Part shown: positions 1 to 64,000 of the stretch, one piece after another
Position numbering within the stretch: the first letter of the stretch is position 1
How the letters are laid out: every line of letters begins with the position of its first letter
Assembly (NCBI GenBank): GCA_016748015.1
Contig: JAAOMT010000168.1
Location: 76,190 to 140,189 of the forward strand
Direction of reading: 5' to 3'
DNA from: Geosiphon pyriformis uo1
Taxonomy: Eukaryota; Fungi; Glomeromycota
Length of the DNA: 64,000 bases
Position numbers and translations under genes: made by a program
The notes under the pieces: model-generated
The model's input: only the letters and a program-made list of their open reading frames with translations
What the model was told of the DNA's origin: nothing
Databases searched by the model: none

Positions 1-547
1 TTTTGTTGTTCGTCTGGTCTCTTTTGGGGGTAAAACTTGGGCTCAGGTTGCTGGTAGTATTTTGTCTTGTGTGGTTTTTTCAGGTTCTTTTGGTGCTGGT
101 CAGTCCCCTGGTGCCAAAACATTTTCATTTGCCTCTGTTTCCTCTAGTGGTCTTGACTTGTACAATCATATAACTTTTTTGAAACACTTTTTGGAGCTTT
201 TGGCTAACCAGATTTCTGGCATTTTGAAAAAATTGAGTTTGGTGGATTCGGTGCCCCTGGTGGTTGCTTCTGAAGTCTTTTCTCTAGTTGTTCCTGTGTC
301 TGTAGCCTTTGGCTTGAATTCAGATATAGCTTTGGTTGGTAAATTGGTGTCTTCTGTTTCCCCTTCTCTAGTTGTTAATAATATGATCAATAGTTTGAGT
401 TCAAGTAGTTCTAAGGTTTTGACCACTAAAGTTGGTGGCCTAGAATCTAAGATGTTGGCTTTAGAAATATTGGTTGAATCTGTTTTAGAGAAATTGGACT
501 ATTTGTGCTCGGGTTTGAGTTTATTGGCTTTTTTCTCTTCTCAATGA
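1..547 (+). pseudogene. LINE ORF1 C-terminal part
   Basis: SSSKVLTTKVGGLESKM motif shared with ORF1 ends at ~9420, ~49980 and ~56870; TGA at 545-547. Confidence 0.85.
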
Positions 548-3500
548 GTGATCTTGTTTGGAAAATTGTGATGTGTAATATAAGAGGTCTGAATAATCTA
601 GCCAAACAGGCTGATGTTATTCAATAGCACAAAGATATGAACAATCTGATTTCAATTTTTACCAAGACAAAACTCAAGAATAAGGTTTGCTTGTGAATAG
701 TCAATAAATTTGATAGGGTTCGGATGTTCACGTTTGGTCTGGATTCTGGTCACATGAATTCTGGGGTTGCTATTGCTATAAACTATTCTTTGGCAAAATA
801 TGTTTACAAAGTTTCTGAGGTGCCTGGTTGACTTTTATCCATCAAATTACTTTTCAAGAATAAACTTTCTGTGTTAATTTTGGGGCTTTACACTGGTGCT
901 TTGTCTGTGGTTTGGTTTTCACAGACTGGTAAAATCAACTCTCTTATTACAAAGATTGTGAACAAATCTTCTTTTGTCATTCTTGAAGGTAATTTCAATG
1001 AAGATGGTTTATGTAAAAGTGCGAGTTTTAAAAAGTGTATTGATTTGGGGCTGGTTAATTTTTTGTCAGGTAGTCTGGTTCTGAAAAATCCTACATGGGA
1101 AAATTTGAGAAGCATGAAAAAAACAATTGATTACATGTTGGTTTTGGCTAATTTGGTTAATGTGGTAATGGATCATATTGTTGTGGATGTCAATGAACAT
1201 TTTGACACTGATTATTAGGCAGTTTCTGTTTCAGTGGATTTGGGTGGTTTGCTAGATATTCAATTAAGCTCTCTTTGTAAACAAACAAACAAAAATCATT
1301 GAAAGTTTGATTTTAAAGATGTTGATAATACAAAGTAGAGCAAGTTTAAAGATGCTATGGCAGCCAATGCTGCCATGTTCTCTGATAATTTCATTGTTTT
1401 CAAGCAATTCTTGAATTTGAATGCAATATGAAATATTGTTTACAGGATTATGACATTGTTGGCTAATGAGATATTCAAGAAAAAGTGGTTTAAAGACTTC
1501 AATGGTGTCTTTACCAAAGAATTTTCTAGGTTTTATAAACTGGAGTATTTGGTCTCAAAAATTGTTAAGGCTTCTCATGAGATATGTGATGTTAGCTTCA
1601 TTTCTTTTATAAAGTACTGGAATTCTTTGGACAATGCCAAAGTCTCAGTTATTCCGAATCTTGTGAACTCTGGTGCAAAGTCTAATCATGTGTGCTCTGT
1701 TCTTTTTGGGATAAGGAAGTCTTATCATGCCTCCTAGCTTGATGAGTCACATAAGACAGAGAAATCTAGTATTAGATCAGTTATAGATAAAAGAATAGAG
1801 AGTTTTGCTGTCAATAAAGGCCACACAATTAGAAGTGTTTTGGAATGTCTTTTCTGGAAGGTGGTGTTGGATCATTTGGTCTCTGATAATGAGCTAGTTC
1901 TAGATTCTGTTAAGGTTAAGACCAAGATTGATACAATTATGGAGGGCTAGACAAGAAAGAAAGTTGTGTCTGTTTGTGTTTCTAATATGTAGCAGTATTA
2001 GTATTTGCTTTTATCACATATTGATGATAATGCGTTTTCCAAAATTATGGTTCCTGTTGGTTTTAATAAATTGGTTTGTGTGGTTAAGAATTTACCTAAT
2101 GGGAAGACTGCTGAGCTATCTGGCATTACAAATAAGATGTGAAAACACACTGACGATAAGATGCTCACTATGCTCTTAGACATTTTCAATCTTTGTTTAT
2201 TGTGAGAATCTGTTTCACAATCTTGAAAGAAAGCTTGGGTGTCAATAATCCTTAAGCCTTATGAATAGGAAGATGTCTTGACTAATACTAGACCAATTGC
2301 ATTGATAGAGATGGCTCATAAAGTTCTTTTTAAGTTGTTGTCTAATAAGATTTTCTTGGTCTGTAGTAAATTTGGCATTCTTTACAGTGACAATTTTTCT
2401 GTGCTAAAGGGTATAATGACCCAGTTTTTTATCTTTGCTGTTGGGTCAGTGGTTGAAAATGCTTTAGAAAAGAATTGTGAGTTGTGGTTGGTCTTGCAGG
2501 ATATGCAGAAAGCTTATGACTCTGTGGGTTAGCATCATTTAAGGAATAGCTTGATTCAAATCAAGATATGTGACTGATTTATCTGGTTCTTTGGGAGCAT
2601 TTATGGTAATAGAATCAACCGGATCATAACTGATTATGGTTTAACAGAAGGATACTGTGTGCATGATGGTCTGGATCAGGGTGAGGTTTTTTCTCCTCTG
2701 CTTTGGAAAATTTTTTATGACCCCTTGTTATGTGAATTAAATGACAGAAAAGTTTGTGTAGATATTGTATTAATATTAGATTTGTTGCTAAGACAGGCAG
2801 GCTGAAGACTCAGGGTGGAATGACCTCATTTCTTGCTGCTGGTGCTTTTGTTGATAACACAATTTGGGTTGGAAGCAGTCAGGTGGCCACTCAATATATT
2901 TTGGATATTGCTAGTAGTTTTTTTAAGGTCAATGACATTACAATTAACAATGAAAAGACAGTTGCCATCCCCATCAACCAGAGGATTAAGGATGCTTTTT
3001 TGTCAATAAGTGGTCTGCCAATATCTATTGCTCATAAAGAGGAGTGTCATAGATACTTTGGCATTTTTTTGTCTTTCGAGAGCTTGTCCAAGTTTAGCTT
3101 GGTAAAGACTTATTCAGATGTCAGATTTTTTGTCAATTTGGTTTTAAAGAAAGCCATATTAAATAAACAATTCCTTTATTTAGTCTTAGTAATACTGCAG
3201 CCAATAGTCAGTTACAGGACTCAGTTTAGTTTTGTTTCCAAGAATGTGTGTGCTAAGTAAGATGCTTTAATTAGGAGGGGTTTGAGGTTGAAGGCTGGTC
3301 TGCTGAGGGACTTCTTCAATGAGGCTCTTTATCATCCATTGCTATATGACTTGAAATTATTTAAGCAGTTGCAGACTGAATGTAAGATGGCTTCTTTGTT
3401 GAGTTTTTCGAATAATGGTGGACTTGTTGGTCATTTGTTTGAGCATAGAGTCTTGGATTTACAAGTTTTGAGCTGGTTGCCTATTTACTTTTTGTGTCAC

Positions 3501-5225
3501 CCTGTCAAGTTGCATGCTAGTCTGGTAAACAATTTCTTGGCAGGTGTAATTAAGATCTTAATAAGTTGTAATATGTCTTTTGACAATTTTTTTCTGTCTG
3601 CTTTCCATTTTTTGGGTGGCACTTCAATGTCTTTTGTACTGAAAGATTCAGTATTTTATGGTGTTTCATATTTGCTTAGAAGATTTGGGATCATATTTGT
3701 TGATTAGTTATATAATAAGAAAGAATTAATTTTTGATTGGAAAAGCTTTTGTCAGTAAAAAAGACTTGATCCAAGAGGCTCTATTCCTTATTGGTTTAAT
3801 TTGGCCTGTGATTTCTTGATCAAGTTCTCTATTTCTGTTGTTTTGCCTGTTGCTGGCTCTCAGTTTTTGGATGCTTATGTCTCTGATGTTGTATTTAAGA
3901 TAAGGCAGTGTCTTTTTGTTACTGATCTGGGTGTTATTAATGTCTACACAGATGGATTTTTAAGGAACCTGGATATGCAAAATATGAAGTGTGGTGTGGC
4001 TGCATATTTTTCCGATTTGGATTTGAGTATTAGCATTGGTGTTGATGGTTTGGTGTCCTCTATGTTGGCAGAAATACAAGCAATTATTTTGGCTCTGGAA
4101 TGCATTCTTTTTGGTAGTTCTGTTATAGTGTATTCAGACATTCAGGCTGCCTTAGATGTCTGTGCTGCTGAATTATTACTGGCTTTGCTGGACTTTCGCA
4201 GTTATTGCTAGATAGAATGGCATGGTGCAATGGCAGCTATTAGGAATAAAGAACTTAAAGTTTCTTGGTACAAGGTTAAAAGACATTTGGGCATATTGGG
4301 TAATAAACATGCTAATGAGCTGGCTGGCTTGGCTGCTGGCTCAAATTGTGTACTTTCTGTTTTGATCAAGGACAAGTTTGTTAGGACTGGTGAAGTGGCA
4401 ATGTTTGTGAATATTTGTTGTTTTACTCATAAGATTTTTGGAGCTGTTTATCAAGCTTGTTGGGAGGTTGAACCTGGCTCAAAGATTATTGATGCAAGTA
4501 TGATTAGAGATGTAGATTGGGTTTGTACTACCTTAGTTTGGCATCCTGACTCACACATGGCTGCTGGCTTTACCAGCAGGTTCACAGCTAATTTATGTTC
4601 ATACTTTATAAAGACTTTATACCATTATCTGCTGGTTGCTGTTCGAAAGCATATTTATAATAGCAGATATCCTAGTGTTTTGTGTTTTCATTATAAGGAT
4701 ATTGAAGGTTCCAATTATTTTTTTATTTGTCTGTTTGATGCTAAAATTTGTGGTAATCTACTCAAATCCTATTTGGCTCAATGGGATACCCAATCAGGTT
4801 TGAGTCTGTTTTCATCTTGGATTATGCAGATGTTTTTTTTAAGTGTCTCAGAAAATTCTGTTTATTTGGCTTTATGTAAAGGTTTTTTGTTCAAAGATTG
4901 GTATTTGGAGGCTCTGTTTATTTTTGATGGTGCTAAGATTACTGGTGAAAATGTTGTGAAATTTGTTCGAGACTTGGGAGTAGCTCACTGTGCTAATGTA
5001 TGGTTGGTTCATGCCAAATTTAGATCATTTATGGAAAAGAGAGGACTGATCATGTGTGATGAGTCTTTATTGCCTGATGTCTATAGTCTGTTATTTTTGC
5101 TTTCTATTAAAGTTGTTCGATTATTAGGGGTTGCTAAGGCACTCAGTATTAGCTTTGGCTTTTGTAAGTCTTGTTGCTTTTTTTCTGACGTTGTTAATAC
5201 TGTGTCTGTTAAGATATATTCATAG
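544..5225 (+). pseudogene. LINE ORF2 (APE endonuclease - RT - RNase H - Cys motif), disrupted by stops
   Basis: ATG 544 (MSDLVWKIVMCNIRGLNN, typical APE start); ORF-track fragments 871-5225 carry the motifs in the expected order. Confidence 0.92.
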
Positions 5226-5419
5226 TGTTGCTCTGATTGGTCCAAGTGGCTAGTCACATATAAAAAGTGCATAATTTGCATCTAGTTTAAATCACTTAAT
5301 TTAATGTATTGTACTAGGTGGCATTTGGGCCTTACTTGTTAAATGAATAAAAAAAATAAAAATAAAAAAACCATTTATTAAAAAAAAATTTATATTTGTA
5401 TTAATTTTTTTTAAACTAA

Positions 5420-7505
5420 AAATAAAAAAACTTTTTGTTAACAAAAAATATTTAGATATAAATAAAATTTATTGGTTTTATAATTATAATAAAAGATTTA
5501 CTAATATATAAAAAAACTTTTTCAATTCTTAAATTAATTAAAATAATTATTGTTTTATTTATATTAATTAAAATGTTTATAATATTAAAACACTTATTAA
5601 GAATGTTTAAAATCTTTTGTGTAACTATATAATAGTTATTAATTTAGATTATATTATTAATAAAAACATTAATAATTAAGTATAATATTAATTTAATATT
5701 AGATTTAATTCTGTTAGTTTTTATAATAAACTTAAAATTCTATTTAATATCTATAAAAAACTTTATACTTTTTTATCTTACACAAAAAAGAGTCATAAAA
5801 TATTTTCTATAAAAAGACAAAAACATTTTACTTTAATTTAAATTATTATAAATTTTATAATTTTTTATTAATTTAAAATTTATTATATTTCTATTTATAA
5901 AGTTATTGTAAATATATTTGAAAAATCAGATAAATTTATTACATATTTTAATTCTTTTTAAAATATTTTTTGATGTAATTATCTTATAAAATCGTAAATT
6001 TTACATATATTTTAAAAAACTAACCAAATTTTTCTGTTTTTTTTTTCAATATATTCTTAATAACAAAATTAATTACAAACACAAAAAATTAAGTTAATAT
6101 GTCTTTTAATATTAAAAAATTGTTTTTTCTAAGAATTTCAAACTTGTTATAAACTACAAAAATCTAATTAAAAAAAATCTTTGACAAAATTTTTTAGCAA
6201 TTTCAATTAAAACAATTAGCTTAGTATTTATTAAAATGTTTTTCTATTTATATAGTTTTAGAATTATAAAAATCTATGTTTTTTGTTATGTATTAAAAAA
6301 TTTTTTTTTAATAAACACATATTTAAAAGTTACATTAAAACAAATTTATTACAATTTTTTTTTCATCTTATTAGTAATTTTAAAAAAACTTGTAGCTTTT
6401 TTTTTAAAAAAATTTTTTATAATTAATAACTTTTTATCAAAACCAATTTATTTTATAATATCACAAAATATATTGTTATTAATATAATTTAAAATAATCT
6501 TTTTAAAAAATTATTTTAATATATTTTTAATTATAGTGTTTTTATTATTAGCAAAAGTTTTTATATATTTAGTAATAATATTTTTTATGTACAAATTCTT
6601 TATAGCTTTGAATTTACATATTTTATAATATTTATAAAGTTTTCTAAACTAAACCAAAATTTGTTTAATTTTATAATTATTAGATCTAATATTTAAAAAA
6701 TTTTAAAAACTTGTAACCTAATCTGAATCAAGTTTATTTTACTTATTTATTAAAATTCTAAACTCTTTTAAATTATTCAACTTAAATATTAAAATATAAC
6801 TTAATTTTTGTAATAATTAAAATATTATTTTTTAATTTTTTATATTACTTAATAATATTATTTTGTTTAACAGAAACATTTATGTTTTTAATATTATAAA
6901 TAATTGTTTTTTAGATTAAGTTATTATTAGCAATAAAAAAAACCATATTATTATTTAAATAAAATAGATTAAACTTGTTTAAAACTGTTTTAAATAATTT
7001 TTTAACATCAACATTTTAGTTTTTAAATCATTAATTTTAAATATTAAAACTTTTGAGCTATTTAACAACTAAAAGAATTTATTTATTATTTTAAACACAA
7101 TTAAAAAATTTAACAACAGTCTATTAATAATTTTTTGTTTGTGTATTTTTTTTAGTTTTTGGCTAATAAAAAAAAATTTAACTTATATATAATTGCTAAA
7201 TTTTGATTAGCAAAAAATATTAATAAATATTTTAAAATATTTAAACAAAAATTCAAAGCTAAAACCATAATATTATTATTTAAAATATTAATATTATTAT
7301 TTAATATTAAAGAATTATAAGAAAAAATATAAAATAAAATAGATTTTGCATTACTAATTATTAATATTTAAGTTTTACTACCAAAAACCAGATAATAAAT
7401 TAAAAATTTGTTTTTTTACATATATATATGTAAAATACTACTTATTAAAATTAAACAAATAGCAGTATTTTTAAAAAAAAACCAAATTAAAACACATAAT
7501 TACAT
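5420..7505 (-). mobile_element. Extremely eroded LINE ORF2 relic (APE-RT region)
   Basis: Manual reverse translation gives KIFYDSFLCKIK (~5780-5815; cf. KIFYDPLLCE), NILINTKLIVLIEIAKK (~6190-6240; cf. VLTNTRPIALIE) and NILININKTIIILIN (~5535-5580; cf. NDITINNEKTVAIPIN). Boundaries approximate. Confidence 0.8.
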
Positions 7506-7515
7506 AGCAGAAAAA

Positions 7516-10500
7516 TTTTTTTTTCTCTTTTTAATCCTCTAACCATAATGAAAGCTTTATTTTATCAAAGTTTTAGCTTTCTTTTTTCCTTTTTACTTTC
7601 AGTTATTTCTTTTAATACACTTCTTTTTGTTGCTATAAACCCAGTGGACACTTCTGTTAATGGTTTTGGTTCTGTTTTGGCTGGGTTGGAGACCCAGTCT
7701 AGCACTAAGAAAAAAGCATGTATTGAGAGTATCTATTCTTATGGTTCTTTGTACAAAAAAACTAAGAATCCTGAAGTTACTGGTGGTTTAGTAAATTTGT
7801 CAGCTGGTCTCATTTCTATCAACATCTTTTAAGTTAAAGCTAAAGAATACAAGGTATTCTGGAATAGTAAGATTGAAAATAACAAATCTAGTATAAGTAG
7901 GGTGTTGGATGTTGAGAACTTAAAAAACATGATAGCTGAAGAGACAAGCTATATTAACTTCAACACTTTAGATACAAATAACATAATAGACAATACAATT
8001 TCAAAAAAGACACAAACAAAGACTTACATCTTGGGACAACCACCAAAAATGCTCTTTTTTAACACTCTAAGTAATGATAATATTAAGTTAGTGCTTCTGG
8101 CACCTAAATTTGTTGGGTTTAATTGGCTGCTGCGTGCTGAGTTATGTGTCTTGAAAAAACATAGCTTTGAACCAGTTAAATTGTTTGCATTAGATATTAA
8201 GCTATCTACAATATCTGGTAAGACTATAAGTGATAAATTAATTTCTATTAAAAAAATTTTTTATCATGTGGATGGTTTTGGAGGAGCTTCTACTCTCTCA
8301 AAATTCCCAGGAATTATCAGATCATCTTTTACATCTGAATCAAGTTTGAATAAGGCAAAAGATTTGGCAATTTGTGAAAAAATTTTAGTTAATAATGATG
8401 TAAAAAAAACAATTGGTTGTACCAATTGGAAAATAATTGTCAAAGAGATCCCAGTAAATCTTTCCAAATTGGCAATAGAAGTGGTTTTTTCTAAATTTGG
8501 TAAAATCAATTCAATCAGACTATAGCTAATTGGTCTTTGGCAGAAAGCCTTGATTGAGTTTGAATTTTTAAAAGTGACCAGTTTAGTTACTTCTAAATAG
8601 TTGGTTTTTGTGGGTAAAGATTTTGTGCAGATAGCTCTAGCCATTAATAATAAAGATTCATGGATAAATAAGAATTGGCATTGGGCTCTGCTTTACACTT
8701 TTCTAATTGGTACTATTGCTCATGATTTGTCAAATTTGTTTTATTGGGCATAATCCGGTTTTATATGTTTACAATAAAAGTGTTGTCATTTGTTTTGGTA
8801 ATAAAAAGTCAAAAAATGCTGTTATTGGTTTTTTGCCAGTTTTCAAAGATGTAAATTTGTGCTGGACAGGTTTTTCTTTGGCCTGTTGTGCTAAGTGTAA
8901 ACAACTTAGTCATATTTCTGATGTATGTTTAATAGGTAAGAATTCTGGTATATATAGTAAGTAGGTAGTAACTTCTTAAGATTAAGTTCACTTGGCCAAT
9001 ATATATAAGAGAAAGCAAACACCAATTATTTACCCAGTTTTTTTTGGCAGAAAAACTTGGGCCCAAGTTACTGGTGGCCCTTCTTTTCATGTGATTTATT
9101 TTGTTGCTTCTGGTGTTGGTTTACTTCCAGGTGTAAAATCTTTTTTGTCAAATTCTATCTTTTTTAAGATCTCTAGTTTAAATGATCATTTGGCATTCTT
9201 GAAGTGCTCTTTGAAGCATTTGATGGATCAAGTTTCTGATATTTTGAAAAAGCTAAGCTTAGTAGAATTAATACCTTTGGTGTCCTCAGTTCTTGCTTTC
9301 TTTCCTATTGGTTCTGAGTCTTTAATCTTAGGTTTAGAATCAAATATGACTTTGGATGATGCACTGGTATCACCAGTTTTTTCTCTCTCTGTTATTGATA
9401 ATGTTGTGTCCAGTTTGAGTAGCTCAAAAGTGCTAACCAATAAGATGGGTGGCTTGGAAATAAAAATGGTGTCTTTGGAAGTGTCAATCAGTTCAGTGTT
9501 GGCTAGATTGAATTGTTTGTGCTCTAATTTGGGTTCTTTGTTACATTCTTTGTTCTAATAAGTGGTCTGATATGGAAATTTACTATATGTAATGTCTAAA
9601 GTATCAATATTCCTATGAAGCAAGTGGATATTGTCTGTTGGCATGTAAATTCTGGTAGTTTTGTGTCTTTTGTTACATAAACTAAATTGTGGTCTAGTGT
9701 CAAGCCATGAATTGCCAATAAGTTTAAAGATGTATGTGTTTTTATATCTGGTTTGGACAAAAGATTTCTTGATGCTGGAGTGGTCATAATTATGAACAAT
9801 TTATTGGCTTGTCATGTATCTAAAGTGGAAGAAATTCCTGGTTGGATTATTTCAGTGTGACTGTTATTTAAAGGCAAGCTTTTAATTACAATTTTGAGTT
9901 TGTATGCTGGTGTTTTTCCTGAAACTAGGTTTGATCAAACTTTGGAGGTGAACTCTCTGATTGCAAAAGCTGTTAACTTCAGCACTTTTGTGGTCTTGAG
10001 TAGAGATTTTAATAAGAATAGATCTGAAAAGAGTGCAAGTTATAAGTTCTGTTTGGGTTTGAGTTTGATTAATTTATTTGCTATCCATCATTTGGTGAAA
10101 ACTCTTACATAGAGTAATTTCAGAGGAGTTGAAAAAACAATTAATCACATTTTTATCAGTGAGAATTTATTATTTGCAGTCACCAATCATTAGGTCTGCT
10201 TTGTTTTCAGTTTTTTCAATACTAATTACAATGTCATTATGGTTTTGATTGACTTGAGTGGGCTCTTAAATGTTTATTTGAATAGTCTGCACAAACAGAC
10301 TAACAGAGATTATTGGAAGTTTAAAATTAAGAATACTAATTGCTTCAAATAGGCTGAATTTAGGGACTGTTCTTCTGTCAAGCTTTTAATAATTGTTAAT
10401 AAATTCTCTGATGCCATATTCTGTGGTAATTTAAATAGTATGTAAGCAATTTTGAAGAAGATGATAGTGGAGTCAGCTGATGAAATATTTTCAAAACATT

Positions 10501-12630
10501 GGTTTAGTGAATTTTAGTGTTCAAGAAATCAACATTTTTCTAAGTTTTTTGGTTTGGAATTGTTGGTTGCCAAAATTGTTAAAACATTTAACTCTGACAA
10601 CATGTCTGAGGTTAATCATCTTGCAAAAATATGGTCAATTTTAGATGATACTAAGGCTTGCAATTTTGCTGATTTGGTGTATTTAGAGGTAAAATCTGTG
10701 GTGGTTCTCAAACATTTGTTATTAGCTTATAAAGAATACAGAAAGTCTAATATATATAAGTCAAAGTTGGTTAAAAAGGCTTCTATTAGAAAAGCAAATA
10801 CAATACATATGGAAAATTTTTGTTCCAACAAAGGTAGCATAATTTGCAATGTTTTGAAACAACTCTTTTACAAGATAGTTTTGGATCACTTGGTGGTAAA
10901 TAATAAGTTAGTTTTGGAACCAGAAGAGATAAAATCAGGTGTGAATAGAATCATAAAAGGTTGGACAAGAAAACATACAATGCCTCTGATACTACCTGAT
11001 CTTTGGACTCACTAGTATGCATTATTAGACTATGTCAGGAAAGATGCTTTTTCTGGTGTGATGGATGTAATTAGTATAAGTAAATTGTTCTTGATTGTTA
11101 ATGGTCTGCTTAATAGTAAAGCCACTGGCTTATTTGGCATTCCTAATGAACTATAGAAACATAACAGTAAGGATGTGTTAGAATGTTTTTTGGTGTTGTT
11201 GAACATGTGTTTAATTGTTGGTAGTGTGCCTGTTTTGTAGATGAGAGCTTGGGTTTTGATAATTTCTAAACCTTATGACTGAGATAAAGTCTTTATGAAT
11301 ACACATCCCATAGCTTTGATTGAAACTGCCAAAAAAATTCTATTTAAGATTTTGTTTAATTGTATTTCATTGGCATGCAGCAAGTTTAATGTTCTCTAGG
11401 ATGATAATTTTTTGGTGTTAAGGAGTACATCTACACAATCTCTTATATTTGTTATCAGGTCAGTAGTTGAAGATACTCTTAAAAAAAATAGGGAAATTTA
11501 GTTAGTCCTGCAGAATATGCAGAAAGTATATAATTTAGTTGAGTAGCACCACTTGGAAAATAGCTTGCAGTGTATTAAAATATGTAAGAAATTCATTCAG
11601 TTTTTTGGTAGTATTCATAAGAATAGATTTAACAAAATGATGACTGATTTTAGGTTGTCAAATAGTTATAGGGTGTTTGATAGATTGGATCAGAATGAAG
11701 TTTTTTCACCCCTTCTGTGGAGGATCTTTTATAATTTTCTCTTGTATAAAGTTAAAAGACATAAATATTTGTGTAAGTACTGAATCAATAGTAAATTTGT
11801 TTCAAAGACAGGCAGAGTTAAGAATAGTGGTAGAATAACTTCTTTTTTTGCAGCAAGTGTATTTGTTAATGACACTATTTGAATTGGGAATTTTCAGATC
11901 TTTACTCAGTATGTTTTGAACATTACCAATAAGTTTTTTGAAATCAACAATATTTCTATCAACAGTAAAAAAACAGTGGTTATTCTCATAAATCAGGGTA
12001 TTAGGGTTGCTTTTTTCAATATTTGTGATCAGCCAATCACAATTGTTAAGAAAAGTAATATTCATTATTACCTAAGAATTTTTTGTTTACCAATGGCTTA
12101 TCCAAGCCAAGTATTGCCAAGACTTATTCTGATGTTCATTTTTTGTTAATGTTGTGCTTTGGAAGGCTATTACAGATAAACAATTCTCTTATTTGGTATT
12201 AGCTGTCCTGCAGTCTATAATCAGTTATCAAACTCAGTTCAGTTTTGTTTCATCAAATGTGTGTTGCATGTGAGATGTTATGATCAGAAAAAGTTTCAAA
12301 CTGAAAGCATGTCTGCCCCATAATTTTTTGAATACAGCTTTGTATTATCCCTCTTTGTATGACTTGAAGTCTTTTAAACAAATGCAGTCTGAAGCAAAGA
12401 TGGCTGCTCTGATCTCCTTTTCCAATGCTGTAGACATTCTTGAATATTTGTTTAGTCATAGATTCTTGAACTTGCAAGTTTTAAGTTGGGCTTTTTTGAA
12501 TCCTTTGCAGTTTTTTGTCAAGTTACATGTTAGTCCAGTAAACAATTTTTTAGTTAAAATGGTAAAAATTTTTTTGGGCAATAAGCTTTTATTGGTTAAC
12601 AATTTTCTAAATGTCTTTCATAGTTTTGGT
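7516..12630 (+). mobile_element. LINE copy 2, 5' end present, 3' part lost after RT
   Basis: 5' motif TTAATCCTCTAACCATAA shared with copies at 48050 and 54951; ORF1 ~7635-9561 with CAKCKQLSHISDVC knuckle; ORF2 from 9558 with APE and RT fragments; abrupt switch to LTR sequence at 12631. Confidence 0.93.
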
Positions 12631-13308
12631 CCAAAATTTCTAGCTAGAAAATTAAGAAATTCAAGGAATCTCATATATCATAAATTATGTATATATAATA
12701 GCAGTATCAGAAGCTAAAAAATTAGTTAATTAGACTTGCAAATCATAATAATTAAATACTTTTTCTTTTAAAAATAATTGTTATCAACCAAAATAAAATT
12801 ATATTAATAAAATATTCCTTTAATTTTTCAAATCCATGTTATTATTTACTACTTAATCTGCTGGCATAATAGCTCTTAATCACAGCTATTGACAAGACAC
12901 TTATTTCTTATTTTATTTTATTTTATTTTATTTTTTTATTTTCTTTTATTTTTTTATTTTTTTTTATTTTTGTTTGTTAATTTACTAATTGATTAAAAAA
13001 TTAACATACAGAGTCACTGACATCAAAAAGACTGGTAAAAGATCTGTGAAACAAAGATAAAACACTTATAATTGAGGATAGCTTACCAAGAAAATTACTG
13101 GCCATTACACTGAGAAAAAAATTTGACAAAATTGCAATTCCAGAAAGTTACAGATAAAACAATATCTGAATCTCTGTTTATTATGCAAAAAACTTAACCA
13201 AAACCTTTAGATTACAAAAACCTTTAGAAATCAACACTATTATATTAATTGAGCACCAAGTTATGAATTTGTTATTTGTTTTCATATCCCAAATAATCAT
13301 TTATAACA
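12631..13308 (+). repeat. 5' LTR, family A, first ~155 bp missing
   Basis: Matches 3' LTR 14558-15411; ends TATAACA followed by TTTGGT. Confidence 0.88.
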
Positions 13309-13495
13309 TTTGGTACTCTCTGTAAGGTATAATCTAACAGAAAACTAATTATTTGTAATATTTGATGCTTTCTGTAAGATATAATTCAACAGAAAACCAG
13401 CATTAACAACAACCATACAGAAAAGTAACAGACCAAGAGAAAACAAAAAAAAATCACTTAGGATTTGTGAAATTTTTATTTTAGTATTATTTTTA

Positions 13496-13975
13496 ATAAA
13501 CTTGTTAAAATTAAAACTCTAATTATTCAAAATCTGATTATTAAAACCCCAAACATTTGAAAATTACCATTGATAACTCTTTAAAATTTGTTAAATTAAA
13601 GCTTTGATTATTTAAGCCCTAATCATTAAAATCCCAAATATTCAAAACTTACCTTTGATAAACTTTTTAAAATTAAAACTCTAATTATTCAAACCCAATT
13701 ATTAAAACCCCGAACATTCAAAAATTGCTGTTAATAAACTTGTTAAAACTTGTTAAATTAAAACTCCAATTATTCAAGACCCAATTGTTTAAAAACCCAA
13801 AAATTTGAAACTTAATAATTCTAATATCACTATCATACAAAAAAACTTACTGTTAATAAAAACTCATTAAACTTTTAGCAATTCAAACTTTGAAAATTAT
13901 TTAAAAACCCAAACATTTGAAGTCTAATAAATTCCAAACTTCACTATCATACAAGAAAACTTATCTCTAATAGTC
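13496..13975 (+). repeat. Degenerate tandem repeat, ~80-120 bp units, about 5 copies
   Basis: Recurrent AAACTTGTTAAA(A)TTAAAACTCTAATTATTCAA...AAAACCCCAAACATTTGAAA. Confidence 0.8.
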
Positions 13976-14557
13976 CAATAAAACTTAATTTCCACAATAT
14001 TAATAAATCAGCAAAACTTATTTGATAGTTTTAAATCAAAATATTAGAATGTAGTCACAATTTACTTTCATGTTCATATATTTAAAGAAAAGCCAATCAG
14101 TAAGAACAAATGGAAATCAAAATCAGAACTTAATTTTAATTCAAACCTTACTAATAATAACAATGATTCAAACTCCACTAATAACAGCAATAATTTAAAC
14201 TCCACTAATAACAACAATAATTCAAACTTTGTTAATGACAACAACAATTTAAACTTTATCCACAACAATTTAAATTCTGTTTCAAATACTAAACAATATA
14301 TCACACTTCTAGATCTTATAATAAAACTGGAATTAACTTAATTCAACAATAATAATAAGGGCATTATGTTTGAACATATACATAATACAGATGCAAGATT
14401 TGAATTTAGATATTCTAAACAAACCACAATAGTTAAAAACTCCAATTATGTATAAAAATTAGATTTAAAAATAGCAATAGAAATTACAGCAACAATATTG
14501 ATACAAAAGAAAAATTTAGAAAATTTTACAGAAGCTCAATATTAAAGAAAAAAATAA

Positions 14558-15411
14558 TATTATTTATAGAATATAGAAATTATATATTAGTACATAAATT
14601 AGCCAATCAAAATAAACGTAGTAAAAGTGGAATTACAGAATTTCTTTTAGAAGAATTATAGGATTTCAGAATTATAGAATTTCTGTATAAAGAATTACAG
14701 AATTCTTGAAATTCCAAAATTTCTGGCTAAAAATTAAAGAATTCAAGAAATCTTATATAACATAAATTATGTATATATAACAGTAATATTAGAAGCTAAA
14801 AAATTAATCAATTAGACTTTCAAAGTTAATTAAACTTACAAATCATAATTATTAAATACTTTTCTCTTCAAGAGATAGTTGCTATCAACCAAAATGAAAT
14901 TATATCAATAAAATATCTCTTTAAATCTTCAAATCTATGTTATTATTTACTACTTAATCTATTGGCACAATATTTTTTGATTATGGCTATTGACAAAACA
15001 CTTATTTTTTATTTTTTATTTTATTTTTCTTTATTTATTTATTTTCTTTTATTTTTTTTATTTTTTTTTATTTTTGTTTGTTGATTTATTAATTAATTAA
15101 AAGATTAATGTGTGAAGTTATTGACATTAAAGAAACTGGTAAAAGACCCATAAAACAAAGATAAAATACTTATAATTAAGAATAATTTATCAGGAAGATT
15201 ACCAGCCACTATGCTAAAAAAAAATTTGACAGAATTGCAATTCTGGAAAGCTATGAATAAAACAATACCTAAATCTCTGTTTATTATACAAAAAACTTAA
15301 TCAAAACCTTTAGATTATAAAAATTTTCAGAAACCAACATTATTATATCAATTAAGCACCAAGTTACAAGTTTGTTATTTGTTTTTATATCTCAAATAAT
15401 CATCTGTAATA
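14558..15411 (+). repeat. 3' LTR, family A
   Basis: TATTATTTATAG (decayed TGTTACTCATAG) ... CATCTGTAATA (decayed CATCTGTAACA); homologous to 24948-25743 and 44867-45720. Confidence 0.88.
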
Positions 15412-18400
15412 CTAGTGCTAATGTAATAAACCCTTGTATTCTCCTAATAATGAATGTAAATTCTGTCTAATCTATTATAAAGATTGGGAACCTATTAGTC
15501 TAATACTCAAAGAAGAACTAAAAAAATACAAAAGTTCTTTGAAAATAAACCACCTGAGATCTAATCACTTGCAATAAAATATAAAAAACTTTTCTTTAAA
15601 GAAAAAAAAATAGACATTAAAAATCTGTTGGTTAGAAATAGCCCAGTTATTTAAAAAAAAAAGGATACCTCTAAATAAACTCATATATTATAATATATCA
15701 TTACTATCAAAAAAACTTACTCCATTTATTTGAAGCCTTATCAATCTAATTAATACAATAATGAGTTTATTAAAAAAGAGATAAACTGAATAAAAAATCT
15801 TGGATTTATACAAAAAACCAAAAGTAAATGGACTTTCTTAGTTATAGTAGTATCCAAAAAAGACAGAACTCTATACTTCTGTGTTGATTATTACCAATTA
15901 AATGCTATTATTATAAGAGACATATACTTACTTCCCAAAATTGATGTAATGCTAAACAAATTCAATAGTACTGCTTTTTTTTTAATCATTAACTTAACTG
16001 CTGAATTCTGGCAAGTAGAAATAGATCCAGAAAACAAAAAAATAACTGTCTTTATTACCAAATATGGCATTTATGAATTTACAGTTATGCTTTTTGGTTT
16101 TACTAATACTTTTTTTATTTTTTAATGTCTAATAAACAAAGTGTTTAAATTAATAAAAGAAAACTTTGTTTTAATTTATTTAAATGATATAATAATATAC
16201 TCAAAAACCTGAAATAAACTTCTTAAACACTTGCAAAAGATTTTTGATCTTCTTAAAAATACTGGTTTTAAGATAAACCTAATTAAATTTTTTTTTGAAT
16301 AACAATTTTCCCAGTTTTTTGGTTATCTTATTACAAAAGATAGAATCTTTCCTGATCCAGCTAAAGTTGAAAAAGTCTAAAACATTAAACAATCAATAAA
16401 TATTCCTAAACTATGCTTTTTCTTTGGTTTGGCTTTTACTATTACAAATTTATTAAAAATTTCTCTAAAATTGTCTTTCCTTTCAATTACTATTCAGAAA
16501 AAATATTAATTATTACTGGAGCATTTATCAACAAAAAGCTTTTGAAACTCTAAAAAAAAAACTTATTACTATACTAATATATCTGGTTATAGATTTGGTA
16601 CTGTTTTTTCACAAAAAAATAAAAATAACAGAGAACATATTATAGCATATGTCAGTAGAACGCTCACATCAACAGAAAAAAACTATTCAATTACTAAACA
16701 AAAATGCTTAGCAGTAGTTTGGGCTACTAGTTATTAGAATTAATATCTTTTTGGTGTAAAATTCTTAGTGATAACAGATTATTAAGCTTTGGTTTAGCTA
16801 TATAACAAAAAAAAACTAGAACATAAATAGATAACTTGCTAAATACTTTACTTAAATAAATTCAACTATAATATACAATACTGCAAAGGAGCAAATTATC
16901 AAAACACCAATGTTTTTTCCAGACTTACTATCCAGTGATAGTACAATCTTTCAACCAAATCATTTTAATTATTAGTATTTTTTTCTTTAACAAACATGAT
17001 AATAGACTTAGATAACTACTCTGCCTTAATAAAATTTTTAGATAAAAGACAATATCTATTAGACTACACTTAATAACAAAAAGAACATTTATACAAACAA
17101 TCAAATTTTTATTTGATTTGCCAAAACCAATTATATAAAAAAAATTAAAAAATTCTAACCACTTTTAGAGAATCATAAGATTTGAGGAAAAAGAAATTGT
17201 AATATACAACATACATACTAATCTATTAGCTAAACACTTTGAAAAAACTAAAACAATTCAAAAAACTTTAACTTGCTATTATTGGCCTACTTTGGAAAAA
17301 GACATTGCTGAGTACATCAAAACTTGTAATACTTGCCAAAGAAAAGGAAAACCTAATTGTCAAAAAGATATTCATCTAATCTCTGTTGGTCAATTATTTA
17401 ACAAAATTAACATAAATGTTATTGGACTCTTAATAATAACTTTTGATGACAATAAATATATTATTACAGCTACTGATTATCTTACAAAGTGAGTAGAAGC
17501 AAGAGTCACTCCAGATCAAACAGCAATCTTAATAGCTAATTTCATTTATAAAGATATTATTTATTACTATAGCTATTTCAAAAAACTTTTATCTGATAGA
17601 AAAAGAGCTTCTCTCAGTATACTAGTTAAAAAACTTTGTAGAAAAATGAGAATATGTTATAAACTTTCTTCCTTTTATCACTCTCAGACAAATAACCTAG
17701 TGAAATATTTCAATAGAACACTATGTAAAATCTTAACCAAAACCAGTAAAAAAACAAACTTATAAGACAAAGTACTGTCTTTAGCTTTGTTTGTTTATAA
17801 AACTGTGAATCATGACATAACAAGTTATGAACTTTTTTATCTATTCTATAAATACATAAAAACACTACTAATAGAAACTGATATTGAAACAATACTTTTT
17901 AAAGAAATCACAATAGGAAATTACAAAGATATTTTGCAAAGAAGATTTGGTATTATTCTTAACTCCTTGGTAGAAACACAAATAATTGTCTTTGAAAAAA
18001 TAAACCAGTTCTAAGAAAAGCTTAAAAAAAAAAAAATCTATAAAACACTTTTTTTAAGTATTAGTAACTTAGTTTTAAAATATTGCTTAGACAGAAACAA
18101 TATCTATGGTAATAAATTCTCTAACCAGTAAAAAAAACACTTTTTAGTTAACAATGTTTTGAACAATAGTTCTTATATCTTACAAAATTAATATAAAACA
18201 ATCTTTAATAATTATCTTGTTCATGATACATAACTCAAAAAATATTACTAACGATCTGATTAGTTATCTGTTGTAGTAATACTAACCCAAATGATTAGCA
18301 AAAATTAGATATAAATAAATACACCATTTTCAAAACAGAAATATTTTCAATTAACATGAACAATCATTTTTTGGATTAAAATATTCAAAATGGCTTCTAT

Positions 18401-19645
18401 ACTCTTCATAAGTATTGGATCAAAAACTATCCAAATGCTATTCTGACTATTAGAAAACAAACCACTATAATTAATAACAATAGAACACATACTGTTATTA
18501 AACCAAAGAAAACTACTATCAGAAAAAAAAAATTAATAGCAAAATAGATAAATATCTGTTAAAAAATATAATAGCAGCTATACTTTTACTTTCTAGCACA
18601 ATTGAAAAAACAATCCAAGAAATTTTCCCCATAGACAAAAATTTATCATATAGAAGGCAATTAAAACTCTATGGTTGCCTTGGAGAAATTATAGAGAATA
18701 TGAAACTCATGAAGAAAACAACTTCAGAGATACAGGCAGAAATTTTGGGCATTATACAGTTAGATGTTCTAAGAGTTTTGGATACAAAATTCATTTTACT
18801 TCAAGTATTATATATTCTATCCACAAAAAACTTTAACAAACTAGTTAGCTTTAAGTTAGATAAAACTCTTTAAATAAATTATATCATAAATAGCTTGATT
18901 TGGCTAGAGCTCAATCTCTTTGGAGAGGATAATATTATAGTTGAAACCTATATTTCTTATTAATTATCACATGTATTAACTACTGATATTATATAATTAG
19001 CCACTTTATTTTTAGATAGTAATTACTGATCTAATCAATAACCTAACTGTTGACCTAATTATTGATCTAATCATTGACTTAATTATTGACCTAGTTGTTG
19101 ATCTGATCATTGACTACTTTTGATAGTTATATAAGTAATGAATCTTTTAGCTATAAAAAAACATATAAGAACCAAAGAAAAAAATAAAATAAAATAACAA
19201 CTTTATTTTAATCCTTCTCTTATTGCTAATTTCTCTTTTCTTATTTTTAAGTATTTAAATATCTTGGGATAAAAATTACTTATTGACATTTATCTACCTT
19301 TTTCCTAACTTATATAATTATAGCATTTGAAGATTATTAAATAAAATGTGACTAAAGAGTACATTTGATATCTGATATTGAATTCTAAAAGTGCTGACAT
19401 GAGGCATAGAATTATATCAGTGTGTAATTATTTGTTGACAGTACAAACTATCTTTCTATCTTCAGATTCTTTGATTATCTTTTGAAAAATATAGTAACTG
19501 AGATATTTTATAAAACTGATCTTACACATTGAATCCATACTCATTCAATTTGCTTTTTGAAGTTAAATTTTCTTTGATTTTTTTTATTACTCTACAATTC
19601 TGTTTTCTCTAACTATCTGTTAGCTTGTTACTCTAACTCATAACA
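15412..19645 (+). mobile_element. Ty3/Gypsy family B, 5'-truncated: RT, RNase H, integrase, ORF3, PPT, 3' LTR
   Basis: RT (FCVDY ~15878, AEFWQVEI ~16005), RNase H (EHIIAYVSRTLTSTEKNYS ~16632), integrase (IKTCNTCQR, ITATDYLTK), PPT TGGAGAGGATAA 18921-18932. Confidence 0.9.
18933..19645 (+). repeat. 3' LTR, family B
   Basis: Starts TATTATAG (decayed TGTTA) right after PPT, ends CATAACA where family-A RNase H sequence resumes; no second copy in window. Confidence 0.72.
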
Positions 19646-22600
19646 ATAGCAAGTTATTTATTATTATTACTAATATATTAAGTCAAGTATTAAAAACACT
19701 ACTATTACAAAAAAAATCAAATAAACAAGAACATCTAATAATATATGTTAGCCAAAGTTTGAGTTTAACTAAAAAAAACTATAACATTCTAGTATTGAAA
19801 TACTTAGCTATTTATTAGACTGTTATCAAATAAAAGAAATACTAAATTTAAAAGTTTAATGTATATACTGATTACAAAAAATTGACATCAATTTAAAAGC
19901 AAAAATTTGGAGATAAATATCATATAAAATAAAAAATAAAATTAATACTATTTAATTATACAATACACTATAAAAAAGGAAAAAAAAATAAAAATACTGA
20001 CAGTTTGTTATAAATAAAACAAATCTAAAAACATTTTAATCCAAAAATATAACAAAAAATAAATACTCAAAAATATTAACAACTTCAATATTATATAAAT
20101 ACTTAATAATTTAAAGAAAAATTATCTCAAAAAAAACAAAACAACATAAAACAACAATCAAAATATTTTATTACTTATCAAAATATATTATATCAGAAAA
20201 ACAGAAAAGATACAAACCAGTTATTTAAAGTAATTATAGAACCAAAAAAAAAAACAATACTGTTTAACATACACTTAAATTTAACTATAAAACATTTTTA
20301 TAAAAAAGTAATTATAGAAAAAACCAGAAAAAAATACTATTAGTCATTAATATATCCAGATATCATTCAATATGTTCAAAATTGTAATGTTTTTCAAAGA
20401 AGAGAAAAAACAAAACACAGCAACTACTAAAACTAATCAAAGTAGAACAACTATTTGATCAGATTAGAATTGACTTAATAAGACTATTAATAATAACCAG
20501 CAAAGACAACTAATACATAGCAATAGCCATAAAGTATTTTATAAAATAGTCAAAAGCTAAAGCCATTCAAAGAGCAAATGCAAAATTTATAGCCGAATTT
20601 GTATACCAGAATTTGATTTGTCGATCTAAATATCCAAAAAAATTGTTATCAAACCAAAAAACTTATTTTGTAAACAAAACATTAACAGAATTAAGTCAAA
20701 AATTTAGAATTAAAAAACTATTATTATTTTTATATTATCTACAAACAAATAATTTAATTAAAAAATTCAATAAAACATTATGTAAAGCAATAATCAAGAT
20801 CAGTCAAAAAAACCAGAACAAATGAAATTTGTTTATACTATTAGTATTATTTGCTTATTGAACAATAAAACAAGATACTATATAAGCAATATCATTTGAA
20901 CTAATTTATAATAGAACAACAATATTACTAATTAAAATAAATATCAATACATATTCAACAAAACCAATAACAGAAGCCAATTTTTAAGAAAAATTGCTAA
21001 GAAAAACATATAACTTAATAGAAACTTTAAAAAACAACAGATAAAAAGCAGTTAATAACATACAAAAGTTACAAAAAAAACAACATAATAATCAGTAACT
21101 AAATAAACTGGTCGAATTCAAAATTAGAAACAAAGTACTTTTATATTATTCTAAAGTAAAAAAACAATAGAGTAGAAAGTTTGGTTCCAAATAAAATAAT
21201 CTATTTTACATTGAAAAATTCTAGAAAATAGAACTTATAAATTAAGATAAAACAATAAAATTTTAACCAAAACAGCACATAATAATTAACTAAAATTAGA
21301 TTACAATATAGTATTATTATTTACTAGTAATATTCTATAATTAAAAGTACAGAGAATACTAATTAAATCAGATAAAATTTTACAAGATTTAGAACCAATT
21401 ATAATCATCTAAAAAACATGAAAAATAGATCAAGATAAAAATATATAAAGACACAATATATGTAATAAAAGCAATAGTAAAAGATAAAAATCTTAGATCA
21501 TATTTATACAATAACACAAAAATTGTTTTAAGTCATAAATTAACAACAATTGAACATAAAAATTATTATAAATTATTAAACAATTTGTTATAAAAACACA
21601 AAAAAAAAATTACTTTATATTAGTAATTATAAAGCCAAACAAAGCATTAATTAGATAAAATTATAGAAAAAATAAAAAACACTTTTAGAAAAATACCAAT
21701 AAAAGAACTAACTAAAAAAGACTAAAAGTTATAAATAAAACAACTTTTAATAGCATATTATTATTATAAATTAAAACAAAAGCTAAATATTCAGAAGTTA
21801 TATACTAATAAATCCAAAAAAATGTTTAATTAAGAAATAGTACAACAGATTAAAGACTTTATTAAAAAAAAGACAAGTTTTATATTATATATTAAAACAA
21901 TTTATTAATTATATATCATATTTTAAAATTCTTCAAAAATACTATTATATTTAAAAATAAAAATAACCAACTTTCAATTCGAAAACATAAAAACCAGAAT
22001 TGAACAAACAGTATTAGAAAAAGAAGTAATAGACTTAATTCAAAATAAAAATTTCAACAGATCTTAATATTGAAGAAAAAGATAATATTACTTATAAAAA
22101 AAGAGCACAAAAAAAAATAAAGAAAAGCAAATTATAAAATAGACCAATAGAAAAATAGTACTCAACAAATAAACATATTTTTAAAAATGTGTATATTCTC
22201 AAAAAATAAACACATTTTCAGAAAATCACAGCACATTTCCAAAAAATAGTACAAATAAAAAGTAAAAATGTATAAGATCTTATATAACACAAATTATGTA
22301 TATATTGTAAGAGTATTAAAAGCAAAAAAGACAGAACAGTAGTTAATAACAAGTAATTATTTAATATTTCTCTTTTTAAAAGATAGTTTGCTATAATTTG
22401 AAGTAAAATTATATTTATATCTCAATAAAATACTCAATTATTATTTAATTTATGTTATTATTACTTAATTAAAAATTTTTATTCTTTTTATATTATTAAC
22501 AATCAATGTTAATAGAATATAATACTTAATCATACTAGAACAATAGTTTTTGATTATAGCTATTGACAAGATATTAATTTTTTATTTTTATTTTTTATTT

Positions 22601-22887
22601 TATTTTATTTTTTATTTTTTTTTGTTGTTTACTAATTGATTAAGAAATTAAGTGCTAAGTAATTGACATTAAAGATAGTCTGGTAAAAAATTTATGAAAC
22701 AAGAATAAAAAACTTAAGGATAGCTTATCAAAAAAATACAACTGTCAAATTAAACCAGCCACTATACTAAAAAAAAATTTATCAAAAAAACCATTAATTA
22801 AATTTTTGTTCATTATATAAAAAATTCAACCAACTTTTTTAGATCACAAAACCTTCAGAAAGCACTATTATTAATAGTTATTGAGAA
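19646..22887 (+). mobile_element. Heavily mutated Gypsy family-A-like fragment: RNase H, integrase, ORF3, PPT, interrupted 3' LTR (22086-22887)
   Basis: Collinear with 42342-45665 (e.g. TATCCAGATATCATTCAATATGTTCAAAATTGT; TTTTGTAAACAAAACATTAACAGAATT); PPT 22071-22085. Confidence 0.9.
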
Positions 22888-23320
22888 TAAAATTCTGATG
22901 TTTGGTTCAGTTCAGTTTAAGTTTAATCAAATTACTAAACTAAACTGAACTAAACTAAACTCAAACAAAAAATTTGGCAAAATTTTAAACTCAAACTTGA
23001 ACCAAACTTAAAATTACCAAATCTGAACCAAACTCAAACACATGTAACAAGTTTGGTTTAAGTTTAGTTTGAAGTTTATGAACATGTTTAGATTCAATTA
23101 TTAAAAATATTATATTATACTATATTATTATTTAATTTTTTTTAATGGTTCCCGTATCTATGATCAAAAACACTATGCTATTCTTATAGTTTTAGACACT
23201 AAGCAAGTTTTCATATTTGTAATTATATTTTTACCTACAGAAAAGACATGTTCAAAAACAACAGATAATCTTTGGACTGTTAAATAATTACAAACTATAT
23301 ATATAAGACAAAAAAATTGT
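22888..23320 (-). mobile_element. hAT DNA transposon 3' end: transposase dimerisation-domain relic plus subterminal repeats
   Basis: Reverse translation 23320->23130: QFFCLIYIVCNYLTVQRLSVVFEHVFSVGKNIITNMKTCLVSKTIRIA*CF*S*IREPLK, matching the hAT C-terminal pattern (FPxLxxxARDYL...S.V.SERxFS...R..L...T); GTT(C/T)(A/G) and AAC(T/C)(A/G)AAC arrays 22900-23075. Confidence 0.8.
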
Positions 23321-24947
23321 CCAAAAACCAACAAGTGTTTTTATTAAGCTAAACTAACTAACAATAGTAATATTATTTCTTTAATTTGCAAAGCCCAAAT
23401 GGCTGGTTATTTTATTAATTTGATTCTGAACAAAAAATCTGGACATAACCAAAACTGTTTTTGTTTACATTAATAATATTAGCATTAAAACTAACATAAA
23501 AATTCTTGAAGCAAAAGAGTAAACCATAATTGTTGACAATAAATGGCTTAAAAAAGCCAAAGTTTTACTTAATTATAAGCTGTGTGAATAAATCATTAAA
23601 TATTATAAGAAGTTTATTGTGCTTAAATGTTATTATTAGACAATTTTCTAATATTTAAACAGAACCAAGAAGAAAAACAATCTGATAAATCAGATGATAA
23701 AGAGAGCAATAAAAAAGAAAAACCAAAAAAACAAGAAGAAACTGCTAAACTTGTTTACACTATCTTTACCAACAATAGCAAATCACTAGATAATATTAAA
23801 GCTAACAAAAAAAAATTATTGTAAATGACAAGCTGATTTGTTGGCTCTATTATAATATTCTTAAAAAAACCTTTGATAAAAAGCTTAACAAAAAAGCCAA
23901 ATACAGTTATTGGTAACATAGTTCTTATGCTTGATATTAGTGCAATAAACTATTGTATTCTCTCAGTGATAAATAAATGTTTTGTCTAATCTATTACAAA
24001 GATTAGAAACCAATTATATTAATATCTTGAGAAAAAATAAAAAAAATACAGAAGTTCTTTAAAAATAAATTACCAAAGATATAATTAATAATAGTAATAC
24101 AAAAAAAACTCTTTTCAGAAGAAAGAAAAATTGACATTGAAAATTTGCTGGCTAAAAATAATTCAATTATCTTAAAAAAAAAGATATTTTTGGATAGATT
24201 TATGTAATACAATACACTATTACTATCAGAGAAACTTACTTCATCTATTTAAAGCCTTATTAATTTAATTTTTATAATAATAAACTCATCAAAAAAAAAT
24301 AAACTGGATAAAAAATCTTAAATTTATACAAAAAAATAAGAACAAATAAGCATTTCTAATTGTAGTAATATTCAAAAAAAGTAAAACTTTATACTTTAGT
24401 ATTAACTACTAATTAAATATTATAACTAAAAAAACATATATTCACTTCTCAAAATTGATACAATATTAAATCAATTTAATAGTGCTGTTTTCTTTTCAAT
24501 TATTAATTTAACTACTGAATTTTGGCAAGTAAAGATAGATCCAAAAAGCAGAAAAAAAACTGTCTTTATTATTAAATATGATACCTATAAATTTACAGTT
24601 ATGTTTTTTGGTCTTATTAATACTTCTCTCATTTTTCAATGTCTAATAGACAAAGTATTTGAATCAGTAAAAAAAACTTTGTTCTGGTCTATTTAAACAA
24701 CATAATAGTATACTCAAAAATTTTGAATAAATAACTTGAATATTTATTAAAGATTTTTGATTTCCTTAAAAATACTGGTCTTAAAATCAATTCAATCAAA
24801 TCTTTTTTAAATATTAATTTATTTAATTTCTTAGATATTTTATTACAAAAAATAGAATTTTCCTTGACTCAGCCAAGATTGAAAAGATTTAAAACATTAA
24901 ACAATTAATAAACATTTATAAACTACAATTTTTCTTTGGTTTAACAT
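23321..24947 (+). mobile_element. Gypsy family B fragment (protease relic, acidic/Cys spacer, RT)
   Basis: ICKAQMAGYFINLIL protease relic ~23384; 23935-24945 is collinear with 15412-16435; cut by LTR at 24948. Confidence 0.85.
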
Positions 24948-25743
24948 TGTTACTCATAGAATATATGAATTATATATTAGTACATAAATTAGCCAATTAG
25001 AATAAGACATAGTAAAAGTGAAATTTCAGGATTCCTTTTAGAGAAATTGCAGAATTTCAGAAATTCTAAGATTTTTAGTTAAAAAATTAAAGAATTTAAG
25101 AAATCTCATATAATAAAATTTATGTATATATAGTAGTAGTATTAAAAGCAGAAAGAACAGAATTCTTAGTTTAGAACTTCTAGTTTTATTTCATATTTAT
25201 CTTTTTATATGCTAGCATTCTATGACTTGAAATAAAAACATTAAATATCAATAAAATGCTTGTTACTATTACAATCTATTTTTTTACTATCAACAATTTC
25301 ATGTTGATAATTACTAATACTTAACTACACTAGACCAATAGCTTTTGATTATGACCATTAATGAAATACTAACTCTTTCTTGCTTTGGCTTATTTTTTTA
25401 TTTTATTTTATTTTATTTTGTTATTATTTACTAATTAATTAAAAATTAACACACAGAGTTACTAACATCAAAAAGATTGGTAAAAGACTTATAAAACAAG
25501 AGTATAACACTTATTATTGAGCATAATTTACCAAAAAAATTGCCAGCCACCATACTGAGAAAAAAATTTGACAAAATTGCAATTCTAGAAAGCTATGGAT
25601 AAACAATATTTGAATCTCTGTCTATTATACAACCAAAACCTTCAGACACCAAAACTTTCAGATATCACTTACTATTAAATTAATTAATCACCAAGTTATG
25701 GGTTTGTTATTTGTTTTCAGATCCCAAATAATTATCTGTAACA
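24948..25743 (+). repeat. 5' LTR, family A
   Basis: TGTTACTCATAG ... TCTGTAACA followed by PBS TTTAGTGCTTTCTGTGAGA. Confidence 0.92.
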
Positions 25744-28700
25744 TTTAGTGCTTTCTGTGAGATATAATTCTACAGAGAATTAGCACCAACAACAACTATT
25801 CAAAAGTGATAGAATCAGAAAAAAGAAAAACAAATTATTTAGAATTTGCCAAATTCTTATTTTAATATTACTGTCAACATTTGGAATCAATGAACAACCA
25901 ACTATTAGCAGAATTAGTCTTCAATTTTTATATTAATAAAAAAATTAAATATTTTCTGAGAGAACCAATAAATACTATATCAGCAAGAAAAAATTTTTAC
26001 AACAAATTAATTCAATATACCAGCTTATTATTAAATCACAACTTCGTTTTAATCATTACTGAAATCAACAGAGAAATTGAAAATTACACTCAACAAACAT
26101 TTTTTATTACTTATACAGAAAAAGACAAAAGAAAATTACAAACACCAGCAAGAATTTCAAAGCAAATACAATTATCTACTTGGAAGAAACAGAGAGTTGA
26201 TTTACCAGCTAATTCATTATATCATTATACACCTGAAAGTACCATCAATATAATATTAATAGGTGCATTTACAGCAAACACAATAACACTATTAAACAGA
26301 ATTTTGTTTTAAAGTAAACAGAAGAAAGCAGAGTTATTAGGAACTTAAAGCAATTATTTTGAGAAATTTAAATTATGATCCCAAATGCCATCAGAATTTT
26401 AATCACTGTTATCTCAACCAAATTTTGGAATTGTTAGTCCTTAGAAGGTAATAGAATCAGAAGAAAAAAAAGACGAAAATCAAGAATTTAATTATTAAAA
26501 ACCAATTCCAGAAAACTCAGAAATACAAACTCCAATTATTCCAACTCAGCAAAATTAGAACAATTAAAACCCTGTTTTTAGTATTCTTCAAAACTTATCT
26601 CTAGTAATTATAATTAATCTATCATCAGTTGTCCCAATTACTAAACAACATTAACAGTCACAACAACTACTTTAACCACAATCACAATAACAACCAATAA
26701 TAGCACCAATAGCATATATACCAATTGCCAAATTAGAAAAGTTTACCAGTAAAGAGAATGATACTCAAGTCTGACTAAATAATATCACTAAAGCCATCAT
26801 GACTAATAATTAGGACAACACCAGAGCCCTTTAAGCAATCTTATATTTTTTACAAGATATTGCTGACTTATAATATCAAAGCCTGACACAAAAACTCCAA
26901 AATTTCAATACTTTTAAAGTTGAATTTTCAAGGTATTTTAGTAATAATAATAGCATTAATTAATTGGTAAATATCTTAACCAGCATTAAACAAGAAGAAA
27001 CTGAAGCTGTTAATACATACTTATAACACTTTCATTGCAATCTGTGCCAAATTCAAGCCATTGATGCCAATTATTTTACAATGACACAAATCTTAAATCA
27101 GTTTATTTGTGGATTATACAGTATTCTACAATGTGTATGTTTATTACATTTAGCTGATCTTTAAGCTGCAGTTACCTACACCAGAGACTTTGAATCAGCT
27201 GAACTAGAAGCCAATCATGTCTAAGCTGTAAACTTAGTAATAAACAAATCATCTAACTTGGACTCAAATTGAAACAATTCAGTAACTCAATTAATTAAAA
27301 ATTGGAAGAATACATAGCTAATAATTAAGCCATTTATCAATCTTTACAATGGCATAATAATTAAAAAAACTTTAATTGATTCCAAAATCAGTCATGTCTA
27401 TCCTTATCAAATTAACAATAGCAGCAAAAAATGTGTATTTGCCACTACTGCTGTAAGTAAAAACACTTAAAAATAAACTGTCAATTAAGATTAAATAATC
27501 AATAATCAAGAAATCAACATCAAAATCCCAATTACTGGTTTCAAACTCTGAATTATTCTCTAAATCAAGATCAATATCAACCTTATTATCCACAAATAAC
27601 ATTACAACCAATATACACATCTTTAATCTATTAAATTCCAGTTTTAATAATTTATAATCTGCAGCCACAAGTAATCTATCAACTCCAATTCATCTCAACA
27701 CTACCACAAAACTTAGCTTAAATGTTATCTGAAAACCAAAGGCTAAGAATCACACATACAGCAAAACTGGATATTAGTAATAGTAATACACCAACTGATC
27801 TCCAGTTCATCAAGTCAGACATTAGAATTCTGCCAGCAGAGTTTGGATATTGGGTACAATCAAAACCCAAATTTCCAGAACTATTTAAGTCTCTTGGTTA
27901 TTTCAGATAATACTCAATTCAACAAACCAGAAACAAAAACAAACATTTACCAACAATATTTCACTTGTAACTATTACTAAAAATAAATTTCTTGCCACAA
28001 TATTCCTAAAATAGATACTTCATTAAAAACACTATTATTCAGTAGAGCCACCTTAAATACCAAACCTATTATCACCATGTATACTAATACTAAAGTCAAT
28101 AGTTAACCCATCAAACTGATTCTTAATAGTGGATCAACAGGCAGCATTATTACATAATAATTTATAAACCAATTAGGTTGCTGAGTTGATTGTACTACCA
28201 ACATCAGAATTATTACTGCTAATAGAATAACAAAAATGCCCATTGATAAGATCAATGACTTTCTTTTTAAAGTCAACAGCATTATCATATTCATAAAAGT
28301 TCTTGTTATAGAAACCACACAGTACTAAGCATTAGTTGGTAATGACTAACTGTTCAAAACCAATGCCATTCTTAACTGAATCACACAAGAATTTCAGCTT
28401 AGTCAAAATGGTCAGCAAATTCAGATATTTGCCATTTGCAGCCATTTTAAAACAAATGCCACTTAACTGCTACCACTAATCAAATTCGAAAAAAAAAAAA
28501 AAAAACCTACCTGGAAAGCCTACCAAATTTCATGAACTAAAGATGACCATAATGAGCTATCATTACTTTTAAACTGGAATGACAAAAGAAAAAGAAAAAA
28601 AGAAGACAAACCCAAAGAAACTACTGCCACAAAAAAAATAATCAGTGGATAAAAAAAATCATACTTAGTAGATACAAAAAAAAACCATTATATATTCTAC

Positions 28701-29532
28701 TCAAATATAAAAACTGCAAAAAAAAACTGTTTTCCATAGAAGCATAGATTACACCTAACAAAAACTACTAAACATACACACACTACTACTATAAGTCATA
28801 TTACAGAAAATGCTATAGTTACCTCAAATAGCAAGACAAGTAAAACAATAAATTATGTTTCACTTGTGAAGAACAATTATTCAACAAAAAAATATGGAAT
28901 AACATTTCTGGTTGAGGAGAATGTGTGACATTTTATGTCAATACATGGTCTTTATAAGTGATTTGGTCAGCAGAAAAACATCTTTCAATGCTACATGAAA
29001 CTATGTTTTGTTATGCTTAAACTGTTATTCACATAATAAAAATAAGATCTAAAGTATAACAAGTGCCAAAGTCAAAGGTGTTTTGTCCAGCAAAATTTAA
29101 AAATTAAAAATAACTCACTAAAACCAGTAGAAATTTTTCTTATTTTCAATTTCAACACTTTTTTTAATATTGAAGCCAGTTCAGAAAAATTCTATAAACA
29201 TTACCAGAATTTAGTATTAACCAGACAAAAACAAGAGCAGTATTTAAAACAACTAAACACCCAACTATGTAACTACTGTTTAATACCATGTGACTTTTAG
29301 TATTGTAATAATTGTGACATTATTTACAATCCATCACCATGTATAATCTATTCAATTTCAGAAAAGAAAGAACCAATTAGTAAATACACAAAAAAATCGG
29401 AATTGAAATTCAATCTTAATTCAGACTCTAATGATAACAACAATAATAGTTCTAACTCTGTTCACTATAACAGTAACAACAGTAATTTAAACTCCAATTA
29501 TAACTTCAAACAATATATTGCACTCCCAAATC
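24948..29532 (+). mobile_element. Gypsy family A, 5' half (LTR, PBS, gag, protease, Cys-rich insert)
   Basis: Collinear with 35563-40452; LILNSGSTGSII protease at ~28115; ends just before dUTPase. Confidence 0.92.
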
Positions 29533-31349
29533 TGTTGATAAAACAGGCAATTAAAGCAGCCAACTTTTTTTTAGACTGCAATTGCTTTAATGATTTTAAA
29601 TCATTGTTATCAATAGAATTTTAGCTATTAACTAGCATAAAATTACTCTTATAATTCCTATTATTAATTAGCATATATTAATACTATTTCAAATTATTAC
29701 TTATTAATTAATTAAATTATCAAATAGCACTATTTAATTATTAACCTAATTTGTATTATAGAAATTAAGATGATTAAATTACACAATACTCTGAACTACT
29801 TAACATTTAAAAATTCATTGAAATTTGTAAAAATTTGTTAAAATCATAAATAATTAACCAAAATAGTTAATAGTTTAACAAAATAACTTGTAGTTTGCCA
29901 AAATATATCTTTAGTTTATTGAAATCATAGTAAAGAAGAAAATTCAAGTTTATAAACAAGTACTATAACAAGTTGTATAAAAAAAAAGCTTTTTTTTTCA
30001 AAAAATGTATCTTATTTTCTATTAAATATTTTAATTAGAATCAATAATTCTTTATATATTTTTACAAATTAAAAATAAAAATCAAATATTCAAAAATCCA
30101 AATCTTTAATTATTATATTTAGAACTGCTAAAACCCAATTAACAATTTGAAATTGATTAGCTACCAATTTCAATAAATTTGTTAATAACTCTAGATCTGA
30201 ATACAAAACGTTTTTTTTGACAAAATTCTATTTTTTTTACATTTTTTATTATAATTATTAGAATAGTCTACAAATGAGATTTCTGTAAAAGAGTTAACTT
30301 TCACAGCAAAGTAATTATACAGTTTTGGTAAGTTTCCAGATAAGTAATTTTTGGGAAAGAGTTGATGTTTATTACAACATAACTATACAAAGTAATTGGC
30401 ATGAAATTGGCCATTTCACTTTTACTAAAGGTTTTTGGTCTCATTTCTTGAAGGTTATTAATGCCTAATTGCTGTAATTTCACGTTTTTTTGAAGTACTT
30501 GAACCTTCAATAACTGAATTTATCTTTTTAAATTATCTTTTATAATTTGAACTGCTGGACTTATAAGTAGAATGGCCAATTTTATGTTAGTTACTTTATG
30601 TAGTTACATTGTTATAAATATCAACTCTTTTCCAGAAATTGCTCATCTAGAAGTTCACTAAATGTGTAGTTACTTTGCTGTAAAAATCAACTTTTTTACA
30701 GAAATCTTGTCTGTAGACAACTCTAATGATTATGATAAAAAAAATTAAAAAATTAAAAAAAATTAAAAAAAATTAAAATTTTGTCAAGGGAAATGTTTTC
30801 TATCTAGGCCTGAAGTTATTAACAAATTTATTAAAATTGGTAAATAACAATTTCAAGTATAATAATTTAAAAATTTAAGATTTTTGAATATTTGATTTTT
30901 ATTTAATTTTGTAAAAGTATTTAAGAAATAATTGATTCTAATTAAAATATTTACGATAAAATAAATACATTTTCTTGAAAAAAGAAGCTCTTTTTTATAC
31001 AACTTGTTATAGTACTAGTCTTTGAACTTGCATTTTTTTTTTTACTATAATTTCAGCAAACTAAAGATACATTTCAGTGAATTACAAATTATTTCTACAA
31101 ATTATTGATTATTTCAGCCAATTTCTATCTATTTCGGCGAATTTTTGAATATTAAATAGTTTAAGATATTGTGTAATTTGATCATCTTAATTTTTATAGT
31201 ACAAATCGAATTGTTAATTGAATAATAATATTTAATAATTTGATTAACTAATAAGTGTTAATTGAAATAATAATAATATATACTAATTAATGCTAAGAAT
31301 TAAAAGAGTAATTCCATGTTAATTAATAGTTAAAATTCTACTGGTAACA
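29533..31349 (-). repeat. Putative 3' LTR of family C (~1.8 kb)
   Basis: Begins TGTTACC after the PPT; minus strand ends TTATCAACA at 29533, exactly where the family-A element is interrupted; second LTR not in window. Confidence 0.65.
29605..31349. repeat. Long imperfect inverted repeat, arms ~29605-30424 and ~30562-31349, spacer ~137 bp
   Basis: TGTTATCAATAGAATTTTAGCTATTAA / TTAATAGTTAAAATTCTACTGGTAACA at the ends; AGTACTATAACAAGTTGTATAAAAAA / TTTTTTATACAACTTGTTATAGTACT mid-arm; AAATTGGCCATT / AATGGCCAATTT at the inner ends. Confidence 0.95.
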
Positions 31350-32979
31350 TAATTTTCTCTTCAAGATTGAGTTCTATCAAAATCTAAGCACTATCTGTAA
31401 TATTGAGATAGTGGTCCAAAATAATCGTGGTAATTTGGTCTGAAAATTGTTGAAATTTCAGTTCTGTAAGTTTGCCAATGTATTGTATTTTTATTAGTTA
31501 GAGTATTAAATTTTATAAGATGTTTTCACAAGTATTAAATAAGTTATAAAGTCTAAGTGCTGCTCTGAGTTTATAGTAAATGTTTGTTGGTTCAGCTGCT
31601 GTCTTGAATCATTGTAAATTTGTTTTTGTATTGCTTCAGAAGTGAGATTTGTTGTTGTAAGTTTTAATTTTCATTAATAAAGTGTTCTTTCAATATAAAA
31701 ATAATTATATATAAGAGTATAGTTATTGTTCTGTTTATTAAAAATTAATAAAAGTTTTTGTTGGATTGTGTCATTTGGTAAAATGTCAATAGGAATAATA
31801 AGAAAGTTTTTTTTTAAAGTTTGCTTCAAAAGTTCTGGTAGTTGACTTTCAGAATAACTTCTTGTGTTTGTTTTATAAAAATGATATTTCTGGGAATTAT
31901 TTACTACTGAAACTGCAGTTTCTTTTTGGGTGTAATTAATTTTGTTTTCATTGATCATTATAGATAAGTCAGGAAGTGTTTTTAAAGCTAACATTAAATT
32001 TTGTGATATTTATTAAATGTTTCAGGGAATAAGCATTATAAAATTTGAATAAATTTTGAAATTTGAAAAAGAAAAAAATTATTTTTGGTATAGAAGTTTT
32101 TATATATTTTTTTGTTTGGGTATTTTTTGGTAATTATTTTGCTATTTTTGTTTTTAATGTTTCTGTATTTTAAAAGAAATAACTAATAAAATTAAATATT
32201 CAGATTTGTTATTATTCTATTATAACTATTGGTTCTAAATTTCGAGAAATATTTTTAGGATTAATTAGAAAAGAATATATACCAATTTGTGGAATTAATA
32301 ATTCAATTTTGTTTCTGGAATAATAGTGTTATAGTCGATTTTTTTGTGCAACTTTGGCTAGGATTTTGTTATCAAGTTTTAACTTGTATGATCTATTGCT
32401 TAAGATTTTATGAATATAAAATAGTCTATCTTATTTATGTTCAAATTTTTTACCCTATTGTTTTTTAGTCTTAGTTCTGTGTAAGAAAACTTTGTTTTCA
32501 ACTTTAAATTTATTAATAACTAATAGCAGTTTGTTATTATGCTATTCTTTTTGTTAAGCTTGAGAGTGTTTAATATAAGTTACTGCAATTTATTATTTTT
32601 TTTCCAATATGCTAAAAAGAGTGTAAACTCTTTGTTAAAAAGTTTCTTGGAAGTTTTTTTTTGTAATGAATTGTACTAGATATGTATCTACTGTAAAATT
32701 AATTAGTAATATTGCTATTCTTCTATTGGTAAGATCAAATGATATGTGTTTTATAGTATCTTGTTTTAGTGTTTTATATGCTAATAATACTGATAAAATA
32801 AAGATATTCTATTCTTGTTCAAAATTGGTTGAAACTTTAACTAGTAATTCACATAGTGTTTAGTTGAAACATTCTACAAGTTCATTTATTTGGAAGTAAT
32901 AAGATAATAATAAAAGTTTTTTAATATTGAATTGTTCACAAATTTTTTGCATTAAGTTATTTACAAAGTGTGTTTTTAT

Positions 32980-33340
32980 ATAAATTTATTTACAATTAAT
33001 AATAATATATTTTTTAATTTGATATTATTATAAAAACATAAACCTATTAGTGTTAAAACTGATGTTTTAAAAACAGTCAAATGGCTAGTTAGATTGGTTA
33101 ATAATAGTGCTATATTGTTTAAAATTATTCAAAAAATATTTTCTTTAGATAAGTTTTTTTTTAATGTATCAATATAATATAACTTAAATTAGCTTAAATA
33201 ACTAATTATATGTAAAAAGAACATAAACTGTATTTAACTTTAAAATACTTAATTTGTTTCTAATTTCTAAATAAAAATTAGATTATATATATTAAATATA
33301 TAATAAAAAATAATAAATATAAAAATAAAATAAAAAATAA
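32980..33340 (+). mobile_element. 5'-truncated ORF1-only LINE derivative (ORF1 C-terminus, 3' UTR, A-tail)
   Basis: Translates ...KPISVKTDVLKTVKWLVRLVNNSAILFKIIQKIFSLDKFF; inverted homologue of 35135-35460. Confidence 0.75.
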
Positions 33341-33344
33341 AACA

Positions 33345-34890
33345 ATTATTTATAACTAATTTTTGTTTTTTTATATATTATTAAAATTATAATTTTATAA
33401 GTTTTTTATTATAAATTTTAATATTTATGTTTATATAATATAGATAATATAAAAAATATTTTGTATTTTTATTTATAACTAAAAAAATTAAAAAAAATTT
33501 ATTTAATATTATTTGTTTTAATACTATTTTAATCTAAAAAATAAAAAAATATTAATAATTTTTCTAAAACTGTTATTAATATTATAATATATTTTTTTAA
33601 GATTAATTTGAAAATTAATATTAAGATTTATAGTTTGTTGTTTTTAATTTTAACTAATATACAAACTATTATTTTAATACTTATATATATTTTAATATTA
33701 TTTAATATTATAATTTTTTTTGATAACCAAGTATTTTAAATACTTATAATATTAAGTTAATATTAAAAGACTCTAATTTTTATAATAATTGTTAAATTAA
33801 ATACTATTATATTAAGAATTTAATTAAATTTAAAAATATTTTTATTAAATAAGTAAAAGTTAAAAGTTATTTTAATGTCTTAAACAATAAACAAACTAAT
33901 ATATTGGCTAATTTGATTATGTTTTTAGTGTTTATTTTTTCAGCAATTATTGAAAAAAGTTTTTTAATGATGACTAATTAGATAATTTTTAGTAATATAT
34001 TATTTTATTAAATGTTTTTTATAAAAAACTTGTCTAAATTTTAAGATTATAAATTTTTTATTTATTAATAATATTAATTGATATCTCATTGTTTTGGTTT
34101 AATACTCTAATTTTTATATAGCTGTTAGTTTTATAAATAAATTTATTATTAATTTATATATATATTTAATAAAAGTTTTATATAAAAGATTATTAATTAC
34201 TATTAGAAAGTAATTATATAATAATAAATATTCAAATATATTGCATATACAATATATAAAAATGAAGTTTTTAGATCAATTCTTTATCTATGATTCAAAT
34301 TTGTTTATTTATTAAAAATTATTAAATAAATAATTTTTTATTTAAAAATTTTTAACTAGTATTAATTTTGGTATTTTTAATAATGTTTTAATTATTGGTT
34401 TTAGGTTTTTTTAATATTAGTTTATACTTAATTTTATGTAAAAAGTTTATTTATAAAAATTAGTTAATAAAAACTAGAACAGTTTTTAATAATATTAAAA
34501 TTATTATATTAAAACTGGTTAATTTTGTATAAAAATTAGTTATTAATTATAAAGATTATATATAATTATCTAACTTAAAATTGCAAATGATAATAAAATA
34601 AAAAAAATTATTAAGTAATAATAATATGATATGTATTAATATTTCAGATATTTTAAAATAATGTTTTATAACATTATATTTGTTAAAAATAATTAAAAAC
34701 AAATTATTAGTTTTAAATTAAGAATTAAATACATATTTTTCTAATATATTTGTTAATATAGTTTTATAGTATTGTTTTAATTAGCCAATTGGCTAATTAT
34801 TTATAATAAATATATAAATCATATTTAATTTAAAACTTTAAATAGTTGTATTATATTAGTTAATAATTAAATTTTGCTTATAAAAAAAAA
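33345..34890 (+). mobile_element. Extremely eroded LINE 3' relic (RNase H / C-terminal region, 3' UTR)
   Basis: V*YSNFYIAVSFINKFIINLYIYLIKVLYKRLLITIRK (~34097-34210; cf. VWHPDSHMAAGFTSRFTANLCSYFIKTLYHYLLVAVRK); 3' UTR TAGTATTGTTTTAATTAGCCAATTGGCTAATT ~34767 and A-tail ~34882. Confidence 0.78.
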
Positions 34891-35134
34891 TTATTAAAAT
34901 CATTTTTTTCTAATTTATAATGTTTTAATTATGATTTTATTATTTTTATTGTTTATAAAAAAGTTTATATTAAAATATTAATATGTATTTTATTTTAAAA
35001 TATATTAAAAAAATATTAATGATAAAATATAATAAAATTAATTATTTATTATATCAAAGTTTTTTAAAATATATAAAAACAATATTTTAAATAAATTACT
35101 AAAAAATATTTTTAAAAAATTAACAAAAAATATA

Positions 35135-35562
35135 ATTTTTTTTTAATTTTATTGAGTAAGGATTAATTATTATCTAAAAATTAGAAACAAACCAAGTATT
35201 CTAATATTAAATATAGTTCACATATTTTCTATATATAATTAGTTACTTAAACCAGTTTAAACTATATTATATTGATATTTTAAAAAAAAATTTATCCAAA
35301 AAAACATTTTTTAAACAATTTTAAACAATATAACACTATTACCAAACAATTTAATTAGCTATTTAGCTGTTTTTAAGACATTAGTCTTTATAATAACAGA
35401 TTTATGTTCCTAAAATAACATTAGATTAAAAAACATATTATTATCAACAGTAGACAAACTTATATGAAAGCCAGATATATTAATATCTTCATAGCCAAAC
35501 TCAGTTGTTAAAACAACTACTTTCTATTCTAATTTATTAATAGTCTTATTAAAGATACTCAT
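35135..35562 (-). mobile_element. ORF1-only LINE derivative, 3' segment (split from 45721-47580 by the Gypsy insertion)
   Basis: ORF1 C-terminus, stop at 35267-35269, LINE-type 3' UTR (..CCTTACTCAATAAA) and A-tail on the minus strand. Confidence 0.8.
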
Positions 35563-36423
35563 TGTTACTTATAGAAATATAGAAAATATATTAGCATGAT
35601 TATTAAACAATCAGAAATAGGTATAGTAAATGTGGAATTCCAGGATTCTTCTCAGAAATTACAGGATTTCAGGAATTTCAGGATTCCCCGACGAGAAATC
35701 ACAGAATTCCAGAATTCCAGGATTCCTCTCAAAGAAATTGCAGGATTTCTGTCATAAAGAATCGAGGAATTGAGGAATCTCAATTATGTATATATAGCAG
35801 CAAGATTAGAAGCTAAAAAGACAGACCTCTTAGTTTTAAATTTAATTTAAGCAACTCTCTAAATTACAATCATCTAATAAATAACTATTTGTTATCTCAA
35901 ACCCATTTCCACTATCAACACTTTATGTTAATAGTAATTGATACTTAACCACACTAAAACAATAGCTCTTGATTATGGCTATTAATGAAATACTAACTTG
36001 CAAATTGCCTTGGCTTATTTCTTTTCTTTCTTTATTTTATTTTCTTTTCTTTATTTTCTTGCTTTGATTTTATTGTTGTTTACTAACTCTATTGAGGATT
36101 AGCGCACAGAGCACTAATGTCAGGATAAACATGACTGGTAAAAGACCCAGAAATAAGAGTAAAACACTCGATTGAGAATAGCTTACCAGGAGAAATACTG
36201 GCCATCAAGCTGAAAAAAAAATTGATGAAACTGCAGTTTTGGGAAGCTATGAATAAAACTATCACCATTGAATCTCTGTCCATTATACAAAAAACTCAAC
36301 CAAACCCTTCAAATACAAAACCTTTAGATACCAAACCTTCAGATCATCGACAATAAGAATAACCTTAAGCACCAAGTTACAGGTTTGTATTTAATTCAAC
36401 CTCAGAAATTGTTACTTGTAACA
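35563..36423 (+). repeat. 5' LTR
   Basis: TGTTACTTATAG...CTTGTAACA; direct repeat of 44867-45720. Confidence 0.96.
35633..35800 (+). promoter_or_regulatory. LTR U3 array of GGA(A)TT(C/T)CA motifs followed by TATA-like TATATATAG
   Basis: About 10 short motif copies; TATGTATATATAG conserved in all family-A LTRs; function inferred from position. Confidence 0.55.
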
Positions 36424-36442
36424 TTTGATGCTTCCTGTGAGG
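36424..36442 (+). promoter_or_regulatory. Primer-binding site
   Basis: TTTGATGCTTCCTGTGAGG directly after the LTR; variants at 13309, 13361 and 25744 give consensus TGGTGCTYYCTGTGAGG. Confidence 0.85.
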
Positions 36443-36485
36443 TATAATCTTACAGAGAACCAGCACCAACAAACACTATTCAAAA

Positions 36486-39400
36486 GTGGCAGAATCAGAA
36501 AACATAAGAGCAAACCATTTAGGATTCACAAAATCCCTATTTCAATACTATTGTCAACACTTGAGATTAAACTACAATTATATATCTGCCAAATCAGTCT
36601 TTAATTTCTATGTCAATGAAAAAATTTCCTCTTTGTTAGGAACACCAGTGAATACTAAATCAGCCAGAGAAACTTTCTACAGAGAATTAATTCAAAATAC
36701 CAACCTGCCAACAAATCACAATTTTGCCTCCATCATTACTGAGATCAACAAAGAAATTGAATATTACACCCAACAAAGATATCCAATTACTTATGCTAGT
36801 AAAGGCAAAGAAAAACTACAAACACCAGCGGTAACACCCAAAAGGATACAACCACCCATTTGGAAGAAAACAAGAGCTGAATCACCAACTGCTCCATCTT
36901 ATCACTACACACCAGGAAGCGCCATCAATATAACATCAGCAAGTGTGTCCATATCAAATGCAATATTAACAATCAAACAATTCCCATTCCAAAGTAAACA
37001 AAGAAAAACAGATCTACTAGAACCATATGGCAAATATTTTGAAGGATTTAAGTCATAATCACCAACACCATCAGGAATTCAATTACTGCTGCCTCAACTG
37101 GACTTTGGAACCATTACCCTATGGGAACTATCTGAAGAAAAAGAAGAAAAAGAATTAGAAGATCAAGAATTTACTTACCAAAACTTGATCCTTGAAAACC
37201 TGGAATTTGAAACCCCAAACGTTCAAACTCAGTGAAAAAATCCAGAAATTGAAACTCCAAATATTCAAGCACTGCAAAATCAAAACCCCAAAGTAATTAA
37301 TCAATACTTACCTCCAGTTATCATCATTAATCAACCACCAGTTGAACCAATTGGTCAGCCCATCCAAATACTGAACCAACAAACTCAACAACCACCCCCA
37401 GTACCACCTCAACAACAACAACAACTTCTACCACAGCAACAACAACAAATGGCATACGCATCAATCGCAAAGCTCAACAAATTTACCGGCAAAAAGGACG
37501 ACACACAAGTTTGGCTAAATAATGTAGAAAAAGCCATCGCAGCCAACGGATGGAATAATGCCAGAGCCATGCAAGTCATATCTTATTTTCTCAAAAATAC
37601 AGCAGATTCATGGTATCAAAGCCTGATTGACAAACTCCAAGATTTCAATGCCTTCAAATTAGAATTTTTGAGATACTTTAGCAATAACAACAGCATCAAT
37701 AGATTAGCCAACACTTTCATTACAATTAAACAAAGAGAAACTGAAGCAGTTACCACATATCTGGGACACTTCCATAGAAATCTGCAACAAATTCAAGCAA
37801 TTGATGCTAATTATTTTACAGCGCCACAAATTCTCAATCAATTCATCCGTGGTCTGTGCAGTAGCATTCTGTAACACTTACACCCATTGCATCCAGCCAC
37901 TTTCCAGGACACAGTCACATATGCCAGAGATTTCAAATCTGCCAAATTAGAAGCCAATCATGCTCACGCTGTGAACCTAGTGATGAATGGATCATCTGAA
38001 TTGGATTTTAAATTGAAACAAGTCAGTAATTCAATTAATCAGAAGTTAAAAGAATACTTAGCTGACAATTGCGCAATTTATCAACCACCACAACAATACA
38101 ATAATCCAAAAAATGCGAATTGTTTCCAAAATCAGTCACATCCATCATTATTATCAGCAGTACCTAATCAGCCATGACAGCCAGAAACACGTGTTTGCCA
38201 CAACTGTGGTAAACAAGAACACATAAGAGCAGACTGCAGATTTTATAGCAACAATTCACAATCAGGAAATCAATATTGAAACCTCAATCACAGATTTCAA
38301 ACTCCAAATTGTTATCCAAATCAAAATCAAACTACTTACCTGCCAATAATGCAGCCACCAATCTATCAGCTGCCAATATATCAACCTCAAATTTATCAAC
38401 TGCAGCCACCAATAATCTATTAGCCACAACCCCAAATAATTTATCAATCCCAATCAATTCAGACACTGCCCCAAAATTCAGTTAATATGACATCAGGCCA
38501 CCTCAAACCTAGAATTACACAAAACTGGAGATTGGCAATGATTGTCCACCAACTGATCTCCAGTTCTTTTAACTCACCATCAGAATTGCGTTCTTGGAAT
38601 TCGGGTACTGGTGCCACCCAAAACCTGAATTCTCAGAACTATTTAAGTCTCTTAGTTATCCCAGAAGATGCCACCAACACCAATTTGGGATCTAACCAAC
38701 AATTAACACTCACCAGCAATATTCCACCAGCCACCGTTACAGAAGACAAGTTACTCGCAGCCATATCCCCATTTGAAATTGAGGAACCATCAGAAGTTTC
38801 TTTGTTCAACAGAGTCACTATTGAGGAAAAACCCATCACAGCGATATACACCGATGCCAAAATTAATGGCCATTTCATCAAGCTCATTCTTGATAGTGCG
38901 TCAGCAGGCAGCATTATCACATGACAACTTATGGACCAATTAGGTCGCCGAGTTGATCATGTTGCCAGTGCCAAAATTATAACAGCTGATGGAGCAACCA
39001 AAACTCCTATTGGTGAGATTAACAATCTACCCATTGAAATTAATAGCATCACTGTACCAATCAAGATATTAGTAATGGAAGCAACCCAGTACCAAGCTCT
39101 TGTTGGCAACAACTGGTTGTTTAAAACCAATGCAATACTCGACTGAAACACACAGGAACTCCAACTTAGCCAAAATGGCCAATACATGTGAGTACTGGCC
39201 ATGTGTGGCCATTTTAAATCTAACAACATCACATTATCAATGCCGCTTATTGATTTTGAAAAGGAAAAACCAAAGCTTACTTGGGAGATGTATCAAGTAT
39301 CATGGGCCAATGTCGAGCACAACAAGCTACCGCCAATTCTAGACTGGGAAGAAAGGAACAATGTAAAGAGAAAAGAAACAGAAACAGAAGAACATACCTG

Positions 39401-42400
39401 TGAAACCACTATTAATATCTGGAATAATGACGATGAAAGTAAAGCAATGCCAACCAGCTGAAAAGAAAAAGGGAAAGGAAAGGAGAAAGAAGAAGACTTA
39501 TCTGGAAAAGCTAACGAAGCCATAGAAAAAATAACCAGTGACTAGGAAAGAGAATATTTACATAAACCAGTAAAGAAGTCACCTTACATTCTCTTAAAAT
39601 GTCAGGACTGTAAGAAAAAACTCTCTTCTATGGAAGCATGGATCATGCCAGACGAAGACTACTGGACACGAACCCACTACTACTGCAAACCATGCCATAA
39701 AGAATGCTATAGTTATCCAAAATGACAAGGCAAGTGAGACAACAAACCATGTCTCGCTTGTGGCGAACAGTTACTCGATGAAGAAATGTGGAACGACATT
39801 CCTGGTTGAGGAGGAACATGCGACGCTTCATGCTAATACATGATCTTTATCAGCGATTGAATAAGTTACAGCATGCCAATAACAGCTGCTTGGCACCAAG
39901 CAATATCTCGCTTAGAAGGTTACTCACATGATGAAGACAAAATCTGGTGAATGGCCAATGCCAAAGTAGAGGACGCTTCGCCCAGTGAGATTCTAGAGAT
40001 CAAGAACAACTTTCCAGAACCAACAAACATTGTTTTGGTTCTCAACCCAGATGCCTTTCTCAACTTAGAAAACAGTCCAGAAGAATTCCATGAACACTAT
40101 CAGAACTTAGCACTCATCAGAAAAAAGCAGAAACAAAGATTAAAAGAAATAAACACTTGACTATGTGACTATTGTTTGATTCCATGTGACTTCTAATATT
40201 GTAATAAGTGTGATCTTATTTACAATCCACCACCACGCATGATCTACAAGATTTCCAAAAAGGAAGAACCAATCAGCAGCTGCACATCAGAATCAGAATT
40301 GATTTTCAATTCCAATTTAAACTCTGACAAGAATGACAACGAAAACACCGGTTTCAGCTCTATTCAAAATGACATTAACAATGACAACAATTCCAACTCA
40401 GATCCAAACTTTGACCCAAAATATGAACAATATATTGCACTGCCAGACCTCTCCAAAGAACAGAAGTTGAAATGATATAGTGATAATAATGAAGATATCA
40501 TGCCAGAACATGCACACGATACTGATGCTGGATTTGATCTGAGATATCCAGGAAAAGATGCCATTAAATTGGAGCCAAACATGTGAGTATGCATTGATCT
40601 GAGAATAGCTCTAGAGATCCCAGCAACAACCATGGTTCTGTTAGCATCTAGAAGTAGTTTAGCAAAAAAAGTGATTAATATTAGAGGGTAAATAGTGGAT
40701 GCAGGATATATAGAAAATATTAGTGCCATGTTACAAAATGACTCAGAAAAAGCTTACACTATTGAGCCAAATGAAAAGATAGCACAGGCCATATTCCTGC
40801 CACTAGTCAAAGTAGCTAGCTTAGTGTCAGTGGGAACAAGAGAGAAATTAGGGATAACAGCAAGAGGGATACAAGAATTTAGATCAACAGGTAGAATAGA
40901 TATACCAGTTAATATGACAGAGGAAGAAATTGTTGGCCAAGGAAAAATTATCTCAACCGGTCAAACTATTTCCATTTCACTATATAGCCAGTACATGCTA
41001 GCAATAAAAAGGAAGGAAAAAGAACAGAATCAGATTTTTGAAGCAGAACCAACTCTTTGCAAATCAGGAGAGATTGGACTCATCAATCTCCATATACCAG
41101 CCAAAGATTACAGCCACATCAAAATTTTTATCTACAACAACACAGGAAATGTCATAGTGATACCAGCCAGAACCACTATGGGATACTTAAACACTGAAAT
41201 AGAAGATCAACCACCAAACTCCATTCCAAACTTTCCACAGCTTTGTGGATATGTCGACATCATATCACAAACAATCTATGAACAAGACAAATGTTATTTG
41301 CTCCAACCAGAACAATTAGAACAAATGAACATGGGAAATCTAGACCTATTACAACGTATACAGCTCAAGATGTTACTCAACAATTACAATAATATCTTTG
41401 TCAGCAAAAACAAATTTGGCAGAACTGACATCATCCAACATCAAATCAAGACTGGAGATGCAATGCCAATCAAACAGCAAGCATACAGAGTACCACCAGC
41501 CAGCCATGAAATTATTCATCAAGAAATCAACTGAATGCTTGACAATGAGTTAATTCAGCCATCAATGAGCCCATGGTTGTCACCAGTAGTACTCGTCTGT
41601 AAGAAGAATGGAAAGATCCGATTTTGTGTAGACTACAGGAAACTAAATAGTGTAACTCATGGAGACAGTTATCCAACTCTATAGATACAAGAACTATTCG
41701 ATGCTTTTGGTGGAAACAAATGGTTCTTAATGTTAGACTTAAATAATGGTTACTAACAAGTAACCATGGATCCAACCAACAAAGAAAAGATGGCATTTAC
41801 CACCAGAGAAGAGAATTTTGAATTTAAAGTAATGCCATTTGGCTTAACCAATGCACCAGCCACTTTCCAAAGACTAATAGAAATTGTTTATATGGGTTTA
41901 TTGTGGAAATCAGTAGTTGTATACTTGGATGACACTAATGTATTTTCAAAAACATTTGATGATCATCTTCATCATCTTCAACAAGTGTTCGAAAGACTAA
42001 GAAAAGCAGGACTAAAGTTAAATACAACAAAGTGTTTCTTTAACAAGACAGAACTAAAATTCTTGGAACACATAGTCAGCAAAGACAGCATCAAAACAGA
42101 TCCAGAGAAAATAGAGATAGTAAAGAACTTTCTAGTGCTGACAAATATGACAGAACTGAAATTATTCTTGGGATTTGCCAGCTATTATTGATGTTTTATC
42201 AAGAACTTTTCCAAGATAACACAGCCACTCAACCAACTGCAAACCAAGAATACAAAATATGAATAGACAGAAAGTCAACAAGAAGCTTTTGATATTCTGA
42301 GAAGAAAGCTCATTCAAGCTCCAGTACTGATCTATCCAGATCACAGCAAACCATTCATCATTACTACTGATGCATCTGGCCAAGCATTGGGAGCAGTATT

Positions 42401-42725
42401 ATCTTAGAGAGGACCAGATAGCAGGGAACATCCAGTAGCATATGCCAACAGAGATTTAACACCAGCCGAAAAGAATTATGAAACACTGGAACAAGAACAC
42501 TTAGCAATATACTGGGCAGTCATGAAATAGAAAAAATACTTGAGCCAAAAGTTTGAAGTATACACAGATCACAAAGGATTAACATCACTTCAAAAACAAA
42601 AATTTGGAGATGGAAGACAGTTAAGATGGAAAATGGCACTCATACCATATAATTATACTATACATTATAAAAAGGGAAAAGACAATGGAAATACTAATGG
42701 TTTGTCACAAATGAGACAAATCTAG
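36486..42725 (+). pseudogene. gag-protease-dUTPase-RT-RNase H polyprotein, one reading frame, internal stops
   Basis: ORF-track pieces 36486, 37449, 37887, 38487, 38931, 39201, 39951, 40239, 40695, 41766 and 42540 are all in the same frame; capsid (VWLNNVEKAIAANGW), CCHC CHNCGKQEHIRADC 38196-38237, LILDSAS, FCVDYRKLN, YLDD, TDASG, YTDH. Confidence 0.93.
40500..40895 (+). pseudogene. dUTPase domain within the Gypsy polyprotein
   Basis: All five trimeric dUTPase motifs: DAGFDL, ASRSSLA, IVDAGY, KIAQAIF, RGIQEFRSTG. Confidence 0.92.
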
Positions 42726-42786
42726 GAACATTTCAACCCAAAATATAACAAAACCAGAACAATACCAACAAAAAATATAACAAAAG

Positions 42787-44169
42787 ATGAACATACAAAA
42801 ATATCAATAACTGCAACATTATATAAACACTTAACAGTTCAAGAAGAATTTATCTCAAACAGAATGAAAGAGTATCAAACAACAATCAAAATATTTTATC
42901 ACTTACCAAAATATACTTTATCAAAAAAATAGAAGAGAGCTAGAACAACCAACCAGAGTAATTACAGAGCCAAAAAAAGAGACAATATTATTTAACATGC
43001 ACTCAAATCCAACAACAGGACACTTTCACAAAGAAGCAACCATGGAAAGAACCAAAAAAAAATACTATTGGCCATCAATGTATCCAGATATCATCCAATA
43101 TGTTCAAAATTGTGATGCTTGTCAGTGAAGAGGAGGTACAAAACCCAGTGAACCATTAAGACCAATCAAAGTGGGACAACTATTTAACCATATTGAAATT
43201 GATTTAGTTGGACCATTAATAATTACCAGAGGAAGAAACAGATACATAGCAGTAGCCATGGACTATCTCACTAAATGGCCAGAGACAAAAGCAATTCAAA
43301 GAGCGGATGCAGAATCCATTGCCAAATTCATTCATCAAGATTTAATTTGTCGACACGGATGTCCAAAGGAATTATTATCAGACCAAGAAACTCATTTTGT
43401 AAACAAAACATTAACAGAATTGAGCTAAAGATTCGGAATTAAGAGATCACTATCATTATCATACCATCCACAAACCAACAGATTAGTTGAAAGATTTAAC
43501 AGAACATTATGTGAAACAATAGCTAAGCTCAGTTAAGAAAACCAAAATGATTGGGACGTGTTAATATCAGCAGTACTATTTGCTTATCGAACAATGAAGC
43601 AAGACACTACACAAGCAATACTATTTGAATTAATATACAGTAGAACAGCAATATTACCAGTGGAGATAGAGGTCAACACATATCCAACTGAACCAATAAC
43701 AGAAAAGAATTTCTAAGAAACATTATTAAAAAGAACATATAACTTAATGGAAATATTGGAAAACAAATGAAAAAAAGCAGCTGATAACATACAAAAGTCA
43801 CAAGAGAAACAGAAAAAAAGACATAATAATCAACTATCAAACAAACCAGTTGAATTCAAGATTGGAGACAAAGTACTCTTACATCATACCAAAGCGGAAA
43901 AACAATAGAGTGGAAAATTTGACTCCAAATAGAATGGACCATTTCACATAGAAAAAATTCTAGGGAATAGAGCTTACAAATTAAGACTGGACAACAAAAT
44001 CTTAACCAAAGCAGCACATAGAGATCGACTGAAACCATACCACAACACCATACTACCATCCACCAGTAATATTCCACAATTAGGAGTACAGAGAATACTA
44101 GTCCAATCAGATCAAATTCCACGAGATCTGGAACCAATTATTATTATTAACAACAACACATCAAATTGA
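42787..44169 (+). pseudogene. Integrase (HHCC, DDE core, GPF motif), separate ORF
   Basis: ATG 42787; HSNPTTGHF, CDACQ, IDLVGPL, SDQETHF, LVERFNRTL, GPFHI; ends LEPIIIINNNTSN*; no chromodomain visible. Confidence 0.92.
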
Positions 44170-44193
44170 TCCATCAAAAAAATATATAAAGAC

Positions 44194-44853
44194 ATGGTAA
44201 ATATGACAGGAAATATCAGAAAAATAGAAATTACAGACAACATTCACTCACTAGTACAACAACTTTTTTAATTGATCCAACACCAGGAAATAGAGATTAT
44301 AATCAATTAACAAACCATTCGATATCAAGATACTAGAAAGACATTGCAATCTAGAACACAGAAGAAAACTGAAAATACTGTGGACAAAATCATTGTGAAA
44401 GTAAAATTAGCAATAAGAGAGTTGACAAAAGAGTCACTATATCAAGAATTGACTAAAAAAACTTGGAATTAGTAGATACAACAATTTTCATGAAACTATT
44501 GTTATTTTTACTTGGGACAACATGTAAATATCCAGAATCTATATATAGATAAAACAAAGTGATTATTTGACAAAAAAATACTACAACAATTAGAACATTT
44601 TGTGAGAAAGAATAACTTATCCACACAGACCTGAGCTATATACCAAATATACACAACATTTCAGGATAGACCAGAAATATTACTCAACAAAGCAATAAAT
44701 ATGGTTATCAGTAATCAATTGGGAAAGATTACCAATGCTCAATTTGAAGAATTACAGACCCAAATAACACAAGTAATTTTCAAAAACAAAATCCAGAAAA
44801 TACTTCAAGAGGGGGAATTATATGAGTTGGATTTCAACAGAGCTCAATATTAA
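44194..44853 (+). pseudogene. ORF3 of unknown function (~219 codons) between integrase and PPT
   Basis: ATG 44194 and TAA 44851-44853 in frame; internal stops consistent with single transitions; homologous segments in three other elements. Confidence 0.75.
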
Positions 44854-44866
44854 AAGGAGAGAATAA
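44852..44866 (+). promoter_or_regulatory. Polypurine tract
   Basis: AAAAGGAGAGAATAA immediately before the 3' LTR. Confidence 0.88.
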
Positions 44867-45720
44867 TGTTACTCATAGAAATATAGGAAATATATTAGCA
44901 TGATTATTAGTCAATCAAAAGTAGGCATAGTAAATGTGGAATTCCAGGATTCCTCTTAGGAATTGCAGGATTCCAGGAATTTCAGAATTCCCCAACAAAG
45001 AATCACAGGATTCCAAAATTTCAGAATTCCAGGAATTCCAGGATTCCTGTCATGAAGAATTGAGGAATTGAGGAATTTTAATTATGTATATATAGCAGCA
45101 GGATTAGAAGCTGAAAAGACAGACCTCTTAGTTTTAGATTTAATCTAAGCAACTCTCCAAATTACAATCATCTAATAAATAACTATTTGTTATCTCAAAC
45201 CCATTTCCACTATCAATACTTTATGTTGATAGTAATTGATACTTAACCACACTAGAACAATAGCTTTTGATCCAGCTATTGACGGAATACTAACTTGCAA
45301 ATTGTCTTGGCTTATTTCTTTTCTTTCTTTATTTTATTTTATTTTCTTTATTTTCTTGCTTTGATTTTATTGTTGTTTACTAACTCTATTGAGGATTAAT
45401 GTGCAGCACACTGACATCAGAATAAACGTGACTAGTAAAAGACCCAGAAATAAGAGTAAAACACTCAATTGAAGATAGCTTACCATGAGAAATACTAACC
45501 ATCAAGCTGAGAAAGAAATTGACAAAACTGTAGTTTCAGAAAGCTACGGATAAAACTATTACCATTGAATCTCTGTCCATTATACAAAGAACTCAACCAA
45601 ACCCTTCAGATACAAAATTTTTATATACCAAACCTTCAGATCATCAACAATAAGAATAGCTTTGAGCACCAAATTATGAGTTTGTATTTAATTCAACATC
45701 AGAAATTGTCATCTGTAACA
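44867..45720 (+). repeat. 3' LTR
   Basis: TGTTACTCATAG...TCTGTAACA. Confidence 0.96.
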
Positions 45721-47580
45721 TTATATGTACTAAAATCTTATTAATCTTAAGGCTAAAAACACTACTTAAAACCAAATACTTATTAATAAATTATTTAAGC
45801 ATAGTAATCATAAAACCAACTGACATAATAATAGACTCAATTAAAATAGAAAGCTTGACCAAATTAGATTCCAGAAAAGCCAACTGAAAAAAAACCACAA
45901 AATTATTAGTTATTATATTAGCAGAAAAAGCTAAACCAACCAAAGAACAAAAAGCTAAAAAGATACAAAAACAGTAGCTTTGATATAAAACTTGTTGTTA
46001 ACAACACAAGAAATAAAAGTCTTGAAAATTTTAAAAAAGAGAGATAAAAACACTTTATAATTTAAGTTAAATAATCTAAATTTTAATACTAAAAACAGCA
46101 CTAATTTTCAGAAATCTTTTATTATATATGATACTTTCTTAGTATACTAATTTTAATAACTATGATATCTAAATTAATTTGAGATTCAAACATAATTAAA
46201 GCAAACCAGAAACAATGGTTAAAATCAAGAAAATAAAAAATAAAACATATCTGATTATTAATCTGAAAAATCATATTATTAATTTCAAAAGCAGTATAAT
46301 TAAAGAAACAATTAATCAACTTGGCCTTAAATCTATCATAAAATATAATAGTTTTATTTTAATTTATTAAGAAGAAGATTCTAACACTATTTTTACTTAC
46401 CAAAACTGACCAATAATTCAAAGTAAATACAATAGAGTTCAGTTTATTAAAATAAATAATCACATATTGTCAAATTCTAACAGATTTCAATATAATATAA
46501 ACAACCTTATTAAACATACTAAGAGCTATTATGATATTAGCAGTAAATACACCCAAAGATATATTATACAGTACAATAGTAACAGAAAGAGAACTACTCT
46601 TAAAAACCACCAAAAACTTGGTAATTTTAAGAGTAATTAAATAAACAAAGCTCATAAGCTCAACCAGAAAAGCAGCTTTTAAAGACTTCTAAAAAGCAAA
46701 CTTCATACAAAAAAGCTTTACATTGTTTTTTTACACCAACTTTACATCCAAAAATCCATGTACAAACTGAAAAACAGTCTTAATATAAGCTAATTTAATC
46801 TTAAAAGTAGTATTAAACACCAAAAAAAAAGTCTATTTACTTAGTAAATCTTTAACAACTAATAATAATTTCTTAAACACTATTAGTAGCAGCACCAAAA
46901 ACCAGCAGAAGAAATGATTTAGTTTTCATTTGGTTAATTTAGTTTTTAAAAACAGATGACTTTATAGAAAATAGTTGCTTTACTTTTATAATTGATAAAA
47001 ATCTGTTAAAAGACTTTATATTTAACAATACAGCTAATAATAAATCTTGATTTATTTTAAATAACATATTAGATAATACAATAGAAATTTTATCTAAGAT
47101 CTTATCTAAAACCACAAAAGAGTTTGGTGTAATAATAACAAAGACAAGTGACTGTTTCCATTTTTTTGAAACTTTGGTTTTTTTGATCATTATTTTTAAA
47201 GAAGCAGTACTAAAAGCACTAGGTGTAAAAACTATAATAAGAAAATTTAGCTTATTAATTAGTCTGTTATTAAAAACTTTTGGGTTTTTAGAAGGAGTAA
47301 AAGCAATTTTAGAACTATTTCAAATGTGTTTCTTTAAAAAAATTTTGACTAGTAAAAAATCAGTTAAAGATACAAAGATATTTTAGTGACTACTAAAAAC
47401 AGTTTTTTATTATTATTAACTAAAAAAAAAGCTTTTAAGATGTTTTACTTAGTTGTTTTTACAACAAAAAGAACTTTTTTAGTTAAAACTTTGTGAAATA
47501 TTAAAAAAAAGTATCAGTTACAGCTTTTTTACTCTTTGTTTTAATTGTGATTATAAAATTAAAAAGACAAAGAGATGTTT
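45721..47580 (-). mobile_element. ORF1-only LINE derivative, 5' segment
   Basis: Minus-strand ORFs 46939-47190, 46470-46655 and 46122-46319 resemble LINE ORF1 (e.g. TAFEINNMIFQINNQICFI vs TAYDLSGLLESYNEKTCFI); LINE-like 5' end CATCTCTTTGTCTTTTTAATT..TAATCACAAT; frame rejoins 35558 after removing the Gypsy. Confidence 0.8.
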
Positions 47581-48174
47581 TTTTTAATATAATATTATTA
47601 CTATTTATAAAAAAAATAAAAATTAAATTTTTTAATTAATATATAATATAAATTAGTTAATTATATATATTAAAAATAGTAAAATAACTTAATATTAAAA
47701 CTTTAAAAATATTAAAATTATTAATAATAATTCAAAAAATATATAAAAATAATTAAAAATATTAAAATATTTAGCAAATAAAACAGATTTTTTTGTTAAA
47801 ATAATTACTTTTTAACTAAATAATTATTAATAAAATACAAAAAACCATCAAATTTTGTTAAATTTTTTTTTAAATCTTAAATAAACTATTAATATTAAAG
47901 AAACAAACTTATTTTTTATTAAAAGTAAAATTTAAAAATAATAAAAATAGTAATAGTGTTTATTAAAAAAAAAAATAATTAAAAAAGTTTATTTTTATTA
48001 AAAGTTAAATTAAAAAATATTTTTAAGATAAAAATAATAATATAAAAAATCTTTCTTTTGTTAATCCTCTGACCATAATAAGAGCATAGATAACTTTGGA
48101 GAAGTCATTTTTCATTTTTTTTTTTCCCTCAATCTCTATTAGGTATTTTTTCCATTATATCCCTGTTTGTTGTA

Positions 48175-50114
48175 ATGAACCTGATGGGCACTTCTGCTAA
48201 TGACTCTGGTTTAGTTTCAGCCAGTTTGGAAACCTGTCAAAGTGTGAAAAAAAAACATGTAGATATGATCTACTCTAAAGGTACATCCTATAAAAAGCCA
48301 AAAAAGTCTATTGTCAATGATATGGTTAACTCATCAGCTAAACTTTTGAGCATAGAAAATATTGGTTGCACTGGTGTCAAGCCAGTAGTGTCTTAGAAAA
48401 GTGAGGTTGGCAGTGTTACTAACAATGTAAGTAATCTCTCAGATGTTAAGAATATGGCAAACATAATGGCCAAAGAAATTAGTTATGTAAAATCAAATGA
48501 AGACAATAATATAGACAAGACTACATCAAGAAAAACTTGCACTTAGATGTACGTGCTGGGCAACTTACTAAAGCAACTTTTTTTTGAATGTATGAGTAAT
48601 GACAAAGTTGTGCTGAAGCTTCCTCTTTGTGTAAATAATAGGTCCAATCAGTTGCCACTGCTCGAATTATGTGTTCTGGGAATACAAAGTTTTAATTTGA
48701 CAAAATCTTTTGTGCTTGATATCAAGCTTTCTGTAGTACCAGACAAATCAGTTAGTGATAAATTAATTTCAATAAAAAAAATTTTTTATTGAGTGAATGG
48801 TTTTGAAAAAGTCTCAACTCTCTCAAAATTTTCAGAGATCATCAGATCTTCTTTTACATCTGAGTTAAGTCTGAATAAGGCTAAAAAATTGGCAATCTGT
48901 GAGAAAATTTTGGTAAACAATGATGTTAGAAAGCTGAGTATTTGTTCAAATCAGGAAGTGATTGTCAAAAAAATTCCAGTCAATCTTCTCAAATCAGCTA
49001 TAGAATCAGTTTTTTCTAAATTTGGTAAGGTAGTTTCAATCAAGATACAACTGATTGGTCTTTGGCAAAAGCTTTAGTAGAGTTTGAGTCATCTGAAGTT
49101 GCTAGCTTGGTTGCCAAATGGTCAGTTTTTATGGGAAAAGATTCTGTACATGTGGCTTTGACTGTGAATGATAAAGAATCATAGGTAATAAGGAATCAGC
49201 ATCGAGCTTTGCTCTACACTCTTCTTATTGGTATTACTGCTTATGATTTGTCAGGTTTGTTGGAATCATATAATGAGAAGACTTGTTTTATTGGTCACAA
49301 TTCAAGCTCATATGTTTGTAATAGATATGCAGTGATTTGTTTTGAGAATAAGACATCTAAATTGGCTGTTATTGGTTCTGTTCCAGTCTTTAAGAGTGTG
49401 AATTTGCATTGGGCTGGTCTTTTTTTGGCCTGTTGTGTCAAGTGTAAACAATTTGGTTATATCTTTAATGTGTGTTTGATTGGTGAGAATTCTGGAATTT
49501 GTGTTAAGTGGGTGGTAACTGATCAGAATTGGGTTTGTTTGACCAGTATTTATAAAAAGAAACAGGCTCTTGTTATCTGTCCAGTCTTTTTTGATAGTAA
49601 AACTTGGGCTCAAGTTGTTGGTGGTTTTTTATTTCATGTGGCTCTCTTACTTCTTTTTGGTGCTAGTCTGTTTTCTGGTCCCAAGACCTCTTCATTTGCC
49701 TCTGTTTTCTCTAGTGATTTTGACTTGTATGACCATTTGGCATCTTTGAAATGCTCTTTGGAGCTTCTGGCAGACCAGATTTCTGGTATTTTAAAAAAAA
49801 TGAGTTTCACAGAATTGGTACCCCTAGTGATCACTTTTAAAGTCTCTTTTCCAGTTATTCTTGTGTCTGTAGTCTCTAGTTTGAAGTCGGATATGGCTTT
49901 GAATGGTGCATTGGTGTTTTCTGCTCTTCCTCTTCCAGTTGTCAATGATACAGTTACTGATTTAAGTTTAAGTAATACTAAGGTTTTGACCACCAAAATT
50001 GGTGGTCTGAAATCCAAGATGGTAGCTTTGAAGGTGTCTGTTAAATCTGTTTTAAAGAAATGAGACCATTTGTGCTTGGGTTTGGATTCATTGGCTTTTT
50101 TTTCTTCTCAATAA
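48175..50114 (+). pseudogene. LINE ORF1 (gag-like, CCHC knuckle relic)
   Basis: ORF-track 48175-50063; IESVFSKFGKVVSIKI RRM-like segment; CVKCKQFGYIFNVC. Confidence 0.88.
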
Positions 50115-53100
50115 TTGATTTTGTCTGAAAAATTGTAACATATAATATAAAAGATATGAAAAATCCTGCAAAACAAGAGAATATTGTGCAATAGCATAAA
50201 GACATAAACAATCTGATCTCAATTTTTATGAAAACAAAGTTAAAAAAAAATGTATGTTTATGGATTGTCAACAAATTTGATGGCATTTGAATGTTTACTT
50301 CTGGTTTGGATTCTGGATATCTGGGTGCTAGAGTTGTGGTCATTATGAGTTTTTCTTTGGCAAAACATGTGTACAAAGTTTTCAAAGTGCCTGGCTGGCT
50401 TTTATTCATAAAATTACTTTTCAAAAATAAACTTTCTGTGTTAAATTTGGGGCTTTATGCTAGTGTTTTTTTGGCAGTTTGGTTCTATTAGGCTGATGAT
50501 ATCAATTTTTTTATTGCAAAGACTGTTAATGAATCTTTTTTTATCATTCTTGGTGGTAATTTTAATGAAGATGGTTCTCATAAATATGCAAGTTTTAAAA
50601 AGTGCCTCAATTTGGAACTGGTTAATTCTTTGGTTAGAAGTCTGATTGTAAAAATGCCCACTTGGGTGAATTCTAGAGGTGTTATAAAAACGATTGATTA
50701 CATGTTTGTTTCTTCTAATCTGGTCAATGCAATAGTATATTGCAATGTTTTGGAAATCGGTAAGCATTTTGACATGGATTACCAAGCTGTTTTTCTGTCT
50801 GTGGGTTTGGATAAAATTTTAAATACGCAATTGAACTCTTTTTGCAAACAAGTAAACAAAAACAGGTGGAAGTTTGATTTCAAAAATGCTGATAAAAATA
50901 AATGGACTGATTTTAAGAATGCCATACTAGCCAATACAACTATGTTCCTAAACGAGTTTGTTGTCTCTACAAGGTCTTCAGATTTGGATGCAATGTGGTA
51001 TGTCATTCACAGGATAATGATTCTTTTGGCTAGTGGGGTTTTTAAGAAAAAATGATTTAAGGACTTTGATAGTGTTTTTACCAAAGAATTTTCAAGATTT
51101 CATAAGTTGAAACTTTTGGTTTCTAAAATTGTTAAGGCCTCTCATAAGGAGAGTATTGTGAATTTTGTTTTCTTTATGAAATGCTGGGATTCTTTGAACA
51201 AGGTCAAGGCTTTGGTCATTTAAGATCTAGTGAATTTTAGTATAGACTCTAATCATGTTTGTTTTGCTCTCTTTGGTACCAGAAAGTCTTATCATGCATC
51301 CAAGTTTGCTAAGTCTTTGAAAGCTAAGAAGATGAATATTAGATCTGCCATTGATAAGAGGATGGAAAGCTTTGAAGTAAATAAAGGTCATACAATAAAG
51401 AGTGTGTTAGAGTGTTTGTTTTGTAAAGTGGTGCTTGACCATTTGGTTGTTAATAATAAACTAATTCTGGGACCTGAGTTGGTTAAGTCTAAGGTAGATG
51501 TAATTATGAAAGGTTGGACTAGGAAGCATCAAGTGGTTGATGACATCACTGATAAATAGTATCATTAATATTAGCTTTTGGAGTATGTTTTTAATGAAGC
51601 TTTTTCTGGAATAATGTGTTTGATCAGTTTTAATGAATTGTTTGGTGTGGTTTTCAATCTGCCAGAAGGCAAAGCTGCCAGTTTGTTGGATATCTCAAAT
51701 GAGCTTTGGAAACATTATAATAAGTCAGTACTGGATATGCTTTTAGTGCTTTTAAACTCTTATTTGTCTAGTGAGTTGGTGCCAGGTTTGTGGAAAGAGA
51801 CTTGGGTCTTAATAATTCCCAAATTATATGAATAAGAGGGTGTTCTGACAAATACTCATTCCATTACTTTAATTGAAACAGCCCAAAAGATTCTTTCCAA
51901 AATTCTGTCTGATAGGATTTCTTCAGCATGCAGTGCTTATAGTGTTCTTCATAAAAACAATTTTTCAGTTTTAAAAAGTACAATGACTTAGTCTTTTATT
52001 TTTGTGATTGGTTTAGTGGTTAAAAATGCTTTGGAAAAGAACTAAGAGCTCTGGCTAGTTTTGCAAGACATGCAAAAAACATATGATTTGGTTAGCTGAG
52101 AGCATCTTAAGAAAAGTTTGATTAGGATTAAAATGTACAGCAAATTCATTTATTTTTTTGATAGTATTCACAAGGATTATATTAACTGAGTTATAACAGA
52201 TTTTGATTTAACAGATGGATATTTTGTTCATGATAATTTAGATCAGGAAGAAGTTTTTTCTTCTCTTCTGTAATACATATTTTATAATTCTCTGCTGTGT
52301 GAAGTCAAGCATCAGAAAAGTGTGTGTGGGTATAGATTGAACTCTCATTTTGTTTTCAGAAGTGATTATATTGAATCCCAAACAGGACTTTCTTTTTTTT
52401 TGCTGCTGGTGCTTTCATTAATGATATAATTTGGGTTGGTAGCAGTCAGATTGCTACTCAACATATTCTTAATATTGCCAGTAAATTTTTTCAGATCAAT
52501 GATATCTCAATTAAATAATGATAAAACAGTGGCTATTTCTATTAATTGCAGAGTTAGCAGTTCTTCTCTTTTAATTAGTGATTCACCTATCTCTATCACC
52601 AAAAAGAGAGAATCTTATCAGTATCTGGGTATTTTTCTTTCAACTGAGGGTCTTATGAAGCCTAGTTTGGCCAGGGCATATTTGGACATTCATTTTTTCA
52701 TCAATCTGGTTCTAAAAAAAGCTGTCTCAAATAAACAGTTTTTATATTTGGTGTTAATAGTTCTCCAATCCATAGTTAACTATAGAATACAGTTTAGCTT
52801 TGTTTCAATTAGTGTGTACAACAGATGAAATGCTCTGATTCATAAAGACTTAAAGCTTAAATCTGGTCTGCCATCTGATTTTTTCAGTGATACAATTCAC
52901 CACTCTTCATTTTATGGTCTAAAGTCTTTTTCAAAAGTTCAGTCTGAGTGTAAGGTTGCTTTTTTTATTGGTTTTGTAAACTCTGGTGAAATTTTGGGTT
53001 ACTGGTTTTCTCACAAATCTCATAACTTGCAAGTTCAGTATTGGCATCTTGTTTATCTATTAAGTTCTTCTGTTCATATTTATGTCAGTGCTTCTAATAA

Positions 53101-54794
53101 CTTTTTGGTGGGCATGATCTGTATTCTTCTTGATTGCAATTTGTTTTTGAATGGCTTTTTAGCCAATTTTTTCTGATTTTGCAGTAGAGTGTTCATGTCT
53201 ACTGTTCTAGATAAGTCAAAATTTTTTAAGTTTTTCTCTTTTCTCCGAAGGTATGACATTGCTTTTGTGGATCAACTTCATGATTGTTATGGTACTGTCT
53301 TTAATTGGTATACTTTTAAGCAGTGAAAAAAACTGGATCCCCATGGTTTTATTCCTAAATGGTTTAAGCTTTCTGTTGTGTTTTTTGATGATGTGATTTC
53401 TTCTCCTACTGGTTCTTCAGCTTTGAGTGGTGTTGGTTTTTTAAACATACTTAGGTCTAGTGATTATGCTTGTGTTTGTAATCATCTTTCTTGGGTTGGC
53501 TCTAGTTGTTTATCTGTATACATAGATGGATCTCTGAAGAAGTTGGGCACAGCTGGCTATAGAGCTGGTGCTACTGTTTTCTTCAAGAACATTGATATGA
53601 GTTTGGGCATTGGTATATTGGGTTTGATGTCATTCACTCTGGTAGAACTGCAGGCTATTGTATTGGCTCTTAAGTGTGTCTTTTATCTAGTTCTGTTCAC
53701 TTGTTTTTAGATAGTCAATTTGCTTTGGATACTTGTAAATTAGAATTTAGTCTTGTGTGTCCTAATTTCTGCAATCAGTGTTAGATTGAGCATCAGCATA
53801 TTGTTAATATCATTTGTAGTAAGAATTTGAGTATCAATTGGCACAAGATTAAGGGTCACTTTGGTGTTTCTGGAAATGAGCACACTAATGTAATAACTAG
53901 TGCTGCTTCTTTTTCTGGTTGGCGTTTTTCTTTTTGCTTGGATAAACGTTTTATAGTGGCTGATGATGTTGTTGTTTCAAGCAATTTTAGACACTTTGTT
54001 TGTGATATTTATTGCTCCATTTGTTATGCATGTTGGGAGATTGGTTTTAGTTCTAAGTTTTTAACAAGTAATCTGCTTTCTGAGATTGATTGGCCCTGCT
54101 CTTTACTGGTGTGGCATCCTGATTTGCATATGGCTGTCAGTTTTATCAGCAGGCCCTCAGCTAATACATATACTTCATGAAAGCTTTGTATTGTTGGCTG
54201 CCTATTGCTGTTCAGAAATGCTTTTATAACAGATATTATGTTAGTGTGTTGTATTTATATTGTGACAATGTGGAGATTTCAAATCATATATTTTTTTATA
54301 AGGTTAACAATTCTGTTTATCATCAGATATTAGACTTTTATATGGTTTCTTGGAAGACTCTTTCTGGTTTTTCTTATTTATTTTCAAGTGTGTTACAACT
54401 GTTGTCATCTTGTGTTTCTGGTTCCTCAGTCTTTATGGCTCTTTATAAGAATTTTGTTTTTAATAATTGGTTTTGTAAAACTGTTTCCATATTTTATGAT
54501 CACAAGGTTGCTGGCTTAAAAGTTGTTAAGTTTGTGTGCTTTCTTGGTTTCATCTTTAAAAATAATATTTGGCTGGTTCGTGCTAAACATTGTGTCTATA
54601 TAGAGAAGGCCAAATTGATTTTATTAGATGGTTCAGCTTTAGTGTTAGTTTCTGGTTTGGCTTTGGGTTTTTCTGCTGGTGTAGTTAAGTTGCTTGGCAT
54701 TACTAAGGCTATGGGCATTTGTTTTGGTTTTTGCAAATTTTGTTTATTTTTTTCTGGTATAGGTAATTTAGTTTTGGTTTATATAGCTGCATAG
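50111..54794 (+). pseudogene. LINE ORF2 (APE-RT-RNase H)
   Basis: GGNFNE, TIDY, LQDMQKTYD, YIDGS, WHKIKGHFGVSGNEH, VWHPDLHM. Confidence 0.92.
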
Positions 54795-54950
54795 TGGTGT
54801 TCTGATTGGTTTGAGTGGCTAGTTACTTGTAGAAAATACATAATTCATGCCTAGTATATAATTATTTCTTTGATGTATAGCATTAGGCTGTGTTTGGGCC
54901 TTACTCGTTAAATGTTAATATAAAAAAAATAATAATAATAATATAAAAAA

Positions 54951-57900
54951 TCTTTTTCTTGTTGATCCTTCAGTCACAACAAGAGCAAAATATTGCCAAA
55001 GAAATATTTGTTTTTATTCTCTGTTCTCTCTATTTTTTTAGCTATTTCTTTAGACATACTTTTATTTATAGATATAGAACTGGTAAGCTCTGTTGCTAGT
55101 AGTTTTGGGTTTGTTTCTACTGAGTTAGAAACCTGGCCTAATGTCAAAAAGAAAAGGGTAAATAGTGTGTACTCTTGCAGTATGTCCTACAAAAAGCTTA
55201 AGAATTCTAAGGTTAGCATTAATTTAATTGATTTGTTTACTGGCCTGCTAAGCCTGGCTGATATTGACAACATTGATGATAAGTTTTCAAAGTCTTGAAA
55301 TAGCAAAATGAAAAGCAAAGCAAGTAGTATAAGTAGTCTGTCAAACTTAAAGAACATAAAAAATGCTGTTGCTAAGAAAATTAGTTATGTTGACTTGGAC
55401 ACTTCAGTAGTCAATAACATAGAAAACAATACTACATCTAGAAAAATATGCATTCACACATACATGTTAGATCAATTTCTAAAAACTTTTTTGTTTAATA
55501 TTTTGAGTGATAATAAAGATACTATGGTTTTTCCATTTTGCAAGTTTGCAGGCTCTAAAAAATTGCACTTGGTTGAATTATGTGCATTGAAAAAGAAAAT
55601 TTTCTATCCAGTTAAGTTATTTGTCTTACCTGACAAAACTATTAGTAACAAGTTAATTGCTATAAAAAAAATTTTCATTCAAGTTAACAGTTTTAGGGAG
55701 GTATCTGCTCCCTCAAAATTTCCTGGCTTCATTAGATCTTTTTTTACTTCCGAATTTAGTTTAATTAAAGCCAAAGAAATAGCTATTAGTAAAAAAATTT
55801 TGGTAAATGATAAGGTTAAAAAACCAAACAATCAGTCAGATCAGGAAGTGATTGTTAAGAAAATTCCAGTTGATTTCCTCAAATTAACTGTGGAATCAGT
55901 TTTTTCCAAATTTGGCAAGATTGTTTCAAATAAATTGCAATTGATTGGTCTTTGGCAAAAGATCTTAGTTGAATTTAAATTATCTAATATTGCCAGTTTG
56001 GTTGCTTTTAAATAGTTAATATTTATAAGAAAAGACTCCATACATATGGCTTTGGCAGTTGAAAATAAACAATCTTAAATTTCAAAAGATCAATATTGGG
56101 CTTTATTGTATACTCTTCTAATTGGCATAACAATTTATAATTTGTCTAAACTGTTGGTATTATATGATAGAAAAACTTGTTTCATTAGCCATAATCCAGT
56201 TACATATATTTATGATAAATACACTGTGATTTGTTTTAGTAATAAGACATCCAAATTAGCTGCTGTTAATTCTGTTCTATCTTCAAAGGTGTAAATTTGT
56301 GTTGGGCTAGTCTTTTTTTGACTTGTTGTGCTAGTTGTAAACAATTTGGTCATGTTTTTGTTAATTGTTTAGTGGATAAAAATTCTGGTGTTTGTGGTAA
56401 ATAGGTGGTAACTTCTCAAGATTAGATCTATCTGGCCAATATTTATAAGAAGAAACAAGCACTTATCTCTTATCTAATTTTTTTTAATAGCAAAACTTGG
56501 GCCCAGATTGCTGGTGGCTCTTTTTTTCATATGGTCTTATTGGATTCTTTTGGTGTTGGTTTGTTTTTAGATGTGAAACCTATCTCATTGGTTTCTAGTT
56601 TTCTCAATGTTTTTTGTTTAACTGATCATTTGAATTTTTTGGAGCACTCTTTGGAGCTGTTGATTGACCAAGTGTTTAGTATTTTGAAGAAATTAAGTTT
56701 TGTTGATTTGGTGCCTTTGGTACTCTTTTTTTATACTTCCTCTTTAATTTTTTCTGAGTCTTTGGTTTTGAGTTTAAATGTGAATATGACTTTAGATGGT
56801 ACATTAATGTTATTTGCTCCCCCTTTCTCAGTTGTTGATGATATGATTGCAGATTTCAGCTTAAGTAGTTTTAGGGTGTTAACTTTCAAGGTGGGTGGTT
56901 TGGAATCGAAAATAATAGCTTTAAAAGTGTCAGTAAATTTGGTTTTGGACAGATTGGATTGATTGTGTTCTGATCTGGGTTTGTTGGCTCTCACTACATC
57001 TCAATAAATAATCTGATTTGGAGGTTTGCTACATGTAATGTTCAGAGTATTAATATTCCTGCCAAGCAGAAGAATGTTTTTTATTAGCATATGAGTTCAG
57101 ATAATATGGTATCTTTTATTATGGAAACCAAGTTACATTCTAGTATTAAACTATGAATTGCTAATAAATTTAAGAGTGTGTGAATTTTTATGTTTAGTTT
57201 AAAAAACGGTTTTTTTGGTGCTAATATAGCCATTATTATGGATAATTCTTTAACTTATCATGTTTCTAAGATGAAAAAAATTTCTGGTCAGATTATTTCA
57301 ATGTGGTTTTTGTTCAAAGACAAGCTTTTGATTACAGTTCTGGGTTTGTATACTGGTGTTTTATCCAAAGTTAAGTTTAGACAGATTTTGAAGGTGAACT
57401 TTTTTATTACAAAGACTGTCAACTTCAGCATTTTTGTGGTTTTAAATGGTGATTTTAATGAAAATGGGTCTAGAAGGAGTGCAAGTTTCAAGTTTAATTT
57501 GGATTTGGGTTTGGTCAATTCGTTTTTTGGTCATCATTTAGCCAAAGTTTCTATGTAGAGCAATTCAAGAGAGGTTAAAAAGACTATTGATTATATTTTT
57601 GTTAGTAGAAATTTGTCTTCTACTGTTATTGGTCATAAGGTTGGCTCTGTTTCTAGTTTCTTCAACACTAATCATAAAGCTGTTATAGTGTCTATCAACT
57701 TGGATGAACTTTTGAATATTCATCTAAATAGCTTATATAAGCAGGTTAACAAGAACTATTAGAAGTTTAAGATTAAGAATGCAAATAGTGCCAAATAAGC
57801 AGAATTTAGAGAGTATTCTATGGCTAAGTTGTTAACAGTAAAAGGTAAATTCTTAGTAGTAAAGATTTGTAGGGATTTAAATACAATATAAAAGTTGTTA

Positions 57901-60900
57901 GAGAGAGTGATGATAAGATCAGCCAATAAAATATTCTCTAAATATTAGTATAATATATGTTAGTGTTTAAAAAACAAACAATCTTTAAAATTTCTTAGGT
58001 TAAAATTATTAGTTGGAGTGTTTTACTAGAAAATAATCAACTCTGAATTTTGATAAGGCTCATAAGATTATAGACATGATTTAACATAATGAAAAGTTAA
58101 TGAATATTCTTAAGCATTTGTCAATGGTCCAGAAGAAATACAGGAAGTCCAAGCTTTATGAGCCAAAATTGGCTAAAGAGACATCTATTAAGAAGATAAT
58201 TAACAGATACATAGAGGGCTTTTGTTTGAATAAGAAAGACATGATAAAGAGTATTTTGACAAGCCTTTTTATAAAATGGTTTTAGATTATTTAATAGTAA
58301 ATAACGAGTTGGTTTTGAAGCCAAATAAGATAAAGTACAGTCTTGATAGGATTATGGAGAGTTGAACAAGAAAGTAAAAAGTGCCTTTGGTATTGTCTAA
58401 TCTCTGGGCTTACTATTAAATCATGTGAGAAATGATGCTTTTTTTGGTATGATATGCTCTATTAGTATGAGTAATTTGCTTTTGGTTGTTAATAGTCTAC
58501 CTGATGACAAAGCTGTTGAACTGTTTGGCATTCCTAATAAACTGTGAAAACATGGTAATAATAAAGTTTTGGAATAGTTTTTGATGCTGTTGAATATATG
58601 TTTAGCTGTTGGTAGTGTTTCTGCTTTATGGAAGAGAACATGAGTTTTAATGATTTCTAAATCTTATGACTAGAATAGGATTCTTATAAACACTTAATTT
58701 ATAGCTTTGATTGAAACTGTTAAGAAGATTCTCTTTAAAGTTTTGTTTAATTATATTTCATTTACATATAGCAAGTTTGGTATTCTTTATGGTGATAACT
58801 TTTCAGTATTAAAAGATATGTTTACACAGTCTCTTGTGTTTGCTGTTGGATCAGTAATTAAAAATGCTATCAAAAAAAATAGGGAACTTTGGTTGGTCTT
58901 ACAAGATATGCATAAAGCATATAATTCTATTAGGTGGTATTATTTGAAAGCTAGCTTACAGCAAATCAAGATGTATAATAGATTCATAAGATTTTTTGGC
59001 AGCATACATGAGAATAAGATCAACAAAGTAATGACTGATTTTAGCCTGTTAGATAACTATAAAGTGCATGATGGTTTGAATCAAGATGAAGTCTTTTTGT
59101 CTCTTCTTTAAAAGATCTTCTATAATCTGCTTTTGTGCGAAGTTAAGAGACATGAACAATTGTGTGAGTATTGGATTAATACTAAGTTTGTTTCAAAAAT
59201 GAGCAGGATTAAGAGTAATGATAAGATGACTTTTATTTCACAGCTAGTGTATTTGTTGATAACATAATTTAGATTGAAAACTGTCAGACTACTAATCAAT
59301 ATACTTTAAACATTGCCAATAAGTTTTTTGATATCAATGATATTTTTATTAACAATAAAAATATGGTGGCTATTTCAATTAATCAGAGAGTTAAAATTGT
59401 TTCTTTGAATATTGGTGGTCAGCTAATTTTAATTGTCAGAAAAAACAAAGTAGATTATTATTAGAGAATTTTTTTGTCTACCAAAGAATTATTCAAGCCA
59501 AGTGTTTTTAAGGCTTATTCTGATGTTTAGTTCTTTGTTAACATTGTTTTTAGGAAGATTATTACAGATAATCAATTCTCATATTTAATGTCAGCTGTCT
59601 TGTAGTTTATAATTGGCTACCAAATTCAGTTCAATTTTGTTTTAGTTAACATGTATTGCAAATAGGATGCCATGATTAGAAAGAGTCTCAAAATTAAGGC
59701 ATGTCTGTTTCATGATTTTTCTGATACAGCTCTATATTATCTCTTTTTATATGACTTAAAATCTTTTGAACAAATGCAATCTGAAAGGAAAATGGCTTTA
59801 TTAATGTCTTTTTCTAATACCTTAGGCATTCTTAGACAATTATTTAATCATAAATTCTTAGATTTGCAGGTTTTGGGATAGATTTTTTTGAATTTTTTGT
59901 AATTTCCTATCAAGTTACATATTAGTTCAATGAACAATTTTTTAGCTGGAATGGTAAAGATTTTTTTGAGCAGTAAGTTTTTTTTAGCAAACAATCTTTC
60001 CAATGTTTTTTTTAGTTCTGATTAGTTTCTGATATTAATGATCCTTAGAAAGACTTTGTATTTTAACTCTATTTGTTCTCTAAAACATTTTGGAATTGCT
60101 TTTGGCAATCAATTTGTTGATAAGAAAAGCAGTATGTTAAATTAGAAGACTTTTTGTTGTTAGAAAAAACTGGATTTGTAAGGCCTTGTTTCTTGTTAGT
60201 TTGGATTACATCTAAGTATTTGCTAAGTTAAATTTCATTTCTATCTGACTGTGGTAACTTTGCTTAGTTACATGGTTTGAAAATTCTGGAGTTTGGTAAG
60301 CTGTCTGCTGTAAAAAATAGTTTGCACAAGATTTGGTTTGGTTTTTTTGAAGTATATATAGATAATTTATTGAAAAGTGCTGGCTCTGCCAATGTTGTTA
60401 GTAGTATAGCTGCATACTTTCTGGTCTTAAATATGAGTGTTAGTGTTGCTGTTTGTGGTTTTTTGTCTTTTATCATAGCCAAGTTGTAAGCTGTTGCTTT
60501 GTCCTTAGAATGTGTCTTATCTTTTAGTACAGTAGTATTGTATCTTAACAGCCAAGCTGCTATCAATACATGTGTATTGAAGTTGATGTTTGCTATGCCT
60601 GATTTTTGTAACTAGTATTGGATTGAGAGACATTATATTTTTAATTTGATTAGAAATAAAGATCTAACTGTAAATTGGGTCAAGATTAAGGGCCATTCTG
60701 GGATTGCTGGTAATATAAAGACTGATTTTGCAGCTAAAATGACTGTGTAATCTCTTTTTTTATTGCTGACTAATGTGCAAAAGTGTTTTTTGGTGGCTGA
60801 TAACACAGCTGTGTTTAATAGTCCCCATCATTTTGTTAAGGATATATTTTGGTCTATCTGTTGCACTTGTTAGGAGGCTGGCCTTGGCTGCAGTGTAATT

Positions 60901-61768
60901 CCAGATATGTTAATCAAGTGTGTAGACTGGATTTCCACTGCAAAGATATGGCACTTTGATTTTTATATGCTTATTGGATTTACTAGTTAAAAGTCTTTCA
61001 ATTTGAGCATGTATTTAATGAAAGCCATATACAATAACTGGTAGTAGTCAAAAAAAATTGTATAATAAAAGTTACCTTGATGTGCTGTGTTTGTTGTGTG
61101 GTAAAATGGAGTTTTTAGATTACACTTTTATTTGTGTTCAGAATGTTGTTGTTTATAGTAAGATTTTGGTTAAGGCTTTTACATAATGAACTGCTTTGAC
61201 TAGTGTTTATGATTTGTCTTTTTTTGCCATTTTGCAGGTTTTTTTTCAATGCTCTTTAAATGCTGGCTTGTATACTATAGTGTATAAAAAGTTTGTGTTA
61301 AAGAAGTAGTATAAGAAGGCTTTTGGTATTTTTGAGAATAGAAAGAAGACTGCTGCTATGGTTGTCAAATATGTGAGATTTGTTGTGGAATTGCATCATA
61401 TTAGGACATGATTGGTAAGATTTGAACACAGAGTGAAAATGGAGAAGATTGGTTTGACTTGTGATAGTAGTATGGTTTCTGAGCTGTCTTATAGTATGTT
61501 CTTGATGTTGTCTAATGGGGTAGTTAAGTTGCTTGGTATTGTTAAGTTTTTTGCTGTTAGCTTTGGTTGTCGCAAGCCATGTCATTTTTTTTCTGGTCTA
61601 GATGACAATATACAAGTTAATATAGGTGTATAGTGTTGCCTTGTTTGGTCTGAATAGCTAGCCATATGTAGTAAGTATATAAGTTACATTTAATTTGGGT
61701 CACTTAGTTTGGTTCTATATAGTAGATAGTAGTTGGACTTTACTTATTAAATACATAAATAAAAATAA
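54951..61768 (+). mobile_element. Near full-length LINE copy 4, head-to-tail with copy 3, decayed
   Basis: 5' motif TTGATCCTTCAGTCACAACAAGAGC; ORF1 ~55074-57007; ORF2 57004-61633 (NGDFNE, LQDMHKAY, WVKIKGHSGIAGN); 3' UTR and tail. Confidence 0.95.
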
Positions 61769-61782
61769 AATAATAATAATAT

Positions 61783-61785
61783 AAA

Positions 61786-61816
<31 letters not shown>

Positions 61817-61822
61817 TAAAAT
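61783..61822 (+). repeat. (TAAAAA)n / (TAAAA)n simple repeat after LINE tail
   Basis: Directly visible. Confidence 0.85.
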
Positions 61823-61879
61823 ATTTAAATATTATTAAATATAAAAGCTAATTATTATTATTATTTTATTTTTTAAAAA

Positions 61880-62950
61880 AGTTTTTTTTTATTAGAAATT
61901 TTACAAATGCAGCCCAACCACTATCTAAATACATAAAATCAAACAAGATTTTAAATTAAGTATGGCTCATGTGTTTTCTATACATAACTAGTCACTTGGA
62001 CCAGTCAAAACAGTACTATGTACCTAAAAAATTTGTTAAAAAAACACCACTTAAGAAATCAAAGCCCAAACCAAATAAATAAAGACACAAACCAAAGCAC
62101 ATATAAATATTCAATCTGATACCAAAACTGTAGATGATTTTAATGAGTTAACAAGACAACAAACCAGTAATTAATGATACAGCAAATCTATTACATAGTA
62201 AAAAATTGTGTTTTTCATAAAAAAATTTCAATTTGGCAGCAGACAACTAAACACTAGATTTATAACTTTCTAATAACACTACAAACTAACTTGATAACCA
62301 AACTGCCATCAGATACAGAGCCAAAATAATATATAGCTTTAACCACCCAGCTTTTCAAGACAAACTTTTTGGCCAATATCTTATACAAATTACCAGACAA
62401 TTCAGTCTCATATAAGGACTAGACAATTTTATTTTTTACAACAAAATTATTAATCAGCATACACTATTCCATACTAGTGTTTAATAATAAATTCTTTCTG
62501 GTATTGCCATCATGTGCACATAAAAACAAGTAATCAGAATTCTCAACTATTTCATACCTAATGCATGTTACACTAAGATACTTAGGATCATACAATCTCT
62601 TTCTTATGATGACCAACAGGTAATGATACAAAGTCTTTATTATATAAGACTACAGAGAAGCTAAAGATAAACTGGTATAACCAGAATGAATCTTGCTATT
62701 AAGATGCCAAATACTAAAGGATTTGACTATATCAACATTATTGACAACACTCATATTCATAATACTAACAAAAAAGTTTTTAATAAATTTAATTAAAAAA
62801 ATATTATAAATAATATAAATTTTAGTTGAATGTTTATTTAGAAACAAGTTTCAAAAGTTTTATTTATTATATTAATTTTTAATAAAAAAACAAATTAAAT
62901 AAAAAGACAAAAATCAAGTTTAATAAAGTTTAAATTATTTTTTTTAAACA
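61880..62950 (-). mobile_element. LINE 3' fragment of a more distant subfamily (ORF2 C-terminus, 3' UTR, A-tail)
   Basis: SIWHLNSKIHSGYTSLSLASL (cf. VWHPDSHMAAGFTS); minus-strand 3' UTR TAGTACTGTTTTGACTGGTCCAAGTGACTAGT; right boundary uncertain. Confidence 0.85.
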
Positions 62951-64000
62951 ATATTTTTTTGATTATTGTAATAAATATAAATAATTATTTATATAATTAA
63001 AAAAAATTAAATTTAACAACTTTATAAAAACTATTTTTATGTTATAAATTTGAGTAAATAAATAACAAAAAAATTATTAAAAATAATAAAAATAATATTT
63101 GTAAAAATAATATTTTTAAAATTTTACTTATAAAAATTAATTTTAATTAATTTATAGTTAAATTTGTTAGTGTTTAATAATTTAAATTATTTTTTTATTA
63201 ATAATAGTTTATATTTAATATTAAATTTAAATTATTATTATTATTTTGTTGTTTAAAAATTTACAAAACTATAATATATGTCTTTTAAATAATAAAAATA
63301 ATAAATTAATAATAAAAAAAAATATAAATAATAAATAATTTTGTAAAAAATATTAAATATTAATGTAAAAGTTATTGAACTTAAATATATAAATATGTTT
63401 AAAATAAAAAATTAAATAAGCATTTAAATAAAAAATTGTTAAATACTTAAATAAAATAAAAACAAATAGTTTTATTAATTTATATAGCTTAATATAAGTT
63501 TAAATTATTGGTCATATATAAAAAATGTGTAAGTAATATTTTTGTTACATATTTTAAGTTTTAATTAAATTATATTTAATTAATACATACAAATAACATT
63601 ATTAAATTTGTTTTATTTATAAATTAAAATATATAAACTTATTTAACAAGTTTAAAATTAATATAAAGTTACATATATATATGCAAAATAATAATAAAAA
63701 TATATTTAATACTGGTTTAATTTTTTCTAATTTTAAAACTTACAATTATTTTTATTTTAAAATAATAAAACGAATTTTATTCAATATTAAAATATATAAA
63801 ACAATAATAATCTTAATTTAACAAAACAAAAATAATTTAATGAATATTTCATAATACAATAATTATTAAAAAAACAATTATATTATAGAGTAAAAACTCC
63901 TGTAATTTAACAAAGGCGGGTTTGTTACCTAAATAGTAAATTTATACTGATAAATCAAAGATCTGAAACGTCATTGACACGAACCAAACATATATTAGGC

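What the first reader, a model, noticed from the sequence alone, without database searches (positions are those of the whole stretch)
32205..32245. Integrases end in a conserved PxVx[I]-like hydrophobic motif instead of a chromodomain
Seen: family C ends RNLEPIVIIE*; family A LEPIIII (44128-44148 and ~21389-21410); family B *LSVVVI (~18261-18281, revertible to WLPVVVI). The surrounding tail is not conserved. Known: PxVxL/I motifs bind the HP1 chromoshadow domain, and Ty5 integrase targets heterochromatin via a short C-terminal peptide binding Sir4. Inference: an HP1-tethering targeting peptide, consistent with every LTR insertion boundary visible here lying within another TE.
Basis: inference. 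Interest (0 to 1): 0.7.

Follow-up and report, generated by a model that had tools for sequence, protein, structure and literature searches.

The report
Conserved docking peptide on fungal integrases
These decayed fungal jumping genes belong to a large group whose integrase lacks a chromodomain and ends in a short, conserved but often-lost peptide (W-x-P-x-I-x-I) that likely docks onto a host protein, although the proposed partner, the heterochromatin protein HP1, is untested and fits the sequence no better than the phosphatase calcineurin.

Summary
The motif is real and far more widespread than the window shows. It is present in 89 of 142 non-redundant intact relatives (within-tail shuffles give 2.3), with consensus Y-x-D-R-x-x-W-x-P-x-[I>V]-x-[I>V], kept at protein level and confined to one chromodomain-less Ty3/gypsy clade whose integrase is a separate ORF. 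The peptide was gained or lost about 14 times on the tree, shifts 26 residues in families A/C, and is unfolded in two AlphaFold models, so it is likely an accessory docking strand. HP1 is not favoured: 0 of 89 are PxVxL, the centre is Ile in 61, flanks are not basic. Calcineurin's PxIxIT fits the core best but not the flanks; SUMO-binding fits a third to a half. No binding test was obtained. Nesting in TEs is uninformative in a window at least 77% repeats. Verdict: new variant of an integrase tail peptide, partner open.

The parts
32215..32244 (-). Family C integrase tail motif RNLEPIVIIE (distal copy); followed by decayed stops at 32209-32214
   Evidence: native end from Geosiphon proteins
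32215..32973 (-). C-terminal half of family C integrase (core end, long helix, SH3, 43-residue tail with degenerate proximal copy of the motif); upstream part interrupted at about 32974
   Evidence: tblastn
31342..32021 (-). Family C ORF3-like sequence after the integrase
35563..36423 (+). 5' LTR of the family A element (TG...CA)
   Evidence: 88.6% identical to 3' LTR
37236..42725 (+). Family A gag, protease, Cys-rich insert, dUTPase, RT, RNase H, ending in a stop at 42723-42725
   Evidence: Pfam; tblastn
42787..44169 (+). Family A integrase as separate ORF (own ATG, other frame), broken by stops
44122..44148 (+). Family A motif RDLEPIIII, 6 residues before the stop
44200..44850 (+). Family A ORF3-like sequence between integrase and 3' LTR
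   Evidence: no Pfam name obtained
44867..45720 (+). 3' LTR of the family A element
20059..21412 (+). Second, more decayed family A integrase with DLEPIIII at 21386-21409
16996..18290 (+). Family B integrase, separate ORF after RNase H stop; decayed motif position 18261-18281

Best explanation
The integrases of this chromodomain-less Ty3/gypsy clade end in a conserved, dispensable peptide, W-x-P-x-[IV]-x-[IV], that likely binds as an added beta-strand in the groove of a host nuclear protein and so would tether or regulate the intasome. Shown: the motif, its conservation at protein level, its patchy loss, its shift in families A/C, absence of a chromodomain. Predicted: the proximal Y-x-D-R part packs on the SH3 domain, the distal strand is free. 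Inferred: a host partner and an effect on integration. Within this reading my odds for the partner are calcineurin about 0.2, HP1 about 0.2, SUMO about 0.1, another groove protein the rest.
For: Conservation: 77 of 118 hits of a search in which the tail was not scored, 75 with Pro exactly 8 after the SH3 Tyr; 89 of 142 at <90% identity versus shuffle mean 2.3; all four Pro codons and all Ile/Val codons used in 34 DNA copies. Alternating buried/variable pattern: positions 1, 3, 5 fixed, 2 and 4 variable. Dispensable: 45 of 142 intact integrases stop within 9 residues of the SH3 Tyr; 14 state changes on the tree versus 33 for shuffled labels, with whole subclades lacking it; motif-less integrases sit behind RT-RNase H in 14 loci (one, L014, cut by the contig end) as do motif-bearing ones in 17. 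Mobile: in families A/C an intact copy lies 26 residues further out and the canonical position is degenerate; deeper relatives keep P-x-[VI]-x-I-[DE] even 100+ residues from the end. Unfolded in single-chain models: pLDDT 64 for residues 411-420 of P0063, 57-62 for the family C tail, no strand assigned. Precedent: Ty5-Sir4, Ty1-AC40 peptides (PMC7459421 passages).
Against: No binding or insertion-site data. Tail presence covaries with integrase's own SH3 loop (K361 in 84% of motif-bearing versus 22% of motif-less) and core position 182, which could mean an internal contact; after correcting for kinship only about 3 of 10 independent pairs go the same way, none opposite for K361, not significant. 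Fixed spacing in most members suits a fixed contact. Single-chain models cannot show contacts between subunits. None of three named host grooves fits fully.
Confidence: 0.62

Rival explanations
1. HP1 tether: the peptide binds the chromoshadow dimer and steers integration to H3K9me chromatin, replacing the chromodomain.
For: Alternating P-x-h-x-h core; occupies the chromodomain's place, and chromodomain-bearing relatives fall outside the motif clade. Central Ile occurs in some HP1 ligands (10.1101/2024.12.03.626544 passages; Mit1 CkIvV in PMC11833287 passages).
Against: PxVxL 0 of 89; central Val 25 of 89; basic +4 residue 1 of 35; no basic residue in the 9-mer in 73 of 89; aromatic at -4 in 77 of 89 and acid at -3 in 39, both disfavoured in the Drosophila code; 35 of 89 have no residue after +2. 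The flank rules come from Drosophila only. HP1 not shown in Glomeromycota (0 occurrences of HP1 or H3K9 in 10.1101/2021.03.30.436303; search listed nothing on this lineage).
Confidence: 0.2
2. Calcineurin docking: the peptide is a PxIxIT mimic that recruits or blocks the Ca2+-dependent phosphatase, tying integration to calcium or stress signalling.
For: [quoted passage not shown] Several lineages have Val/Ile at -1 with Thr at +6, the favoured flanks. Precedent of an integrase binding a phosphatase subunit: HTLV-1 and PP2A-B56 (search listing).
Against: Acid at -1 strongly reduces calcineurin binding (PMC6728138 section 9) and is present in 39 of 89, including all window A/C copies; 35 of 89 lack position 6; the conserved Trp is unexplained.
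Confidence: 0.2
3. SUMO-interacting motif: the strand binds SUMO on sumoylated chromatin.
For: Window copies (PIVII, PIIII) are textbook hydrophobic cores with neutral-to-acid flanks; net charge of the 9-mer is zero or negative in 78 of 89. Two stand-alone integrases in the same clade carry a Ulp1 SUMO-protease domain.
Against: Only 32 of 89 have three aliphatic residues in four (45 if Pro/Met allowed); no acid run; invariant Pro and Trp are not SIM features (PMC8616421, PMC3631770 passages).
Confidence: 0.12
4. Internal strand: the peptide pairs with another integrase subunit, RT or Gag, stabilising the intasome or bringing the separately translated integrase into the particle.
For: Fixed spacing (75 of 77); covariation of tail with SH3 loop 356-363; Ty3 integrase has Arg and Pro at the same offsets after its SH3.
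Against: Repeated loss in intact lineages that still have a separate integrase ORF; shift by 26 residues in A/C; covariation points to the proximal Asp, not the distal strand; a Pol-fused relative (P0268) also has it.
Confidence: 0.25
5. Artefact of AT-rich, Ile-rich decayed sequence.
For: Loose P.[IVL].[IVL] occurs 140 times in the window's six frames.
Against: Position-specific conservation in intact relatives with saturated synonymous sites.
Confidence: 0.02

Closest known systems
Ty5 integrase targeting domain (Sir4) and Ty1 targeting domain (AC40)
   Same: Short peptide in the integrase C-terminus, separable from catalysis (PMC7459421 passages).
   Different: Those are Ty1/copia elements with tested partners; here a Ty3/gypsy clade, a hydrophobic beta-strand pattern, no partner known.
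Chromoviruses and yeast Ty3 (SH3 followed by chromodomain or vestigial chromodomain)
   Same: Same integrase fold (Foldseek to PFV and Ty3; profile to 7q5b E 5e-57); Arg and Pro at the same offsets after SH3.
   Different: No chromodomain, tail too short (about 12 residues; 43 in family C) and unfolded in models; integrase is a separate ORF.
HP1 chromoshadow ligands (PxVxL, HAC, FxxVVI, CkIvV)
   Same: Alternating hydrophobic pentamer starting with Pro.
   Different: Ile-centred, never PxVxL, non-basic flanks, often at the very end of the chain.
Calcineurin PxIxIT docking motif (NFAT, Crz1, viral A238L PKIIIT)
   Same: P-x-I-x-I-polar core.
   Different: Frequent acid at -1, frequent lack of position 6, conserved Trp at -2.
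Ginger1 DNA transposons
   Same: Stand-alone Gypsy-like integrase of about 400 residues; some clade members carry Ulp1 (PMC2836005 passages).
   Different: The window's elements have LTRs, gag, RT and RNase H.

Membership tests
Ty3/gypsy LTR retrotransposon | LTRs with TG...CA; gag, PR, RT, RNase H, IN order; GPY/F-SH3 integrase | tested here: met
Ty3/gypsy LTR retrotransposon | Integrase inside the Pol polyprotein | tested here: not met
   separate ORF in three window copies and 34 of 34 loci with RNase H visible upstream
Chromovirus | Chromodomain at integrase C-terminus | tested here: not met
   Pfam; own profile; model
HP1 chromoshadow ligand | PxVxL-like core with central Val (Ile tolerated) | tested here: inconclusive
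   PxVxL 0 of 89, Val 25, Ile 61, Leu 3
HP1 chromoshadow ligand | Basic flanks, basic +4 (Drosophila HAC) | tested here: not met
   1 of 35; 73 of 89 without basic residue
HP1 chromoshadow ligand | Binding to host chromoshadow dimer; HP1 present in host | not testable with these tools
   no host genome held; no HP1 sequence obtained
Calcineurin PxIxIT ligand | P-x-hydrophobic-x-hydrophobic-polar core | tested here: inconclusive
   47 of 54 with a sixth residue; 35 of 89 have none
Calcineurin PxIxIT ligand | Non-acidic residue at -1 | tested here: inconclusive
   acid in 39 of 89, Val/Ile/Leu in 28 (PMC6728138 section 9)
Calcineurin PxIxIT ligand | Binding to calcineurin A | not testable with these tools
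   no calcineurin sequence found
SUMO-interacting motif | Three aliphatic residues in four, acid flank | tested here: inconclusive
   32 of 89 (45 with Pro/Met); strict SIM-a with chain end counted as acid 27
Integrase targeting domain (Ty5/Ty1 type) | Changes insertion sites when deleted or swapped | not testable with these tools
   needs experiment or genome-wide young insertions

The most novel reading that the evidence does not exclude
A retrotransposon integrase has replaced its chromodomain with a mimic of the calcineurin PxIxIT docking motif, so that a Ca2+-activated host phosphatase is bound at the intasome and transposition in arbuscular mycorrhizal fungi is coupled to calcium signalling.
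Probability: 0.18. Interest if true: 0.8.

Novelty: new variant of a known kind. Interest (0 to 1): 0.45.

Why it matters
Short integrase tails decide where Ty1, Ty5 and retroviruses land. This clade is large (2122 proteins at E 1e-30 or better in one length-limited search) and LTR elements cover 41.2% of the G. pyriformis genome (PMC11952901 passage). A 7-residue motif with many natural losses gives a ready contrast: motif-bearing and motif-less families can be compared for insertion sites in the same genomes, and one peptide pull-down could name the partner. If it is HP1 or calcineurin it would be a tether I did not find described for retrotransposon integrases (searches; titles and abstract starts only).

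Tried and rejected
Host genome: none held, so no genome-wide insertion analysis and no search for HP1. Complex prediction of integrase core with its own tail gave no model and no verdict. No HP1 or calcineurin sequence was obtained (one search found nothing), so neither pairing was modelled; a SUMO gene was found (L082) but not used. Vestigial chromodomain in the 43-residue family C tail: rejected, no Pfam or profile hit and no fold. Packaging tag for the separately made integrase: weakened, motif-less integrases are equally separate. Link to ORF3: none seen, ORF3 follows both kinds (the tally missed some ORF3s). tRNA-gene targeting as in Ty3: no tRNA genes in the window or 60 of the 80 metagenome loci, but most loci hold little flank. 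Origin from the strand that precedes chromovirus chromodomains (recalled as PPPVxIDGE): only partial resemblance in P0210 and P0235, a search for more found nothing; left open. Atlas: ORF3 gave no usable name; the tail was not searchable. The Pfam scan of window ORF3 and the family C scan used the wrong frame and carry no weight. Earlier-findings look-ups for this motif found nothing.

Full report
Setting. The window is an AT-rich, CpG-depleted stack of decayed LTR retrotransposons and LINEs. The closest named relatives of the integrase tail are Geosiphon pyriformis proteins at up to 66% identity over 97% of the query region, so the host is likely that fungus or a close relative. No whole genome is held. 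The least decayed element runs from 35563 to 45720 with LTRs 88.6% identical; 83 of 91 substitutions are transitions. All copies here are old.

Observation. The three LEPI[IV]II strings are at the stated places and are the only ones in six frames. Family B shows stop-L-S-V-V-V-I at the matching position. The claimed ends are not native. A search with the family C SH3 and linker, leaving the motif unscored, returned 41 Geosiphon proteins; 18 reach the motif, 16 of these keep its Pro, 14 end in NLNT-stop and none ends at Glu. The window's two TAA codons replace Gln codons. These are genomic copies of one family, so their agreement shows the master sequence and not selection. Families A and C share the whole tail and are one origin.

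Conservation in intact relatives. Using residues 60-405 of P0018, tail excluded, 2122 proteins scored E 1e-30 or better; I examined the best 120. Two lack the SH3 end; 77 of the other 118 carry P-x-[IVL]-x-[IVL], 75 with Pro 8 residues after the SH3 Tyr. Adding intact ORFs from 80 metagenome loci and collapsing 168 sequences at 90% identity left 142: 89 with the motif, 45 ending within 9 residues, 8 other. Shuffling within tails gives 2.3 on average, at most 9. In 34 DNA copies the Pro uses all four codons and the Ile/Val positions all their codons. Consensus: Y-x-D-R-x-x-W-x-P-x-[I>V]-x-[I>V]. In a length-free profile search (best 150 examined; that profile included the tail) deeper relatives keep P-x-[VI]-x-I-[DE], also far from the chain end. 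On a FastTree of 94 cores all motif-labelled rows fall in one 45-row clade (SH-like 99) with no chromodomain; chromodomain-bearing proteins lie outside it (labels by pattern, a few missed). So 'instead of a chromodomain' is a fair description.

Accessory behaviour. Presence or absence changes 14 times on the tree against 33 for shuffled labels (minimum 23, 116 rows; 14 again on 134 rows); whole subclades of intact 410-residue integrases lack it. Without a root the count does not itself separate gains from losses; presence in the deepest branches makes loss the likelier reading. In families A/C the canonical position is degenerate (PEPLIPQI) and an intact copy lies 26 residues further out, as after a short duplication. 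AlphaFold2 on P0063 with 111 sequences gives a confident PFV/Ty3-like integrase with residues 401-410 at pLDDT 89 and 411-420 at 64, no strand; the family C protein P0296 gives 84 for the proximal part and 57-62 for the rest. Tail presence tracks the SH3 loop, above all K361, and the Asp at -6 covaries most with positions 361-362; after kinship correction this is not significant. The simplest reading is that Y-x-D-R caps the SH3 domain and presents a free strand.

Which partner. HP1: ligands have central Val or sometimes Ile and, in Drosophila, basic flanks with a near-invariant basic +4 and few acid or aromatic residues (10.1101/2024.12.03.626544, passages). Here PxVxL is 0 of 89, central Val 25, Ile 61, basic +4 1 of 35, aromatic at -4 77, and 35 chains end at +2. 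Fission-yeast ligands are looser (PMC11833287, passages), so HP1 stays possible. Calcineurin: the core fits best (47 of 54 with a sixth residue; consensus in PMC6506691, passages), but acid at -1 strongly lowers binding (PMC6728138, section 9 and passages) and is present in 39 of 89. SUMO: window copies look like SIM cores, but only 32 of 89 (45 with Pro/Met) have one (PMC8616421, PMC3631770, passages). All three bind a beta-strand, so the sequence supports the mode and not the name. No binding model was obtained.

Insertion sites. Protein hits and self-repeats cover at least 77% of the window, LTR elements 41.2% of the G. pyriformis genome, and in Rhizophagus young TEs are reported to be removed early from the gene-rich compartment (PMC11952901, passages). 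Old nested copies therefore say nothing on targeting. The 4-base flanks of the 35563-45720 element are TCAT and TTAT, compatible with a decayed CpG-centred target as an earlier unchecked note proposes; a sequence preference of that kind would be a second, HP1-independent route to nesting.

Architecture. Integrase is a separate ORF after the RNase H stop in three window copies and in 34 of 34 loci where RNase H is visible (17 motif-bearing, 14 motif-less of which L014 is cut by the contig end, 3 other). This agrees with two earlier notes on this genome and does not depend on the motif.

Literature. Ty5, Ty1 and Ty3 precedents were read as passages (PMC7459421; 10.1101/2021.07.27.453949), Ginger1 as passages (PMC2836005), HTLV-1 with PP2A-B56 as search listing only, Rhizophagus TE epigenetics as passages with no occurrence of HP1 or H3K9 (10.1101/2021.03.30.436303). 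Searches listed no paper on this motif; I judged from titles and abstract starts, the library lacks most subscription papers, and no supplements were opened, where TE family descriptions could mention it.

Verdict. A real, ancient, optional integrase tail motif, likely a docking strand for a host protein (0.62); HP1 specifically about 0.2. New variant of a known kind; interest 0.45.

Noticed in passing
window 42723-42789, 20026-20061, 16930-16998; loci L002-L081: Integrase is a separate ORF with its own ATG after the RNase H stop; 34 of 34 informative metagenome loci agree.
   Followed up: yes
window 44200-44850, 31342-32021(-); L002 6576-7061, L017 5452-5871 and others: A conserved 140-230 residue ORF3 without Pfam name follows the integrase in many elements; a similar sequence precedes gag in L032.
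   Followed up: partly
window 37311-37334: The gag-region frame of the family A element holds PPVIIINQ, the same P-x-I-x-I pattern, upstream of the capsid domain; may be chance.
   Followed up: no
window 39300-40900: Cys-rich insert and a dUTPase between protease and RT in the family A element.
   Followed up: partly
L002, L005, L007, L010, L012, L016, L017, L021, L023 (end of pol): A Cys/His-rich domain is fused after RNase H in many relatives, no Pfam hit in the two scanned.
   Followed up: no
L030 6939-8249 and 12108-12749; L055 1876-2886: Cargo-like ORFs: NUDIX plus deoxynucleoside kinase between RNase H and integrase, NUDIX after integrase, Mrr-type nuclease further downstream.
   Followed up: no
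L030 5467-5471, L032 3551-3555, L021 3952-3956 and 4804-4808: Single in-frame stops inside gag-pol of otherwise intact loci; readthrough or decay not decided.
   Followed up: no
proteins P0179, P0222: Stand-alone integrases with a C-terminal Ulp1 domain, as in Ginger1, nest inside the motif clade.
   Followed up: partly
window 29605-31349 and 32974-35469: Two long imperfect inverted-repeat structures; the second interrupts the family C integrase and itself hosts the family A insertion.
   Followed up: partly
window 35559-35562 and 45721-45724: 4-base flanks TCAT and TTAT, compatible with a decayed CpG-centred target-site duplication.
   Followed up: partly
window 1-5216, 8193-12628, 48718-61630, 62302-62763: Several copies of a LINE-like element with RT and C-terminal RNase H.
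   Followed up: no
L082 430-702: An intronless SUMO-like gene (identified by eye) in a giant-virus bin.
   Followed up: no

What the first reader, a model, noticed from the sequence alone, without database searches (positions are those of the whole stretch)
35135..47580. ORF1-only 'half-LINE' revealed by excising the Gypsy element
Seen: removing 35563-45720 and one TSD copy restores a minus-strand frame VFSLKINKILVHI|SIFNKTINKLE*KVVVLTTEFGYED. The ~2.3-kb element has a LINE-like 5' end and one ORF1-like gene whose stop (35267-35269) is followed at once by the LINE 3' UTR and A-tail, with no ORF2. A second, diverged copy with the same ORF1-to-UTR junction lies at 32980-33340, so this is a family. 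Known: HAL1 elements are ORF1-only L1 derivatives in mammals and some other eukaryotes. Inference: an independent fungal HAL-like parasite that supplies its own ORF1p and borrows RT via the shared 3' stem-loop.
Basis: partly seen in the sequence, partly recalled or inferred. Interest (0 to 1): 0.72.

Follow-up and report, generated by a model that had tools for sequence, protein, structure and literature searches.

The report
Old, abundant fungal ORF1-only LINE family
This is a dead copy, split by another transposon, of a high-copy fungal jumping gene that has the two ends of a LINE retrotransposon and one RNA-binding-type gene but no copying-enzyme gene, so it likely borrows that enzyme from complete LINEs nearby, as mammalian 'half-L1' elements are thought to do.

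Summary
Confirmed. A Gypsy element (35563-45720, 4-bp target duplication) splits a 2.28-kb minus-strand element with one decayed ORF. The ORF belongs to a family of hundreds of Geosiphon pyriformis 'hypothetical proteins' (about 700 aa; RRM, CCHC knuckle, family-specific C-terminal helices). Its stop is followed at once by the 3' UTR of the complete LINEs in the window, and its first ~37 nt match their 5' end; the start codon lies inside that motif. Among long gene models, the family ORF runs into an ORF2 endonuclease in 0 of 17, ordinary LINE ORF1s in 53 of 62. The family is one clade, only 19-33% identical to resident LINE ORF1s, so it is old, not a fresh deletion. Subfamilies A/B neighbour one LINE lineage (13 of 13 models), subfamily C another (9 of 10), a hint of helper switching. 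Not shown: the junction at DNA level outside this window, a target duplication, dN/dS, mobilisation in trans. Copy 2 is only a 370-bp 3' fragment. The kind is known (HAL1, TRE5-A.2, HeT-A, Ag-Sponge); this is a new, independent member.

The parts
47540..47578 (-). 5'-terminal motif shared with the window's complete LINEs; holds the decayed start codon (47554-47552)
   Evidence: 25-27 of 37 identical, 33 of 37 by purine/pyrimidine, to LINEs at ~48052, ~54952, ~7520; shuffles as good 0, 0, 1 of 2000
45721..47554 (-). 5' part of the ORF1-like gene (about residues 1-595 of relatives): low-complexity N-terminus, RRM region, CCHC region, start of the C-terminal helices; stops and frameshifts
   Evidence: domains from intact relatives
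45721..45724 (+). right copy of the Gypsy 4-bp target duplication
35563..45720 (+). Gypsy-type LTR element inserted into the ORF; LTRs 35563-36430 and ~44867-45720
35559..35562 (+). left copy of the Gypsy 4-bp target duplication
35267..35558 (-). 3' part of the ORF (subfamily B type C-terminus) ending in TAA at 35269-35267
35135..35266 (-). LINE-type 3' UTR with decayed 9-bp hairpin, and short A-rich tail
   Evidence: (z 5.9-10.3 against four LINE UTRs, 0 of 500 shuffles each)
32972..33345 (+). copy 2: 3' fragment (last ~68 codons, stop 33175-33177, UTR, A-rich tail), tail to tail with copy 1
33556..34890 (+). heavily decayed, 5'-truncated LINE (late ORF2 to 3' UTR), head to tail behind copy 2
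   Evidence: scores 404-467 against three window LINEs, shuffle maxima 47-62
48052..54951 (+). complete-layout LINE (ORF1, then endonuclease at 50129), likely of the helper lineage; 17-bp flanking duplication
54952..61790 (+). second complete-layout LINE, head to tail behind the first

Best explanation
It is a dead copy, split by a Gypsy insertion, of an old, high-copy LINE derivative that keeps both LINE ends and one ORF1-like gene, lacks ORF2, and is likely copied in trans by the ORF2 protein of complete LINEs in the same genome. Shown: the ends, the single ORF, the family, the absence of ORF2 behind the stop in both window copies. Inferred steps: the 5' motif acts as internal promoter; the RNA is translated into its own ORF1 protein, which coats it; helper ORF2p binds the shared 3' UTR or A-tail, nicks an A/T-rich target and reverse-transcribes there; since each insertion leaves an A-rich duplication that is again a target, family copies and LINEs pile up head to tail. 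The family probably arose by loss of ORF2 from a LINE before the resident lineage-I LINEs diversified.
For: UTR homology starts at the stop: purine/pyrimidine identity 0.80-0.91 behind it, 0.50-0.62 before it; z 3.9-10.3 against -1.3 to 1.3 (8 of 8 pairs). 5' motif shared; read in the family's start frame the LINE at 54952 gives SVTTRA, and the commonest family N-terminus is MTTTRAK (33 of 129). Family size: 345 proteins at E<=0.001 (ordinary ORF1s may be among them), the best 120 all named Geosiphon pyriformis; 3168 contigs of run X1 laid on the 5' half. Long models (>=1020 aa, 72): family ORF into endonuclease 0 of 17, ordinary ORF1 53 of 62, Fisher p 4e-11. Where something is fused behind the family ORF it is the start of another LINE's ORF1 (8), mid-ORF2 (2) or other sequence (4), of 139; ORF2 ends likewise run into the next ORF1 (9) or a family start (1). 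The nearest outside relative is an ordinary ORF1 followed by a 1397-aa frame with endonuclease, RT and RNase H motifs (L001), so ORF2 loss is the derived state. One clade, 100/99. CCHC pattern intact in 61 of 129 models; 7 of 129 (two are the references) nearly full length with at most 15 gap positions. C-terminal domain shared by A, B and C (hhalign 95-98%).
Against: The ORF-to-UTR junction is seen as DNA in two copies only, both subfamily B type; the rest rests on predicted, spliced gene models, where an intron could hide an endonuclease (P0138, P0185, P0231 join family to mid-ORF2). 125 of 139 models simply end and say nothing on what follows. No target duplication shown: an 11-bp A-rich match flanks copy 1, but 7% of random AT-rich pairs do as well. 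UTR folding is not significant. No RNA run was available to test expression, and no dN/dS was run.
Confidence: 0.86

Rival explanations
1. The family ORF is the ORF1 of an ordinary autonomous LINE, and the window copies are private deletions of ORF2.
For: Three models join family ORF to mid-ORF2; the nearest outside relative has ORF2.
Against: No direct endonuclease start in 259 family-bearing models against 53 of 62 for ordinary ORF1. Two diverged copies (UTRs 74% identical) share one junction. The window itself shows a 5'-truncated LINE sitting behind a family tail, which would give a family-to-mid-ORF2 model.
Confidence: 0.05
2. The family ORF is an extra upstream gene of a three-ORF LINE (family ORF, ORF1, ORF2); the fused models show the real element.
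For: Family ORF is followed by an ORF1 start in 8 of 139 models; subfamily and LINE lineage are matched (13 of 13, 9 of 10).
Against: Both window copies end in their own UTR and tail; the three LINE 5' ends in the window are preceded by A-rich sequence, not a family ORF; ORF2-to-next-ORF1 fusions are as common (9); reverse orders occur (P0142, P0224, P0257, P0302). Least excluded for subfamily C, for which no DNA was seen.
Confidence: 0.06
3. A domesticated ORF1 (like L1TD1) expanded as a host gene family, or passively copied pseudogenes with no selection on the protein.
For: Annotated as host hypothetical proteins; no dN/dS available.
Against: Copies keep both LINE ends and an A-tail, sit in transposon nests and decay by C>T/G>A like their neighbours. 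RRM, CCHC and C-terminal domain are kept across subfamilies 36-64% identical, which a passive passenger would not do.
Confidence: 0.03

Closest known systems
HAL1 (half-L1) of mammals (PMC5753468, PMC3627910, PMC4161310: passages; Bao and Jurka 2010 not held)
   Same: Non-autonomous LINE derivative that encodes ORF1p only; long-kept coding capacity taken to mean cis ORF1p plus trans ORF2p.
   Different: Independent origin in a glomeromycotinan fungus; helper ORF2 carries RNase H; ORF1 has RRM and CCHC with helices at the C-terminus; ORF1 only 19-33% identical to resident LINE ORF1s; start codon inside the 5'-terminal motif.
TRE5-A.2 of Dictyostelium (PMC3159450: passages)
   Same: ORF1 kept, large ORF2 deletion, mobilised in trans by full-length ORF2p, 3' module essential; the experimental precedent for the mechanism.
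   Different: TRE5-A.2 is a deletion form of TRE5-A.1 itself and targets tRNA genes; here no close parent is found, and insertions cluster at A-rich ends of LINEs.
HeT-A (Jockey clade) and Ag-Sponge (CR1 clade) (PMC5786205: passage)
   Same: Bipartite, ORF1-present non-autonomous LINEs; head-to-tail arrays with the partner recall HeT-A/TART (recalled, not from a call).
   Different: Other clades and hosts; nothing here points to telomeres.

Membership tests
ORF1-present non-autonomous LINE (HAL1-like) | Encodes an ORF1-type protein | tested here: met
   RRM_1 and zf-CCHC in intact relatives; homologous to ORF1s that precede an endonuclease
ORF1-present non-autonomous LINE (HAL1-like) | No ORF2 between ORF1 and the 3' end | tested here: met
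   2 of 2 window copies; 0 of 17 against 53 of 62 long models; indirect outside the window
ORF1-present non-autonomous LINE (HAL1-like) | 5' and 3' ends shared with an autonomous LINE; A-rich tail | tested here: met
   the 37-nt 5' block was chosen after seeing the alignment, the control allowed best placement anywhere
ORF1-present non-autonomous LINE (HAL1-like) | Multiplied as a unit | tested here: met
   259 family-bearing models of 323 examined; 129 start at the family N-terminus; unit boundaries at other loci not seen
ORF1-present non-autonomous LINE (HAL1-like) | Target site duplication | tested here: inconclusive
   11-bp A-rich match, reached by 7% of random AT-rich pairs
ORF1-present non-autonomous LINE (HAL1-like) | Purifying selection on ORF1 along replicating lineages | tested here: inconclusive
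   Domain retention across subfamilies; no DNA of other copies, so no dN/dS
ORF1-present non-autonomous LINE (HAL1-like) | Mobilised in trans by the partner's ORF2p | not testable with these tools
   Needs a retrotransposition assay or new insertions
HAL1 in the strict sense (derived from L1-clade elements of mammals) | Parent belongs to the L1 clade | tested here: inconclusive
   Helper ORF2 is endonuclease-RT-RNase H; solved-structure hits are weak and split between R2 and human L1 RT (E 4e-5 to 1e-3); no clade references at hand
HAL1 in the strict sense (derived from L1-clade elements of mammals) | Descent from mammalian L1 ORF1 | tested here: not met
   No L1 ORF1 Pfam family in 37 plus 10 proteins scanned; named relatives are all Geosiphon

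The most novel reading that the evidence does not exclude
One ancient ORF1-only lineage has outlived its own parent LINE and survives by matching its ends to whichever LINE is active: subfamilies A/B ride LINE lineage I and subfamily C rides the distant lineage II in the same genome. That would be a protein-coding retro-parasite that switches helpers, with a family-specific C-terminal domain that may recruit helper ORF2p.
Probability: 0.35. Interest if true: 0.68.

Novelty: new member of a known kind. Interest (0 to 1): 0.44.

Why it matters
It extends ORF1-only LINE parasites to Glomeromycotina, the group of the arbuscular mycorrhizal fungi and Geosiphon; the nine paper searches listed no such report. 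It shows that hundreds of 'hypothetical genes' in the Geosiphon annotation are one retroposon family. It offers a test of an open question, why a non-autonomous element keeps its own ORF1p for so long: here the protein is far from the helper's ORF1p while the RNA ends match the helper's. If the two subfamily-helper pairs hold, one genome contains a natural helper-switch experiment.

Tried and rejected
No whole genome is held, so no genome-wide DNA search. Pfam found nothing in the four decayed window translations. Family alignment against metagenome and prokaryote contigs: 191 and 100 pattern matches, no relative. No RNA holder listed. Runs X2 and X3 laid nothing. AlphaFold model of the family was poor (mean pLDDT 43; only about residues 323-386 and the helices 610-660 above 70), so no fold search was run. 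Idea that the family's C-terminus is a leftover of the ORF2 end: not supported (hhalign probability under 0.3%). Idea that the family comes from another lineage than LINE I: not shown; holding family and lineage I together is not rejected (AU p 0.14), with lineage II it is (p 0.016); the sister position of P0285 (98/93, 92/88) carries a long-branch warning. Continuation of the Gypsy piece beyond copy 2: none found. A first global test of the 5' motif with windows out of register was mixed (128, 8 and 1 of 1000 shuffles); the in-register test is. The first classification used a chimeric reference and was redone. DNA transposon reading dropped. Bao and Jurka 2010 could not be read; supplements of PMC11952901 (curated TE library) were not opened and might list this family.

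Full report
Setting. The window is an AT-rich nest of decayed LINEs and Gypsy elements. No genome is held for it. A mid-ORF piece of the element found 37 proteins of 456-2000 aa, all named Geosiphon pyriformis hypothetical proteins, at 46-60% identity. The host is most likely G. pyriformis or a close relative (inference).

The observation. The Gypsy element has LTRs at 35563-36430 and ~44867-45720 and a 4-bp duplication with one C>T change. Relatives align across the insertion point without a gap, and 22 contigs of run X1 continue there with the other half of the ORF instead of the LTR. The element is 2284 bp without the Gypsy. This copy is dead: ten stops in each of three translated pieces and six in the fourth, at least six frame changes, and ATA where relatives start. 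Copy 2 covers only the last ~370 bp, from 32972, beside an internal Gypsy piece. Behind it lies a decayed 5'-truncated LINE with its own UTR.

The ends. Behind the stop, both copies match the 3' UTRs of four window LINEs, starting at the stop codon itself: z 3.9-10.3, 0 of 500 shuffles in 8 of 8 pairs; the ~60 nt before the stop give z -1.3 to 1.3. A 9-bp hairpin with a 5-nt loop is predicted from the six UTRs, two pairs with compensatory changes, but no whole UTR folds clearly better than shuffles. At the 5' end a 37-nt block matches three LINE starts (25-27 identical, 33 by purine/pyrimidine; 0, 0, 1 of 2000 shuffles; block chosen after the alignment). The family's start codon sits inside this block: the same frame of the LINE at 54952 reads SVTTRA and the commonest family start is MTTTRAK (33 of 129). 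So the family has a 5' leader of about 25 nt, where the LINEs have over 100.

The family. A 25-sequence profile gave 345 proteins; the 120 listed are all Geosiphon, many 650-708 aa. Intact members carry RRM_1 and zf-CCHC. Three subfamilies appear, A, B and C, 36-64% identical, with a shared C-terminal domain. Identity to ORF1s of complete Geosiphon LINEs is 19-33% over the RRM-CCHC core. In trees of 45 and 23 rows (2 short rows left out of the first) the family is one side of a 100/99 branch, outside both resident ORF1 lineages and next to an environmental ORF1, P0285 (long-branch warning). P0285's locus has a normal ORF2 behind it. Family plus lineage I as one clade is not rejected (p 0.14), family plus lineage II is (p 0.016). 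The safe reading: ORF2 was lost before lineage I diversified.

Is ORF2 absent family-wide? Without DNA I used gene models as witnesses, since the predictor often splices neighbouring frames together. A search for 1020-3248-aa proteins with either ORF1 type gave 70. Of 72 long models, ordinary ORF1 runs into the start of ORF2 in 53 of 62, the family ORF in 0 of 17 (p 4e-11). Over 323 proteins (213 named Geosiphon, 110 not looked up; 15 environmental ones set aside) 259 hold the family ORF and none has an endonuclease start behind it. Of 139 models in the named set, 8 run into another LINE's ORF1 start, 2 into mid-ORF2, 4 into other sequence, and 125 end. ORF2 ends run into the next ORF1 9 times and into a family start once, so the family stop behaves like an element end. 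The window shows how: the LINE at 48052 is flanked by a 17-bp A-rich duplication whose right copy is the left flank of the next LINE (matches of 17 or more in 0.55% of random AT-rich pairs). Limits: models are predictions and most are silent on what follows.

Partner matching. In fused models, A/B neighbour lineage I in 13 of 13; C neighbours lineage II in 9 of 10, one ambiguous and left out of the test (Fisher p 2e-6). The window fits: B-type copies among lineage I LINEs. Since ORF2p picks the target (established for target-primed reverse transcription; own knowledge), this suggests that each subfamily uses a different helper. But the models are not independent, lineage II references came from two of them, and shared age or region could give the same pattern. 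For C, a two-ORF1 element is not excluded.

Mechanism. Shown: LINE ends, one ORF1-type gene, no ORF2 in the two copies, a large old family. Inferred: transcription from the 5' motif, cis coating by its own ORF1p, capture of helper ORF2p through the shared 3' end, insertion at A-rich targets. TRE5-A.2 is the tested precedent for mobilisation in trans of an ORF1-only element with an essential 3' module (PMC3159450, passages). HAL1 is described as ORF1p-only with several origins (PMC5753468, passages) and long-kept coding capacity (PMC3627910, passage); PMC5786205 (passage) groups HeT-A, HAL1 and Ag-Sponge as ORF1-present non-autonomous LINEs; PMC4161310 (passages) mentions HAL1 as likely L1-mobilised. 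PMC11952901 (passages) covers Geosiphon TEs and has no occurrence of 'ORF1' or 'non-autonomous' in its main text. Other papers were seen as search listings only.

Novelty. It works like HAL1 but is not descended from it. Nine literature searches listed no glomeromycotinan example; subscription journals and Repbase are not covered. Earlier notes of this scan report ORF1-only LINE families in other fungi (unchecked), none by place or sequence for this one. That makes the kind look recurrent in fungi and lowers the surprise. Verdict: real, new member of a known kind, interest 0.44; the age, the copy number and the possible helper switch are what lift it.

Noticed in passing
33556-34890 (+): A 5'-truncated LINE decayed to 10% GC, still recognisable by purine/pyrimidine pattern, with its UTR at about 34770-34890.
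   Followed up: yes
48035-48051, 54935-54951, ~61770-61790: Two LINEs head to tail share one A-rich 17-19-bp duplicated target; each insertion seems to remake the target for the next.
   Followed up: partly
LTR pair 35563-36430 / 44867-45720 and whole window: 83 transitions against 8 transversions; CpG observed/expected 0.12; C>T in all contexts (CG 9, CT 23, CA 18, CC 14), so not CpA-focused RIP. Some stretches fall to 10% GC.
   Followed up: partly
proteins P0269, P0302, P0224, P0257: A second, distant LINE lineage (II) in Geosiphon, ORF1 19-30% identical to lineage I, endonuclease slightly closer to L001.
   Followed up: partly
window LINEs at 71-5368, ~7520-12630, 48052-54951, 54952-61790: In all four, ORF2 begins within about 25 bp of the end of the ORF1 match and in another frame; ORF2 of relatives carries RNase H.
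   Followed up: no
61850-62750 (-): LINE 3' end tail to tail with the LINE that ends at 61790; its UTR folds best of the six (z -1.69).
   Followed up: partly
5410-6330 (-): Decayed LINE ORF2 piece in the opposite orientation behind the LINE that ends at 5368.
   Followed up: no
29692-31263: A long imperfect inverted repeat, about 600-bp arms around 30490, 73-79% complementary.
   Followed up: no
proteins P0012, P0015; P0023, P0041: Gene models that seem to begin with the antisense reading of a family 5' end (head-to-head copies; by eye), and models where Gypsy gag follows a cut family ORF: Gypsy insertion into the family recurs.
   Followed up: no

Follow-up and report, generated by a model that had tools for sequence, protein, structure and literature searches.

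The locus described here raises the question of how a full-length retrotransposon with all of its domains in place came to be dead, and whether the mutations that it carries reflect a process directed at repeats. Geosiphon, the fungus to which it is assigned below, is an early-branching relative of the arbuscular mycorrhizal fungi (AMF), and its lineage has long been considered asexual. An earlier note on this DNA had described RIP-like C>T/G>A hypermutation in a structurally intact element and had offered as explanations a repeat-targeted cytosine mutagenesis with relaxed context or methylation-driven deamination.

Structure and origin of the element

Positions 35563-45720 of the window (the whole 64-kb stretch of DNA that was analysed) hold a full-length Ty3/Gypsy element, complete but dead; all features given below lie on the + strand. 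The element is bounded by two direct LTRs with TG...CA ends, of 861 bp at 35563-36423 (5') and of 854 bp at 44867-45720 (3'), which are 88.6% identical. It is flanked by a 4-bp target-site duplication, TCAT on the left (35559-35562) and TTAT on the right (45721-45724), whose copies differ, as the earlier note had it, by one C/T change; its context is TpCpA. An empty-site joint from 35558 to 45721, seen in two contigs of sequencing run X1, omits 10,162 bases, that is, the element plus 4.

Translation of the gag-pol reading frame (36441-42722; 2,094 codons with 29 premature stops) revealed a Gag capsid domain (PF03732, 37575-37856, E 1.5e-10), an aspartyl protease (PF13975, 38853-39119, E 2.7e-8), a dUTPase (PF00692, 40497-40877, E 2.9e-16), a reverse transcriptase (RT; PF00078, 41601-42065, E 2.1e-30) and an RNase H (PF17917, 42339-42650, E 4.5e-31). 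The integrase (approximately 43000-44166; 389 codons, 7 stops), with an H2C2 zinc domain, an rve core and a weak SH3 match, is read in another frame, so that the single frame noted earlier for 6.2 kb of polyprotein is borne out for 36441-42722 but does not extend through the whole element. The purine run just 5' of the 3' LTR (44852-44863) is, from its position, the likely polypurine tract. The order gag, protease, RT, RNase H, integrase, together with the TG...CA LTRs and the short target duplication, is that of Ty3/Gypsy elements, and the description of the element as structurally intact is thus borne out. Unlike in typical members of this group, the dUTPase and a Cys-rich insert are located between the protease and RT. 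This insert (39590-40215), with repeated CxxC pairs and without a Pfam match, was the main source region for the family spectrum given below. Amid its CxxC pairs lies an HxE...PCxxC look-alike with short spacing, a candidate deaminase or zinc finger motif.

All 120 close homologues among the matches listed were Geosiphon pyriformis gene models, as were all 37 close LINE-like homologues listed, so that the element most likely comes from this symbiotic fungus and the earlier assignment to Glomeromycotina is upheld. No host gene was found within the 64-kb window. LTR elements are reported to cover 41.2% of the G. pyriformis genome, a known LTR expansion (PMC11952901). Scans of viral and metagenome contigs for the LTR motif gave no match, and an RT-based scan of the metagenome yielded 79 loci with unrelated Gypsy elements, at most ~69% identical in DNA over stretches of at least 300 bases.

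Direction and context of the substitutions

The mutational spectrum of the family was derived from 119 of the 120 homologous proteins, one falling under the per-copy cut. Codon sites were dropped when they had fewer than 15 sequences (fewer than 10 for the LINE-like set), had no 50-60% majority, or showed a window codon differing from the majority. Estimated from gene-model proteins, which are mutually related and favour less damaged copies, the rates per site and copy in the Gypsy family were 0.119 for non-CpG C>T, 0.258 for CpG, 0.0087 for T>C and 0.0025 for each transversion; a looser majority rule gave 0.125 (95% CI 0.114-0.137), 0.280, 0.016 and 0.003, respectively. All 20 amino-acid pairs ran in the C>T direction with a ratio of 6.1, against 15 of 20 pairs and a ratio of 1.3 for RT homologues of other organisms passed through the same pipeline as a control. 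Both strands were mutated. CpG was the most mutated context, the highest class being TpCpG (0.285, 7 sites, vs 0.198 for GpCpG, 3 sites), and CpA was not preferred. The non-CpG rate was flat with respect to the 3' base (A 0.137, C 0.118, T 0.117), and the 5' base gave 0.177 for T, 0.127 for C, 0.089 for G and 0.076 for A. The LINE-like proteins (n = 37) showed the same direction in a weaker form (C>T 0.086, T>C 0.040, transversions 0.007), with a C>T:T>C ratio of only about 2, and for the four LINE-like copies within the window p(C>T) was 0.32 vs 0.07 for q(T>C).

The LTR pair gave the same picture at the DNA level. Over 854 columns there were 91 differences, of which 84 were transitions and 7 transversions; 21 of the transitions fell at CpG-derived dinucleotides and 63 elsewhere. 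The earlier description of the differences as mostly transitions and often non-CpG is thus accurate, and the four that it quoted are real (35570, 35583, 35622 and 35661). From the CpG states (no CG/CG, 9 CG/decayed and 6 CA/TG) a loss of ~0.79 per LTR was obtained, the ancestral LTR having started with ~22 CpGs. CpG was scarce, again as stated before, with an observed/expected (o/e) ratio of 0.24 for the element against 0.12 for the window as a whole. The K2P distance between the LTRs is 0.119 vs 0.008 from transversions only, which confirms that LTR dating is distorted by the bias. Polarity could be assigned within 35900-36423 (36005-36074 left out) at 22 places where at least 45% of the family depth disagrees with the 5' LTR; sites without a family-difference row were left uncounted, as the clipping of contigs close to clustered differences makes a missing row uninformative on polarity. 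At 17 of these places the present copy has A/T and the family G/C; four were reversed (one at CpG, one beside a poorly aligned spot), and one was a transversion. Other LTR relics in the window, at 65-77% identity, were too decayed for polarising single sites. The pattern is not unique to this element. Among the 40 metagenome loci of at least 4 kb, nine had long direct repeats; two of these pairs were identical, two had one transition, and the rest had transition:transversion counts of 25:0, 11:1, 4:2, 8:6 and 12:9, the 25 transitions of the first occurring in all contexts (locus L056).

The premature stops had been said to fit C>T or G>A changes. Such a fit is uninformative by itself, since every stop codon can be reached in this way, and it was comparison with homologues that gave the claim substance. 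A homologous residue was present in relatives for 23 of the 29 polyprotein stops (the tally leaves out the other six and all seven integrase stops, where homologue coverage is lacking), and 20 of the 23 were explained by C>T/G>A alone, with two ambiguous and one needing a transversion. As only 190 of the 1,008 possible stop-gains in the gag-pol ORF are of the C>T type, this is a clear excess (binomial p 3e-12). Nine of the 20 lay at CpG and 11 outside it.

A directional C:G>T:A excess therefore arose after insertion, on both strands and beyond CpG. It is not confined to ancestral CpG, and decay of CpG alone is rejected as its cause by the non-CpG share of the LTR transitions (63/84) and of the polarised stops (11/20) and by the family rate of 0.12 outside CpG.

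Origin of the bias

The best reading, to which we assign a probability of about 0.5, is gradual mutagenesis coupled to CG and non-CG methylation of repeats in a Dim2-like manner, the spectrum being known here from transposons only. The C>T changes found here, outside CpG, on both strands and of a gradual kind to judge from the per-copy data given below, are what such coupling would leave. Of the two processes proposed earlier, methylation-driven deamination thus fits best provided that methylation extends beyond CpG, and fails as a CpG-only process. Element copies would be silenced and methylated; a DNMT1/DNMT5-type enzyme would mark CpG, leading to its near-saturated loss, and a DIM-2-type enzyme would mark non-CG sites with a 5'-pyrimidine preference. 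Deamination of the methylated cytosines, spontaneous or enzyme-assisted, would then outpace T:G repair over many nuclear divisions, so that nonsense mutations would kill the copies and old repeats would become DNA of 15-18% GC. Passive deamination does not, to our knowledge, explain a 5'-pyrimidine preference, and this counts against the methylation reading, as do the sense-strand G>A excess described below, the LINE-like ratio of about 2 and the dissimilarity to the CpA-bound spectrum of Zymoseptoria, whose CpA preference was not found in the Gypsy family. Cytosine methylation and methyltransferases have been reported from relatives: transposable elements (TEs) carry CpG methylation in AMF (PMC8647823), and DNMT1, DNMT5, DIM-2 and RID are reported from the AMF clade in a paper whose text contains no occurrence of Geosiphon (PMC8298701). 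The same paper gives 32.5-49.5% of all cytosines as methylated in R. irregularis, which would exceed the CpG supply of an AT-rich genome and thus imply a non-CpG share. In Zymoseptoria, Dim2 drives mitotic C>T mutation in repeats (PMC8016269).

An enzyme-driven cytosine mutator targeted at repeats in Geosiphon, acting at TpCpN with CpG strongest and on both strands, and amounting to RIP or to a mitotic RIP analogue outside Dikarya, is a tentative proposal that we hold to be possible rather than likely.

It is somewhat unlikely that the whole genome of this lineage is biased towards C:G>T:A, for instance because uracil or T:G mismatches are poorly repaired, and that unselected transposons merely record the bias. 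The agreement in direction between the Gypsy and LINE-like classes and the lack of a sharp target motif favour this view, as does the average GC content of 27% reported for Glomeromycota (PMC11134847). Against it, an equilibrium GC of 8-13% would be expected from the family rates, and the four-fold sites of the element still have 29.6% GC and its LTR began with ~22 CpGs; the progenitor must therefore have escaped the bias or arrived recently, or the bias itself is recent. In ordinary eukaryotic neutral DNA, C>T:transversion ratios are generally few-fold, and the 40- to 50-fold excess of non-CpG C>T over each transversion seen here is well above this. Indirect evidence comes from the repeat-poor Paraglomeraceae, with 37% GC and 6.8-8.1% TEs, vs 41.2% LTR elements in G. 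pyriformis (PMC11134847; PMC11952901).

True RIP outside Dikarya, in which a RID-type enzyme would sense duplications premeiotically and act lightly, with relaxed context, over many sexual cycles, appears improbable. The strong directional excess is RIP-like in size (92% of LTR differences are transitions), the 5'-T preference resembles the TpCpG pattern of Pucciniomycotina (PMC3318451), and RID belongs to the repertoire reported for the AMF clade (PMC8298701). However, a sharply defined dinucleotide target, with loss of CpA and gain of TpA, is missing; CpA is enriched in the element (o/e 1.35), TpA/ApT is 0.72 and the composite RIP index is -0.77, so that classical CpA RIP is rejected. Episodic, strand-coordinated mutation of single copies was likewise not found. 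Per-copy C>T rates ranged from 0.04 to 0.21, with no untouched and no saturated copy among the 119; the strand split was binomial (p 0.88), and same-strand runs were absent (same-strand neighbours 0.512 vs 0.511 permuted). Together with the flat 3' context, these results do not support RIP in the strict sense, although many light rounds would wipe out strand bias and could mask coordination. Mild overdispersion of the per-copy rates (chi2 183, df 118) and a slight surplus of mutation pairs spaced 100-400 bases apart (1,586 vs 1,522) would both follow from age differences, and equally from weak episodes. Moreover, the Gypsy family still became very abundant, with a summed contig depth mostly of 1e4-4e5 vs ~65-95 per listed contig. 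RIP signatures are reported as absent from Gigaspora margarita (cited in PMC8647823) and as ascomycete-restricted in a kingdom-wide k-mer screen whose main text does not name Geosiphon (PMC12543289), and a 2026 review gives RID as Ascomycota-only (PMC13297926), at odds with the AMF-clade report (PMC8298701).

A TpC-preferring APOBEC-like cytidine deaminase, or dipyrimidine UV damage in a surface-living fungus, acting atop CpG decay, is more doubtful still. TpC is mutated about twice as often as other contexts on both strands, with CpC next, and is enriched among the LTR-pair changes (40/116 vs 22/157, p 1e-4). The Gypsy family has a sense-strand excess of G>A over C>T (0.145 vs 0.103), only part of which is explained by context, and the LTR pair gave 40/128 vs 22/145; the LINE-like family lacks this excess (0.078 vs 0.101). 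Nevertheless, cytosines without a pyrimidine neighbour are far from spared (ApCpA 0.07 and GpCpA 0.09, about 30 times each transversion rate), neither tandem doublets in general (24 vs 23.7 expected) nor CC>TT doublets were in excess, same-strand clusters were not seen, and our literature search found no APOBEC-like enzyme for these fungi. UV is rejected as the sole source, and so, likewise as the sole source, is editing during reverse transcription, which from established retro-element biology is not expected to yield LTR-LTR differences on both strands.

Implications and comparison with known systems

A targeted, non-exhaustive literature search turned up no description of such a pattern for Glomeromycotina. 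RIP-like defence has been held absent from AMF, largely on the basis of dinucleotide or k-mer indices; the present element is RIP-negative by such indices, yet most substitutions in its family are C:G>T:A and mostly non-CpG, so that a repeat mutator signature of this kind, if true, would be invisible to standard RIP indices. If repeats are the target, Glomeromycotina would have an overlooked mutational defence against transposons, with a bearing on their AT-rich genomes, on the survival limits of expanded gene families and on overestimated LTR ages; should the mutator act before meiosis and require RID, its marks would also be a trace, left in the genome, of sexual reproduction in this lineage.

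Among known systems, Dnmt1/Masc2-type CpG decay of methylated TEs (PMC4352252) accounts for the near-saturated CpG loss and for the CpA/TpG enrichment, but cannot account for the 63 LTR transitions (of 84) that lie outside CpG, nor for the non-CpG rate of 0.12. RID-dependent RIP of Neurospora and other Pezizomycotina has in common with the present case a strong C:G>T:A excess, the conversion of W/Q/R codons to stops and AT-rich relics, and differs in its CpA/TpA signature (index here -0.77) and in its per-copy strand bias and runs. The TpCpG hypermutation of TEs described for Pucciniomycotina (PMC3318451) is similar in its 5'-T preference and in TpCpG as the highest class; there, partial TpCpG matches are not elevated, whereas here every non-CpG context is high (0.12). 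In Zymoseptoria tritici, more than 98% of C>T changes are described at CpA with CpG spared (PMC8016269), whereas here CpG ranks highest, CpA, CpC and CpT are mutated to a similar extent, and a 5'-pyrimidine preference is present. The enzyme in Geosiphon is putative, and the likeness to Dim2 of Z. tritici would lie in the dominance of C>T in repeats, in its gradual accumulation without sex and in its link to non-CG methylation (PMC8016269).

Structure and surroundings of the element

The stretch at 35563–45720 is a complete Ty3/Gypsy retrotransposon, whose LTRs (5' LTR, 35563–36423; 3' LTR, 44867–45720) have TG...CA ends, are 88.6% identical and are bordered by a 4-bp target duplication with a single C/T difference between its copies, as the earlier note had claimed. 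The boundaries were confirmed by two contigs of sequencing run X1, since these join 35558 to 45721, omitting the element and 4 bases. According to Pfam, gag, protease, dUTPase, RT and RNase H share one frame with 29 stops (36441–42722), and integrase, from 43000, lies in a different frame with seven stops. The dUTPase (40497–40877) is located between protease and RT and is found in most of the family gene models listed. A Cys-rich insert at 39590–40215, with repeated CxxC pairs, is conserved family-wide and gave zero matches in the Pfam search. Between integrase and the 3' LTR (44170–44860), there is the remnant of a possible extra reading frame.

The best 120 of the 446 matches to the central region were all Geosiphon pyriformis gene models. 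The summed contig depth over the element in run X1 was mostly 1e4–4e5 versus ~65–95 per listed single contig, which points to a very large Gypsy family, in line with the 41.2% LTR cover of the G. pyriformis genome given in PMC11952901. Outside the element, the window appears to consist of decayed repeats, namely four LINE-like copies (3–5500, with an RNase H match; 7500–12630; 48000–55000; 55000–61000) and more Gypsy relics, and no host gene was found in the 64 kb. The LINE-like copies share ~65–72% identity and also display C>T drift; all 37 matches of the neighbouring LINE-like ORF were G. pyriformis gene models, which, with those of the central region, points to this species as the source of the DNA. 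The related Gypsy element or LTR relics, older and more AT-rich, lie at 12560–17700, 19800–21600, 22200–22900, 24948–29550 and 32329–32977. A long inverted repeat (32951–33632/34813–35492; ~71% identity, DNA of 15–16% GC) possibly represents the termini of a decayed DNA transposon, and a second, shorter one was observed at 30012–30964.

Direction, rate and context of the substitutions

The C>T signature (C:G>T:A on either strand) is real and strong. Because LTRs are identical at insertion, differences within the pair are post-insertional and free of coding selection. The 854 columns contained 91 differences, 84 transitions and seven transversions, with 21 of the transitions at CpG-derived dinucleotides and 63 elsewhere, just as the earlier note had described (mostly transitions, many non-CpG). 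No CpG was kept in both LTRs, ~79% of the ~22 ancestral CpGs being lost per LTR, and TpC gave 40/116 versus 22/157. A/G differences exceeded C/T differences (40/128 vs 22/145) by more than context explains. LTR dating is misleading here, as had been suspected: the total distance was 0.119 versus 0.008 for transversions only.

The argument from stop codons was empty as first written, because a single transition in some sense codon suffices to make any of the stops, but comparison with homologues made it informative. Among the 23 homologue-covered stops (a tally that omits six polyprotein and all seven integrase stops), 20 required C>T/G>A alone, two were ambiguous and one required a transversion. 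Of the 1,008 ways to gain a stop, just 190 belong to the C>T/G>A type (excess, p 3e-12). Nine of the 20 stops were CpG and 11 non-CpG; together with the 63 LTR transitions, this supports the claim that the excess is not limited to ancestral CpG.

On part of the 5' LTR, 22 places had at least 45% of family depth differing from the element; 17 were A/T in the element and G/C in the family, four were opposite and one was a transversion. Over the whole element, at a 10% share cut-off, transitions occupied 2,191 of 2,561 variable places, and C>T explained 44 of 58 single-step cases of element versus family majority. Counting amino-acid changes only if one base change suffices, 119 Gypsy family proteins gave rates per site per copy of 0.119 for non-CpG C>T, 0.258 for CpG, 0.0087 for T>C and 0.0025 for each transversion (0.125, 0.280, 0.016 and 0.003 under a looser majority rule), non-CpG C>T being 8–14 times T>C and 40–50 times each transversion in gene models biased to less damaged, mutually related copies, with confidence intervals bootstrapped over sites only. 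A codon-free version gave the C>T direction in 20/20 residue pairs, with a ratio of 6.1; since RT homologues of other organisms gave only 1.3 in the identical pipeline (15/20 pairs), the pipeline itself does not account for the greater part of the signal. The LINE-like family was weaker but co-directional (C>T 0.086, T>C 0.040, transversions 0.007), and its four in-window copies gave 0.32 for C>T versus 0.07 for T>C when fitted with a star model, which inflates the reverse rate.

With the element's own codons as proxy for ancestral ones, non-CpG C>T in the Gypsy family was nearly flat by 3' base (A 0.137, C 0.118, T 0.117) and varied by 5' base (T 0.177, C 0.127, G 0.089, A 0.076). Both strands were affected, with a partly context-explained sense-strand G>A excess that was absent from the LINE-like family. 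The load per copy was 0.04–0.21 with mild overdispersion, and its division between strands was binomial. These data show that C>T changes arose after insertion, on both strands and in every context, most of all at CpG and with a 5'-pyrimidine preference. An LTR pair in a metagenome contig locus from the RT-based scan (L056:7594–7919/12760–13085; CpG o/e 0.82, not depleted) differed by 25 transitions in all contexts and 0 transversions; therefore, a relaxed-context transition bias also occurs elsewhere.

Origin of the signature

We regard the signature as candidate methylation-linked transposon mutagenesis in a new form rather than as established RIP. At roughly even odds (about 0.5), silenced repeats would be methylated at CG and non-CG sites, and the methylated cytosines would deaminate, C>T accumulating little by little. 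Genome-wide mutation bias is an unlikely source: the rates predict an equilibrium GC of 8–13%, yet the four-fold sites of the element still have 29.6%. RIP in the strict sense was not supported, with classical RIP indices negative on the element, strand bias within copies absent, and neighbouring mutations sharing a strand no more often than in permuted data. True RIP, of which two tested features were lacking, is improbable, even if many light rounds could mask strand bias. A deaminase or UV, least plausible, could explain the TpC lean but leaves unexplained the high baseline at purine-flanked cytosines and the lack of clusters and doublets, CC>TT not departing from independence.

In the literature searched, which included neither the genome paper for Geosiphon nor one on the CG deficiency of lower fungi, there was no account of Glomeromycotina losing cytosines by C>T in every context. 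G. margarita is reported to lack RIP signatures (cited in PMC8647823), and a screen across the kingdom reports them from ascomycetes alone (PMC12543289). For Entomophthorales, there is a claim based on indices (PMC10515909), and basidiomycetes are known to carry TpCpG and CpG signatures (PMC3318451, PMC4352252). The methylation and methyltransferase evidence for the proposed deamination comes from fungi other than Geosiphon: CpG methylation of AMF transposons (PMC8647823; bioRxiv 10.64898/2026.01.14.699541), 32.5–49.5% of cytosines methylated in R. irregularis by LC-MS and DNMT1, DNMT5, DIM-2 and RID said to be encoded in the AMF clade (both PMC8298701), and TE CHH methylation with a DIM-2 homologue in Phycomyces (PMC11258239, PMC13297926). 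Dim2 of Zymoseptoria causes mitotic C>T in repeats at CpA only (PMC8016269), whereas in the Gypsy family the 3' base is nearly irrelevant outside CpG.

Follow-up and report, generated by a model that had tools for sequence, protein, structure and literature searches.

An apparently separate integrase gene in Gypsy LTR retrotransposons of Geosiphon pyriformis and related elements

The window analysed here is a 64,000-nucleotide stretch of the genome of the fungus Geosiphon pyriformis uo1 (contig JAAOMT010000168.1, positions 76,190 to 140,189 of the forward strand). It is AT-rich and poor in CpG (observed/expected 0.12), and it contains a decayed Ty3/Gypsy LTR retrotransposon, referred to as copy 1 of family A. 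The parts of copy 1, in window coordinates, are the following:

35563-45720, + strand: whole LTR element, from LTR self-match and domain order
35563..36423, +: 5' LTR (TGT...ACA), self-match to 44867-45720
36102..42725, +: decayed frame for gag, protease (PR), dUTPase, reverse transcriptase (RT) and RNase H (RH), without a frameshift, from six-frame translation and Pfam; 37 stops
37455..38240, +: Gag capsid region and CCHC knuckle (PF03732, E 1.6e-10; PF19259 and PF00098 below cut-off)
38853..39119, +: aspartic protease (PF13975, E 2.9e-08)
40497..40877, +: dUTPase, between PR and RT (PF00692, E 3e-16)
41601..42722, +: RT and RNase H (PF00078, PF17917, PF17919; alignment)
42723..42786, +: Pol stop and A-rich 61-nt spacer without ATG (30-nt family spacer plus 31-nt duplication)
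42787..44169, +: free-standing integrase (IN) with N-terminal YPYY-like region, HHCC, DDE core and GPF/SH3 region (PF17921, PF00665; PF24626 below cut-off)
44170..44853, +: ~230 further codons in the same frame, integrase tail or a further ORF, present in copy 2 too (E 1.8e-19)
44852..44863, +: polypurine tract, a purine run 3 nt upstream of the 3' LTR
44867..45720, +: 3' LTR, self-match to the 5' LTR

Copy 1 has the direct LTRs with TG...CA ends, the polypurine tract and the order gag, PR, RT, RH, IN that characterize Ty3/Gypsy elements. Its two LTRs were identical in 763 of 861 columns when compared with each other, and transitions made up 83 of the 91 mismatches. The GPF form of the GPY/F motif is visible in the integrase translation, where PF24626 scored E 1.8e-05 and 25.2 bits, under the cut-off of 30. 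Close RT matches all have the Gypsy domain order, in a tree drawn without a named reference set or outgroup, and those close homologues that carry a name belong to Rhizophagus and Cetraspora. The flanks match in three of four letters (a target-site duplication of 4-6 bp is expected), and no clear tRNA primer site was found in the decayed copy. Copy 1 departs from the canonical layout in that the integrase lies outside the Pol ORF. Chromovirus identity was rejected, as no chromodomain matched in Pfam at E 0.1 in the decayed 693-codon integrase frame. Troyka, described with CG...CG termini, no GPY/F and a single Gag-Pol that includes integrase (PMC12440569; like the other papers cited here by accession, drawn on in excerpt), was rejected because of the TG...CA ends and GPF found here.

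The original prediction that gag and pol are joined without a frameshift was upheld: one frame runs from ~36102 to 42725 with Pfam domains in the order gag, zf-CCHC, protease, dUTPase, RT and RNase H. The frame begins inside the 5' LTR, with no start codon assigned in the six-frame translation. It opens ~320 nt within the LTR (window 36102-36423; 45399-45720) and ~450 codons upstream of the capsid domain, and related LTR copies at 13071-13490 and 15175-15411 retain similarity to the LTR part of the frame. A Cys/His-rich insert of several hundred codons without a Pfam match lies between protease and dUTPase (window 39500-40300). Fungal Gypsy elements with a dUTPase at the same position have been described (PMC2864245, PMC6431247), but those have one or two ORFs with the integrase inside Pol. 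At its other end the element had been drawn with an integrase stretch reaching 44866, which proved too long: the integrase frame closes at TAA 44851.

Other repeats share the window. A third family A fragment (25286-29546, +) extends from gag to a point before the dUTPase and an integrase fragment lies at 32218-32976 (-); neither reaches the junction studied here. Long decayed inverted repeats (29692-31263 and 32951-35492) are 72-79% complementary. Another repeat is present in three or four decayed copies (1-4000, 7900-12400, 48700-53000, 54200-59800), which carry ORF remnants and the opposite strand skew and are possibly LINE-like.

The polyprotein was expected to stop right after RNase H, and in copy 1 it does so at TAG 42723-42725, a few residues past the last RNase H motif in the alignment. 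The polyprotein frame contains 37 stops in 2208 codons and the integrase frame 19 in 694; with 36 other stops in the same frame, the single stop of copy 1 is weak evidence for a split. The junction of family A was checked by aligning contigs of run X1 (4434 on copy 1 and 1497 on copy 2), which may come from the window's own sample; runs X2 and X3 contributed one and zero records. In these contigs the Pol stop is mostly TAA, with 42725 G>A in 301041 of 302982 depth. In the copy 1 alignment no T>C was present at 42723 among the best 40 of 101 variant rows, and 8 of 19 T>C rows lie outside those 40, so a minority Gln codon may occur at this position. Decay stops within the integrase revert in the family contigs (42808 T>C in 199382 of 200266; 42832 in 160878 of 187983). 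The Pol stop is kept while decay stops revert, which points to a family-wide break more than to chance. Two further junctions lie in the window:

20026..20061, +: copy 2 of family A; stop TAA, then a 30-nt spacer in frame that holds another TAA, then a decayed start codon (alignment, family contigs)
16936..17004, +: family B; stops TGA TAG, then a spacer in frame; the integrase probably starts at 17002 (or at ATG 16996)

The claim that the stop is retained near 20026 with a shorter spacer was borne out by TAA 20026 and its 30-nt spacer, with the integrase in frame with RNase H. Over all 11 variant places of the copy 2 alignment there was no indel at 2% or more and the second in-frame TAA (20050) was invariant; older alleles expected at 20029 and 20077 are missing from the alignment, which therefore says little on 20026. 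At the copy 2 integrase start the family contigs read ATG in 192226 of 324344 depth. The norm of family A is a stop, 30 nt and an in-frame ATG, with a second stop between. An integrase beginning 61 nt on, in another frame, at ATG 42787 is accurate for copy 1 (+1 frame) but not as a family trait: against copy 2 and the family contigs, the 61-nt out-of-frame spacer reflects a 31-nt duplication peculiar to copy 1. Family B had been said to show the same split. In its favour are the stops at 16936, 12 best RT matches that all lack integrase, and codon 17002, probably a decayed start, which aligns with residue 1 of free integrases; its junction is in frame, and one copy alone, more heavily decayed and with 3-5% of the nearby codons being stops, cannot show a split.

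Relatives outside the window were compared from both sides of the junction. On the RT side, the set held 172 long proteins after multi-RT or partial-RT proteins had been dropped. The 21 best single-RT polyproteins all lack integrase, 19 of them ending within 28 residues of the RNase H profile end, and integrase is lacking in 7 of the remaining 151; the 22nd best, P0313, is fused. Of 81 loci examined, 37 have RNase H followed by integrase and 44 have no RNase H before the integrase. All seven metagenome loci in which both were present and the integrase core was at least 43% identical to P0001 are split; L007 has a stop in RT, and the others have open RT-RNase H and integrase frames. Among more distant loci with both domains, 16 are continuous; the other 14 have scattered stops or shifts that, on visual inspection, were put down to decay. 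Viral contigs yielded distant integrases only (29 loci).

On the integrase side, the homologue search returned 1025 proteins of 240-767 residues. A check for integrase-only proteins with a Met just before the HHCC region had been suggested: in 96 of the 120 best short homologues the first HHCC His falls at residue 67-73, and 95 of these begin with Met; ORF callers choose Met by design, so the evidence is the fixed position and not the Met itself. ATG 42787 matches this conserved start. By eye, the N-termini of the free integrases fit the ~40-residue YPYY motif that precedes the zinc finger. A search for longer forms with P0005 gave at least 45% identity in 5 of 120 proteins, versus 111 of 120 in the short-protein list. 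These five are NCBI gene models (P0121, P0122, P0126, P0140, P0141) that join RT/RNase H to integrase and mostly skip conserved residues at the RNase H end or the integrase start. P0140 and P0141 hold pieces of an integrase annotated alone as P0078, with residues 116-292 of P0078 dropped. The joins look like predicted introns. One true fusion was found on the integrase side, P0124 (44% identity). No continuous RNase H-integrase frame was seen in less decayed copies, as the family contigs keep the stop and the seven close relatives are split. With high confidence, the split between RNase H and integrase is a real trait of the lineage. The sequences indicate that it is not universal in the group, with the fused P0124 and P0313 lying in or beside it.

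The close relatives vary around the junction. L009 has 521 nt between Pol stop and integrase start (L009:868-1392), with a small ORF of ~80 codons. In L001, Pol runs ~310 residues past RNase H through a Cys/His-rich segment (L001:3506-4438) with matches in 82 representatives at E <=0.001. The gag/pol junction also varies within the group: in L005 (L005:2898-2916) the two overlap in different frames, and in L001, L019 and the window they are fused. A further ORF follows the integrase in L001 (5842-6330), L004 (2011-2481) and L019 (5951-6649), and likewise in L012; a counterpart forms the C-terminus of P0124, whose tail fused to integrase matches the L001 ORF (E 1.6e-13). From this arrangement, elements with an ORF behind the integrase may be polycistronic. 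Typical relatives of copy 1 end near the equivalent of position 44170, so its last ~230 codons may be an integrase tail or a further ORF; no match was found between them and the downstream ORFs of the relatives. The polyproteins of P0291, P0294 and P0308 have a NUDIX domain (PF00293) and those of P0296, P0298 and P0305 a dUTPase; perhaps these are interchangeable nucleotide-pool enzymes. Integrase precedes RT and RNase H in L046, L050, L057 and L060, an order that we take to be Gmr1-like.

Quick trees with SH-aLRT support were built on hand-chosen subsets (72 rows for RT-RNase H, 71 for integrase), in which the labels Athila/Tat-like and Ginger1-like for unnamed rows are our own reading. In the RT-RNase H tree, 26 of 27 split rows, the window included, formed one branch with the fused P0124 and P0313 (support 92). 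L019 fell in a sister branch with plant-type and other fused rows, and the whole group joined plant Athila/Tat-like rows at 96. In the integrase tree, the window, six other split loci, 22 free integrases and P0124 shared a branch (support 95), which P0313 and two Ginger1-like proteins (P0127, P0178) join only at a weak 81. The split may have had one origin followed by re-fusions, or several origins. YPYY-bearing Gypsy elements near Athila/Tat have the same TG...CA LTRs, PR-RT-RH-IN order and GPF motif (PMC2836005), and differ in that here the integrase is a separate gene. Tat elements also place a Pol-type enzyme outside pol, in their case an extra RNase H and here the sole integrase; how the separate-ORF RNase H of Tat could work from outside pol was asked by the authors (PMC10508981). 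Ginger1 resembles the present integrases as a free Gypsy-like integrase starting at the YPYY region, but it has terminal inverted repeats and no RT, in contrast to the LTRs, gag and RT found here (PMC2836005). Identity with Ginger1 was rejected on the presence of LTRs and RT.

How is the integrase expressed? A polyprotein stop before the integrase rules out release of the enzyme by cleavage of Pol and calls for another route, as the original prediction proposed; the fixed stop and the split relatives support this. The gaps in the seven close loci are -4 (an AUGA overlap in L019), 30, 62, 63, 74, 110 and 521 nt (L009), with two junctions in frame and five out; with the window families included they are -4, 30, 30, 57-63, 62, 63, 74, 110 and 521 nt. 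Because gaps and frames vary, the junctions have no one shared frameshift or readthrough signal, and a programmed frameshift was ruled out on these grounds.

The best explanation, given about an even chance, would be a split Gypsy lineage in which integrase is translated from the full-length RNA by termination-reinitiation; taken alone, this expression route falls slightly short of even. Ribosomes would finish the polyprotein after RNase H on the full-length RNA and restart at the next AUG, and low-level reinitiation would yield a small amount of free integrase. Stop-restart after long ORFs has been described in fungal victoriviruses, hypoviruses (CHV1), SART1 and LINE-1, with a LINE-1 spacer of 63 nt (PMC5972666). 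Like the element here, these systems have a long second ORF placed just behind the stop of the first or overlapping it; the excerpt of that paper includes no LTR-element integrase. Cistrons of this kind are defined by downstream translation that depends on termination close to the start; the correlates seen here are those of sequence. The spacers are poor in start codons: nine of them, 606 nt in total, hold one ATG where shuffles give 5.3-7.0 (P 0.004-0.011), a count that left out L009, L019 and copy 2; with L009 included (521 nt, 8 ATGs) the depletion is not significant (P ~0.06). Position -3 is a purine at 11 of 12 integrase starts, compared with 31 of 56 internal ATGs (P 0.02), and G at +4 is confounded by an Asp/Glu second residue. 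Reinitiation after an ORF of ~2200 codons normally requires a tethering element. No such element was found here, and a visual check of 10 upstream 80-nt stretches did not show TGGGA.

A less likely route, though one to be reckoned with, is a separate integrase mRNA, made from an internal promoter in the RNase H region or by splicing from the LTR or gag to an acceptor before the integrase start. Foamy-virus Pol is made from a spliced mRNA (PMC3705302). AUG-poor spacers and a strong start context resemble a 5' leader and fit such an mRNA equally well, so that it would account for the same spacer and start statistics, except for the AUGA overlap in L019, a signature of coupling. It would also cover any spacer length and frame, including L009, and fits the further ORFs behind integrase in L001, L004, L012 and L019. 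However, the spacers of L004 and L007 have no AG, so that an acceptor would sit inside RNase H, and an informal look noticed no common promoter or acceptor motif. On these sequence features the evidence leans to reinitiation over splicing or subgenomic RNA.

A hairpin was found to end within ~20 nt of the integrase ATG in six of 12 loci with upstream DNA (L001:4464-4500; L011:~490-540; L006:~172-215; L008:~8-45; L016:~14-62; L003:~22-60); in L011 it is preceded by sequence similar to the segment after RNase H in L001. All 30 cells of its inner 5-bp stem are paired, and every pair shows two-sided changes; pairing is 87% for the tested structure versus 22-44% in sliding controls, the six rows and the structure having been hand-picked. 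An Rfam search on nine loci gave no hairpin match (one chance match, E 2.2). A hairpin model run on 81 sources recovered only the six training loci and two matches at E 0.5-0.9, and the hairpin was absent from the window and 74 other loci. It lies between stop and start in L001, L006 and L011, where it could hinder scanning. The hairpin is a candidate translation or packaging signal of a subgroup and not of the window's family. In a reading that we consider improbable, the lineage makes free integrase, the hairpin of one subgroup launches its translation or loads it on genomic RNA as HBV epsilon does, and the lineage would be a living stepping stone from Gypsy to Ginger1 transposases. Still less probable is internal initiation by RNA structure just before the integrase start in at least one subgroup: the covarying hairpin without an Rfam match speaks for it, but its absence from most loci and its selection by hand speak against it, and ~45 nt is small for an IRES and may instead be a packaging or integrase-binding signal.

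Readthrough of the stop, or a splice across the junction, would yield a fused RNase H-integrase protein and is very unlikely. The junctions of family A, family B, L004 and L005 are in frame, that of L004 with a single stop, and the five NCBI gene models join the two parts. Against a fused product are two in-frame stops in family A and L005, the out-of-frame majority of metagenome junctions, and the loss, in most of the gene models, of conserved residues from the RNase H end or the integrase start. An origin of the break in decay or in assembly noise of dead copies is largely refuted and has almost no probability left, despite 1.6-6.9% stops per codon near the window junctions, low CpG and the 14 distant loci that score as split through scattered stops, since relatives free of such stops share the positions of end and restart, and the family keeps the Pol stop while others revert.

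A free integrase would also have to be packaged or otherwise reach the cDNA. Fusion of integrase to Gag-Pol is the presumed packaging route in LTR retrotransposons and most retroviruses, and genomic RNA can bridge an unfused enzyme, as for foamy-virus and HBV Pol (PMC3705302). Speculatively, free integrase would reach the particle in the same manner, bound to the genomic RNA that had encoded it; RNA-bridged packaging by this analogy is a tentative proposal, somewhat short of an even chance. Alternatively, and also speculatively, free integrase would meet the cDNA ends after uncoating. Foamy virus likewise has an enzyme unfused to Gag that is packaged via RNA or protein contact, but its Pol includes integrase and only the precursor is packaged (PMC3705302), whereas here integrase alone is separate.

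A Gypsy group with a separate integrase ORF was not found in the literature covered, and the excerpts of PMC3248453, PMC5751038 and PMC11075540 contain no such layout; supplements, Repbase Reports and most subscription journals lay outside this scope and may hold a description. The layout is a genuine variant of Gypsy gene organization that is widespread and apparently undescribed. It accounts for integrase-only and intron-patched gene models in Glomeromycotina annotations, in which split elements may be mistaken for broken ones or for Ginger transposons. Among eukaryotes it also offers a candidate for reinitiation behind a very long ORF, and it is relevant to the origin of free integrase-type transposases. 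A successful lineage without the Gag-Pol-integrase fusion is a natural system for testing how an unfused integrase can be provided.

What the first reader, a model, noticed from the sequence alone, without database searches (positions are those of the whole stretch)
44194..44853. Unknown ORF3 in the env position, conserved across three Gypsy families and overlapping the PPT boundary
Seen: ~200-220-codon ORFs after IN at 44194-44853, ~21420-22073, ~18355-18932 and 31994-31361 (minus). They share a central aromatic motif (NYCYFYLGQ; YNYFYIE; LYGCLGE) and a C-terminus DFNRAQY* / NFNRS*Y* / DFDRTQS* / LARAQSLWRG* whose stop abuts or lies in the PPT. No signal peptide or transmembrane segment is visible, so it is not an env. 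Inference: lineage-specific accessory protein, for example an anti-silencing or nucleic-acid-binding factor; terminal conservation may partly reflect a cis signal (GAGCTCAAT) before the PPT, which the miniature element also keeps.
Basis: partly seen in the sequence, partly recalled or inferred. Interest (0 to 1): 0.7.

Follow-up and report, generated by a model that had tools for sequence, protein, structure and literature searches.

The report
Fungal Gypsy accessory gene behind integrase
A large family of jumping genes, likely from the fungus Geosiphon, carries a real extra gene of no named family behind its integrase; it is broken in these copies, is not an envelope gene, and is predicted to make a small helical protein that likely binds the element's own DNA to keep it switched on.

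Summary
ORF3 is a real gene of a Gypsy lineage but dead here: 44194-44853 holds 7 internal stops, all at deamination-type codons. An uninterrupted 209-aa relative is 82% identical (Geosiphon pyriformis), and a metagenome element (L001) keeps an open 230-codon copy between integrase and LTR. Copies A, B (21484-22073) and D (32036-31330, minus) are homologous; C (18355-18932) is not detectably so. A-B divergence is codon-structured (p=0.0006, LTR controls flat). At least seven subfamilies share a core at 17-43% identity. The integrase stop and the ORF3 ATG are family-wide, so it is a separate gene. The shared 'C-terminus' is a DNA signal before the PPT, read in two frames and kept by elements lacking ORF3. 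No membrane segment: not env. The core folds confidently (pLDDT 90.5, all-alpha) with no significant match; three ParB-family DNA-binding domains align weakly (Z 3.5-4.7), profile tests inconclusive. Best guess (0.4): a DNA-binding self-activator or anti-silencer. New variant of LTR-element accessory genes; interest 0.5.

The parts
44194..44853 (+). ORF3, copy A: decayed 219-codon gene, 7 internal stops; own ATG 24 nt behind the integrase stop
44440..44787 (+). Conserved all-alpha core (about 120 aa); equivalent stretch of L001 folds at pLDDT 90.5; the helix with the family's conserved Asn and Arg positions maps to about 44614-44661
44839..44866 (+). Cis motif AGAGCTCAAT plus polypurine tract, overlapped by the last codons and stop of ORF3
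42787..44169 (+). Integrase as its own ORF (zinc finger, rve core, SH3_Tf2-1), 10 stops in 460 codons; terminal TGA at 44167-44169 is family-wide
35563..36423 (+). 5' LTR of element A (88.6% identical to the 3' LTR)
44867..45720 (+). 3' LTR of element A
44938..45080 (+). Array of short near-palindromic repeats (AGAATTCC-like, 8 copies) upstream of a TATA-like run in the LTR; candidate binding sites, untested
21484..22073 (+). ORF3, copy B (second family): decayed, frameshift near 21600-21640
31330..32036 (-). ORF3, copy D (third family): decayed, frameshift near 31610; reads through the PPT into the LTR
18355..18932 (+). Different 3' frame of element C: same position and same terminal cis motif, no detectable homology to ORF3
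14530..14559 (+). Miniature element: keeps the cis motif and PPT joined to a dUTPase remnant, no ORF3 body detected

Best explanation
ORF3 is a separate, conserved accessory gene of a fungal Gypsy lineage, broken by stops in this window, whose soluble helical product likely binds DNA through a predicted ParB-like helix-turn-helix and would recognise the element's own LTR to activate it or shield it from silencing. Shown: position, own start and stop, homology across at least seven subfamilies, codon-structured divergence, lack of a membrane segment, and that the last codons merely overlap a cis signal and the PPT. Predicted: the all-alpha fold. Inferred and untested: DNA binding, the LTR repeat arrays as targets, the regulatory role, and translation by restart after the integrase stop (family A, 24-nt gap) or from a shorter RNA (L001, about 316-nt gap). 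Odds by step: real gene 0.95; nucleic-acid binding about 0.6; DNA-binding self-regulator 0.4.
For: Real gene: 97 of 181 candidates hit, all named G. pyriformis, best 82% and stop-free; at the 7 stop positions relatives carry Q, W or R (K in 8 of 32 at one site); frame-blind A-B alignment gives mismatch 0.44/0.23/0.41 by codon position, p=0.0006, integrase p=0.012, LTR controls p=0.87 and 0.77; open 230-codon copy in L001 behind integrase. Separate gene: among 1,696 contigs no change opens the TGA at the 15% listing threshold and the ATG is the majority form. Cis end: 77 and 23 of 243 stored proteins end in one or the other frame of the same DNA. Fold: core pLDDT 90.5, pTM 0.84; among the 50 rows shown of 48,161 chains, Spo0J/ParB 1vz0 (Z 4.7, rmsd 3.7, 85 aligned), KorB 1r71 (Z 3.6, rmsd 4.3, 88) and VirB 3vwb (Z 3.5, rmsd 3.7, 77) span most or all of the model. 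Six columns are invariant over 7 subfamily representatives, among them Asn64 and Arg74 flanking and within helix 65-79, whose first half varies between subfamilies. ORF3 changes faster than integrase (31% of 182 vs 53% of 430, A vs L001). LTRs of A, the miniature and L001 carry different short repeat arrays above all 25 shuffles. TEs of the related fungus Rhizophagus are CG-methylated and produce small RNAs (PMC8647823, passages).
Against: All fold scores are below the tool's noise level (Z under 8); the top row is Orc6 (Z 5.2) and most rows are unrelated helical proteins; Foldseek has no match at E<=0.001 in four runs over two models (58 is VIA-align, best Z 5.2). Profile-profile tests: ParB and KorB no better than shuffles (14 of 40, 18 of 40), DUF3102 marginal (1 of 40, 1 of 30, 1 of 30), DUF1016_N 2 of 40 but 7 and 16 of 30, all probabilities under 4%. 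The DUF1016_N Pfam row was 1 of 12 members at E 0.037. Charge is not uniformly basic: pI 5.4-9.9. Repeat arrays were not above shuffles in 4 of 7 LTRs, among them B and D, which carry ORF3, and LTR repeats are common for host factors (own knowledge). A-D ORF3 shows no codon periodicity in the DNA alignment (p=0.81). dN/dS (0.43/1.31 for A-B) is near saturation and one shifted-frame control was also below 1.
Confidence: 0.4

Rival explanations
1. ORF3 binds RNA: it packages, exports or translationally controls the element's multi-gene RNA, or blocks host small-RNA silencing.
For: The element needs some control of several separate ORFs. Atlas rows for P0163 include Closterovirus coat protein (0.93, 156 of 256 features) and a phage translation repressor (0.90, 123). 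Small RNAs target TEs in Rhizophagus (PMC8647823, passages).
Against: Those Atlas rows share under 170 features and the recognition value 2186 is below the tool's mark; no sequence or fold match to an RNA-binding protein.
Confidence: 0.2
2. ORF3 is an integrase partner that steers or helps integration in trans, in place of a chromodomain.
For: It follows integrase directly in every context seen (A, B, D, L001; L002 with one frame between), and Pfam found no chromodomain at the integrase end. A DNA-binding fold would also suit a tether.
Against: Element C has a related integrase with an unrelated 3' frame; ORF3 diverges faster than integrase. Binding was not tested.
Confidence: 0.15
3. ORF3 is a protein-binding antagonist of a host factor (methyltransferase, chromatin or defence protein) with no nucleic-acid binding.
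For: Fast divergence, mixed charge and a generic helical fold fit a protein-binding adaptor.
Against: No partner identified; a conserved Asn/Arg helix is more typical of nucleic-acid contact (inference).
Confidence: 0.17
4. The frame is only the decayed tail of integrase, or non-coding DNA kept for the cis signal before the PPT.
For: In A it is in frame with integrase, 8 codons behind the stop; the terminal motif is a cis signal.
Against: The stop is family-wide; L001 has a spacer of about 316 nt and its own ATG; conservation covers 120-210 codons with codon periodicity.
Confidence: 0.04
5. ORF3 is an env-like membrane protein.
For: Position and sense orientation between pol and the 3' LTR.
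Against: Best 19-residue hydropathy 0.27-1.29 in 8 of 8 proteins, 1-2 Cys, soluble helical model.
Confidence: 0.02

Closest known systems
[quoted passage not shown]
   Same: Position, orientation, presence in most copies of a family, unknown role
   Different: Some of those are env-like with transmembrane domains; ORF3 is soluble, about 210-240 aa, fungal, and overlaps the PPT
Antisense accessory ORFs of Grande, RIRE2, Retand, PvRetro13, fungal Boty (same review)
   Same: Non-env accessory proteins, some nuclear, proposed regulators
   Different: Antisense with their own promoter; no sequence link to ORF3 was tested
Non-env ORF3 of bdelloid LTR retrotransposons (PMC5408684, abstract only)
   Same: Interchangeable ORF3 types, and dUTPase in several lineages; here too C carries a different 3' frame and A has dUTPase
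   Different: Those ORF3s are GDSL esterase or DEDDy exonuclease; ORF3 here has no Pfam hit of note
VANC anti-silencing proteins of VANDAL transposons (PMC5735166, abstract and outline)
   Same: Working model: fast-evolving TE protein with family-specific tandem-repeat targets
   Different: DNA transposon, plant; binding and demethylation were shown there and are untested here; no homology tested or claimed
ParB/KorB/VirB helix-turn-helix domains and DUF3102 / DUF1016_N
   Same: Similar helix order in a weak fold alignment; motif resemblance
   Different: Z 3.5-4.7 only, longer helices, no ParB N-terminal CTPase domain in a 210-240-aa protein, profile tests not significant

Membership tests
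Ty3/Gypsy LTR retrotransposon (element A) | Paired LTRs around gag and RT-RNase H-integrase in that order, PPT before the 3' LTR | tested here: met
Ty3/Gypsy LTR retrotransposon (element A) | Integrase inside one Pol polyprotein | tested here: not met
   Stop after RNase H and a new frame in A, B, C and L001; new Met seen in A, C and L001
Ty3/Gypsy LTR retrotransposon (element A) | RT phylogeny inside Metaviridae | not tested
   No tree built
Additional ORF (aORF) between pol and 3' LTR | Separate ORF with own start and stop, in sense, after integrase | tested here: met
Additional ORF (aORF) between pol and 3' LTR | Kept in most copies and under protein-level constraint | tested here: met
   97 annotated copies; contigs in all 30 bins across integrase, ORF3 and LTR; codon periodicity. 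The fraction of elements that carry it was not counted
Additional ORF (aORF) between pol and 3' LTR | Expressed as RNA and protein | not testable with these tools
   No RNA run was available to lay
env / env-like | Transmembrane segment or signal peptide | tested here: not met
   Hydropathy scan of 8 proteins; no dedicated signal-peptide predictor was run
ParB/KorB-type helix-turn-helix | Fold match of the DNA-binding domain | tested here: inconclusive
   Z 4.7, 3.6, 3.5
ParB/KorB-type helix-turn-helix | Profile similarity to HTH_ParB, KorB, DUF3102, DUF1016_N | tested here: inconclusive
   the test is weak: DUF3102 against DUF1016_N or ParB also scored under 2%
ParB/KorB-type helix-turn-helix | Sequence-specific DNA binding | not testable with these tools
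   Needs EMSA, SELEX or DAP-seq
VANC-like anti-silencing system | Family-specific tandem repeats in non-coding DNA | tested here: inconclusive
   3 of 7 LTRs above all 25 shuffles
VANC-like anti-silencing system | Protein binds those repeats and lowers methylation in trans | not testable with these tools
   Experiment needed

The most novel reading that the evidence does not exclude
These fungal Gypsy elements are multi-gene retroelements (RT-RNase H, integrase and ORF3 each a separate frame) that captured a bacterial-type ParB helix-turn-helix as their own sequence-specific activator or anti-silencing protein, its recognition helix diverging together with repeat arrays in the LTR: a VANC-like system in an LTR retrotransposon, which could explain the LTR-element expansion in Geosiphon.
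Probability: 0.2. Interest if true: 0.8.

Novelty: new variant of a known kind. Interest (0 to 1): 0.5.

Why it matters
Accessory genes of LTR elements are a stated open question (PMC7264820), and fungal examples are few in what I read. This one is small, soluble, foldable and has open natural copies (P0002, P0163, P0148), so it can be tested directly. LTR elements cover 41.2% of the G. pyriformis genome (PMC11952901, passage); a self-encoded activator or anti-silencer would help explain that. It also explains about a hundred 'hypothetical proteins' in that annotation as transposon genes.

Tried and rejected
No whole genome is held for this window, so no genome-wide count or proper dN/dS was possible. 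Pfam: no hit for P0001, only faint scattered rows for 12 and 58 members; PHROGs: scattered rows of unknown function, best E 0.0012; PDB by sequence: best E 0.98 and 4.4. Atlas: nothing for P0002; for P0163 the top row was an unnamed 98-member, mostly Mucoromycota cluster (0.94, 176 features), a lead that I could not align. Full-length model (pLDDT 72.4): no fold match; core model: none significant. Viral contigs: 0 of 409 candidate stretches. Homodimer prediction gave no verdict. No RNA holder listed. No named hit outside Geosiphon in three word-based searches; these need shared 5-mers, and my one profile search used a narrow early alignment, so range beyond Geosiphon and a few metagenome contigs is open; only 10 proteins were looked up by name. 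Rejected: C and the extra frame of L002 as ORF3 relatives; read-through of the integrase stop as the ancestral state. Literature: nine searches listed no paper on this gene; the Geosiphon genome papers themselves were not in the listings, and no supplements were read.

Full report
Setting. The finding lies in a complete but decayed Gypsy element, here called A: LTRs at 35563-36423 and 44867-45720, 88.6% identical, with gag, dUTPase, a protease-like piece, RT, RNase H and integrase ending in an SH3_Tf2-1 domain. All 97 hits (of 181 candidates) to the 3' frame are hypothetical proteins of Geosiphon pyriformis, the best 82% identical, so the host is likely that fungus or a close relative; no genome was held to confirm it. 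One DNA run lays 16,053 contigs on 1.4 kb around the frame, and 124 of 132 listed differences are transitions: a large family decaying by deamination. CpG is at 0.12 of expectation in the window.

Is the frame real? It is not open: 7 stops in 219 codons. But 18.8 would be expected, the other five frames hold 11-20, and in the 60 best hits these positions carry Q, Q, W, W, R/Q/K, Q/R/W and R/Q; P0002 is stop-free over 209 residues. A frame-blind DNA alignment of A with copy B gives mismatch rates 0.44, 0.23, 0.41 at the three codon positions (p=0.0006), like integrase (p=0.012) and unlike two LTR controls (p=0.87, 0.77); A against D is too distant to show it (p=0.81). Nei-Gojobori values are below 1 in 4 of 4 ORF3 pairs but near saturation, and a +1 control is also below 1, so I lean on the periodicity and on the open copies.

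How wide is the family? A profile search of 1.84 billion representatives gave 108 hits. Of 10 proteins looked up, 8 are Geosiphon and 2 are unnamed metagenome proteins. Later searches gave 57 of 3,133 candidates (55 Geosiphon, 2 ENA) and 11 of 2,429 (8 and 3). Seven subfamily representatives share the core at 17-43% identity with six invariant columns. L002 has the integrase tail, an extra 137-codon frame, then ORF3. An unnamed 98-member, mostly Mucoromycota cluster is the nearest Atlas row; it is a lead only.

Which window copies belong? A, B and D do. C does not score above shuffles (120 and 89 of 500), though its frame has its own relative in the tail of P0158. So two different genes occupy the slot.

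A separate gene. In A the frame continues integrase's frame 8 codons after a TGA. Among 1,696 contigs no listed change (15% threshold) opens that stop, the only one turns it into TAA, and the ATG at 44194 is the majority form, whereas the first internal stop reads as a sense codon in 87% of depth. With the spacer and ATG of L001 this makes ORF3 a gene of its own.

The end is a DNA signal. The same DNA before the PPT is read as FxGAQY-stop in 77 and as ELSLEEEIML, running into the LTR, in 23 of 243 stored proteins. It is kept in C, whose frame is unrelated, and in the miniature element, which joins it to a dUTPase remnant. What the signal does (likely plus-strand priming context) was not tested.

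What the protein looks like. No membrane segment in 8 of 8 proteins. The full-length model has pLDDT 72.4 with a poor N-terminal 50 residues; the 121-residue core reaches 90.5 and is all helical. No search gave a significant match. The idea of a ParB-type helix-turn-helix came from a faint DUF1016_N row (1 of 12 members, E 0.037) and from my recall of that family's pattern; I had it before the core fold search but wrote it down only after. In that search three ParB-family domains (Spo0J Z 4.7, KorB 3.6, VirB 3.5) cover most or all of the model, but all are under the noise level and Orc6 ranks first. I then built alignments of HTH_ParB (25 sequences), KorB (9), DUF3102 (18) and DUF1016_N (59 of 81 loci; close enterobacterial relatives dropped) from fetched loci. 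Profile comparison was marginal for DUF3102, mixed for DUF1016_N and null for ParB and KorB; the test is weak, since DUF3102 hardly finds its presumed relatives either. Verdict: a lead, not a membership.

Mechanism. I commit, at 0.4, to a DNA-binding self-regulator. Reasons: the fold lead; conserved Asn and Arg on a helix whose first half differs between subfamilies; faster change than integrase (31% vs 53%); different short repeat arrays in the LTRs of A, the miniature and L001 (3 of 7 LTRs above all 25 shuffles); and methylation plus small-RNA silencing of TEs in Rhizophagus (PMC8647823, passages). Against: weak scores, mixed charge, no significant arrays in B and D. RNA binding (0.2), a host-protein antagonist (0.17) and an integrase partner (0.15) remain open.

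What is known. Extra ORFs between pol and the 3' LTR are known in plants and in fungal Boty (PMC7264820, main text) and non-env ORF3s in bdelloids (PMC5408684, abstract). PMC3248453, PMC8647823 and PMC11952901 (passages by term search) did not mention such a gene in the passages shown. Nine literature searches listed no description of it; subscription papers and supplements were not seen and may bear on this. Earlier scan notes on this genome report the stand-alone integrase, which I had seen before looking; sequence and word look-ups found no note on ORF3.

Verdict. Real, conserved, unnamed accessory gene; observation partly right, interpretation partly supported; new variant of a known kind; interest 0.5, up to 0.8 if the DNA-binding anti-silencing model holds.

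Noticed in passing
window 42720-42790; about 20000-20070; about 16930-17000; L001 772-801: RNase H ends in a stop and integrase starts in a new frame in elements A, B, C and L001; a new Met is seen in A, C and L001 (24 nt behind the stop in L001, the same gap as integrase-to-ORF3 in A).
   Followed up: partly
L002 398-811: An extra open 137-codon frame lies between the integrase tail and ORF3; not similar to ORF3 (187 of 500 shuffles score as high).
   Followed up: partly
window 18355-18972: Element C has its own 3' frame (18502-18873 stop-free), matching only the tail of P0158 among 243 stored proteins: a second unknown gene in the same slot.
   Followed up: partly
window 38400-41530: Between gag and RT of element A: a protease-like stretch, a long Cys/Trp-rich insert, dUTPase, then a second protease-like hit (PF03539, E 3e-4).
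   Followed up: no
window 35559-35562 and 45721-45724: Flanks TCAT and TTAT of element A fit a decayed 4-bp target duplication.
   Followed up: no
window about 12630-15409: Miniature LTR element with gag and dUTPase remnants only, sharing LTR sequence with A.
   Followed up: partly
window 29605-31349 and 32951-35492: Long imperfect inverted repeats (70-79% complementary) flank copy D.
   Followed up: no
window 1-12600 and 48700-60000: Several 65-75% identical copies of another long coding repeat with positive GC skew; not identified.
   Followed up: no
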